Shown here piece by piece: positions 1 through 64,000 of a stretch of 64,000 bases of DNA (within the stretch, counting starts at the first letter, position 1; each line of letters starts with the position of its first letter). The stretch is taken from the NCBI GenBank assembly GCA_951406725.2, contig OX597819.1:1612001-1676000 (forward strand). The letters are read 5' to 3'. Under the pieces are notes generated by a model. It worked only from the letters and a program-made list of their open reading frames with translations. It was not told the DNA's origin and did no database searches. A program made the position numbers and the translations under genes. This stretch comes from Octopus vulgaris. Its lineage: Eukaryota.

Positions 1-69
1 GCAATACGCACTAAGTGCCTTCTCTTTTTATAGATTTGAGTTCTTCTTTACAATGTCCAGCTGATCGGC

Positions 70-157
<88 letters not shown>

Positions 158-162
158 GTCTG

Positions 163-478
163 TGAAAGTGCGTGGCTTAGTGGTTAGGGTATTTGGCTTA
201 CCATGGTAAGGTTGTTAGTTCGATTCCCGCCGACGCATTGTGATCTCAAGCAATACACCCTACTTCCAGTCGCCGCTGGCGGCAAAAATGTGTGGTACGT
301 GTATTTCAAAGAGCCGGCCTTGTCACACTATTTGTCACGCTGAATCTCTCTGAGAACTATGTTAAAGGCACGCATGTCTATAGATTGTTCAGCCACTTGC
401 ACGTTAAATTTACGGGCAAGCTGTTCCGTTGATTGCATCGACTGCAACCCTCGTCGTCGTAATCAGCGAGGCGCCGCT
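163..478 (+). mobile_element. tRNA-derived SINE
   Basis: A-box-like tggcttagtgg and B-box-like gttcgattcc, then a gcattgtg..caagcaatacac body and a T-run end. The head is homologous to the copy at 58603. Confidence 0.7.
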
Positions 479-799
479 TTTTTTTAATGTCTCTTTATTT
501 CTTTATTTCCATGTATATACACAGCGCGCGCATGTATGTATCTTTCTCAAGTGGCCGCAAAAAATGCCTTTCATCACGCCAGCCAAGAACAAATACATTC
601 TACTGTCACACGCATTCACATACAGATACATATGCACTCGTGCATACACACGGACATACTTATATATTGATTTCGGGAGAGGGATTAAGTCGATTAAATC
701 GACCTCAGTACTCAGCGGGTACTTAAGACAAAGTCAACCCCGGCGGAATAATCCGCACATAGATATATTCATATCACATATGTGTGATATGAATTGTCG

Positions 800-1535
800 T
801 AAAGACAGACGAAATGCCGCTCAACATTTTGCCCGGCGTGCTAGCAATTCTTTTCTACTATAGGCACAAGGCCTGAAATTTCGGGGCTAGGGGCCAGTCA
901 ATTAGATTGACCCCAGTACGCAACTGGTACTTAATTTATCGACTCCGAAAGGATGAAAAGCAAAGTCAACCTCGGCGGAATTTGATCTCAGAACGTAGAC
1001 AGACAAAATACCTATTTCTTTTTACCTACAAGGGGCTAAACACAGAAGGGACAGACAAGGACAAACAAAGGTATTAAGTCGATTACATCGACCCAGTGCG
1101 TAATCGGTACTTATTTAATCGACCCCGAAAGGATGAAAGGCAAAGTCGACCTCGGCGGTATTTTAACTCAGAACGTAGCGACAGACGAAATATCTATTTC
1201 TTTACTACCCACAAGAGGCTAAACACAGAGAGGACAGACAAACGGATTAAGTCGATTATATTGACCCCAGTGCGTAACTGGTACTTATTTAATCGACCCC
1301 GAAAGGATGAAAGGCAAAGTCGACCTCGGCGGAATTTTAACTCAGAACGTAGCGGCAGACGAAATACCGCTAAGCATTTCGCCAGCTCGCTGTCTTCTAT
1401 ACATACACATTTATTGGTTTCAAATTTTGGTACAAGGCCAGCAAGGTCAGGGGAGGAGAAAATCAATTACCAGTACTCAATTGGTACTTAGTTTATCATC
1501 CCCGAAAGGATGAAAGGCAAAGTCGATCTCGGCAG
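800..1535 (-). mobile_element. Cluster/tandem array of partial tRNA-derived SINE copies (octopus OR-like family)
   Basis: Four repeats of the core ccccgaaaggatgaaaggcaaagtcgacctcggcggaatt at about 945, 1124, 1297 and 1500; reverse complement of the full copy at 9919-10150. Confidence 0.85.
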
Positions 1536-1564
1536 AATAATATATACACATAATATATATATAA

Positions 1565-1604
<40 letters not shown>

Positions 1605-1915
1605 TATGAATTGTCAGTAGGTTTGTAATTTATGAAATTTTGTCCATGTGACATTGGCCTAGTGAACATGAATATAATTAGTCTTTCTTTAAAGATAAAG
1701 ATTTCGCGACAGAATTCAGTATGGTATAGCATACACTCCTAGGTATAATATATCCGATGACTATTGGAGATCAAAGGGCAAAAGAACAGTTATAATTAAC
1801 AATTCGTTAAATTATAATTGCATTTCCGAGTATCTCTCCCTTTCTTGCCCCCCCCGCTAAGTCTGTGTCAAAAACATCATTGTCTTTCAATTCTATTGAT
1901 TTGCTATTAGGTATT

Positions 1916-1979
<64 letters not shown>

Positions 1980-2699
1980 CACTACTATTGCTGCTGCTGC
2001 AGCTGCTACTGCCACTACTACTACTCTACGTGTAGGAGTAAAATACTATTGTACATTAATTAAAAACACTGGATGTTTTGGCAAATAGGGATTAGATCAC
2101 AATACAAAATTGCAAAAATACATGGTGTTAGTTTGAATGATATAATACGTACGTTTTCTGATCGTTTACTTAATAAATGAACTCTCCTATCACGTCAATT
2201 TTAATCCTTATACTTGCTGTGATTATAACTCTGACACAATCGTATATCAAGGAGTTGTACTTTGTCGACAACTGCCATTTTGTTTGCTGCAAGAAGTCAG
2301 CAAACGGAAATAATCTCTTGTTACTAACAGTGTCTGCTGCCATTCATTAATCAAAGCTTTCGCCTATCTTTAATGGCCAAACACAGTTGTAAATAGATAG
2401 ACGGATGTGCAGCGAATTCACCGGAAACCGTCGTGCTTTTGATTTGTAAGTCTTAGAAAATGCGACTCTTAATCTATTACGTTGCAACTCCCCGAGGACA
2501 ATTCCGTCATATTGTGATGCAAAGCCAGAGCTCTTTCTTCAAATGATTTTCTTTAAAACAAGGCATTTTATTGCGAACGATGTTTCCACACATTTACATG
2601 AATATATAATTGGAACACATTTTGGATGATTTTTCTGTATAGATAGAAAGGAACAAGTTTCATTTTATTTCAAAACTGATTTTCTTCACTAATTAACCT

Positions 2700-4000
2700 A
2701 TATTTAACAAGACATTTACGAAAATATTTTCTGCCGAATATTATCGTTAAACACAGTTGCCTATGAAACAAAAATCGAAAGTAAACACATATTCTTGCCT
2801 TCAGGTTTCCTTGAAAAGATAAAATCGTAGTGGCCCATATTGTAATTATTGCTAAATATCAACTGTACAGAGTACGGAATGAAATAACTCTTTCATATTT
2901 GAATAAATTAATTTATACCGGCATCAGATAAATAATTTGGTGAGAAAAATCTATAGTTTGATACTGTTTTATGGAGACTTGTACACCCTTTAAACTGGTA
3001 ACCATTGACAAGGCCTCGTCAAGCTATTTTCCACTTTTCTAACTTTTTCATTGCTTTCGAATATTTGGTTTCGAGATAGAAAAATCCTTCTGCACCTCAA
3101 CATTCTCAGTATAATTTTCCACTTGATTTATCTACTGTACCTTATTACTGGGTTTAGCATTTTCACAAAAGTTCTTCCCCCAAATAACCTGTTTACTATA
3201 TTTGGTTTTACGTAAACATTTCTCTCAGTTCCTTCAAGCATGTGAAATGAAGCGTTTCTAGTTTGATTGAAAAAGGTGATTTTGTTTATATTGGTTGTTT
3301 CGTATTGTCTGGTTTTGGTAACTTTTGTTTCTGCTTGAGCTCTTCGATCAATGTCCCAATTCCGTTTTTACTTTTGTAATACAATTCTTTACCTTTCTCT
3401 TCTTTCTTTAATTTATTCTCCCTGCACTAGTCCAGTTTGATTATTTATATTTTCTAATGTCACTTTGCCACCAGGGTACCTGCTGGTTATTTTTTCCTTT
3501 CCTTTACCCCTTACCGTGATTTAATATCAGTGTGTCAGTGTCTTTAGTATTTCGCTTTCGATGTAGTTCTTTTTGTTACAATTTGGTTTAATCCACTGTC
3601 CTCAAATTGACTGGCTAAAAGGCATTCAGTTCTCTAGAATATCCGGTTATCTTGCACCTCCCGTTCCTTCAGTTTTTGTCTCAGTTTTTCAAGGATCTTA
3701 ATCAAGGCCGTCCACAACAAATTCTTTTTCCTTTTGTAGGCAACGTCTTGCAATTGTTTCAAATGCGAACGTTGTATTTTCCTCGTTCGCTACGATATTT
3801 TTCTCTCCTCATTTTCAGAGGCGTTACTGCGATCCATCTAGTTTTGATGTTCTGGTTCTTCAATTCTGTGGCGATCTTTACACTTTTTTTCACTTCTTAA
3901 GTTTGAGAAGTATTTTCCATTCCTGATGCTGAACACCAGCTGCTGTTTACTTAATTTAAATAATTCCGTGTAATTCCAAACATCAAGCTTTCATTTGTCG
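2700..4000 (-). mobile_element. Decayed R4/Dong-like (RLE) non-LTR retrotransposon, region upstream of RT
   Basis: Minus-strand fragments PWWQ.., IEELKQK, KQNHLFQSN*KRF and a degenerate version of the W(K)xxGxDG..GYW motif; many stops and frameshifts. Confidence 0.55.
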
Positions 4001-5324
4001 AAACGCTTGCTCCCTTTATTGTGATAATGTTGCAATCTTGCGTTGTCGTGTTGTAAAGCGCATAATGGATGAGAACCTTCATTAAGGGATCCGATCTCAT
4101 TCACGACGTTTTTGTTCAACTTTATATTTGACACAAAACACTCAAAATTTTAAGGTTTCTCTACTACCAGTGTATTTTACTTTTAAACACAATATTTCTG
4201 AGGGTTGTCAACCATGGCTGAAAGAGACTTCCTCACACGGAGCAGATTTGACATTACTTATGATCAATAGTTTTACTGAGATCCTATTTCTAGACGGGTT
4301 GTTGTAAGGATCAAACGGCGTCTCTACCTTTAGTCTAATCAGGTTATTTCGTGCTTGTTGCTATACGCATTCTCTCCACTATAGTACAAGTGTACAAGCA
4401 GTCAGCTTCTGTCAACCTGATATGATTTTGATAGTGGCCTTACTTATATATTATAATGTAAAATAAAAGTAGGCTCAGTTTGAATGGTCGGTTGTTGACA
4501 TTTGATCTCATCGACTTTCTGATAAGTATTTCGTCCTGAAGGTTGGCAATGGCTGAATAATATTCTTAAGGTCAAAATTTAGTTTTTCTGATAAACTTTA
4601 CGCTTTCTAGATAACCCAGTTCTTGACCAAATTAAATTTAGCTAAGTTTAAGGAAAAGGAACAGTGATCCTTAAAAGAATATTGCTTGATAAAAAATTAA
4701 GTATAAGATACTTTAAAAATTACGAGAGTAACGCACACAGTTGCTTTCCTCATATTTTTGTTTTCGTTACATAGAAAAAAGAATCTCAGTAAGAGGAAGC
4801 TAAAGCTGATAACCTCATCAAAATTGATGCAGTAGAAAAATAGTTACGAGTCAAAAAGATAGTAAATTTTGAAAAATGGTAATGCCTGATATTGTCTTTC
4901 AATCAACATGTCTTTGATATTTCAAAAGACAATTTAGTATAGCTAAGCTTTCTTAAATGATCAAAATAAGAGAAATGCAAAACTGAAAGCCGCCTCAGGC
5001 CCGCTGCTATATGGGAATATTATAGGCAAAGAAGCTTTATATTGGTGGGATAATAAAGCCAGATATAGTTTTCAAAGTCTTCATATCTCTATTATTTTAA
5101 AGAAACAATATATTTAGTAGCGACAGAGGTATAATTATATTAATTGTGAGAGATAATAAATATATTTATTACCTCTCAAAATTAATATAAACAGACTTTT
5201 TTGAACGAACTAAACGAGAGGAACCTAATAATAAAATGCACAGCAGGAGAAAACCTAAGGGGCAAAAGCCAAATTTGATGCTGGTTACACGGCATTGAAC
5301 TTTAGTTATGCATATCTAGCTACC

Positions 5325-6090
<766 letters not shown>

Positions 6091-7369
6091 CTGAGCAATG
6101 CAATGTGCTGTATCAGCAAATGGTAAGTAGAGACAGTTAAAAAGAAGAAGAAATTCTAACGGCGCCATCTTGAATTGACCTTCTGCTCTTTATTTACTTC
6201 TTTTCAAAAATTTATTCTAAATCTTGTTTGCTCTCAAACCAGCTGTTTTTTGAAAATCTCAAATAATACCCCCACACCCACGTCCAAGTGCACTCACATA
6301 CGCGCGCGCACCCCCTTCCCTTCACACATGTGTGTTTTTTAACTTTTTGCTTCTAGTTTAGTTTTTTGATTGCGGATTCCACATGTAAAAATACGGATAT
6401 TACGATTCTGACGAAACATTTCTTTTCAAGGTTTTCGGTATAACTACGTTACTTATATACCGGCAGTCAGAATACTCGATCGCTCACTTCTGCGTTCATA
6501 GATGCTTGTCGGATTAGAAGGCAACATGATAGATGTCGCAATAAAATTAGATGGGAGAGTTTCGGAACAGTCGTTCATGATAGAGATTATACGTCTTTCA
6601 AAATTTAAAGATATTCAGATACCTTTCTTGAAAGTTTCCGACTGCAGATGATCAGGCATCTAAGCACGAATAAGTATGAGCTCATCCAAGTGGTTGGAGC
6701 GTTACTAGGATACATATTGCCTGTTTTTCCTTTGCTTTCGTGGATCCCCGTGACTCTGTGTCGCCATCCAATTCCATTATTATGGGCATTTTGAAAAAAT
6801 AATCTTGCTTTCTGACAGTCGAACTGACTTGGTTATGCATATACCATTGGTTTCAGGAGAAGATACTGATACCAATGGTATATCTGTTTCAGTAGCTCCC
6901 GCCACTAAAACATTAAATCATCACCACCGGAGACAAAATGTTTGGAATCTTCGTTAATAAAGCTCTGGTAATCCAACACTCATGAGTATTTAATGTTCAG
7001 ATTCTCCTGCTCTGTTACTCATGTTTTCTATAAATTTGACCAACGAACTTTCTTCTCTAAAGTTTGATTTTTCTTCCTCAGACTAAGTATAAGCCATTGA
7101 GTATGATCTCTAGATAGATAGATTAATTAATTGATTAATTAAATTGATAACTAAATAGCGAGCTAGCTAGCCAGCTAGATAGATACATAGATACGCAGGT
7201 AGGTAGGTAAATAGATAGGTGTATGGGCATGAAGCAGCTGACAGCACATGACAGTATGCTATGAGGAAAGCACTGAATGATGTTTTTTTTTTGTGAGTCG
7301 ATAAGTTTGTATAGATGAATTGACCAGATAGATTAGACAGTGATGGAGTAATCGCGAGAGAAAAGGGAG

Positions 7370-7433
<64 letters not shown>

Positions 7434-7922
7434 TAAATGACTGAAAGAAAAAGAGAAGAAAGAGAGTCATAGGCAATCCGATGAAACTCTTCGTTGTGCA
7501 TTAGATTCAGAGAAGGGAAAACGTTTGTAATTAAGGATACGAGAAGGCTGTAGCATTTCTATAGAAAAGGGATAAAAATGTAGCAAATTATTGTGAATTA
7601 GCTGTATTAATTAAATATATAACCATTTTACAAACGGTTTATTTGCTTCGCGGAAGAGAGAAAGTACATCTTAACAAAAAGAAAATCCCATGTTGGCTAT
7701 ACTTGTACGGTGTGACATGTATTTTGATACTTTGATGTGCCACCACCATTGACAGTCTTTCAGAAGTACGACCATTACTAGAAATAGCAGCCAGTAAGTT
7801 TTTGGCGCTATTTAGTGCTTCACTGCTTTATACATTTCTAATTCTACGTATATGTTGCTTGATATTGATATTGATATTCTTGCTTGATATTGATATTATT
7901 TTAATCATATTTATATTTTCAA

Positions 7923-7988
<66 letters not shown>

Positions 7989-8409
7989 GGAGAGGAATAG
8001 AGAAGAGAAAGAGAGAGTGTGAGAGAGAAGGGAACAGAGACAAGGAGTGAGAGAGAAGGGAACAGAGACAAGGAGATAGAGAAAGGAAGGGAGAGAAAGA
8101 GAGAACTGGAGACGGAATACGGCGAAATTCTTCTTTCTTTCGAAAATCCAAGCAGAGAATTTGTAATTAACGAGATGAGCTGTAAGCTTTCAAAACAGAA
8201 AGGATAAAAATGAAATAGTAATATCATTAATAATTAGCAGCGTGAATTGAATATATTAAATAGTAATATTAATGGTTAATTAGTTGGGTGGGAGTCAGAA
8301 AGTGAATTTTAATGAGAATAAATTCCCATGTTGATTTTACTCGTACGAAATCACATGTATTTTAATGCTTCAATGTACCACCGCTGCTTAGACTGTCATA
8401 GAAAATGGC

Positions 8410-8760
8410 TTACAGTATTTGTTCTGGCTCTTAACGTTCCTAGTTGAAATCCTACCGTGATCAACCTTGCCTTCAATCCTTTTGGAATCGATAAAGTAAA
8501 GTACCAGTTAGGTATTGTGATCGATGGTATCGCCTAATACCATCAGAATCGTTAGCACGCCGGGCAAAATGCTTTCGTCCGTGTATACCTGCTGAATTCA
8601 AATTCTGTTGAGGTCGATTTTGCCTTCCAAAATTTCGTGGTCTACATTGCCTTTCATTCTTTCGTGGTCGATAAAATAAATACCAGTTGAACACTGGTAT
8701 CGATGTAATCGACTTCGTCCCTCCACCGAACCTGCTGGCCTTGTGCCAAAAGTTGAAACC
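8410..8760 (+). mobile_element. Two adjacent partial OR-like SINE copies
   Basis: cagaatcgttagcacgccgggcaaaatgc head and ttgcctttcat(c)ctttc..gtcgataaaataaataccagt core, similar to 9919-10150. Confidence 0.75.
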
Positions 8761-9759
8761 ATTATTATTATTATTATTGTTGTTGTTGTTTTAGTAGTAG
8801 TTGTAGTAGAAGTATGTATGTACAAATCAAGATGTGACCAACAGTTACATACTAGTATCTACTGCGTCACCAAGCGTACCTCCGTTTTTCTGGAGGATGT
8901 GAAGCTTCGGGATGCACATTTCTAGGAAATGTAGAATTGTGAGTGTATATCACGTAGTTTGCTTTGTTGTAGAATCTGTTCTGTTGTCTTTTCTTGTGTT
9001 ATATTGTCAGTTATCGACTGTGTAAGAATATTCATTGTGTTATTTCACAGAGTGGTAGCTGTGTTATATTGTTTCAAGGTGATTTGTGAGTTATATTAAT
9101 TTTCTTGGTTAGTAATTGTAGAATATGGATGGTATGAAGAAATTGTACTGTCGGATTTACAGTGTTATCCATAGGATGTGAAATATGGCCATTTAAGCTA
9201 CTTTTGGAACTGTGTGTAAATGTGTAACTTTGGAGGCCCTTTTATAGGCTTTATGTTTTTGTGAACGTGTTTAATTATAATAAGTTATCCCAATGCTATA
9301 GAAACTATTTTCATTCTCATACCCATTATCTGCTTATCACTATTATACGAACTTGTATTTACGTTTCGATCACTTCTATTAGATGTCTTGGTTAGCAGTC
9401 ATTAAGTATTGTATCTCTACAGTTACCATTGATCTCCTTGCCAATGTGCCTCAAGTGGTCTCTCGAAACCACGTTTTGTACAAGTTTATACAATTTAACC
9501 GCTGAGCTGTTTGTATAATGTTCATGGGACATAGCTGCCGGCCGACTCTATCGTATCTCACAATCCTCTCGGATATAATAGAAAGTTAGAGACTTATTTT
9601 TCAGTTTCCATTTACATTTCTCTCTTCCTATACCTCCACTCTTTTTCATGGAGATTCTACCTTCATTTAACGGCCGCGGCAGGTTTCGCTCTGTATTTCG
9701 TCCCAGGCAATACTTATTGCCCTGTCTTTCATTATCTCTCTTTCTCTGTATTCCTGCCA

Positions 9760-9820
<61 letters not shown>

Positions 9821-9918
9821 ATGCTACATTTATGCCTCTCTGCATTCCAAATATCATTACACCTCTTACTGACCTTACTTTATTTGCTCCTTCTCAGTTA
9901 TTCAATGGTTATCAACTA

Positions 9919-10150
9919 GGCGGCGAGGAGCTGGCAGAAGCGTTAGCACGCCGGGCGAAATGCTTTGCGGTATTTCGTCTGCCGTTACGTTCTGAGTTCA
10001 AATTCCGCCGAGGTCGACTTTGCCTTTCATCCTTTCGAGGTCGATAAATTAAGCACCAGTTACGCACTGGGGTCGATGTAATCGACTTAATGCCTATGTC
10101 TGTCCTTGTTTGTCCCCTCTATGTTTAGCCCCTTGTGGGTAATAAAAAAA
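9919..10150 (+). mobile_element. Full-length tRNA-derived SINE (octopus OR-like)
   Basis: ggcggcgaggagctggcagaagcgttagc (A box), gagttcaaattcc (B box), conserved core and A-rich tail; many homologues in the window. Confidence 0.85.
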
Positions 10151-10365
10151 TAGGTTATCAACTAGTGAACGGACAGACAATTCCAACAATTGATTGCGAC
10201 CACCTTAGTGGAATTCTGTCTTATGGCATACGTATAAATTCATGTCTTTTCGTTATTGTAATCTCTCAGACTAATTCTAAAACGAACTAGGTAACGCATG
10301 TTAAATATTTGCCCAAATGCGCGCGTGTGCACGCACACACACACACGCACACACAGACACACACA

Positions 10366-10418
<53 letters not shown>

Positions 10419-11402
10419 ACACAAAATAGTCCTGCAACAGCCGAATATCATTACTAAATATGAATTGGAATTGACTAAAATTTATGAATCAAAAAATGTT
10501 TTTTCTTGTATCTAAACGCCTGCATATATGGACAGTATACCTCGAACTATTCTTCTTTTTACCATTCACTCACCTTACTATATAGAAGCAGAATGTGTTC
10601 CTACTATTGAAATATTCTGTACTAAACCATCTTCCTTTTCCACCATTTGCGTTTATACTCTGCATTCAATGAGAAATAGTGTAATGTTAATTGGTTTGCT
10701 CATTAAATGACAATTGAAAGAACAATGTATAGAAAACTCTAGCAGCTGGGAATAAATTTATTTTGAGATTCCTATCACATGTCTTCGACAGCTGCATCCC
10801 AATTATTACTTAGGCTAGAAGCAATGCGATTCGCAAAAGCTCAAAAATTTGTATAGAATATGATTACAAAGAAACAATGAAAGAATTAAAAGGAAATTGT
10901 TTGAGTGGCATATATAGAAAACAAATTAACCTGAGGGTAACAGAGAAACTAAATTGAATGTATGAAGCCAAAATATCCAAAATCAATTTTATAAAATATC
11001 AGGAAGTGATATTTTACAAAAGAGAGCTTCAGAAATGAAACATTTACTCTGAGTAAAGAAAAAAGAAAACATATCCGAGAAGTGAAAAAGGCATACAAAA
11101 ACTGCCTTATAAACAGAATTAGGCGAGAAATATTTTGTGGGTTGGGTTGGGTGATACCTGAAGAAATATTACTGCTAATACGTGCATATTCTCTAAGCGA
11201 GTCCATAAACAAATAGATGTCGCTTTCAGTAATCTGTTTAGATTTAAAAGTTTTGTATAATTTTCTATACCGGGAACAACACCATAGATTGAAACAGTGA
11301 GGAAACAAGACTGTGTGTCATTAAAGTGTCCTTAGCAACGTAAAGGAACTGTTACCTATATGGTAAATAAAGTTAATTTCGTACTGGTCTGAAACACTCT
11401 GA

Positions 11403-11435
<33 letters not shown>

Positions 11436-11438
<3 letters not shown>

Positions 11439-11622
11439 GAGGCAGTGCTGAAAAGTTACTGGCTTTGGATAAAAGAAAATATTGAAGGAAAAGTTTATTA
11501 TGATTTTATTCCACATATTCCTCACTCAGATTCACACACTTATTGCAGCTGGCCTTCAGTTTTTCTGAGTCTTGTAAAAGAACTCGCAAGGTTGAGCCTC
11601 CAACTCGGCCTTTCGCCAGGAA

Positions 11623-11627
<5 letters not shown>
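11436..11627. mobile_element. Tc1/mariner-like MITE
   Basis: Starts TA-CGAGG..gtgctgaaaagttactggc and ends gccaggaactttt, the reverse complement of the aaaagtt(a/c)ctggc part of the TIR. The outer right TIR is lost in a (TA)n tract. Confidence 0.6.
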
Positions 11628-11668
<41 letters not shown>

Positions 11669-11670
11669 CG

Positions 11671-11804
<134 letters not shown>

Positions 11805-11843
11805 CGTATATATATATATATATATATATATGTTGTGTGTATG

Positions 11844-11909
<66 letters not shown>

Positions 11910-12033
11910 CTAAAGACCAAATAAAGTAATCAGAAGACTCTCTACAATTTTCAGAATAGCTAATTATGTTATGCAATGTTGCATCTGGAAAGCATTAAAT
12001 ATATATATATATTTATATCTATCTATCTATCTA

Positions 12034-12102
<69 letters not shown>

Positions 12103-12810
12103 CATGGGGAAAATGTTTCTTATTGATTTTGAAACTAATGTCTGGCTATTTTGTTTTCAAGTTTGAGGAATACATAGTTAATTCATACAAAAATAGCGTA
12201 ATATTCAAGTACCAAAATCTATGTAAGTAAAAATCGTGATGAATGTAAGAATTATAAATAAACGCTAGTAGCCAAATTATAATCAAACATAAACGGTAAA
12301 ATATATAATTTAAATGGCGAGATATTTAATGCAACATATCTGAGGAAAAGGAATTCAGTAACCGTATTATCCGGTAGGGAAGAAGATAAATGCAAAGTAC
12401 TTTCTGCACTATAAATGTTGACCAAGCAATGAAATATTTACTATGTTCAATCTTCGATTGAACATAACAGACCTATTCATTCCTATCTCCATATAATCTA
12501 GCATGCGTATTTGGACACATTTCCGTGTCATTGTAATTCTTTGCTCATTCAATACACGCATTAATTGTGTCAATAATCTTTTATGAGCATCTTTAACTTT
12601 TCATTGACAATAGTAATCGGTAAATAAGAATTTCTGAAAGTATATTCTATGCTGCTGTATTTTAAACGGGAAGGAAAACGTTGAATATGTGTACTTTGTC
12701 TTTGCAACAGTCTGCTTAATTCACACACACACACACACACGCGCGCGCGCACACGCACACACACACACGCGCACACACACACACATGCACACACACAAAC
12801 ACGCACACAA

Positions 12811-12842
<32 letters not shown>

Positions 12843-15096
12843 ACACACACACACTCACACACACACATACACACGCATATATACTCTTTGATATGAACTA
12901 ACTCACAAACTGTTGTAATGTTTAGCTATCATGCAGTCTTTAACGTCTCAATGTACCAGAAGATAGAGAATATTTCGGCTTTGTTCTTTAGGATTGGGAT
13001 ATCTTTATCAAAAACATGGAGTTTGGACCGTTTCTAAAGGCTTGCACCTTATCTAAGAACACTTCCCACCCAATGCTGCTAGATTTCTCTGTTTCTCTCA
13101 ATTCAACATATGCTTTGCAAGAGCTGCATTGTTCTCCTGACAGTAACGACGGAATTTCTAAGCCGTTGATTATGCTTATATTGTAAATTCACTGTTCAAT
13201 CTCTACGGGATGTGACAGAATTCTACTTGTGAGTTATCTTGATGCTAATGAAATATGACACCAGGTGGCTCCACTATATGTGGTACTACAACTGTTTACA
13301 ATATTGACACTATTAAGTCCAATGTTAATATTAAATTTTACAGTCATTATAATGCTTTTAGTATCATTATAAAACCAAGATCATCGGTATCAACAACAAG
13401 TATCTCAACTGCTTACAAGATTAAGGAACAAATAATACAATTGACTCGAAACAGCTTCGATTTTCGTCCTACAGCACCCAGTGTAACCATGTTTCTTGGT
13501 ATGTCAACTTGACCAGAAACTAGCTTTTTCAATTTCTTATCAACTGTTTATTATTTAGAATGCACGTATTGATATATTAGATATCTGTATATTGTGTGAG
13601 CATTGGATATTGTTTAAATCTGCTTCCTTGTCCTCATGTTCTTTGTTTCATTGTTGGTATGTATATATATTTAGAAAGCAAACGGTTATCAGCAGGCAAA
13701 AGTGTTATTTTTATGAATTTTTCATAATCGATAGTTTCATAATTAGAGAAATAAAACGCCACTGGTTAGAAATCTACCTCACTGCTCACCATCTCCCGCT
13801 TGCAATGGAGTCTGGCGATTCCGACGGTATCTGTCAACATTCTCTGCATAAGAAATGTCATATACCTTCTGCATACACATTCTCCAGCGCGCTGTGATAT
13901 ACTGGTATTCTTGACGTACCGTATTAGGACTTTGGTAATTACATCATCTAAGCAATATACTAGGCCTCCATCTCGCCTTTTTTTGGCATTTGATCCACCT
14001 CATATTTAGGTTCCTCCTCCTTTCTATGTTAGTTTGTCTTTCATCTTTCCGGTAGTTATTTACTTAATTCCAGCTAATATTGCGTCCCCAGAGCATTCTT
14101 CAATTTTTTTCTTTCTCGCTCCGAAGTAAATTCCTCGAGCTAAACAAGACCCCTGCCCATGACTAAACATGACTAAACATGACCCCTGCCCATTTACAGA
14201 GCTCACTATTTGAAGCAATATCCACAAGACTTTTTCACTAATGTTGTCATGTTTATATGTGAGAGCTTCTCCTTTCGTTGTTACTCTGTCGAGTACGGTA
14301 TTAAAGTCACCTTCGGAGTTGAAAAGTTCGCATTCTTTTTCTGAAATGTCTACGTATTCATTTGAAGTATTTACATCTATATTATTTCCCCCCTTATTTG
14401 ACGTTTGCAGAAATATTTCAGTATTTCCTTTGGTGGGCATATCATTCATACTATGTCAAAATATTACTAAAATTATGACAAATATTACGACAAACCAAGG
14501 GAAAGATGTTTTAGAATAGCGTTTTTTTTACTCCAAAAAGGCAAACAATAGAAAGAATGGGTCATCAAAAATGGATCGTTTCCAAGTTAGTAATTCTTAT
14601 TTTGGAAATAGAAATAACAGGATGACAGCATAAAAGACAACAATGATAATGACCAAGATTCCTTTATTTGCAAGAAGGGCAACGATAAAGCAGAATTACA
14701 AAGACACAGGAAAAAGGTGGAGATTCCCAAAAAGGGTGCCAAAATTAATAAGAAACGTTTCAGTACTGGAACAAACACTTAGATCCAGTCGATATTAATT
14801 TTGACTACCGGAGGCATATAGTATGCATTAGTATAATTAGTATAGTAAGCTGAAAGTAGCCCTATTTACAGACAAGTCCTATTAATATTTATGCTTTTAC
14901 ATGATATATTAATGTATACGTTTACACTTGTCGGAAATTCAATGAGTCATTGACACACATTCTGAAACTCACTTTTGAAATACTCATTCTGAAAGAAGAT
15001 TGTTTTGATAATGAAGGACAATAATAGAATATTTTGCTGATATATTTTGTGTAACTGACTGGTCTTATTTTCTCGTCACATTTTCTTTCATTTCAG

Positions 15097-15308
15097 TGTC
15101 AGCCGCTTTCAATCATAACCTGCCTGTCTCTGAGGAGAAGCTCCTGGTGAAGCGCCTGCTAGATCGGTATGCCCGACTAGGAAAGATAGGCAGGCCCGTG
15201 CTCAACACATCGGAGACCGTCACCGTCAACTTTGACCTCAGCCTCATTCAGATTGTCGATGTAGATGAAAAAAATCAAGTACTAGTGACAAATATCTGGT
15301 ATAACTAT
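15097..15308 (+). CDS. Nicotinic acetylcholine receptor alpha subunit (Cys-loop ligand-gated ion channel), N-terminal extracellular exon
   Basis: Polypyrimidine tract plus tttcAG (15095-96) acceptor and GTacgt donor at 15309. The 212-nt exon reads (V)SAAFNHNLPVSEEKLLVKRLLDRYARLGKIGRPVLNTSETVTVNFDLSLIQIVDVDEKNQVLVTNIWYNY, with the nAChR RPV, QIxDVDEKNQ and loop D Trp motifs. Phase 1 in, phase 0 out. Confidence 0.96.
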
Positions 15309-16551
15309 GTACGTAATATAAGAAAAATTCTCTATATTTTGTTCCTGAATGAATGTAATTTGCAATTTGAAGACTATATTAAATAATGATTCAATTATTA
15401 TCATCTAATTTTGCTAGTTTCTTCTTTCCCATTACACTTCAAGTGTAGAATTTAAGAAAAACTAACTTTAGTTCGATTTCCAACTTAAATAGACCATAAC
15501 TTATTACATGTTTATTGAGTTTGGTTCTCAATGGAATTATATAATCATCATCAGCAAATGCAATTATTCAACAACACAATATAATTTCTAAGTGTAAAAC
15601 AAATGGAAGGTTGGCTTCTATCTTAGTAAAACGTTTGTATATAATTTCAATAAGTAAATGGATGACATCAAATTAAATTACGGAGCATTAAAAAGGCTAA
15701 ACAAAAAGTAATATATATGATGAGAAGAATATATTAATATATTATTTTCCCGGCAAGTACAGGAAACAGCTCCGGACAGGTTTCTGCTGTTTTGAGCATC
15801 TTATATCAATAGTGTTTTAAAATATTAGAGAACCATCTCTTTAGAAACTTTACAAAATGATGTGATAAGGTACACTAATCAATAAATTATTCAAATGTTG
15901 TAGAGTCAGTGGAACCTTGCGCATTTATGAAATAAATTATTGTCATAGTGAAATCCATATTTACCTTTTATACTCGGTGTTGTAGTAAATACCATCAGGC
16001 GCTAAGTAAATTATAGCAGTGGAACGAATCGTGGCTGCATCAACTATTGTACAAATAAAATATAATATATGGATTTATACCTTTTGAGTATAGATCCATA
16101 GAGACTTCGATCATAAGTGTGTAGATAACGTCATTAAAAAATGATACCTGATACTGTGTAAGGATATGCTATTCCAATATTCTTAGTTAGTCTATATATA
16201 ATTGCTGATGCGTAATGAAGCACCATTTTGACTATGACAGACCTTTACAAAAACTATATATTTTCACATATCTTCGTATATTTTCAAATATTGCTGGCAA
16301 TGTAGATCGATATGTATTGCCAGTTATGTTGAAAAACAGTGTTTTGACGCAAATATTTTCACGTAAGCTTCATGTGAACATTGCATAGCCGTAACATTTT
16401 CTAATATTAGTTTATGAAAATAGATATTATCCTTAATATATTGTTTTTTAGAGTTGATAAAAGAAAAAATTAAAAAGTAATGAATTTTTAAAAACAAACC
16501 ATATTTTAACAGTGAACTTGTTTTTAATGGCTAATTTTTTTAATTTGGCAG

Positions 16552-16661
16552 GTTTGGACGGACCATCTTTTGAAATGGGATCCAGAAGAACATGGCAATA
16601 TTTCAAACATCCGCGTTCCATCTGACAGAATCTGGCTACCCGACATCTTATTATACAACTT
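16552..16661 (+). CDS. nAChR alpha subunit, 110-nt exon (loop A)
   Basis: ttggcAG acceptor (16550-51) and GTAAGT donor (16662). Reads [36 protein letters not shown](F), with the WxPD.LYN motif. In frame with both flanking exons; too short to appear in the ORF track. Confidence 0.96.
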
Positions 16662-17094
16662 GTAAGTGCTTCTCATAGCTTATACATGCACATAAATATA
16701 CTAAATGTATATATATATATATATATACATACATACATACATACATATATACATACATACATACACACATATATGTATACATATCCATTCATCCATCCAT
16801 ACATACATACACACACGCACACACACACACATATTATGACTGCTTTGTATATACAAGTTATGTCGTCTATGATATTGTCTGAGGAAACCTATTACGTCTT
16901 CTTTGAGCAATAGCGAACAAATTATTATTTCACCCAGCTTTTTCTCACATAAACACACTTAGAAAGAATGTGTTTACATTCTAAATATATTTTCCTTCAG
17001 AACCAGATTTTCCAATATATTTCATCTCTCTGGTTCACGCTGCATTATGCAAAAGACGTATATATCATTCAATTTATGAAAAGCTGTCATGAAG

Positions 17095-17795
17095 TGCAGC
17101 CTCTACTGGACTGGTAAACGTTACATCATGTCAGACGTCGATGGTTATGTATTTCCAATCCAAGAACAGGAGATTGCTACGAAATATCTTGTCAACAAAA
17201 GAGACAATGAAGTATTTGGGGTTCCACGATGCAACCGAAAATGTAGATTATGCAATGTTTCTGTGGAAGACATCGCACTTGTGATCAGAATCTATCGATA
17301 AATATCTTCAAGGCACTACTCGATGTTGTTTCCAAAACAGTATGCAATACCATTCGAAAAAGACTGTCCTGGAATTAATATAGAGAATATCCCTGTCCTT
17401 GAAAAGATAAGCAAACATCAACGAAATGAAAGTTAGTGGAACATTGTCATCAAAACTTTTGTAAACATAACAGACCGGATACTCTGTCTGGGACAGACAA
17501 GAAAAGTATGTAGCAGCACAGAGGTCAGCTGCCCAGCTGATGCGAATGTCTAGGATACTTACGGTCAACTAATTCGAAACTCCAGTTTATACATCCAGAT
17601 TATGGACTCACATTTATATCAATACTGATTGGTGCATTTGGTTTTCTGAGAAAATGCCTGCGTGAAAATTTGGATAAGCTAGGACTTTCAGAAAGAGAAA
17701 TCAACCAGCAACTTCGCACATTACAAATGCAATTTTTAACCGATGCAGTAAAAATATGTAAGGCCTTTCACAAGTTTAAAATGTGCATTTATCTA
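17095..17795 (+). mobile_element. 3' fragment of an R4/Dong-like RLE LINE (zinc-knuckle/endonuclease region)
   Basis: GYVFPIQEQEIATKYL..KCRLCNVSVEDI and C-terminal LQMQFLTDAVKICKAF; disrupted. Confidence 0.7.
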
Positions 17796-17995
17796 CACAC
17801 ACGCGCGCGCATGCGCATGTGTACTTTCTCTCTTGTTTCTGTTTTTAGTTCTTGGATAGCTTCCTCTTAGGAAGGGGCTGATTTCTAACAAGAACAGAGA
17901 TACAAAACTTCATCGTTGAAATGTAGATAACGAAGATAAATGCACATTTTCAACTTGTGAAAGGCCTTGCATATTTTGACTGCCCCGGTTAAAAA
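17733..17995. repeat. Inverted duplication of a LINE 3' end (about 62-bp arms, about 140-nt spacer)
   Basis: 17733-17794 (tttttaaccgatgcagtaaaaatatgtaaggcctttcacaagtttaaaatgtgcatttatct) is the reverse complement of 17934-17995 with about 5 mismatches. Confidence 0.9.
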
Positions 17996-18344
17996 AGAAA
18001 CATATATATATATACATCGCGAGTATGTGGTACATGTAAAGTATTAGCAGACGCTCAGGAGAGGAAAGAAAGATGGTTTAACGTTTTGAGCAATGCTCTT
18101 CTTCAGAAACAGAGGAAAGTCCAATACAAAGGAAGACGGAAGGAGAAAATCGCCAACGATCCACACGTGGTTACATTTTGAAATATATATGTGCATACAT
18201 ACATAGATATACATAGATACATAATACACATAAACATACGCACACATACATGAATGTATTAAAGTATGAGTATTACTTTATTACTTTCTCAGTGATCATA
18301 GTATCACATTTTCAGCATTTGCCAGGCAACGTAAGCAATTATCT

Positions 18345-18490
18345 TTTATCTTTGACCTGTTTCAGTCATTGGATTGCGGCCATGATGGGGCACCGCCTTG
18401 AAGAGCTTTTAGTAGCATGAATTGACCCCAGTATTCCTTTTTTGTTTGTTTATGCCTGGCACTTATTCTGTCGGTCTCTTTTGCCGATTT
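18345..18490 (-). mobile_element. SINE 3' fragment (same family as 46793-47240)
   Basis: tgtttcagtcattggattgcggccatgatggggcaccgcc...ctcttttgccga is the reverse complement of that family's tail. Confidence 0.7.
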
Positions 18491-19375
18491 TGTGATTGCT
18501 TATGGACACCTACTTGTATTAGGCTTCTACTAAAGCAATTAAAAGCATAACATATTATTTACATTGTTTCTTGTTTCTTACCTCGACCCCTTAAAATATA
18601 GGGCCTGTTAAGCATATTGAAAAGAAAGCAAGAATCGGGATCCTACGTCGTAAACTATAAAATAATTTCATTTGAATGTTACTTGACAACTGTTTGTAAA
18701 ATTAATTTTTTCAGGAAGTGCACGGGTGCCAAACGATATTTGCAAGTCTCCAACATACTGGATATCTATTGAAATACAATGTTGGATCGTACAATATAAA
18801 TAGGTTGTCAGACATGTCCTTAGATGCATTATGATTCTCACATTTATAGAATGATTAAATATCAGGCTTTCGAGTACATCCTGGTACTCGAAATCCATTT
18901 CATTATATATATATTTAGTGCTATTGCAACCATTTTTTTAACAAATGTCAAAATGATTAAAACACAAAACGAAAGTAGTTCATGTTTTTAATATTTAGTA
19001 TAGAGCAACACCATTTATTAGTAATTTAAATTGATTCTTCTTTCAGTACTGTGCTGTATAAAATATTTTATGCGGTTACAAACATACTTTAATAAGTTTA
19101 CATTATGACTCAGATATTCTTATTTTTGTAAAGCATTGAAGAAAAGTATACTAGTCAGTATACAAGTCACTATATACCTAAAATACTGCCCTATTGATAT
19201 ATTTAGACAAATTCACTTTTCTTACTTGGTGGCTTTTTATGTTCCACATCATAGTCGTATAGATATAATTTGATTCGTGTTACTTGTAAATGAATTCATT
19301 TCCATAAATAAAATATATAAAAAAATATTACTTAATAAATTCTTATCTTTTATTATATCATTTTTCTAATTGCAG

Positions 19376-19827
19376 TGCTGATACTCGTTTGAAAGAACAA
19401 CGGGAGGCTTTGGTCGTGGTTAACTATACTGGCGGTACTCTTTGGATGCCTCAAGCGATTCTTAAAAGCTCTTGTTTCTTCGACATCACCTTTTTTCCGT
19501 TTGACGACCAAGAGTGTAAGCTCAAATTTGGTTCGTGGACATATGACGGATTCAAGGTGGACGTGGTGTTTCGCTCTGCTCCGAAAATGGATTTAAACGA
19601 TTATATGTTAAGTAATGAGTGGGATATCATGGAAAATGTCGCGGTGAGGAATGTGCGAAAGTATGCGTGTTGCCCAGAGCCCTATCCCGATTTAACTTTT
19701 CGACTTCGACTACGAAGAAAAGTAGCTTTTTACAGTTTTATCCTCATCCTCCCCTGTGCTCTTTTATCTTTGTTAACGTTGGTTATCTTCTGGGTTCCAC
19801 CAGAATCTCCAGCTAAACTTCAGTTAG
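19376..19827 (+). CDS. nAChR alpha subunit exon: Cys-loop, loops B/C, M1 and start of M2 (predicted anion-selective, PAK filter)
   Basis: ttgcAG acceptor (19374-75) and G|GTAAGT donor (19828); 452 nt. Contains the Cys-loop CFFDITFFPFDDQEC (C-x13-C), loop B SWTYDG, loop C YACCPEPY (vicinal Cys = alpha subunit), M1 FYSFILILPCALLSLLTLVIFW, then VPPESPAKLQLG. Confidence 0.97.
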
Positions 19828-20339
19828 GTAAGTAGAATTTTATTATTACAATTTAAGTATTTTCAAGGTCTGCATATAAATAAATGTTATTGATACAAAT
19901 TTATTATAATAATGGGCGATGATAAATAAAATTTAAACGAATTTGAAGGAACATCTCGTGTAAAGAAGATATTTATACTCTTACAAAGATATCGATTGAC
20001 TAGTGCAAGTTAACTAGTCATATAAATGTTTTGGATCCCTATTGATTCTATTTCTCTTAGAGCATAGTCTTTATTTCCATTTGTTGCAAGCATACATACA
20101 TATTTACATATATTGTGTCGAAATCAATCGAGTCAGAATAGGAGACTATTCAATCTTTTGTGTAATGAGTACTTTCCCAAAAGTTTTGAACTTACAAACC
20201 TAGTAAAAGACAAGAAAAAGAAAGAAAAACCGCAACACTGGTAAATTACAAAAACAAACCAAAACAATACTAAAAATATTGGTTGGCTTCATTGGATAAA
20301 TGGGAAGAAGCGTTCGTTCGGCGAAGAAAATTGGAGTAA

Positions 20340-21270
20340 TCAGGCGGTAAATTTAAACTGGTGAATGACACATGAATTACTAATACCTACATTATGGTAA
20401 AGCAGGGAATAGTTCAACCATTGATCGTGCAAAACTATCAAGATAAATCTCAGAGGATTTTTTTAACTGAACCAAGAACTTCGCTTATCCTACAAAAATG
20501 TAAAGGATACTCGCTCAGTCAATGACTCGAAGATGATAAGTATTTACATTTCACTGCGAAGCAAATTTGCAGCGAGTTACGTTCTTTGAAAAGAACGATA
20601 GAGCTCTACTGAGCAGATCTGGTTATCAAAATATGCTCAACAGATAAGGCATCAACAGGCAAGTAGAATGTGCCCTAGAGAAAACTACTAAAAACATGGA
20701 CCACGGACAAAACAAAATCGATAACAATAACACAGCTATGAAATAGAATACCGCCGCTACAAAGTCATACGAAAAATAGAATGCATGCAAAATTCAAATT
20801 GCTCAGAACTTACAGCAAAATTTAATGAGAACTTCTAAATATAAGAACATACATCTTCAAGCTACTAAAAGAAAATGATTCGAACAGGAGTCAATAGAAA
20901 ACTCATTGACTTGATGTTATCTGTGGTCTATCAAGTTACTAAAGAACACCTAGCACAAAATGAAACCCCCAGAGTTTGGACATTGAATGTTTTGCTGTAT
21001 TGTGTTGCATAAATCATTCAAGTATTTGGAGATCTCTCTAAATGATAACACAACCGAAGTATGTGACCTATTTACTGAAAAACGGGACAAACTACGGAGA
21101 AACATTGTGCAACTGGTTGCTATGATTAGGTGCAAAGTGAATAATGCATTCACAAATCCCTAGTTACGAGTTTATGAAGGTTACCTGAAATGTACGTTAA
21201 GAGCCGACAAAAGACATTGAGCGTTAGAGAACTATTTGACCGAATCAACTATAAGCGTGTGATACGCTGG
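20340..21270 (+). mobile_element. Highly decayed Penelope-like (GIY-YIG) remnant
   Basis: Degenerate resemblance near 21050-21150 to the GIY-YIG CxxCG.xYxGET..L..R region; heavily mutated. Confidence 0.3.
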
Positions 21271-21429
21271 TACAGAAAAAAATTCATGTGAAGACAACGA
21301 AATCGTGCTTTCAACACGTGTACTATAGAGGCAAGCAGATCTTTTTTAGATCAATCTAAGCATATTCACACGTAAACCTACAAAAAGGCACACATTAATT
21401 AACTCAAGTATTCATAACAGTCCGTGAAT

Positions 21430-21701
21430 CTGTCTGTCTGTCTTTTTGTCTGCCTATCTATCAATCTATCTATCTACCTACCTACCTACCTACCTACCTA
21501 CCTACCTACCTACCTACCTACCTACCTACCTACCTACCTACCTACCTACCTACCTACCTACCTACCTACCTACCTACCTACCTACCTAATTACCTACCTA
21601 CCTACCTACCTACCTAATTACCTACCTACCTACCTACCTACCTACCTACCTACTTACCTACCTACCTACCTACCTACCTACCTACCTACCTACCTACCTA
21701 C

Positions 21702-21735
<34 letters not shown>

Positions 21736-21778
21736 GTATTCATACATTCATTCATATGTATGCGTATGTATATATATG

Positions 21779-21830
<52 letters not shown>
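21430..21830. repeat. (CCTA)n/(TCTA)n/(TA)n compound microsatellite
   Basis: Directly visible. Confidence 0.95.
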
Positions 21831-21835
<5 letters not shown>

Positions 21836-22496
21836 ACAAAAATAATCAGTTGAAATGAATATAGTCTATCCAAAATCAAAACTGAAGACATTATCCACAT
21901 TGTTGTAAAGCGAAGAAACAATGAAAAAGAATCCATGGCGACGATTGATTAACAGAATACTGATGCTGGCCTGCATCAGAGACGGCTCGATTGGTCTTTT
22001 GGCCTTACACTCAATTCCGACGACCGAATTTGCACGTCAGAAGCATGCATACATACATATATACATACATACATACATACATATATATTTATACATACAT
22101 AGGTGCAGACATACATATATGCTTGCATGCATACATGCATACATACATTCATGCATGCTTGTACTACAATCAGGTCGATATTAAGACGGATGTAATTATG
22201 TCTCTCTCTGAAAGCAACATACTGTGTTATGGTAAGGCTGAGCAACCAAATGTAGGCAAGGTTATATAGAAATATTACTAAATATCTAGAAAGTACATAT
22301 ACTGTGGCATTCAAATATTTATCGACAAATTAGACAAGCGACGCTACAGACAAATTGTTGCACAGGTACATTTATAGCATTGAATCTCTCTTACAAAAAG
22401 CTAACTGAAGATATGAATAACCTTCAATTTAATAGTGATAAAAATTTGTCTGAACATTATCCCATATATATATGCGCGTGTACATTCACGCACACG

Positions 22497-22539
<43 letters not shown>

Positions 22540-23369
22540 ACACACACACACACACATACACACACACACATACACACACATTGTCGACAATGTGCTTAAA
22601 AATATAACTTAATAATGAACGGACAAAATCACGTTGGCTAAAAGCTTCCTTTAAGCCATTCGTGACTGGAATCAAAGTATACACTAAAATCTGAAATATC
22701 AAACATCCTGGATTAACCAAACTAAACGTTTTATCAAATATAAACTGATGCATATGATTGAATGATCCGTTTGAACACAACTTTACTATCTTTTCGTAAA
22801 CAAATAGAGATACGTAAAAGAATAATAACTTTAATGCCAACAGGGATGTACATGCAGTAGCACGCCTGAACAGTCGTAGGCTAACTTATGCCTACTCAGC
22901 GACAATTCATCTGCATTTCAAAGCTTAGCTGAGAAATCAGAGGATACCGAAATGTGTTTAACACCCTGTAAGTTATTTGGGATCCTATTAGCATAGTGTT
23001 GAACGAAAAAATAAGAAGGATAAAAACAGCATATAATTTTGAACTTTTGAAAAACAGGCCAATCAAATCAATGGAAATCAATCAATCATTCATTCAATCA
23101 GTCAACCAATCAATATGTGTTTGTGTGTGTGTGTCCAGATATACTTGTCGGCCATCACATTGTTCATTCAACGGAAACAGCTGAGCTCCATCATTGAAAA
23201 TACAAACACCTTGAACCAGTGTAGGCCAGTCACATAAAAATATGTTTTCATACTTATGAAACGCAATACAGATGGTACATTCGCGAAACTTCAGGAACAT
23301 ACAAAACTGAAATTAGAAACCAAGTTTGTAGACAAAAGTTACTAAAATTACTAAGTGGAGTAGGTTTCC

Positions 23370-24780
23370 AAGAGGAAATATTTTAGGGTGACAGCTTATG
23401 CATAATATCTTTCATCCTGCCAGTGGACCCCTTGTCAGCCCCCTAAAGGAAAAGCAAAGTCTGGACGATAGGATCTTCACAAAGGAAGAACGTTTGTAGA
23501 CCAAACAAATATGGATATTAATAGCTTATCTATCTTCTCCATCTCCATTGAATGAATGTTACAGGTACCTCAGAATTGAGAAGAATATAGCGTATGTTGA
23601 TGGAGTGAGCGAAGCTAGAATGACAAACTAACGCTTTAGCAAACTTTGAATATTACAGAAGTCAGAGTTGTTCACATTCAATAAAAGCATATCCCACAAT
23701 ACTTTCAGTGTACTGGAGTTTATATCAACATACATAGAAACTTGAAGAAATACACAACTTGAATGCTAACAACTACCGGTAACTTCCACACCAACTGTCA
23801 GGATCTACATTAAAAGTGAAGATGGAGGAAGAGGCTAAATATGACCCCTGATGGTATTTGAGGGCCGCGACTATCATTTAGACAACGCCTGGTGAATAGT
23901 AGAGAGAGATTGTACTTAGCAACAAAAGTAATAAAATTCATGTGATTAGGCCAACATCACCTGCACAGGTACTCCGAGTGTACAACATTTCTATGTGAAC
24001 AAAAGGCAGCTGGACTGACATATTTAAACAAAAACTAGGCGGAGAAAGTTATGCATGGACACATATACCACAAGCTACAGAATACTAGCATTGATAGGAA
24101 TAGCAGCATCTCATGGACCTGTGATAGATACATCACAACTCATGGAAAAGCAACATCTTTGCAATCCAGGAACAGGTGACACCCACTAATGTTTTGACCA
24201 GAGAGAGAGAGAGAGAGAGAGAGGTAAAGATGCATCTAAATCTCCACTTTGTGACAGATCATGCCGATCGGGCCATACTACTTTTGATGATCTCATACCT
24301 TGCAGCAGCTTTCTAGTAGAGTCCGCAAGACGCTACCTATCTATGATATACAACATTATTACTAAAATTATCTACTGTGCTATCTTCCTATGATAATGAA
24401 AAGCACACAAAAACCAGAATGTATCCGCATTTTTAAAAATAGATATATTGCTAGAGGAACAGTCTGACAAAACACCAACCTAATGTAAACACAATAGTCC
24501 AAATATTGCTCTTTGGAATTGGAACTAAAAGTCAAGTATTATTGTAAGGCAAATGAGAACAATTGCAGAGAAAATAAAAAGAGGAATCTATAGTACTTAT
24601 AATCAAGTTATAAATGTTCATCTGTGCTTGTTACCATAGGCGCACTAAAGTATACAACCACATATTTGCATAAAAGCGTAGATATGTCGGTGTTCTCAAA
24701 AAAAAAAAAGAACAAAGCAAACTGATTTGCATTCTCCAAACGATTAGAGGTAACATTTTCAAAATATCCCATTGGTTCTC
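23370..24780 (+). mobile_element. Decayed R4/Dong-like LINE (RT to endonuclease)
   Basis: IF*GDSL (RT), YL.IEKNIAYV, KVMHGH, SWTCDRYITTH..IFAIQEQ; same family as the 17095 fragment. Confidence 0.7.
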
Positions 24781-26290
24781 CTTTTGAGGCTCCTAGGTTG
24801 AACACAAGAGCAATTCACTCGTACACATGGAATTCACACACTCAGTCACAAGTATACAGACGCATAAACAGCAATGAAGCAGACACTCCTGTGTATTAAA
24901 GGAGTACATTCACTACATTAGAGCAAGTTTATCTATACATAGAATGGTATATTTGCACACACCAACAAATTCAAATATCCAAATTTCCCCATGTGCTTTC
25001 TTGATTTAAACAAAAGCGCTGTTGTGTAAGCAGCTTGAAACCTAAGGAAAAATAATTGAAATAAATCCTAAAGAAATGTATACATACATAGATACATACA
25101 TTCATACATACACACACACATACATACACAAAAAGGGAACTAATATAATCTAATGACGAATCTACAGTTATTCCACTCGGAATGAAATTTAGGTTTATTC
25201 CTATAATTATTGGCAAACTTGGATACGTAACTTGCTGCCACAGTAGGAATCTCGAAAATCTGGACTTTACAGCAATGATCTATTAACGCTACTGTGAAAA
25301 TACGCAATTTAGTATTTAGTAAGTGCAAATGTACAAGCGTAGGCATGCAAACATTAGTACACGTACACATACAAAGAATACTTAATACTCCACACATACA
25401 ATAACAACAAATCTTGCACACGTATATATGCTTATAAGTTGATACATATCCATTCATTCACTCTGAAGGAATCACTAGAACTAAATATGCGGTTTGCTCT
25501 TTATTTCATATCGTTATGCATACAGTTCTGCATCACAGGATGTTAATACTGAATTGCAAAGATGAGTAGAAATTTCCGTACTACTTAGTTTCATACTAAT
25601 CGTACAGGCTTTATTAATATAACATTTGCTTATTTTTCTGAAGTTAGTCTGAGCTTTGATGATCGCGCGTTTTCAATAATTATATCTCGAAGTTAGTGAG
25701 ATCCAAATCATTATAACACATTACAACTGACTAAACTAAAAAATGTCATAAATGTAGTCGAAACATGAGGTTTGCCATAAACTTTTTAAGATATATTACT
25801 GGGCTTCTTTCTGTTTGTATGTAACCATTATGGCGCGTATGGGTAGTTTTTTTTGTGTGTATACATACATTTACACACACATATATATATATATATATAT
25901 GTACTTACATATGTATATATACATATATACACATACATACGTATATATGTATGCATATATATATAGACACAAACATACACATGCATACATACATACATAC
26001 ATACATACATACAAACATACATACATACATACATACAAACATACATACATACAAACATACAAACATACATATATACATACATACAAACATACATACATAC
26101 ATACATACAAACATACATACATACAAACATACATACATACATACATACATACATACATAATACATACGCACATATGTGTGTGTGTGTGGGGGGGCTAACT
26201 TTAAACAATAATATATTTAGATTTTGTACTATTGTTTGATATTAAGATAGCGAAAAATACTATTTTGACAAGTGTATCATCATCGTTACT

Positions 26291-26322
26291 ATTTTCTTGT
26301 ATTTTTCTCTTTGTAGGTAAGT
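26291..26322 (+). other. Candidate recursive splice site (zero-length exon, AG|GTAAGT)
   Basis: attttcttgtatttttctctttgtAG is followed directly by a perfect GTAAGT donor, on the sense strand, about 6.5 kb into the long intron after the M1 exon. Confidence 0.55.
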
Positions 26323-26699
26323 GTCATTGGGTTTTCTTGACGATTTTTCTAGATGTCACGTCTTCTGCATCGGTTAAGTGTCAGGTTGGTGTGCATATAT
26401 CTTTATATACTATTTTGTGTATTAGATTCAAAATTTCAATGAAAAATATTAATCTTTTTCAATTTTGCCTTTGCAGGTTACTTTTTTAGATATAAGCTTT
26501 TCTTATTTAACCATATTTTATATTTATATCTACAGACAACGTTTAAATTTTAAACCGTAAGGTATTGTTTTAGCTCAAAATTAGTTTAGTAAATCAGTTT
26601 ATAGAAATTAGTTTAAAATTACATTTTCTAAGCAGTGTATGGCTCATAAAGCCGATATGAAATCCAGCCTACGTCTCCTTCGTCGACGCTGCACTGTAA

Positions 26700-28163
26700 T
26701 TATTGCTATACTATACCCCCTTCACACCGGTTTCACTTACGCATCAATTTGTTTGTTTCCATACTCATGTATCTTTTCTCATGCCTTTCTGTTTTGAGTC
26801 TTTCTTCCGAATTTTGTTATGGGGAGATTAAGCTTTATTCTCAAAATCGTCTCTCTGTATTCTATAGATTGAAATTCACGCTTTTCGACTAATTTGTGCT
26901 GGTAATTTTTAAGTAATCCAAATCTACCCTTTTCTACGATCATCTTTTTAACAACAGAAGTTTCAGTTCAAATTTCTTCCTGATAATTAGTAAATAAGGG
27001 TCGGCTTTCTTCTTGAGATTCTTTACAGTTATTTCACAGAATTAGGCAAAGAACGCTGCTCTGATTTGTGCGAAAAATAGGTTACGCTCCAACAACTTTT
27101 TCTTTTGATAGCTGAGTGTAGAAGAACCTCTAGGTTTTGCAAGCTTTCTAGATCATTAATCTCTTGAAACTTTTCAAATCAATAGTTGAATAAAGACATG
27201 AGAAGTTCGGAGGACTAAACTTCTGTGAAAGGAGTGTTGAGCGTAGTGATTAGTGCGGAGTCTGAGAGTTTGGACAAAGGGAAGCGGAGAGATGAGTGGG
27301 AAGGAAAATGCATGAGTAGAAATAGCCTCAGCTCAGCCAACGCCAAGGAGCAGAGACCATCATAGTTGGGAGTAAGAAAATAGAAAAAGGAGACATCGCG
27401 TTTGTGGGCTAGAGGCTGGATTATATTTTCTGGATGACTTTATACCAATAAGGAGAGTGGAATACTCCATTAATAGTTCCGCCAGAGATTCGTTGGGTGC
27501 CAATAACTGTAGGGAACTGCATTGCTTTCTGGTCTTAATTAGCAGAGCCAGTCGTGATGCAGTACTAGATATGTTTAGGATATACTTTCGCGAGGAAAGA
27601 TCCCCGGAGATCATCAAATCCAACATTTGGAGTGATTAAGAGAACTTTAGCTGCGTGCTGCTCATCGTTAAGGCTTAAGTCATGTTATGATGCTTTATTC
27701 TTATGTGAATAACTTGTGTGTGTTCTTGCTGCTGAAAGAGACAATATTTTCATGTAGGTGGATACATTCGGATCTATGTTAATGAAGCCAGTGTGTGTTT
27801 GATGTGTGGTGTGAAGCTGCGAGTGGTTGATGCATGGTTGTAGAAGGTGTGCAGTAGTGAGCATTGTTCTATATCATGTGCATAAGAGTGAGTGTTTGTG
27901 GAGGTGACAGTAAGTACATCATTGATGTAAAGAAGGAAGAAAGTGAGGAACACTGAAATTGATAGGAAGGGAACACACGCATTCGAAAGTTTTGTTGAGG
28001 CCGAGGGCGACAACGATGCTTTCACCAAGTTTCTTCGAAACATGTGTCCACTGTTAGGTGACATTGTGGATCTAGCTCTAAGGAAACCGTACTAGTTATC
28101 AGCAGGCGGACAGAGAGACGGGAGGGAGGAAGAGAGAGATATATATAGAGAGTTAGAGAGAGC

Positions 28164-28206
<43 letters not shown>

Positions 28207-28330
28207 TGAAAGACATCGATGACAATGGCTATCTCCATTATCTTAGTCATATTGGAATTAAGAGCGATAAAGAAATAGTTGTGAGGATCAGAGCATGGAA
28301 CATAATAGCGTTGTTGCAAGTATTAGGTGA
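26700..28330 (-). mobile_element. Decayed Penelope-like retroelement RT region
   Basis: Minus-strand fragments such as DLMISGDLSS and TTLNTPF resemble PLE RT; interrupted by (GA)n at about 28165-28203. Confidence 0.4.
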
Positions 28331-29095
28331 AATTGAACAACATCAAAAAGACAAAACAAAGCAAAAATAAAACTTAATGAAAATACTTATTGGTATTACT
28401 TTGACTGAATAAGTAAAAACAATTCTATAAGTGGACATTGCGAATATTAACGAGCTTATGTTATTATAGTAATTATACGGAATCAATCAACAAAAGTGAC
28501 TCAAACTATCATTTATATACTACATTCATTATTTTCCCACTGCCACCATTGAACTGAATGAATATGGCTACCATGCTTTGATAAGGTCATGAAAATTTGC
28601 CAGTTTGCTAATCCGAAATATTAATATTGATATTGGAACGCTGTAGAATTGTTGCTTTTAACGTTTGTGGTTTTTTTATAAAAAAAATAAACTAATCTAG
28701 AATGAGAATTAAAATACCAACGACACGAAACTATATCATTCTTTAACCAATTGTTAGTTTTACTCGAACGATTTTAAATACGCATTCAATTTAACTATTT
28801 TCTTGAAATATCAAAATATTTTTGATGAGATTTCAATGATTGACGTGCAGCTTATAAAGAACACAAGGAATATTGATAAATTTAAAATGGGTTGGTGGAT
28901 GGGTGTGACGGTGGCTCAGGACACTAGGATAATTACAGCTTAAAGGAATCAGAAATTCTTTAGCTGATTTCAGAGAATATACTTTCCCAAATATGAGTTT
29001 AATTTTGCCATACAAAATATAGGATATATAACTGCATAGATAGTAACTTCTTTCGAGCCTGGAGGGCTGCGAGGCTAAAAGACAAAGTGAAGCGA

Positions 29096-29154
<59 letters not shown>

Positions 29155-29515
29155 TGTTTGTATATGTATATGTATGGATATGTATGTGTGCACACACATT
29201 TATATACATACAGTATTACTTTCATGGCTTTTCATAAATTACCACTTTCCGCCGGGTAATAAGTATGGTAATATATTAAAAACGACCTGCGTTAAGGTCA
29301 GTTGTTCAGCTGGCAAGAATTTCGATTGTTGTATCAGAAGTTGTAATGATGCAAGACTGACAGGAAATATATAGGCAAACAGCTGGCTAATGCTAAACAT
29401 ACAGCTTCAGAATTTGTGAGAATTGTTCTGTAGACAATTCTCACAAAGTTGATATACAGTGCTAAAGTAAAAGCAAACAACAGAGACGAACCTAATGTGT
29501 GTGTGTATGTGTGTT

Positions 29516-29595
<80 letters not shown>

Positions 29596-30615
29596 TGTGT
29601 ATATGTATATACATATATAAATATACATACACACACACGTACGCACACACGCAGACACACACACGCATACAATAGGGCAACTGAATTGACATCCGAAGAC
29701 GGACTTTAATAACCACAAACATTCCTTTGAAAAATACACCATACCTTTGTCGAAATTTGTATGGTTCTTATGAGAGGCAAGTTCACACAAATTCAAAATT
29801 AGCTGGCCGAGTGTAGATAAGGCACAGTCATACATGAATTCTGAATAAAAATGTGGTTTGTTACCTGTATTTGGGTTAAAAATTAAGAAGTAGTTTCAAG
29901 AGAGTAAGATTTTGTAGAAAATAATTGAATGTGCAAAGCTAAGTATCTTTTGTGTAAGTACAAGACTCCTCGAAAATTTGATTTCGTCTGGAAAGTTCCA
30001 TTCGAGATATTTGAAAAAAAAAAAAAGAAATTGCTTTTAAAACTACTTAAAAGAACTGTCATTTCATACGGGTATGAAATCCCTAATAATAAAGTTTAAG
30101 ACGTTTGAAGTATTCCCATGAGAAAGAGAAATGAAATGAAAAGCGCGATCCCGAAACAGCCGTTTTGACACGTATCGCTCGACCAAGTTGTTTGAAGAAA
30201 TTTTATGAAAAGAGTTTTCTTGATAAGTTTCGTATAACATTTCAAGATATATTCAAACAATAGACGATTCTCGAGAAAACAGGCTTTGTTTAGCAGATGA
30301 GAGAGTAGTAACATGAAACTTAGATATGTTTAGGGTGCGCTTTCGCTGAAGGTTATGGGTCTTTCAGTAATAATTTATAAAATAATACTTTACTTCTACG
30401 TATTGAGTTCTGCAATTTCTGACCTCGTGGTGAATGTATGTATGTATGTATGTATGTATGTATGTATGTATGTATGTATGTATGTATGTATGTATGTATG
30501 TATGTATGTATGTATGTGTGAGTGTGTGTGTGTATGTATGTATGTATGTATGTATGTATGTATGTATGTATGTATGTATGTATGTATGTATGTATGTATG
30601 TATGTATGTATGTAT

Positions 30616-30686
<71 letters not shown>

Positions 30687-32559
30687 CATACATACATGTG
30701 CCGGCATTCTGAACAGTTTCAGTCTATCAAATTCCCTCACAATGAATAAACCTAGTGGGAGGCTTTAGTAGTAATTATATTCTTAAGGTGTCTTATAATT
30801 ATGAAACTGAACCCATGGTTGTGCAGTAAAAAGTAAAATTTTCAACAACTATTCAGCAACAGCCATGGGTAATATATTTCATTGTGCATATGTAAGTAAC
30901 AGATTATTATCTCAGTTGACTGTGCATATTCATAGACTTGGCACTATCTAATACACATATACATGAACAAAACATCTTTTTTTTTAGTATCATTAGACGT
31001 TTGTGTGTTTTATAATTCCATGTTTGTGGATATACCATATTTACATTCTTTACTTTGACCAGAACAAAACTAAACATAAAATTTGTAATTGCCACCGCAC
31101 CTTTTGCATTTATGTACCTCACTGTTAGCTTTGTTTCCAACTGACATACTCAAAATCATGTGTAGTATTACTACCACTCGGACAAATGTATTTTCACCTG
31201 AACTTTTTGTATAATAGCTACAACGTTGTGCAAATCAAGATTATCAGTTCTTTGAGTTTGCCTGTTATTGTTGTGTCGCGTAGACGAACGTTCAATGTAT
31301 GCAAAAACAAATTGCCATTCAAACCATTAAAGTTACATTCACGTAACATTTCTCTCAAATACTCATAAATTCTGCCGTTTTCTTCGTAATGAGAAATCTG
31401 TCTTTATTAATTCTAAATGCGCAGAAATTGTTGAAATGTTCTATGACAACCACATACATCTTTTTACCATGGACTTGTTCATGAGTGAAATTAATGTAAA
31501 TTAATTTACCTCATTCAAAAATGGTACGTAGTCGTTTGCAGATTTGACTTTTTCAGCTGACTCATCCATTTTGCAATTTTTGTCTCTCAATAAATTACAG
31601 CAATTAAAGTCCGAAGCAACTTTTCAATCAACCAATTTACTAGCAAACAAATCAAGAGCAGCGAACACTACCATTTCATGTTATACAGGTCGATAACGTC
31701 AATAATCCGATTCAGCCGGTACATCTGACACCATATCATGTCAGTGTATCACTAGCTTGTTCTAAAGATGGAAGCGGAATGCATAAGTATATATCAGATA
31801 ACATATGTGAAGCAAGAAAACTCTCGTTGCAACTGAGTTGTGCTTCGTAATGCAGTTAATTAAACGGGATTATATGGAAATGATGATGATATTAATAATA
31901 AAACATAAGTCCATGCATTAGTTAGGGAATTTGAGGTGTGTTGTACACGTCTGTAGTTGTATGACAAGCACCAAAGGGATTACAACAAAATGGTTATTTT
32001 TGAAATCTCCAACGTAGGATAAGTCCTATATTATAGATTATCAATATCACCTACACAATGTACTCCCTGAAATGACATTATGTGGGTCTCTCTCTTTCTC
32101 TCTCTCTCACACACACATACTCACACACACTCACACACACACACACACAAATACGCTCACACGCACATATATTACATAGCATTATGCTATAAGTAACTTC
32201 TTAAATCTCTTAAAGATAAGATTCTTTTATTTTCGTACTGTCTCCCAGTAATCTTCGCAAATGCTATTTGCGCTATTGTAATATCAGCTAACAAACAATC
32301 TTTCGCCAAACTACTTTAGAAATGACGACAAATATTTTAATAATTGACATCAGAATAGTGATTTATTATAATGGCGTTCAGAAAAGAGTTGAGAAGGAAT
32401 TACTTAGAATAAAGTATTATCACAGTATGCAGAAAACGCTTCTGGTTTCATTCGAGATTTGTAGGCTCTCTCGAAATGATCAGTGCTCAGTCGCCCAGAC
32501 TTCGATGTTGGTTAGATTATTGCTATTAATGTTAATCTTAAACAACTAAATTTCGGTGA

Positions 32560-33190
32560 TGGAAGAAGCTCATGGACAAGGAGAAAGAGTTTAACTGAGT
32601 CAGTGATTAATGAGGAAGACACAGGTATGATTAATCTGGAAGACATATGTATGAGAAGAGAATCAAGTGTGTTGAGTAGGTTTGAAGGCTGTGTTGTACA
32701 ATAAGATAGCGTAGAAAAGGCATCGTGAGTAGACATCACGTCTGTGGAATGAAGGTTGAAGTATATCGGTTGGGGGCCTGTGTCGACTAATTGAGACACT
32801 TTTGTTAGAGATAGTTTTATTCTATTTGCTGCAGTAGTAGGTTAAGATTTAGAAGCTGGTTTGTAGAGAATTAAAAACACCTAGGAGAATTGTTAATCAA
32901 TAGAATGCAGGTTTTCTTGTAAACGCAGATTGCCAGAAGAGACCATCAGTAAGTGTAACGCTTGGTGCTTGTAGGAACTTTACTGGTTTTAGCAGTGCGA
33001 TGTATATCACTTGAATAAAATATCTCGTTGATATGTTTTAGCGATTTTGTCTGTTTGCTTTTGAAAGATAAAATACTGATATGCTCTTATTGGAAAATGG
33101 TTAAAGAACTTTAACGTGAGGTATTCAGGCTGCATGGGAATGATGTAAGTGTACAGAAGATTAGGAAAGAATGAATAGTGGAGTCAGCTA
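32560..33190 (-). mobile_element. Decayed Penelope-like RT fragment
   Basis: ORF 32512-32799(-) LHSTDVMSTHDAFSTLSY..QPS..NTLDSL resembles the PLE RT segment DVxSLYT.IPH.DGL.AL...QPS..TL. Confidence 0.4.
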
Positions 33191-33518
33191 CACGGAAGTG
33201 GATGCTGTTACAGGCACTTCAATTTGACAAGGATGAAAAATATCAAAGGAAATGCTTTGGAACTAGTATCTCCATAACTATTTAGACCCTCCTATCAAGA
33301 AGCATTTAACTAGTCTGAAAGTGATGCTTGCTAGCACAAGCTATAACGAATAACATCGATAGACATTCCCGTAGTTCAATAGAATTATATCTTTCTATCG
33401 CGAAGAATTAACATATATCTGTATTCAGATTGACGCCTCTGAGAACGTTTCTGAATTTGACGACTGTCTTCTTATATACTGTAGCATTAACCTATGGGCA
33501 GTTGTGTGTTGTACTAAC

Positions 33519-33711
33519 ACTGCCTTTTCTGTTCTAGATTTAAGGGATGAGGAATTATGTACATTGTTTACATTATTTACATTTGACAGATATTTGTCCT
33601 CATCTTGTTTGTTGTTAACACAATGTTTTGGCTGATATACCCACCAACCTTCATCAGGTGTCTTGGGGAAATTTCGAACCTGGGTTCTCATTCCTAAGGT
33701 ATTTTTCGATG

Positions 33712-33780
<69 letters not shown>

Positions 33781-33845
33781 TCACTGCCTGGAATCTTGGG
33801 GTTAGTAGCTCGCGCACTTAACCACTACGCCATATGGGTGCGGGC

Positions 33846-33906
<61 letters not shown>

Positions 33907-33929
33907 TAATAATAATAATAATAATAATG

Positions 33930-33987
<58 letters not shown>

Positions 33988-34173
33988 TAATAATATCAAC
34001 ATCGAAAAAGACCTTAAGAATGAGAATCCAGGTTCGAAATTTCCCCAAGACACCTGACGAAGGCTGTAGGGGGGGGGGGTATATCAGCCGAAACGTTGTG
34101 TTAACAACAAACAAGATGAGGACAAATATCCGTCAAATGTAAATAATGTAAATAATGTACTGCCTTCTCTGTT
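33519..34173. mobile_element. Non-autonomous Penelope-like fold-back element (tRNA-like head + (AAT)n + hammerhead tail, with an inverted truncated copy), 15-bp TSD
   Basis: Arms 33559-33714 and 33997-34160 are reverse complements. The direct repeat actgcctt(t/c)tctgtt lies at 33519-33533 and 34159-34173. A tRNA-like TGGCGTAGTGGTTAAG segment lies on the minus strand at about 33777-33836. Confidence 0.75.
34049..34102 (+). ncRNA. Minimal type I hammerhead ribozyme (Penelope-type)
   Basis: Stem I GACAC/GUGUU; core CUGACGA plus one extra A; stem II GGCUG/CAGCC; GAAA; palindromic ACGU stem III; UH triplet GUU. Confidence 0.7.
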
Positions 34174-34904
34174 GCCTCTTTCCTGGTCATAAAGATCGAG
34201 CCATATATTTATGTATTTATTGACCGGTCGGTGGGGCACACATCGTGTGACAAATGATTTTCTTTATCTGCTTCTTCAGAGATCTTTGCATGTACCTGTG
34301 TTTCTCGAGTAACAGGGGGTCAGAGGTAGGTAGTTTCCTCCTTTCTATATCCTCGGTAAATTTGTCGGGCAAGATGGTACAATCTTTTGTGGCCTAGCCC
34401 TCCCACTTTCTTGCCAGCTGTTTCATTTAGGCTTGCGACTTTGGGAAAATAGGTGTGACTGTTGCTGTTGACTCAAGGTTATAATTTGTGGTCTTGTCGT
34501 TTTTTTCATTTGGTTTTGTCAAATATCTGTGTTTACACCTGTGTCTGCATGTTCAGTATTATCTACTTCCTCGATTTTTCAAGCTAAAGTTTGAGTGTAA
34601 GAGCGTATACCTTAATGGCTAATACCTCTTGTAACGCTCCCAGAGCTGGCTATTTTGCATCGCTATTAGGCATTGGTGCAGAAGCAAGAAAATATTTTTA
34701 AAATTACGTAAGAACCTTCTTCACCCCAGGGAAAGAAAGTAGAGGCATAAATGTCCGAAATTTCTGCGTTGGTGAAAAAGCTTCCTTTTCATTTCCGAAG
34801 CTCTGTTGTTTCTAGACGTCAGCTCGTGACAAACATTAATAACAACAATGACAGCAACAACAGTAATTATAATAATAATTTCCTAAATTAATAATTGTTT
34901 CTAA

Positions 34905-35090
34905 TATAGGAATAAAACCAGAAATTTTTGGAGAGGCGTTAGTCAATTATATCGGTTTCAGTAATTGACTGGTACTTAACTTCCATCGATCTCTAAAAGA
35001 TGAAAATCGAAGTTAACCTCATTGCGATTTGAACCGGGAGCATAAAGGTCAGAATACAATGCATTTTGTCAGCCGTCTACAACGCAAGGT
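34905..35090 (-). mobile_element. Old OR-like SINE copy
   Basis: gactggtacttaacttccatcgatctctaaaagatgaaaatcgaagttaacctc..atttgaac is a diverged form of the core. Confidence 0.65.
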
Positions 35091-35099
35091 CATCATTCG

Positions 35100-36330
35100 C
35101 AATTTTCAGTACTGAGAATTTCACATTGTTCCAGCGGGAGAGGAGTTTCTCATAATGTGTGTTGTTTGTCTTTGCTCAGGGTTTGCTTTTATGATCTAAG
35201 TTTTTTTCTCTTTCCTGCAGATTGTCATTTCTTTCCTGCAACCATCTCCACCCACAGCATATTATGAGATTGTACTGCTGGAAAGGGGAGGCTTAGTTCT
35301 CGCTTGTCTAGTTCTTGTACTGAATACTAAGTAATGTTTCAGACTACTCTAAGTCTTCGGCTAGTAGTGTCTTGCATACAGCTGCTATTGCTGTTTCTAT
35401 CCCTCCTGTTATTTGCCGGCACGCATATCCTCTGCTTTTTCAGCACCTTTGAGCAGAAAGCCTTGATGTAGCTTTTACTCCCATTCATATAACATTTTGT
35501 CTTCCTGTACCAGCAATGAATTTCTTTACTTACTGCACCACCAATGGGGTACATATCCAGAATATCTTTTATAGTATTTTAACGCCTGTTTATCTATATA
35601 GATCCTATCCGACTATTTATTGTTTTGTGTTATCTCTGCGACCACAATCTATACATACTGCTCTGTAAATGCGACAACGAGTCAAGGATTAACGACATTA
35701 ATACTTGTGTTTCATCTCCCCCATAAATCTGTACACATACAGTTCATAGACCTCTACTAGGAAGTCTCCAAACAATTCCGGCATATGGAGATAGATCTTG
35801 TAGAACATATCCTTCTTCCCGGGTGATTTCCCACCCCCACCGAGCAGTCAGCTATTCCTTCACGTATTTCATCCACTCTTATCGGCTTTCGTAGAACTCC
35901 GCATCTCCAATCGGGAGTCGCAGTAGACCATCGCCGTAGAGAGTAAAATCTACTTTCGTTTTCGACGACGCAGCATCCGTCCCGAACTGTCCAGCAAAGT
36001 GCTACTTTACAGCTGTACATATCTACTTGAGATGAACTGGCGGGAACCTGTTTCCAAAGCGAATTAAGGGCATCTTAGATAAATGGAGAGAAGCACCACT
36101 TACAATATATACTTCTTCCATCCCTCCAGCTATTTGGATGAATTTCCACGAATAAGCTTTTTTGTAGTATTTCGTTAATATTCCAGTAGAAATCTATACC
36201 GTCTGCATATTCGATTTGTTTTAAAGATTGTGTGTTCTATTTCCTGTTGATTACTGTTATGCGTGCTGATATAGTATTTGCTACTAAGATGCAGATATCA
36301 TGTGTGGTGTTTGTATGTTGATGCATGTAA
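35100..36330 (-). mobile_element. Decayed RLE-type LINE (RT region)
   Basis: Minus-strand KKLISWK...G.DG-like and RT-like fragments with many stops. Confidence 0.45.
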
Positions 36331-37849
36331 TTCATTGATGTTCTTTGGCTTGTGTAATTAATGACTTTTTTTGTTTGTGTTTGAGATGGAGTTCTGGTTG
36401 TTGATTGCGTGATCTAGTTTGTGCTTGTGTTTGTAACATTGTTAGTGTCGGTGGTGGTGGTCGTGGTTGTAACAATGACGATGATGTTGACAGCAATGGG
36501 GTTACTGCTTTGGAAGTGTTGGTGCATCATCTACCCAATCCGTTCGAATCACCCGGGGTCTTTTGTTGGCATGATGTTGTTTTCTTTTTTCTTTCTATTC
36601 GTCACTTTAGCTGTTTGGAGTATCCACCACCACCACCACCACCACCACCTCCCACACATCACATGTCTGAGTAGTCTGAAGTGAGGAGAGTCACGTGTTT
36701 GACGGAAGATTATGGAGTTGTTCCTTTGCTGTCCTTTTTGTTGATATTTTTGCTCTTCCTGTTGCTGTTGTCTGCGATATTGTCGCGCTTAGAGACGGTG
36801 CTTCCTATTTGGTTTTTGCTTCTTCCAATGTTGACGCTGTTGTTGTTATGGTTGTCGATGTTGCTTATATTCTTGAATCTGGCGCTGTAACGACTGTTGT
36901 TGTGGCTGCTCACTGTCATCGATGCTGCATTTGGTGTTGCGCTACTGCCGTTGTTGTAGTTGTTGTTGTGATGTGGATGTGATGTGGAGAGTAGTCGAGG
37001 CCTTCTTGGAGCTGTTACTTTCTACTGTTTTACAGGTAGAAGACATTGACCTGATCGATGTTTCCATAATTGTGCTATCGAAGCCCTCCATTACCCTCCA
37101 TTACTGCCTGCTCTTCACATCGCTAGTCGTTAAGGTTCCAGTTAAACGTCTTAACTTGCAACTAATCCGGTACTATACAACCGTATTTACAGGCACAGGT
37201 GACAAAGCTTACATTTCTTCAAGTGTCTTTCAAGCTGAGTACAGTTTGCTTGGGGGGGGGGACTCGCTCCAGTCTGTGTATTTTCAATTATATGTATCCG
37301 TATACCACTGATGTTTTTTCTAACCACTTTTGAATGTCACGTGGGGCCGTGGATGCTACTTGTCTTCCGAAGACCCTTGATATGTTGTTCTGCATCTTCT
37401 ATGTACTTGTACTTTTCCAGTGGGACTGAAATCAAAAGCTTTTGCAGCACCAGCAAATACTGTGCTTCCACTACCGATGCTATTGTTCCTTTTGTTGCTG
37501 TTGCTACTGATGTTGTTGCTGCTGTTGTTCGTCATTATTACTGTTGTGGTGTTCTGTTGGAAGGTATTGTTTGTGAACGACAGTTTCACTTTCAAAATTG
37601 CCCCTTAGCGTCCCCTGTTGCTGACCGGCCGGTAATGAAGGTCACTTTGAAAACTCTATTTTGATGTGAAAAAAATAAACTTTCACTTGGAATTTTCAAT
37701 TCATTATGTAAAGAGCCAGAGCAAATATCGCAAGGCAGTTTCCCCGATGCTCCGGCGATTTTGCTAATTAACAACAACACCAATAATTAAACGCCAGTGT
37801 TTCTTTGAAGAAAGCAAACAGCTCGACTCCACCTCAAAACGATTCTATC

Positions 37850-40040
37850 AAGAACTTGGTAAAAAAATAAAACAGAAGACAATGCAGCGCCAACAGTAAG
37901 AAAAGTAAAAAAAAAAAAAAATACCGGACAGTTTTGGCTGTGAAAGAATCACTGAGAAAAAGACTCATCAAATAATGAACATAACTTTGGAATGAATGTG
38001 GGCGTACTTATAAACAAAACAAGTGGCCCAGATGCATAAAAAGATAAAAGAAGTGGAAAGTATCCGGGCATGACATGACACCCAAAATTTCGCTAAAATA
38101 TTTAGAATGAGGTGTTAGCGGAGAAATTTAATGAGATGCCGACAAAACTAGTGACAACATCTGACTGATTCACTGAAGGAAAAAACAATCTTCTCGACTC
38201 TACAGAAAGCACAAATGTCTTTCTTTAACCTATAAAACTGTAACTTGGATAATATCGTATAAATCGAACAAAATCTAGAAGGAAACAGTAAAGCGATAAT
38301 CGAAGTCTGCTGCAGGAAATAGAATGACCTGAGAATAGCATGTATTGACTACAGGACGATTTTCGAAAGTATTCTCCGCAAATAGATCCTTGAAACAATA
38401 ATGATAGGTAACATAACAGAACAATAACAAGAAATACACTAAACTTTTCATTAGCAAATGGCAAACAGTTTTGCTGTTACAGATAAAAAAGAGAATTGTA
38501 AAAAGTAAACCCATTCTCATTAAAAGAAAATTATTCAAAGGAACTTTCTCTTTTGCTACCTTTCTTACGGGCGTCGACGCCTTTGACGAGCATGCTAAAC
38601 AGAACTGGACGTGAATACTAATGATATGGTAAGACAATTGGCCATGTCTTGTATATGAATATCGGCAAACTGTGTATTGCAAATACTGAAAGACTAAAAG
38701 TATTTCTGTATGTAATGCACGGATTTACCAAAGAAATAAATAAGAGATTCGGTTTAGAAAAAAAGCGCTAAATCGACCTTGAAGAGAGGAAAATTAATTA
38801 AGAATATTAATATCATACTAGATAAAGAAACTGAGATATGAGAATTGGACCAATCACAGACAGGAAAAAATCAATGGAACAGACTGCACAACACACTCAA
38901 ATGAAAGAAAAGATTAAGTGGGAAAATTATAGACGCCTCTGATTATTAATAAAAACAGCTAAATGTAAAATATAAGGAAATAAGCATGAATACTGTAGCT
39001 GCTCTGACAATAAGTTACAATTTTAATATCTGGATTATATGCTAACTAAAACAAGATAATGACTTCAGACTACATTTAGAATAATCTCCAACCACAAAAT
39101 TCTGACTTTGGAAGACTATATTTATCAGAACTACAAGACGTTGAGGGCTTTATACAGTTAGAAAATAATTACAAAATATCCACTGTATGACGACAAAAAT
39201 ATTATTACAAACAGTTATTAAACATGAATAAAACTAAAAAATATTTTTGCTTTTTGTGTATTCAAGGAATCGGAGAAGCACAAAGCAGAGGCTGCAATTA
39301 CAGATAGCTATAGGGAAAGAACAAAAAACCGTGAAACAGTTAAGGTCCAAGCCAAATATTGCACTACAGAATACCATGAAAATGAACGGGAAGGAAAACT
39401 TCTACTGGAAAAGACAACTCAGTGGAAATTGACAAAATATTCAAACACATATTGAAAAGAGTAGAATCCGTATTAGAGAGTAGGGTATATATTCAAGCAG
39501 AATACTGTAACTTCAGAATATATAAAGACGGGAAGAAACAATTGAGGACATTGTCTCTGGATGCAGATACTTAGCCAAGAAAGAATACATCCAAACACAT
39601 GACGGAGTTGCTGCTTACAAACACTGGGATTTATTCTACCACCATGAAATACTCATAGGAATGAGTTGGCATAAGCATACACCAAGGAAGTTTCTGAGAG
39701 GGGCAGAACAACCATACACTGGGATATGTCAGTATCAAGGAAAACCAACTAGATATTGTTGTCATGGACCTCGAAGAAAAGAAATACCTGAATATATCAG
39801 TCCCGATAGTTGATAATGTATCTCTAAAAGAGATTAACTAATTATTTAAGTATAACGATTCGGATAAATAGACAGCTCGAATGAAAACGGAAGTAATTCA
39901 TATAATGATATATGCTTTGGGAAAGATCAAAATATATGTAAATATACAACAAAAGCCTAGGGTTTACAAATATGCATTAAGTACAGAAAATAGCACTATC
40001 AGCCACTGCGATAATATTACGTGAAGCACTTTCAATACAG
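37850..40040 (+). mobile_element. Decayed R4/Dong-like LINE, RT through C-terminal endonuclease
   Basis: HVLYM (degenerate YMDD), HGFTKEINKRFGLEK, EETIEDIVSGCRYLAKKEYIQTHDGVAAYKHW, DIVV, ISVP.VDNVSLKE, QKIALSATAIILREAL. Confidence 0.85.
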
Positions 40041-40149
40041 TAGAAATAACAAATCCGAAACACTGCATATATCAAAGGCACACATAAATGCGAAAGTACA
40101 AGATAAAAAAATAAGAGGAACAACAACTACAACGACAACAATAGTAATA

Positions 40150-40341
40150 ATGGTTTCAATTTTGGCACAAGGCCAGCGATTTTGGAGGAGGGGTAAGTCG
40201 AGAGAATAAGTACCAGTGCTCACGAACGGATGAAAAGCAAACTCGACCTCAGCAGAATTCAGAACTCAGAACGTAAAGACGGACAAACTACCGCTAAGCA
40301 TCTTGTCCGACGTTCTAATGATTCTGCCAGTTCGTCACCCC
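40150..40341 (-). mobile_element. OR-like SINE copy
   Basis: Minus strand ggggtgacgaactggcagaatcattagaacgtcggac head plus core; next to (AAT)n. Confidence 0.75.
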
Positions 40342-40397
<56 letters not shown>

Positions 40398-40447
40398 CAA
40401 CAGTAATAATAATTCCTTAATTGGGGACAAGTATCGGAAAAGAACAC

Positions 40448-40777
40448 TTAGACTAATACATTGATTCCTAAGTGTTTGTATACCTGAGTTTGGTCTAATT
40501 CTCTTATTTCAGTTTCTTTATCAAATATGATATTGTTATTCTTAATTAGTTTTCTTCTCAGGGTTGATTTGGCACATTTTTCTAAGCTGAATCTCATATT
40601 GATTTCTTTGGTAAATCCGTGAACCGTCTGTAGTAATGTTTCCAGTTGTTTATCATTTGCAGCATACAACTAGAGATCATCTATATAAAGAGATGGTTGA
40701 TTGGTTTACCATAGCAATTGTATCCAAATACAGTACGGTTAGCATGTCAATCAAAGAAGTCGATGCCAGACACAAAA

Positions 40778-40841
<64 letters not shown>

Positions 40842-42274
40842 TATTTCTTTTGGAATACTCTTCAAATGGTGAAAGGTTTAGTTTTTATAATTCCCTCTTT
40901 TGTCTGCAGAACTGTTTGCTATTGACTCATGGCATGTTTTATGTATTATTTTATTGCTGGTGCTATCTTACTGAAGACCAGTATCTGTTTCTAGGATCCA
41001 CGGAATGGCAAATACTGTCAAAACCCATCTATTAGTTAATCCATGCCATGCTTAGATCATTCATTTTCCTTCGCTAGTCTTTTCCCCATTTGATCTTGTT
41101 GATCAGAAACTGGTTTTTACAAATATGACACTCAGCAGCATCCCTTCAGCTTTTTTTTTTTCTGGAAACACGTTTTTACTTCCAGAAGCTTGCTTATTCC
41201 CTGCAATATTATTTCTACTATTTCACTTCAGGTTGTGTAACTTGTAGGGAGACATGTGGGCCTCTAGGTTTGTGGGTTCAATGTTTACCTGGATTTGGGG
41301 ATTAAGACGGTTTTCTTTTCTGTGAGTACTCACGTGTTTCCGTTAGTTCCATCAGCATCACATTAAACTTGTTTGATATTTGCAGTACTTGGGTTTACTC
41401 TCTCTTTGGTTATGAGCATTCTGAGTTGTTCAAGTGCTGGGTTTGTTGTTTTATCCAGTCCTTTCCTGGTGCTTCCTTTCCTGGTGCTTCCTTTCCTGGT
41501 GCTTCCTTTCCAAAATTCTGTTTCTTTTGCTGTTCGTGTTACATTGACTTCTATTATACTTTTACCAACGTATTGGTAGATTCATTCCATTGTACGCTTT
41601 ATTCAAAAAATCTTTGGCGCTTTACACGCCGACAGGTTCTTTGTGATTTAGCGAGGATCTCCTGTTTTAGGTTTTCTTTTATTTCAGGTATAACTTATTT
41701 GTTGTTTTACATTTCTTTAGCATTTTTCTTTCTTTCCTCTTGTTTCGTAGTTTTGTTTTCTTACCGATATCACTGAGGATTGACAGATTTTTTCTCTTTT
41801 CTCTATCTTTTTCTGAATATCTGTTTCCTATGATATTTTCTTGGGTTTTGGTATCCTATTTATGTGGGTTTCATGGAGTACTAACTTTACTTTATGATTA
41901 ATAATGCTTCTGCATGTGTCATTGTATTTTACTTGTTAATGTTGATGTTTGAATTTGCTGCAATTAAGTCTGTGATAGGCAAATCTGTGTTTTTTTTATT
42001 GTCCTTGTTATCTTATTTTTTCGGGTTTTGAGGTGGAGTGCATTCAGTGGTCCACAAGACGATCTTATTGATTTCAATTCTTGATTTAGACTATATTGAC
42101 CATGATTTCCACGTTCAAAATTTATCTTTAGATCTACTTGATATTCCCTTTTATTTACAGTATTGTTTGCACGGTTCTGATTTAGTATTTTTAGGCCATT
42201 ATTGTTCAGTCCTAGAATTTGAGATTGCCGGGTTTCGTTATTTATTTCGTTTGTGATGCATGTGTCAACCATAT

Positions 42275-42275
<1 letters not shown>
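40448..42275 (-). mobile_element. R4/Dong-like LINE, N-terminal half to RT, inverted relative to the 37850-40040 copy
   Basis: ORF 40448-40669(-) YAANDKQLETLLQTVHGFTKEINMRFSLEKCAKSTL..DKETEIRELDQTQVYKHLGI matches the + copy at about 38700-38860. Confidence 0.85.
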
Positions 42276-42277
<2 letters not shown>

Positions 42278-42360
<83 letters not shown>

Positions 42361-42367
42361 CATTATT

Positions 42368-42466
<99 letters not shown>

Positions 42467-42572
42467 GTTGCTGTTGTTGTTGTTGGTGTTGATGATGATG
42501 TTGCTGTTGTGATTGTTGTTTTGTTGTTACCATAGACATTATCATAACTAAATAATTATCATTACAATAACA

Positions 42573-42607
<35 letters not shown>

Positions 42608-42627
42608 TATTATTGTTATTATTATTG
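42278..42627. repeat. Compound trinucleotide microsatellite (ATT)n-(CAT)n-(GTT)n
   Basis: Directly visible. Confidence 0.95.
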
Positions 42628-43162
42628 AGTGAGAGGGCAGTGCATGCCATCTAAGTGACACGAGAAAAATATACGAAGTTCCGTATACCCATCAAGGGTA
42701 CACCAGACACATGCGTCACAGCAGTGTGTGCGCGACATAGTGATCTCATATCAAAATTTACAGTGCATGACCTTGCAGGTGGGACCCGGTTAGAATTTTC
42801 TTCAGGTCGTGTAGACCATCCCGATCAAAAGTTCCCTGAATAAGAGTTGTTTGAGGATGTTGAACGAAACACCCACATTTCCAAACCCCAAATTATCCAA
42901 ACCCCAAAGAATCCCTCTCAACACATGGCTATGATGCTCCCCCACTACTTCTGCTTGTGATCAGAGAAGCACATATCGTCAAGCACTAAGGGACATGCTC
43001 AACTGGTTAAGGGCAAACAACTGACAAGCAAATCTGTGGTGTTGAGCAGAATATTTGATGTAGCCCATCTTTTATACCAACACAAAACAATGTACTTGAT
43101 AATACTTCCAATCAGTTAAGATAAGAAGCCATGAGATTCACTGCCTGGTATTGCATCAGAGC

Positions 43163-43166
<4 letters not shown>
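42626..43166 (-). mobile_element. About 540-bp non-coding interspersed repeat flanked by (AAT)n; possibly the 5' UTR of the Dong-like LINE or a non-autonomous derivative
   Basis: GC-richer block bounded by (ATT)n on both sides and lying upstream, on the minus strand, of the 40448-42275 LINE ORF. Confidence 0.5.
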
Positions 43167-43226
<60 letters not shown>

Positions 43227-43529
43227 GGTTGTAATTGTAGTAGTAATAACAATACGCACCTTAAACATTGCCGCCATATAAGCTGAATTAAAGAGAAATA
43301 CGACCTCCCTCTATCTATAAAAAGTGTATAGTTGCTCGATTTCCTCAATTTCCGAACGCTTTTTTGATGGTTGTACGCAATTTTACAAAATCAGTCTCAC
43401 CAATTACTGCAGCTGAATGAGAATATTACTCTACATGCTAGAGTAATATTCCGTTCTATTTTATGATAATGCCATGTACATAAAGAAAACTCACAAACGC
43501 CCATTTCCATATCTCTTTCTCTCTTTCTC

Positions 43530-43660
43530 TTTTACTTGTTTCAGTCATTTGACTGTGGCCATGCTGGAGCACCGCCTTTAGTCGAGCAACTCGACCCTGG
43601 GACTTATTCTTTTTGTAAGCCCAGTACTTATTCTATCGGTCTCTTTTTGCCGAACCGCTA
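43530..43660 (-). mobile_element. SINE 3' fragment
   Basis: ttttacttgtttcagtcatttgactgtggccatgctggagcaccgcc..gccgaaccgcta is the reverse complement of the tail of 46793-47240. Confidence 0.8.
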
Positions 43661-44461
43661 TGAGCATGCGTTCGAAGGACTAGGGTGAAATGAACGACAT
43701 TATTGGAGTGTATAAATCTAATCTGTTTACATTCCTAATTTCCTTATGTTATGCCAGATTGCTACAAGAATAGTAATTTACGAATAAAGCGGAACATTTA
43801 CTATAAAATTTCGGAAAGAACGTTGTAATGTTACCAGGAACTTAAACGTTACTGTTGAAGCTACTTTTTGGATATCAGTCATAATCTAACAACTCTCTGT
43901 TCTCACAAGTTTTTTTCAGTTGTGTAGAATGTAATTCACTGCGACGTTAGATTTAACGAGACCGACACATCTCACCATCCCGGTTTTCTGTTCAAAATTG
44001 TCCTGAAAATTTCGATAGATTGATTTTGTTGGAGTTATTTTAACTTGCTTTTAGATTTTGACAGCCCTAGAAGATTTTGTCGATTATGTACTCACTTAAC
44101 CACGAAAGCACACAAAAAATACGTATACAATATATTTGTATAGATTTGTAATTTTATACAATTTACGAGCACCCAATCGCTTCCTCTTTCAATTTCTCCA
44201 AAGTTTAAAAAATCTAGTAAGATTTCTTACATATTCTTCTCTCTCTTCCCCACGTATATCCCCCGTCCCCCCCCCCCCGCTTCTTTAGCGCCCATTCTGT
44301 TTTTCTAACACAATCTTTAATTGAAATGAATTAACAATTATTTTCCCCTCCGATCAATAATTCTGCTGGAAACGTTAGACTTATTACTTCCAGAATACAA
44401 TGATTCACTGTTTGACTGAAGTAATTTTACAAATTCATTAACTAATTAATGTATATATGTA

Positions 44462-44770
44462 CAGGGTGCAGGTGTGGTTGTGTGGTTAGAAGCTTGCTTC
44501 CCAACCACATTGTGACACTATGAGAAAGTGACTTTTACCACGCCGTGGGCCAACCAGAAAGAAGTCCGTCCTATACATGTATTTATATATGTGTGTGAAT
44601 GCGTCCCACCACCACTTGACAACCGGTGTTAGTGTGCTTACATCCTCGATAGAATATGTACCAAGCTTTAAAAAGGACTGGGGTCGATAAATTTGACTTA
44701 AATAATCTTCAAAGTAGTGCCTTTGGATGGCTGCAGGATAATCACTGAAACAGAGAAAAAGATACAAAAA
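44462..44770 (+). mobile_element. tRNA-derived SINE with internal deletions
   Basis: gggtgcaggtgtggttgtgtggttagaagcttgcttcccaaccacat head, collinear with 46793-47240. Confidence 0.75.
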
Positions 44771-45410
44771 GTATAAACTTCATCCAGATAGATTTGCCAT
44801 GCCAAGGTTTATTTCTGGTTGATTATTTGTAAATTCCTTACGCACAATACGATAATATTCATTTAGTCATTATAATCATATTTAGGCTCAATTTAGGATA
44901 TCAGTAAACCTTAATAACTTATTTTGGTCCACAATAAGCTCGAAGAACTATTAACAGGTGTCATTTTAATCGCTAGAACGGATACAAAAATATTTGATTA
45001 ATGTGTGCTTGTGTGTTTGTATGCATTATATGTATATGTAGTTTACTGAAACTGCTTATTTTTTCAATCTCGCGCTACGAGTCGCCCGTCAGCACGCTAG
45101 TCTGGGAAGAAGTGTTAACTTGGTACATTCACATTCGGCTGCTCAGTCAGAAGCAAGAGATATCGCTTCTGTCTGAGCAATATTGGTTGGCTTTTGCGTT
45201 TGCTGATTGGCTGTTATTTTTCATCTTATCATTCTTATTTTGCTGACGGGGTCGTGTTATTAATTCGTTTTATTGTTTTATCCTGATTGGCATGTGTGTT
45301 AAGTAGATTTATCCATTAATTTAATTATGACTTATTGTCTGGTTCTTTGGTCAAGTTTGCTTATATACGGTTGCCCATATACGTGTATGTGTATTTCTGC
45401 GTGTGTGTAT

Positions 45411-45474
<64 letters not shown>

Positions 45475-45488
45475 GCATGTATGTATGT

Positions 45489-45520
<32 letters not shown>

Positions 45521-46792
45521 CGTATTATGCTGGTGGATGTTGATATCATGGTAGAATGGTTTTGTTAGTGAGAACATTGCTTTGGTCAGTGGTAGGAAAT
45601 ATAAACGACTGTTGGCCTTGTTAGATATATCAGTTATGCTAATTAATAGAATATTTATATAATGGTTAATTTTAGCAGTAAGTGGTACTTCATGGTTGAG
45701 TGGCTCCTGCTAACACATTTGAATTTTGTTATGATAAAGAATGAAGGAGTTTTTATAAACTGAGAATTTTGGTACGGCTTACTGAATTGGAGTGAAATGA
45801 AAACACTATTGCCGCAAATATTAAACACGGAATAAAAGATAGAACAATACACCCAAGTGGTTCCAGAAACTGTTTTCCCATGCTGCCCAAATGAAAAAAA
45901 AACTTCACAAAAAGATTCTAATTAATAAAGATGAATGAAACTATATCACGCTACCGACATCAAAATGTATTCCTCTCAAATCCTTTTGTCCGCAATCTAA
46001 ACTGGATATCAAATACCAGATCGTAAACGAAAACAAGTGAGAGAACACATTCAAACCGTCGGATACAAATATACAACCAAAGGGAACTAATAACAGTTCT
46101 AGCCTGAAAATCATGGTGGCAGGACATTCTTGGCGTAAGATGACCATTACATATCAATAAACTAAACACACGCTACTGAATAAAATAAGTACTCTTCTCA
46201 TTTGTTCAACATAATCTCTGGTTTGAATACACACATATATACATACATGCATGTATACAAATATATACGAATATACATATACATATACATAAATATATAT
46301 ATGTATCTGTGTGTATATGTATGTATGTATATGTGTGTGTGTAAGTATGTATGCATATATGCGATTATATGTGTATGTGTATATGAATACTGAAGAATGG
46401 AGTGCTAAATACAAGAATGAAATTAAACTTAGGTTCTATGTACTATTATGATATTGTAAGTTTTTTAAAAAAACTTATAAGTTCAGATATAGCTTACATT
46501 TTTAAAAGCATATAAACAACGTAGAAATATCTGTTTTGGTTATGTGAAGACAAAAAATCAATCTGTGTGAGGATAAAAAATATTCGATTAACGTAAATTA
46601 GAAAAAAATCACATATTGATAGCACAACTCCGGTTCATTTCATGAAATCTTCAACCAACTCTTCAACAAGTCTAATAAGAAAAAATGGCATGGCATAACT
46701 TATCCGTGTTTTGCAGTATCGACACCGAGGTTGTGAATAATTTGTTCTAAATTTTTATTATTTATGCTCACTACAATTGTTAATAGACACAA

Positions 46793-47240
46793 TAGGCGCA
46801 GGTTTGGCTGAATGGTAAGAAGCTTGCTTCCCAACCACATGGTTCAGGATTCAGACCCCCTACGTGGCACCTTGGATAAATGTTTTCTAATATAGTCCCG
46901 GACCGACGGAAACCTTGTGAGTGGATTTGATAGACGGAACTGAAAGGAACCCGTCGTATATATACATACACACATACATACATGTATATATATACATGCA
47001 TACATGTGTGTGTGTTTCTTTGTATCTGTTTTTGTCCACCACCACAACTTGACAACCAGTGTCGGTGTGTTTACGTCCATGTAACTTAGCGGTTCAGCAA
47101 AAGATACGATAGAATAACTACTAGGGTTAAAGAATAAGTCCAGGAGTAGATTTGTTCGGCGAAAACTTTTCAAGGCGATGCCCCACCATGGTCGCAGTCA
47201 AATGATCGAAACAAGTTAAAGATAAAAGATAAAAGAAAAG
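46793..47240 (+). mobile_element. Full-length tRNA-derived SINE with internal (TA/TG)n
   Basis: taggcgcaggtttggctgaatggtaag (A box), ggattcagacccc (B-box-like), cttggataaatgttttct core, and an (AAAAG)n tail. Confidence 0.85.
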
Positions 47241-48577
47241 GTATGATAATATAAAATATACACAATTTATTTTAATCCAATTCAGGTTGATCTCTAAATA
47301 ACCGTAATCTTTAAAAACAATTATCCGTCGATTATGTCTAATTCTATAAGCTAATATGATCAACGGACAGCTTTTAATTGTTTCTAAGAATATTAAACTG
47401 TATATCTATGACGTTTGTAATGGTCTAAAGAATCCAAAGGCAAAACATTTAATAACGATTGTAAAGTGCAGTTATACAATATATATGTGTGTGCATGTGT
47501 GTGTACACCAAGTTGTGGTTCAGTTAGTGTGTGTATGATGTTCTTTTGCTCGATTTTCTCATTACAACCACTTCTTGGTATGATCCATGTCATAAGGTCG
47601 ATTTCGTTTTGTCCTCTTTGTGCTATTGAAAAGAATTCTTAATGTTGACAGAAATTTGGATTTCTTTATAGGAGTATGTTGGCTGTATTTGAACGCTTAA
47701 ATTTTCTTTGATCGGTGTTAATTATTATAACCTAGTTTTGTTCCTAAGACTGCCTTTTTAATTTCATCTAAACGTAGCCATGCAATAGTCATTTCTGGTT
47801 GAAGAAACCGAAAACACCAACGTAGCATCAACTAAGGGAGGTACTATTGCTAGTTCGTTTGTTAAGGCTTTTAAATTAAAATAACATGGAGAAATCGAAG
47901 AATGGAGCGTTTTCATTTACATTCCACCATGAACTTTTGATATATGTGTGGTATCCTAATGTTATAATTTGGAAAGAAAAGTTTTCCTGAATTCAGAATA
48001 AGATATTTAAATATAAAAAGTTAGACGTCCGTTATATAATATTGTATGAATAATACGAAAACATGTTATAAGTTCGTTGTGCTAATACTTGAGCGTTTTT
48101 AGATTAAGGTTAATCGAAATGATAACACATTTGCGTTCTAAACCCCAGTTGTGGTTTGCTATATTTTTAAAAATCTATGTCTGGTATTGTATAGAAATTG
48201 TCAATGATCCTTAAAAGTAAAATAAGTAGACGCAGAGTGTGGCCTCCTTTCACGCAGCATTCTGTCTTTAGCTGGGAACATTAGTGTTTTCTCTTCTGCA
48301 TGTATGATATTGTAGGTTGCGGGCAATTTTTTTAATGTTTTCGGACAATAGATTAGTGTGTGGCATTTCTTTTGCTTGGTACGCTTGTGAATAAGAGGAG
48401 ATATTCAAATGATTACATGTTAGGATAGGATTTAAGACGTTCCATATGGCCACTTAGGAGGGTTTATGATCACTTTCAGAGTTGAAATATACATACATAC
48501 ATACGTACATGCATACATACATGAATACGTACATTCACATTCATACACACATACACATATACATACATATTTGTCTG

Positions 48578-48624
<47 letters not shown>

Positions 48625-48677
48625 ATATCTATCTATCTATCTATATAACAAGTTTAAAATAATAGTCATTACAAACG

Positions 48678-48762
<85 letters not shown>

Positions 48763-49132
48763 AAAGACAAACCAAGTAACGGTATTTTGAATGCATTTAA
48801 TGCTTACGTGTCAGATAATTGCGCAAAAGAAAAAGAAGAAATTTCATCTCACGTAAAAGCTTCAAACGTCAAGACATATAAAAATATTTTGATATATCTA
48901 AACTGAGGAAGATTTTGCGTAATAGGTGAAATTCTCTTTTTATCTATTGTACAATAATCTGAAATGCACGTATTAACTAGATTCGAAATATTATACGCAC
49001 CACGACTCTACGCCAGTTCAAGCTAGCCAGTTGTAGCTCCATCCACACGAATTCTATAACAACGAGTAGAAGGGTTCTGTTCTATTCAACTTCAGTCAGA
49101 AATGCCGCTGACAGGCATTGATTCTAACTTAA

Positions 49133-49262
<130 letters not shown>

Positions 49263-49265
49263 ATG

Positions 49266-49316
<51 letters not shown>

Positions 49317-49506
49317 TGGAGATTTCCTCTATACCGACCACTGGAAATTCAGAAGTGTAAGGTACTATATCGAAGAAGAACCAATGATAAACACTAGTGC
49401 ATATGCACATGTAGAATTTGCAGTATCGTTAATCGATACAGAGCTAAACTGACGTACGCTTGGATAAAATTTATACCTAGTAAAGCACAACCTCTTTCCA
49501 TACAGA

Positions 49507-49556
<50 letters not shown>

Positions 49557-50075
49557 TGTATGTATACATGCATATACACACACATGCATACATATACATG
49601 TATGTGTGTCTGTGTGTATATGAGTGCGTGAATGTATGTGTGTCTGTGTGTATATGAGTGCGTGAATGTATGTGTGTGTATATGCTCTTCATTTGCTTTC
49701 CACATTGTACTTTTAGTCAACAAGGGAATTTCAGAACTATATAATACTTGGTAAAAAGGGTGTATTTTCAAATGAGATCAGTACCATGGCCTAGTGCAAT
49801 GCGAACCCCAAAAGGTTTCGAAGATCGAAAATAAATATAATTAAATTTGGACGTAAATACGGTAGATTTATTTGCTATATGAATAAAACCTGGAAACCAC
49901 GGATGTATGTATGTATGTATGTATGTATGTATGTATGTATGTATGTATGTATGTATGTATGTATGTGTGTGTGTGTATGTATGTATGTATGTATGTATGT
50001 ATGTATGTATGTGTGTGTGTATGTATGTATGTATGTATGTATGTATGTATGTATGTATGTGTGTATGTATGTATG

Positions 50076-50106
<31 letters not shown>

Positions 50107-52480
50107 CTTAATTCCTTGCATGAAATGTTAATTATCAGGAATATCAGATACTTTTAACACAGTCTTTACAATGACTAAATGTTTCCAAAACCCAACAGTT
50201 TATACCGTTCACTCATTCACATAAGTCTAAAAGCCGCTTCTGTTATTCCTTGTATAAATATTACATTAGTTATAGTCGTATGTACATATGATTCTGTAAA
50301 ATGGCTCTTTTGTTAAATTTTGACTGCTACAATTTCTCTAACTTTTGATGTTATTACTCTCTCTCAGCGTCTGTTTTTTGGACCTACGCTAAATCAAGCA
50401 TTTCTGCTTCCTATTCATCTCTCTGTAGTCTATGATATCACCGTTTCAAACTCTCTCTGGCAGCTGTAACCACCCTAAATCTGCAAGATATTTTTCTTTT
50501 TAAACTTGGTGAGAATGATTTGTTTTTCGCTTTCAATTGAGGCATTAACTATCAATATTGCATATTTAATTGTAGCCTCAAATGCTGTTGGTTTTCATTG
50601 GCAGCTAATATTTCTTTCGAAGAGCAATACATTGCTGTCTTAGCTGATATAACTAATCATATTTTGTATGTTGCCTCTAAGGTGCTAAGAGGCAGCATAT
50701 ACCAGTGTTTCAGTATTTTAAATTTTCTTTGAAAATATTTGTTAAAACCTGAGTTGCATTTTCACTCTGTATTTTTATTGTGCATGCATATAAATTGATT
50801 GAATGAATTTAGAGATATATTTAACAAAAACAAACCATATTATAAATTTATTGGAGACTAATTGATGTACGATTTCAATCATGTATGGTGGCCACAAATT
50901 ATTGTCTTAGTGTATATAAGAATGCATAAAATCCGAGTACATTTTATTTCTGTTTATTTATTGATTTTAATAATCATAAGATCGAAGAAGTCACTTTTCA
51001 GGCAGGGTTTCTTTCCATGCTGATGCCAGTGCACGTGGTTTGTCGATCAGATGCATAAGTCACAGATGATAAGTAAATTTTAGCATAATACTTTTTATGG
51101 TATATTATACAGTTTCAGTGGAAATGGATAGATGAAGGTACCTAGGTGTGTTATGGTACTCTAAGAAGTTATCACTGCGACAAGGTTGCGATGTATTAAA
51201 AGAATCTTGAGATGATTATGATTATAATGAAAATTATAATGAAAGTGTTAGAAATAAGAGAAATTATGTATACACTATACTGTAAACGGGTTTATGCAAA
51301 CACTCGTGCAATACTTCCACGTACAAACATGCACACATTTATAAGTAAATTTATATGTTAAAATAAATGTATGTTTAAAAGTTTTGAATGAACATAAAGC
51401 ATGACGAATTTTTATGTCTCATTTGTGACAACTTATCGTGTTCTGGTTCTACTAAATCGTTTCAGGTAGATTTTATGTTATTTTCTTTGATTCACTGATC
51501 TTGGAAGAAAACTACAAATAAATAATTGTATAAATAGATACATACTTAATACTTTTATTAATATTTCAGCAGTTGCAACTATGTATAATAGTTCAACATC
51601 ATATAAAGTTTATCATACATTTCCCTACGACCATAATTACACCCACCATCATGGATTTCTACTCCCGATTCCTTTCCTGCCGCCTGCCTCTGATTTCCGG
51701 CTGGTTCCCTGCAGTTATTGGCACTCCAGAGGCGCGCTGGTCTGCTAGCAATCTATCGTGGTTATGTCATGTCCGCCACCACGCTGGTATGCTAACAGTC
51801 TATCGTGGCTACTACTCAGCCTGTGTACTTCGTCATATCTTCTACGTGACATTTATTATACCACTTCACGACGATCTCTTCTACCAAGTTAAAATTAGCA
51901 AATATTAATCCACAGGGACACTTATACTCTTGTCAAATCTGGAAAATTACTGGAGCATGTTTGGCCTAGATTAGTAGTTGTTCCGACGAAGAAAAACTTA
52001 TCATTGTACCAACTAATATCAATTTGATATAAATTTATATTTGATTCTTGTGGAATATCTTGTACTTGTTAAGAGAACCTTAATTAGGACTTTCATAACT
52101 TCATAAATGACAATGATATAAAGAATTATATTCTTACAAAGTGAGATGATATGACAAATCAGTTACACCTATACAGAACAACAATCTAAACAGATTAAGG
52201 ATATTCATATAGTTATTCGAACATAAAAAAATATATGTTGGACAGGCATAAAGTTAAGAATACGTATGTTATTGGAAAAACAATAAATGTTGGTTCACGA
52301 ATGTTGTGGCAGATATTTTGGAGATGTTTTTCGATTTTTATACTTCTTACAAAGATATATAGTATATTTGTAGAAATATCAGATTGAGAAATAAGATTAA
52401 GGAACACTGCTTTGAAGCAGTTTTTATGCAAGTATAGATATATCTTCCAAATTCCTATTCACAACATAAACTTGCACATC

Positions 52481-52544
<64 letters not shown>

Positions 52545-52604
52545 GTCTATATGTATATATACTTATATATACATATATATATCTATATACGGATACATCT
52601 ATAT

Positions 52605-52646
<42 letters not shown>

Positions 52647-54224
52647 CTATATGTGTATATACTTATATATATATATATATATCTATATACGGATATATAT
52701 ATATATAAATACATATAACATACATATATATATACATATATGCATGTATATATATTGAGAGAAAGAGAGAGAGGGGATGCAGTGAGAAAGATACATATTT
52801 TGGATATGCACGAATGTATGTGTCAAAATATTTTATATATCTATGTCATTCTATATAAATACATGTATATAATATATATTATATATCGATATTTTTTATT
52901 AGTATGTCCATACATACATACATGCCGCACACGTATATACGCATATATTTACATACACGTATGCAATTTGTATAACTCCGTTATATACATGTATGCATAT
53001 GTCTCTATGTGTGTGTGTATGTGTGTATATATATATATATATAAACATATATAAACACACACATATATATGTGTGTGTGAACGCCTATCTCAAAGACCGA
53101 GCTTCAAAGGACCCAATGAATCATAGTATATAAAGCTAGAAAGCCTGAATACTCAAACACCGAATTTTGAAAGATTTGGGGCAAAATATCTTTAAAAGAC
53201 GTTTATTTAGATTTTAAAAGGTAGTTTATTTTACTGAGTTATTATTGTATATTTATTGTTTTTAATATGCTACAATAGAATAATAACAAGCAGAATATGG
53301 TGAGCATATTTACTCAGTAAAAAGAAAAAGTAAATACGAAGAAAATGCATATTGCGGCCAGGAATACAATTTCGAAGACAGAAGCAAAAACTAAAATGGT
53401 GTATTTATTGAATACTGTCTTCTTTATATTCTAATTATTGCACATTTTCCTTCTTGGCTTTCAATGCAAACCCAAATGAACCAGACGATTAAGCAATATT
53501 AACACATTGGTATTACATAGTGAAAGAATAACAGCTAATACGAAAATGAGCACGAGACTTCAGTCGTTACAAAATTTAGCATTTTAATCGTATCGTAGGC
53601 TTATGTTTGTATAAAAAGAAGGAAAATAAGCAATAATGAGAGAATTTAGAGAACAGTAGTATTCGACAGGCAAACTATTTGAGGGTCAGTTTGTTTTTAA
53701 TAGCGTATCTCTGCCATACATGTTTATATTTATTGTAAAGAAAATACGTTCAGCTTATCAGGATTACCTTCGTTATTTTGACACAATATAAAAAAAGAAT
53801 TACAAATAAAAGCTTTTTTTTTTAAACTGTATGTTTTTAATAACGTTTCTTTTGACATTTTATATTAAAATATCTATTTCAATGTAAGGTAATAAAAAAG
53901 TAATTTACATCATTCCCAAATAAACTCACACTTAAAAAGGTAATTAAATCACTTTTAGGGCATTTCTTCATATTTTCTTCTAAAATGTTTCAAAAGTCGA
54001 TGTTTTAAGTATTCAGGATTTCAACTTTTCGATTATTCTGAATTTTCGTTATTTGAACATCGAACTTCTCACCTTCTCACTTCTCACTTTTGGCCTTATG
54101 AGCTAAACATATGTATACATACATACATACATACATACATACATACATACATACATACCTACATACATACATACGCACACATATATTTATGAATCTCTCT
54201 CTCTCTAAAAATATATATATATAT

Positions 54225-54290
<66 letters not shown>

Positions 54291-54523
54291 ATGTATACAA
54301 TCACACACATCCACGTACACAGGCACAGAAACAGGCAGACACACACACACGCATGTATATATAATTTTAATAGCCACAATTTTCGAGACGATCGAAGGGC
54401 AGTTTCGTTCAAGGCCCATAATGAAACTCTGCCGAATAAAAAATTATAAATGTTTATATATATATATATGTGTGTGTGCAAACTTATACATATACATATA
54501 TATGTATAAACGTATATACCCCC

Positions 54524-54576
<53 letters not shown>

Positions 54577-55112
54577 CTTGTACATATATATGTATGAACA
54601 TATATATATATATATAGAAATAGATGGATAGATCGATAATGTGTTAATATGTATATACTATTTCCAAACTTTTTACATGTGGCCACACACACACATACAT
54701 ACGTACACACACACGCGCGCATTTATAAATAAAGAAATAAATGATATATATATGCTATTTTCCGTCATAAATATATACACCAAACAATTATATTTAAATG
54801 CATACAACAACGTTCTTGAATCGAATGTCCCTGAGTCCAGAAATCCGAAATTTCTTTTCAATTGTTATATGACTATAGTGTAAATAGTTATAATTTGCAT
54901 ATTTAATATTTTAGTAAGAAAGCTTTGCTGTTTCTAATCATAGATGTATGTATGTATGTATGTATGTATGTATGTATGTATGTATGTATGTATGTATGTA
55001 TGTATGTATGTGTGTATGTATGTGTGTATGTATGTGTGTATGTATGTATGTATGTATGTATGTGTATGTATGTATGTGTGAATGTATGTATGAATGTATG
55101 TATGTGTGTATG

Positions 55113-55143
<31 letters not shown>

Positions 55144-55801
55144 TTCATATTTTTACGGATTATTTTCCTTGTAAGCCCTTTTCTCATGGTTTGGTTACTA
55201 TCATATTTAAGTGTGAATGCATTTATTGAGAATAAAAATGCAAGTATATAATTGCTTCTGGTCTCTGTGTTCTATCAGTGGCTATCATCTGAAATACAAG
55301 ATGTACAATATCTCATATTAACAAGAGAAATTTCTATGTTACTTCTATGCGTTTCTTTTCGGATTTGTCCATCATTTTACTCTTGTGAAAGGAATCTCTC
55401 TATCGCATTACTTATTTCGTAGCTAAATTAGTTATAAAGATAATTGAAATTCAACAGTAGAATCACGTATCATCTATTTCATGCTTATTTTGGAGCAATA
55501 AAGGTAATATAAATCATAATTTTAGTCAAAATATAAGTATCTAAGTTTATATCATGATTCTTTCAATATATCAAGTTGAAGATTACTTATGTTGTATGCA
55601 TTTAAAGTGAGATAGTAATTGATTTCATAGTTTTTAATCAATAAGATAGATAAAATTTGTCAAATGAAATAGCGAGACACTAAGAGAAGTATATTGAATA
55701 TACTCTCGGAATTTTCTTATTAAATTAGAAAGAGATATAAAATGTCGAATTCCTTAATGTTTTCATTCCATCGCCTTTGAAGGGATTTGTTTTTCGATTT
55801 C

Positions 55802-55930
<129 letters not shown>

Positions 55931-56105
55931 CAAGTAGGAAAGTGGCATAAAACCTAGTTGAGTGCAGCTCCAGAAAACAGTATTAAGAACATCTAGGGTT
56001 CTTAGGAAGGTTCTCGGCATCTAAGGTTACTCATTGTAGTCCACTGTTATGAATTTTCTTTTTTTACAGCAGTCTAAGCTGTTGTGCTTATATGAAATAA
56101 AAATG
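55931..56105 (+). mobile_element. 5'-truncated R4/Dong-like LINE 3' end next to (TAA)n
   Basis: VQLQKTVLRTSRVLRKVLGI* C-terminus plus 3' UTR, directly after about 125 bp of (AAT)n. Confidence 0.7.
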
Positions 56106-56109
56106 ATAG

Positions 56110-56250
56110 CTGTTTCTAATTTGAGGACAAGATCAGCAGTCTTGAGGGAAGGTATTAGTCGACGCCATCGACTGCAGTAACTGGCAGGTACTTTATTTAT
56201 ATGGCTACGGGGAGACGAAGGACAAACTTGATGTCAGTGAAATTTGAACT
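56110..56250 (-). mobile_element. Old OR-like SINE fragment
   Basis: gtcgacgccatcgactgcagtaactggcaggtactttattt..gacaaacttgatgtcagtgaaatttgaact is a diverged core. Confidence 0.55.
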
Positions 56251-56910
56251 GACGACAAAACAATTATTGTTATACAATTTGGTCAAAATCTTGTATTAGT
56301 CATTTCGTATTTATTTCGTATTAATGTATATAATGAAACTTTTAATTACCTTCATAACTGTGAAATGCATATGATATAAATGAAATATTTTCGACAGTTG
56401 AATTATTTCAGATACCATTTAGGGAATGTATTTCCTTTTATAAGAGTATATAAAAACCGAATGAAAGTGGCTAAAATGCCCAAGAATATTCTGTACATAA
56501 TTGAATTTGAGAAAGGCCATCAAATCCTGAATTGGGAAAGAGAAGAGAATATTCTCACTCTTTTTTTCCTCTCTCTGTATATATATATATATACATATGT
56601 GTGTGTGTTTATCCCTCTCTCTCCCCTCTGCCTCACATTTTCTGTTTTTCTCATTCTCTTTCTAGCTTTTAGATAATATTCTGTGATGGAGAGACATCAA
56701 CCTTTCTCACCTTCTTTCTATCTCTCTCCCTCCTCTCTGCACCCCCTAACCTCTTTAGTTAACACTTCATAAAATACAATAGCATTTCACTGATTTCAGT
56801 AAATAATGTTCAATTTCATATCGCGCTCGAGAATGTCAAAATACGTGTACATCATCACCAATACCTTGAAATAAAGCGCATTAGATTAAACATGATTTTA
56901 CAATTGAATT

Positions 56911-56962
<52 letters not shown>

Positions 56963-57028
56963 GCTCCAAAATAAGTAAATATGAAACGGCCTCGTATATA
57001 TATATATGCATATATATATAATTATATA

Positions 57029-57091
<63 letters not shown>

Positions 57092-57170
57092 GTATATGTA
57101 TGTATATATATATATATATATATGTATATACACATACATACATACATACATGCATACATACATACATACA

Positions 57171-57202
<32 letters not shown>

Positions 57203-57346
57203 CTCCTATTTGGTATATATTCTACGTATTCTATTCGCCACCCTGGTAAGCTAAAGGAAATATAAGGACGGGATTTAAACGTATCAAAGGAACTTATTAC
57301 ACTAATGCAGGTATAATCGCACACAGAAACATACATTTCCATATAT

Positions 57347-57406
<60 letters not shown>

Positions 57407-57487
57407 CCACCGAATTATCTCACCAAGTGCAGTGTCTTGTGGCTCTGCTAGAAGGTACAGGCTGAAGGCACCACGCATATATATATG

Positions 57488-57529
<42 letters not shown>

Positions 57530-57712
57530 TAGATAGATAGATAGATAGATACATACATACATACATACATACATACATACATACATACATACGCACACTC
57601 ACACGTTCACACACATATATACAATGTAAAACTTTACATAAATTTATAAATGTATATTTAAATATATTTATAAAAATCTAAATATATAGAATGACAGACG
57701 GGCATGTGTGGG

Positions 57713-57758
<46 letters not shown>

Positions 57759-57777
57759 CGTATATGGCATATATATA

Positions 57778-57890
57778 CATAGGCGTATATGGCATTGGGA
57801 GACACCAAAACAAAACGTCCATATCGTTTTCTCAGAGAAAACGATATGGACGTTTTGTTTCGGTGTCTCGCAATGCCATATATGCCTATG
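57778..57890. repeat. Near-perfect 113-bp palindrome (56-bp arms, 1-nt spacer)
   Basis: cataggcgtatatggcattgggagacaccaaaacaaaacgtccatatcgttttctc, then A, then its reverse complement with 3 mismatches. Confidence 0.95.
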
Positions 57891-57983
57891 TGGAGTTACT
57901 TTCCCAATGAAACTCGGTTTTTTCCCAAACCTTTTCTCAAACCTGCTATAATGTGATATATGTCCTTGGTGTGGTAATTGTAC

Positions 57984-58070
57984 GCGGCTGAAGAAGGCTT
58001 TTGACCTACCTGTTATATCAATTATGCATTGATATAAGCTGTTCAATAAAGCCCGAAACATATGTACCGC
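57984..58070 (+). ncRNA. Type I hammerhead ribozyme with long stem II
   Basis: Stem I GCGG/CCGC; CUGAAGA (57988-94); stem II GGCUUU/AAAGCC capped by the UUAUAUCAAU/AUUGAUAUAA helix; GAAA (58055-58); palindromic stem III ACAUAUGU; cleavage triplet GUA (58064-66). The base pair closing stem II is an A-C mismatch. Confidence 0.7.
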
Positions 58071-58176
58071 AGAATCCTTTGCGTCCTGTTTTTTCTTTTG
58101 ATACATATATCCTATCACCAATACCACTAACTGGCGTATACAGGTGCTTACAGTTATCAAGTATTCACCCTGAATT

Positions 58177-58244
<68 letters not shown>

Positions 58245-58601
58245 GCTACATGCATGTTTCTGTGTGTTTGCATGCTTGTGTGTTTATACTTATTCATTAA
58301 AAATATTTACCTCTACCACTTCAAGTTTCGTGGGCGTAGAAGGCACCTACATAATCAGATGTTCTGAAACAGATTGAATTGCATTTAGGAGAAATGTAAA
58401 CCAGCTAAAGTATGAAAGTATATAGGACCCTATTTGACAGTTCACATCACTAGGTTGTCTTCCATGTGATACTTTTATCAGTTCTTTCATTGGGAGATCC
58501 ACGTGGTAGAGTAGGGTGTGTGAGTCACTAAACTGCTTTTTTTACTGGGAGTCATATTTCAGCAACGTTCCTTCTCTTTTATATTGTGTACTACACATGG
58601 T

Positions 58602-58855
58602 GTGGAGGTGCGTGGCTTAGTGGTAGGGTGTCAGCATCATGATCGTAAGATTCTGGTTTCGATTCCTGGACCGGGCGACGCGTTGTGTTCTTGAACAAAA
58701 CACTTCATTTCACGTTGCTCCACTCCACTCAGCTGACAAATATGAGTAACGCTGCGATGGACTTGCGTCTCGTCTAGCTGGGGAACACATACACCATTGA
58801 AACCGGGAAACCGGGCCCATGAGCCTGGCTAGGCTTTAAAAGGGCGCATTAATTA
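58602..58855 (+). mobile_element. tRNA-derived SINE
   Basis: tggcttagtgg A box, gtttcgattcc B box and gcgttgtgttcttgaacaaaacactt core. Flanked by the probable TSD tactacacatggt (about 58589-58601 and 58862-58874). Confidence 0.8.
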
Positions 58856-58973
58856 TTTTTTTACTACACATGGTAGAGCATGCAAGACATTAACGTACAC
58901 ACACACAAGCACACACTCATATATAAGTATATTTATTATTTATAAAAAAATATACATATACATGTGTGTATGC

Positions 58974-59006
<33 letters not shown>

Positions 59007-59127
59007 CAGACAAATTTATAAACACATATGTACGCATGTACGTATAGAAGGTATACGATTCATAAATATACCAATACATAGTTATATCCATAATATATGT
59101 ATATATATTTATGTGTGTGTGTGCATA

Positions 59128-59196
<69 letters not shown>

Positions 59197-59200
59197 GTAT

Positions 59201-59315
59201 CTGTAAATATAATATGTCACAATTATTCGGTAGCCATAATAAAACTCCGAGCTTCGGATGTCGGGGTGAAGCTTTATCATGGCTACCGAATAATTGTCAC
59301 ATATTATATTTGCAG
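59201..59315. repeat. Inverted repeat (about 46-bp arms), probable Penelope-like terminal fold-back
   Basis: ctgtaaatataatatgtcacaattattcggtagccataataaaact pairs with agctttatcatggctaccgaataattgtcacatattatatttgcag, with 4 mismatches. Confidence 0.85.
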
Positions 59316-59382
59316 TTAAATTCCTCTATTTACATAATATCGAGGTCTCTTTCATTCTTTTGTCGTCTTAGCATTTCTATCA

Positions 59383-59801
<419 letters not shown>

Positions 59802-60704
59802 ATGTGTGTGTGTATGTATCGATTACCTATCCCCTCTGATCAATGAACAGGACACTCATACATTGTGGAATGCATCACATTTATGTAAAATATCGTTTTG
59901 CTTTGTGTGTTAGTAAATTTCTAAGCCACAATCTAGGAAAACGATTGTAATCAAGCAAAGAAAGAAAGCGGCTAACACGGATCACACAGAACAGTAAAAT
60001 TATGCAAGACTTTCCTAAAGTTCGATATGTAACAATTGTCGTTGTTATTATCCAAATTTGTTTCTTTTTTAGAATATGGCTCTCATCTTTTAGGTACAAT
60101 ACTAATAAGTAATAGACTGTCAAATAGATACCAGTAGAGGCAGAGAAATTCCACGTTCTCGTTTCCCTTACTTCCTAATTATCACACGAAGCATCCTTTA
60201 CATGCCATCTCTTCACTCATGGAGAGGTAATAATTGTTCATGTTGTCATTATAAGAATTTACATATATTCCACCAGCTCGCACTATCCAAATCACTTAAC
60301 TTATTATTGTCTCTATCGGCTCGCCTTGTAAATTAGCCTAAAACTTTTGGTCACTGATAATACAGGTATCCTGCAATAGACATAACTGGCCAATGCAGAG
60401 TGGCAAGGCATATATCATTACTGTTGCCCTTATCGGCAACAGTTATATGTCACCGAAATATCAGATTCTGAAATATGCTGACAAAGTGATACCAACATCT
60501 TCGTAGCTTCATCTTATGAACCAACTACTAAAGCAACTATTGTCACTTTAATATTAACGACAATGGATGCCTAAAACTCTTCGTAGAAGCGATTTTACAT
60601 TTCTTCTAAACTCTTGTCACTTTGTCTCAAAGGTGTAATGAAGGGATGTGTCCGGCGGCGCCCAAGAAAATCTAAGTCATGTGGTGCTGAATCAAGCTAC
60701 GATT

Positions 60705-60782
<78 letters not shown>

Positions 60783-60855
60783 AGTGTGTTCGTGTGTGTG
60801 TGTGTATGTATGTATATATTGTATATATGTATGTATATATATATATATATATATG

Positions 60856-60911
<56 letters not shown>

Positions 60912-60948
60912 CGTGTGTGTGTGTGTATGTATGTATATATTGTATATA

Positions 60949-61016
<68 letters not shown>

Positions 61017-61055
61017 AGTGTGTTCGTGTGTGTGTGTGTATGTATATATATTGTA

Positions 61056-61141
<86 letters not shown>

Positions 61142-61509
61142 AATGTGTCTAAAGTTGTGATGAGAATAAGTATCATTAAACTGAAGAATTACTCAATACA
61201 TTGTTATAGAACACATGCTTATTTAACTTTTACAAAAGGAGGAGTCCCAGTAACGTCAAATCATAAAGCCGCTTGTCTTCGTCGCAGACATATTTAAAGA
61301 TTAATAGTACTTTTAATGGTGTGAAATGTAGTTCAATGGAAGCATACTGGGAAAAATGGTACAATATTTATTCAAGGATGTGCCTTAGTTGTTATTCATG
61401 TATACATATATTTATACAAAATGACTGAAAGGCTGACGGAGAGAAGAGAAGCTCAGTGTATGTCTATGTTTGTTTACGTGTGTGTGTAAGTGTGCGTGTG
61501 TGAAAGAGA

Positions 61510-61548
<39 letters not shown>

Positions 61549-62586
61549 CAGAGAGTGAGATGCATAGAGAGTTTGAAACTAAGGGACAAAGTATTAAGTA
61601 TTAAGAATTCGACGTATCTTGAATTTAGTTCTGCATATTTTCAGTCGTGTGAAAGAGTTATATATATATATATTTCGATATTGGGACAGATTGAGAATTG
61701 TTGAATATTGGTGGAAATATATTAACATTTATCACCAAGTTTGGCGCATTTGGAAACGTTGTGTCGTATAGAATTCATATTATCAGTGATAGATATGATG
61801 TTTTAATCATCCGATTTTTCTGAATTTCCTCATGTCTCTAAAATGAATCAAGATATTGGCAAAGACAATGTATGTCAGTAATTGATAGGTTATTAGTGTT
61901 AATGTGAGGGTTCTATGATGATAAAATACTGATTCTGTAACGTGTGCTCACATATGTAGCATTTAGATTATTATAGATTTACATGTTTTGTATTGTTTGT
62001 GAACCTCGAAGAAGAGTACGAGTACGGTGACTTTAATTTTGTGACGCAATGTATCACAGGTTGCCGAGGTGATATTAACGTAATCTTTATTCATTCTATA
62101 TCACAGTTGTGATAACTGAATTATCGTAACCAGCCACATTTTAGGCCTTTATGTTATGGAGACTATAATTACACAAATTAGTAATTAAATGTCTAAATAT
62201 CTCAGATAAGTTGTAGTTATTAAGATAACATGACTACTTGATGATCATTATTAAAGGACTGATTAAACTATTGTGTAATTATATATTGTAAATAATTACT
62301 GAAGGTTAGCTATTCAGCTACTTATCCACGAATGCGGATAAATTAAATAGTGTGACCTTTTTCTGATCAGAGGTATGCAATAACAGTTGGTCAGCATAGT
62401 TGATATGGAGAGTGAAAGACAATTATACCTTATTTTATGGGTTCTGGGATTACGAATAGAAATGTCAGATTTCAGCTCCAATTCAAAATGTAAAAGGCCG
62501 CAACTAAATATTTTATAGCGTTTTGTCAATGGTCTAATTATTCTGTCAATACACCATACACCATACCTATAGATATGATTAAAATA

Positions 62587-62693
<107 letters not shown>

Positions 62694-63700
62694 CGTGTGT
62701 GCATGTGTTTCGTCTCTGTGTGTTTAGCATGGTTGTTTTTATGCATATAACACGTAGTCCCCAAGCAGTGTCCGATTCAAATATGCATCAGAATCTTAGA
62801 GAGAATGAAATTTCAACAGTTAGTGCAATAAATACATTTAGATAGATTCAATTTAGAGTATATGAGGCCCCTTTATTACATTCTGTTGAAAAAGTGCATT
62901 CATTACCATATTTTTTAAACTCTTCTCAAAACCATCGAATTTCCCAATTTGTTGAACACTTTCCTATGTTCATTATGGTGGAAACAACAGATGAGTGAGC
63001 ATAAGTTATAAGTGAATTAAGATTTTAAAAAAAGTAATGATGCTTTGAAACTTTGAATCTTATAATGTAAGTCTGAATTTTTAGAATCAAGTAGTGTACG
63101 ATATATTAGCTTTAACCAAATCTGACGACATTTAATAAATTCAGAACATAGAAAACAATGAGGATGCTAATTTTACTGCCCTACTTTGTGTTCGCATCTA
63201 AAAATATATAATACAAAAATTATTGTTATTTATATGCTTAATTCACATAAATCTAATAACGAGGTATCTTTAATATATTGATATAATTTGGACTGCTACT
63301 CTATCTGCGTGACTCCATTAGCAAGTGTTAGCATTAATTCAAAGTACAGTTTTTGAATTAAAAGTCATTAATATTGTGGTTTAATGTAAATAGAATATTA
63401 CATTGAAAAAATAAATGCAACTAGAGAAGCTAATCTAAATGAAAATGAACAGAAGGCGATATTCATTACGAAATTATCTTTGTATCACTGGTTTGATATA
63501 TTTTCTTTAATTTAAAAAGCATGTATAGAAATTGTGTAATAAAAACAAACGTGAAATATAAAAAATATAATAATCTTACCAGGATTTCCTCGAAGGTTTC
63601 AAATCTTTTGATTGGAAGTCATGAAACAAAACCAACTGTATTTCTTGAGTTTAATTGTGAGGAAGAACCAGTCAGAAATAAATAATTAAATAGATAGATC

Positions 63701-63747
<47 letters not shown>

Positions 63748-63748
<1 letters not shown>

Positions 63749-63880
63749 CCTTTCTACTATAGGCACAAGGCCTGAAATTTTGGGGAGGGTAAGTCGATTG
63801 CATCGACCCCCGTGCGTAACAGATACTTATTTAATCGACCCCGAAGGGATGAAAGGCAAAGTCGACCTCTGCGGAATTTG

Positions 63881-63881
<1 letters not shown>
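63748..63881 (-). mobile_element. OR-like SINE 3' part embedded in (AAT)n
   Basis: ttctactataggcacaaggcctgaaattt..gatgaaaggcaaagtcgacctc matches 853-985; (AAT)n on both sides. Confidence 0.8.
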
Positions 63882-63917
<36 letters not shown>

Positions 63918-64000
63918 AATAAAAAAAGGACAGGAAGAAGAATTACGCAATAAGGGACTGCACAATCAATTCCACAACAGAAGTTGCTGGAAAAATAGAT

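What the first reader, a model, noticed from the sequence alone, without database searches (positions are those of the whole stretch)
19791..19827. Acetylcholine receptor with an anion-channel selectivity filter (PAK instead of GEK)
Seen: the M1-M2 linker reads WVPPESPAKLQLG, with Pro -2' (19809-11), Ala -1' and Lys 0', and no -1' Glu. Loops A (YN), B (W), C (YxCCxxxY) and D (W) are all intact. Established: cation-selective nAChRs have GEK, GlyR/GABA-A/GluCl have PAR, and anion-selective nAChR subunits are described in the snail Lymnaea. Inference: this is an inhibitory, possibly homomeric, ACh-gated chloride channel of a cephalopod, which automatic annotation would probably label alpha-7/9/10-like. 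The Gln at pore position 2' is also atypical.
Basis: partly seen in the sequence, partly recalled or inferred. Interest (0 to 1): 0.7.

Follow-up and report, generated by a model that had tools for sequence, protein, structure and literature searches.

The report
Octopus chloride-type acetylcholine receptor subunit
This octopus gene encodes a subunit of an already described family of acetylcholine receptors that pass chloride and so inhibit neurons; it is likely the family member that gave no current when tested alone, and it carries two swappable pore exons and a likely stepping-stone splice site in a giant intron.

Summary
The PAK linker is real, and spliced RNA contigs from 4 of 4 runs carry it unchanged. 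It is not new. PAK defines the lophotrochozoan AChRB clade (Lymnaea B/F/I/K, schistosome SmACC). Courtney et al. (bioRxiv 2025.04.02.646353) list three octopus members and showed AChRB1 to be an ACh-gated chloride channel.

This gene groups with Lymnaea F/I, not with B/AChRB1. By accession arithmetic it is probably AChRB3. AChRB2 and AChRB3 both gave no homomeric current, so 'possibly homomeric' is doubtful. Gln2' is the commonest residue in the clade (82 of 134), not atypical.

Two features outside the finding were not found in print. (1) M2 is encoded 125 kb downstream by two tandem exons only 40 nt apart; RNA contigs show each spliced alone, and they differ at pore position 13' and in the M2-M3 loop. 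(2) One RNA contig joins the PAK exon to a fused AG|GTAAGT site at 26316/26317, the signature of a recursive-splicing intermediate.

Verdict: known kind of receptor, likely an anion-channel subunit that needs a partner or a particular isoform. Modest interest, mostly from the splicing.

The parts
15097..15308 (+). Coding exon: N-terminal part of the extracellular domain, with loop D Trp (15297-99)
   Evidence: AG/GT boundaries; 100% to Octopus RefSeq proteins
16552..16661 (+). Coding exon ending in loop A (Tyr-Asn, 16654-59)
   Evidence: its 3' end is the loose end joined to 19376 in 4 of 4 runs
19376..19827 (+). Coding exon: Cys loop (Cys 19473, 19515), loop B Trp (19536), loop C (19662-19685), M1, M1-M2 linker and first M2 residues
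19809..19817 (+). Pro-Ala-Lys selectivity motif (-2', -1', 0'); aligns without a gap to Gly-Glu-Lys of alpha4
   Evidence: sequence; alignment; unchanged in RNA contigs
19828..64000 (+). First 44 kb of the 124.7-kb intron (donor GTAAGT at 19828). It runs beyond the window to the tandem M2 exons A (G000:C6:1756500-1756586) and B (1756627-1756710), followed by the M3 exon (1790608-1790726) and the last coding exon (1794339-1794800)
26290..26322 (+). Likely recursive splice site: pyrimidine tract + TAG|GTAAGT, junction at 26316|26317; a possible cryptic donor 68 nt further on
   Evidence: contig of run X11 joins the 19376-19827 exon to this site; best-scoring of 327 AGGT sites in the intron; donor at +68

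Best explanation
The window holds three exons of an intact, spliced Octopus gene for an alpha-type nicotinic receptor subunit of the PAK-bearing AChRB clade (Lymnaea F/I branch), which likely contributes to an inhibitory acetylcholine-gated chloride channel, probably together with another AChRB subunit rather than alone. Acetylcholine would bind the intact aromatic box (loops A, B, C on one face, D on the other) and open the pore. Loss of the -1' Glu ring, with Pro at -2' and Lys at 0', would favour Cl- over Na+/K+, as measured for the paralogue AChRB1, which has the same PPESPAK linker and whose M2 (0'-20') differs from the exon A form only at 1'. The cell picks one of two M2 exons, changing residue 13' and the M2-M3 loop, which is predicted to tune gating or assembly rather than charge selectivity, since PAK lies in the shared upstream exon. 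The 125-kb intron before them is likely removed in at least two steps through a ratchet site at 26316/26317.
For: Shown: PAK and binding loops in sequence; spliced contigs with 0 other letters in 4 of 4 runs; 131 of 134 scorable relatives have PAK; a 51-row clade at SH-aLRT 96 apart from GEK outgroups, the gene inside a 22-row F/I branch at 99, and a 10-row F/I branch at 100 in a second tree without long-branch rows; O. bimaculoides AChRB1 reversal potential shifts with Cl-, not Na+; Pro-Ala replacing Glu is described as the anion determinant of Lymnaea and schistosome channels. For needing a partner: AChRB2 and AChRB3 gave no homomeric current, and a list of subunits known to form working channels names only Lymnaea A and B. 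Splicing.
Against: No current has been recorded from this subunit, so its selectivity is by homology. The heteromer is my inference; the preprint does not contain the word 'heteromer' and I saw no co-expression data. The failed expression could be technical: the four O. sinensis RefSeq models seen (P0123, P0127, P0129, P0130) start inside a downstream exon and lack the signal peptide found 131 kb upstream, and one O. vulgaris model lacks loops B-C and M1 (P0157). Identity as AChRB3 rests on accession arithmetic. Classical alpha7 charge reversal also needed Thr13' (recalled); here 13' is Val or Leu (Val in AChRB1). Trees are quick searches with SH-aLRT only; the one-clade test did not finish. 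The ratchet junction was seen in 1 of 4 runs, in contigs only.
Confidence: 0.7

Rival explanations
1. It is a homomeric ACh-gated chloride channel; the published failure came from a wrong clone (no signal peptide, one M2 isoform, or M2-skipped form) or a missing chaperone.
For: All alpha-type loops and loop D Trp are intact. Public models of this gene are often faulty: no signal peptide in four O. sinensis models, M2-skipped isoforms (P0125, P0127), internal deletion in P0157. O. vulgaris AChRB1 itself expressed less robustly than the O. bimaculoides gene.
Against: No homomeric current for AChRB2 or AChRB3 in a screen of 17 ligands at 1 mM. It lies in the F/I branch, and only A and B are listed as working Lymnaea subunits. 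The clone sequence was not visible to me (bioRxiv supplements closed).
Confidence: 0.2
2. The junction at 26316/26317 is an alternative last exon that makes a truncated protein (ligand-binding domain, M1 and a short tail), acting as a decoy or dominant-negative subunit; or it is a reverse-transcription artefact.
For: The contig has high depth (62 against 77 for the exon). The joined frame stays open for 56 codons after the Gly. The exon end and the site share 9 letters (TAGGTAAGT), enough for template switching.
Against: Absent from contigs of 3 of 4 runs. The same run holds unspliced intron behind exon B, so it contains nascent RNA. The site regenerates a perfect donor and ranks first of 327 AGGT sites. 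The contig length would place its end in a GA repeat near 28190.
Confidence: 0.2
3. The subunit co-assembles with cationic GEK subunits, or is recoded by A-to-I editing (Lys0', Gln2'), so native channels are not chloride-selective.
For: Octopus has many GEK subunits (7 of 10 other loci fetched gave a GEK linker). Cephalopods recode neural mRNAs heavily (recalled).
Against: No other letter in any contig over the exon or the M2 exons, though contigs drop rare variants. PAK is kept in 131 of 134 scorable relatives.
Confidence: 0.07

Closest known systems
Octopus AChRB1/AChRB2/AChRB3 (Courtney et al., bioRxiv 10.1101/2025.04.02.646353; abstract, sections 8 and 19 and passages read)
   Same: Same family, same PAK motif; three PAK genes found in this genome match the number named. 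This gene is AChRB2 or AChRB3, likely AChRB3.
   Different: Not AChRB1, the member shown to be a homomeric chloride channel (49% identity; separate branch). The main text has no hit for 'splic' or 'heteromer'.
Lymnaea LnAChR B, F, I, K (van Nierop et al. 2005; paper not held; known from citing passages and recall)
   Same: PPESPAK linker, intact alpha loops; identity 60% to F, 54% to I, 49% to B, 41% to K.
   Different: One octopus gene faces three gastropod genes (F, I and an unnamed one) in the same branch.
Schistosoma SmACC-1/-2 (PMC4055736; passages read)
   Same: nAChR-derived subunits with Pro-Ala in place of Glu; flatworm relatives fall in the same clade (SmACCs themselves were not in my tree).
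   Different: Different branch; trematode relatives are much longer proteins.
Insect nAChR alpha6 duplicated exon 8a/8b/8c (PMC1919356; passages read; that exon 8 encodes M2 is recalled)
   Same: Tandem duplicated, alternatively used exons in a nicotinic subunit.
   Different: Cationic alpha7-like lineage; here two exons 40 nt apart in an anion-type subunit, so likely convergent.
Drosophila recursive splice (ratchet) sites (PMC6110457; abstract and introduction read)
   Same: Juxtaposed AG/GT inside a very long intron, and an RNA junction from the upstream exon to the internal site.
   Different: Mollusc; site lies 6.5 kb into a 124.7-kb intron rather than near the midpoint; no sawtooth or lariat data.

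Membership tests
Alpha-type nAChR subunit (Cys-loop) | Cys loop, vicinal cysteines in loop C, aromatic box, four TM helices | tested here: met
   all coding exons located in G000
AChRB / anion-type nAChR clade | Pro-Ala-Lys at -2'/-1'/0' in place of Gly-Glu-Lys | tested here: met
AChRB / anion-type nAChR clade | Groups with Lymnaea B/F/I/K apart from GEK subunits and chemotactile-like receptors | tested here: met
   SH-aLRT 96; one probable chemotactile-type row, L040, outside, labelled by me from recall; 100; quick trees
AChRB / anion-type nAChR clade | ACh-gated current reversing with chloride | not testable with these tools
   Shown for AChRB1 only; no homomeric current for AChRB2/3
AChRB1 (Lymnaea B orthologue) | Is the gene LOC106879694 / XM_052969792.1 and groups with Lymnaea B | tested here: not met
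   XM_052969792 corresponds, by the recalled RefSeq offset of about 144,040, to XP_052825752, which lies in the cluster of the C1 paralogue; that paralogue groups with Lymnaea B (96-97), the window gene with F/I
AChRB3 (LOC115212977) | Gene id maps to XP_029637701 / XP_036360176-8 | tested here: inconclusive
   Only by order: XP_029637701 is 1465 before XP_029639166 and LOC115212977 is 1224 before LOC115214201. No direct mapping found.
Mutually exclusive tandem exons | Two homologous exons with full splice sites, each spliced to the same neighbours, never together | tested here: met
   40-nt spacer; A in 4 of 4 runs, B in 1 of 4; no contig with both. Contigs cannot prove absence.
Recursive splice site | Strong 3' site fused to a 5' consensus inside a long intron | tested here: met
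   2 strong sites on the sense strand, 0 on antisense, in 349 kb; mean 0.2 in 30 Markov resamples (1 of 30 reached 2)
Recursive splice site | RNA junction from upstream exon to the site | tested here: met
   one contig in run X11, 1 of 4 runs; 9-nt microhomology caveat
Recursive splice site | Second step from the regenerated donor (lariat, sawtooth read density) | not testable with these tools
   only contigs, no raw reads, were offered for this stretch

The most novel reading that the evidence does not exclude
The silent octopus AChRB paralogue is a modulatory subunit of inhibitory acetylcholine receptors whose pore helix is switched between two sterically exclusive exons, and whose 125-kb pre-M2 intron is removed by recursive splicing, giving RNA-level evidence for ratchet splicing in a mollusc and a possible link between the ratchet step and pore-exon choice.
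Probability: 0.4. Interest if true: 0.6.

Novelty: already known. Interest (0 to 1): 0.33.

Why it matters
The anion-filter observation repeats published work. What is useful: (1) it pins the locus to a member that failed in oocytes and shows concrete reasons to retest it (signal-peptide exon missing from public models, two M2 isoforms, possible partner). The preprint notes cholinergic inhibition in the optic-lobe medulla that AChRB1 expression does not explain, and this gene is a candidate. (2) Alternative pore segments also appear in the Aplysia gene of the same branch, so M2 switching may recur in molluscan inhibitory receptors. (3) The junction at 26316/26317 is a direct, testable lead for recursive splicing in cephalopods, for which my searches found no paper.

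Tried and rejected
Searched the window for M2-M4 exons by motif and by tblastn: none; they lie 125-163 kb downstream. RNA editing of the linker: no other letters in contigs; contigs drop rare variants, so this is weak. No run was on record as RNA ('no RNA holder listed'); RNA status is inferred from spliced joins. De Bruijn chimera as cause of the ratchet junction: rejected because only 9 letters are shared, far below the 31-letter word; template switching is not excluded. Duplicated M2 exons or strong ratchet sites in the two paralogues: none seen in 60 kb around AChRB1 and 30 kb of the third gene. Mapping LOC ids to proteins through papers or supplements: nothing; one supplement was unreadable and bioRxiv supplements are closed, and those may hold the clone sequence and expression of AChRB3. 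Van Nierop 2005 was not held. PDB search found no solved structure named as an anion-type nAChR among the 60 of 94 hits shown. Careful trees and the one-clade test did not finish. No structure or complex prediction was run: Cys-loop subunits would pass by likeness to solved pentamers. Literature searches without result: 'recursive splicing'+'octopus' (0 papers), 4-of-6 terms with mollusc/cephalopod (8 papers, none containing 'recursive splicing'), mutually exclusive+exon+nAChR+TM2+mollusc (0 papers). Earlier notes of the scan near this place or on this receptor: none.

Full report
Observation. 19791-19827 reads WVPPESPAKLQL plus the first base of a Gly codon, then a GTAAGT donor. Pro, Ala and Lys at 19809-19817 align without a gap to Gly-Glu-Lys of alpha4, so this is a substitution, not an insertion. 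The window holds three coding exons: 15097-15308, 16552-16661 and 19376-19827. Binding loops A, B, C and D are intact. Contigs from 4 of 4 laid runs cover the exon exactly, are joined to the neighbouring exons and show no other letter. The runs are not on record as RNA, but the spliced joins show that they are transcripts.

The whole gene. The exon is 100% identical in protein to Octopus records, so the animal is an Octopus. In G000 contig C6 the gene spans about 350 kb: signal-peptide exon at 1445083, optional small exons at 1576014 and 1595693, the three window exons, M2 exons at 1756500 and 1756627, M3 exon at 1790608 and last exon at 1794339. The internal exons have AG/GT boundaries and the last ends in a stop.

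Family. Of 154 cluster representatives from two homology searches, 134 could be scored at the linker: 131 PAK, 2 AAK, 1 GEK; the other 20 were GEK outgroups, partial or odd models. Position 2' is Gln in 82 of the 134, so Gln2' is the norm of this clade. A 63-row tree puts 51 rows together (SH-aLRT 96), apart from GEK subunits; the window gene sits in a 22-row branch (99) with Lymnaea F and I; one paralogue goes with Lymnaea B (97) and another with K (100). A 27-row tree without the long-branch rows gives the same three groups. Both are quick trees without bootstrap. Three PAK genes were found in G000 (C6, C1:63.4 Mb, C1:177.4 Mb); I did not read the linker of every match.

What is published. 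Courtney et al. (bioRxiv 10.1101/2025.04.02.646353; abstract, sections 8 and 19, passages) describe this PAK family as AChRB. AChRB1 is gated by ACh (EC50 1.9 uM) and its reversal potential follows chloride. AChRB2 (LOC115229990) and AChRB3 (LOC115212977) gave no homomeric current. Their O. bimaculoides AChRB1 clone is XM_052969792.1. With the RefSeq XM-to-XP offset of about 144,040 (recalled), that is XP_052825752.1, a member of the C1 paralogue's cluster; the window gene's orthologues are XP_052824820-22. The tree agrees: that paralogue is the Lymnaea B orthologue. So the window gene is AChRB2 or AChRB3; accession order favours AChRB3 (about 85%, inference). The Pro-Ala rule and the Lymnaea and schistosome precedents are stated in PMC4055736 (passages). 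PMC11601209 lists only Lymnaea A and B among subunits known to form working channels (passage). PMC13174522, PMC6896357 and bioRxiv 2025.06.15.659772 (passages) showed nothing specific to this gene.

Mechanism. Shown: intact binding site, PAK, membership of the clade, expression. Established: replacing the -1' Glu with Pro-Ala makes Cys-loop pores anion-selective. Inferred: this subunit contributes to a chloride channel (about 0.85), and does so with a partner rather than alone (somewhat more likely than not). The alternative is a technical failure: the four O. sinensis models seen lack the signal peptide, two public isoforms skip M2, and one O. vulgaris model lacks loops B-C and M1. I could not see which sequence was cloned.

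Two pore exons. Exon A (87 nt) and exon B (84 nt) are separated by a 40-nt spacer, which is likely too short to be spliced out (inference from general splicing knowledge). They share their first 26 nt and differ at 13' (Val or Leu), at 22' and in the M2-M3 loop, which is one residue shorter in B. Runs X4, X8 and X13 show exon A between the PAK exon and the M3 exon; X11 shows both A and B, each joined to M3; no contig holds both. RefSeq has both isoforms in O. sinensis and O. bimaculoides, and four unnamed proteins of one cluster, whose representative is 95% identical to this one, use B. The Aplysia gene of the F branch also has two M2 versions and a skip form as RefSeq isoforms (P0037, P0202, P0203); I did not see its DNA. 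The two octopus paralogues showed one M2 exon each in the stretches fetched. Duplicated alternative exons are known in insect alpha6 (PMC1919356, passages). One search for a molluscan report found none.

Internal splice site. In run X11 a 1906-nt contig (depth 62) runs through the exon end and continues with letters found once in the 264 kb examined, at window 26323, directly behind a pyrimidine tract and TAG|GTAAGT. Only 30 of its loose letters were shown; if the rest follows the intron, it ends near 28190 in a GA repeat. The site ranks first of 327 AGGT sites in the intron by my simple score. Over 349 kb of the gene there are 2 strong fused sites on the sense strand (this one and C6:1565788/9), 0 on the antisense strand, against a mean of 0.2 in 30 resamples, one of which reached 2. 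A possible cryptic donor lies 68 nt on. X11 also holds unspliced intron behind exon B, so it includes nascent RNA, and the three other runs lack the junction. This fits the definition in PMC6110457 (introduction): fused AG/GT in a very long intron with a junction from the upstream exon. It rests on one contig; an alternative last exon and template switching at 9 shared letters remain open. I put recursive splicing at about 0.65. Searches found no paper on recursive splicing in octopus.

Verdict. The finding as written is correct in observation and already known in kind. The gene has probably been tested and was silent alone. The splicing features are the part worth following.

Noticed in passing
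window 26290-26322 (G000:C6:1638290-1638322): Fused acceptor/donor site with an RNA contig joining the upstream exon to it; likely recursive splice site.
   Followed up: partly
G000:C6:1565765-1565797 (L017): Second strong pyrimidine tract + TAG|GTAAGT site on the sense strand, in the 131-kb intron after the signal-peptide exon; no RNA test.
   Followed up: partly
L009:500-710: Tandem M2 exons 40 nt apart, identical over their first 26 nt, including third codon positions; recent duplication, conversion or a shared splicing signal.
   Followed up: partly
G000:C6:1576014-1576118 and 1595693-1595707: Optional 105-nt acidic exon and 15-nt micro-exon (adds a Cys) between signal peptide and mature N-terminus; public isoforms use them in several combinations.
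   Followed up: partly
Aplysia proteins P0037, P0202, P0203: Two alternative M2 segments and a skip form in the F-branch gene; genomic layout not seen.
   Followed up: no
G000:C1:177352500-177353000 (L027): The third PAK paralogue (Lymnaea K branch) has a very long Gly/His-rich M3-M4 loop (P0066).
   Followed up: no
proteins P0157/P0194: Public O. vulgaris models of this gene jump from the Cys loop to ESPAK, losing loops B-C and M1, and have an odd N-terminus; likely gene-prediction errors.
   Followed up: partly
window 17060-17800 and 39526-39810: Broken reading frames resembling the end of a non-LTR retroelement reverse transcriptase / zinc-finger region inside introns (my recall from the translations; not tested).
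   Followed up: no
G000:C15:56.9-57.43 Mb: Cluster of about 20 apparently single-exon nAChR-like matches at 22-32% identity, probably the chemotactile-receptor-type expansion (recalled).
   Followed up: no
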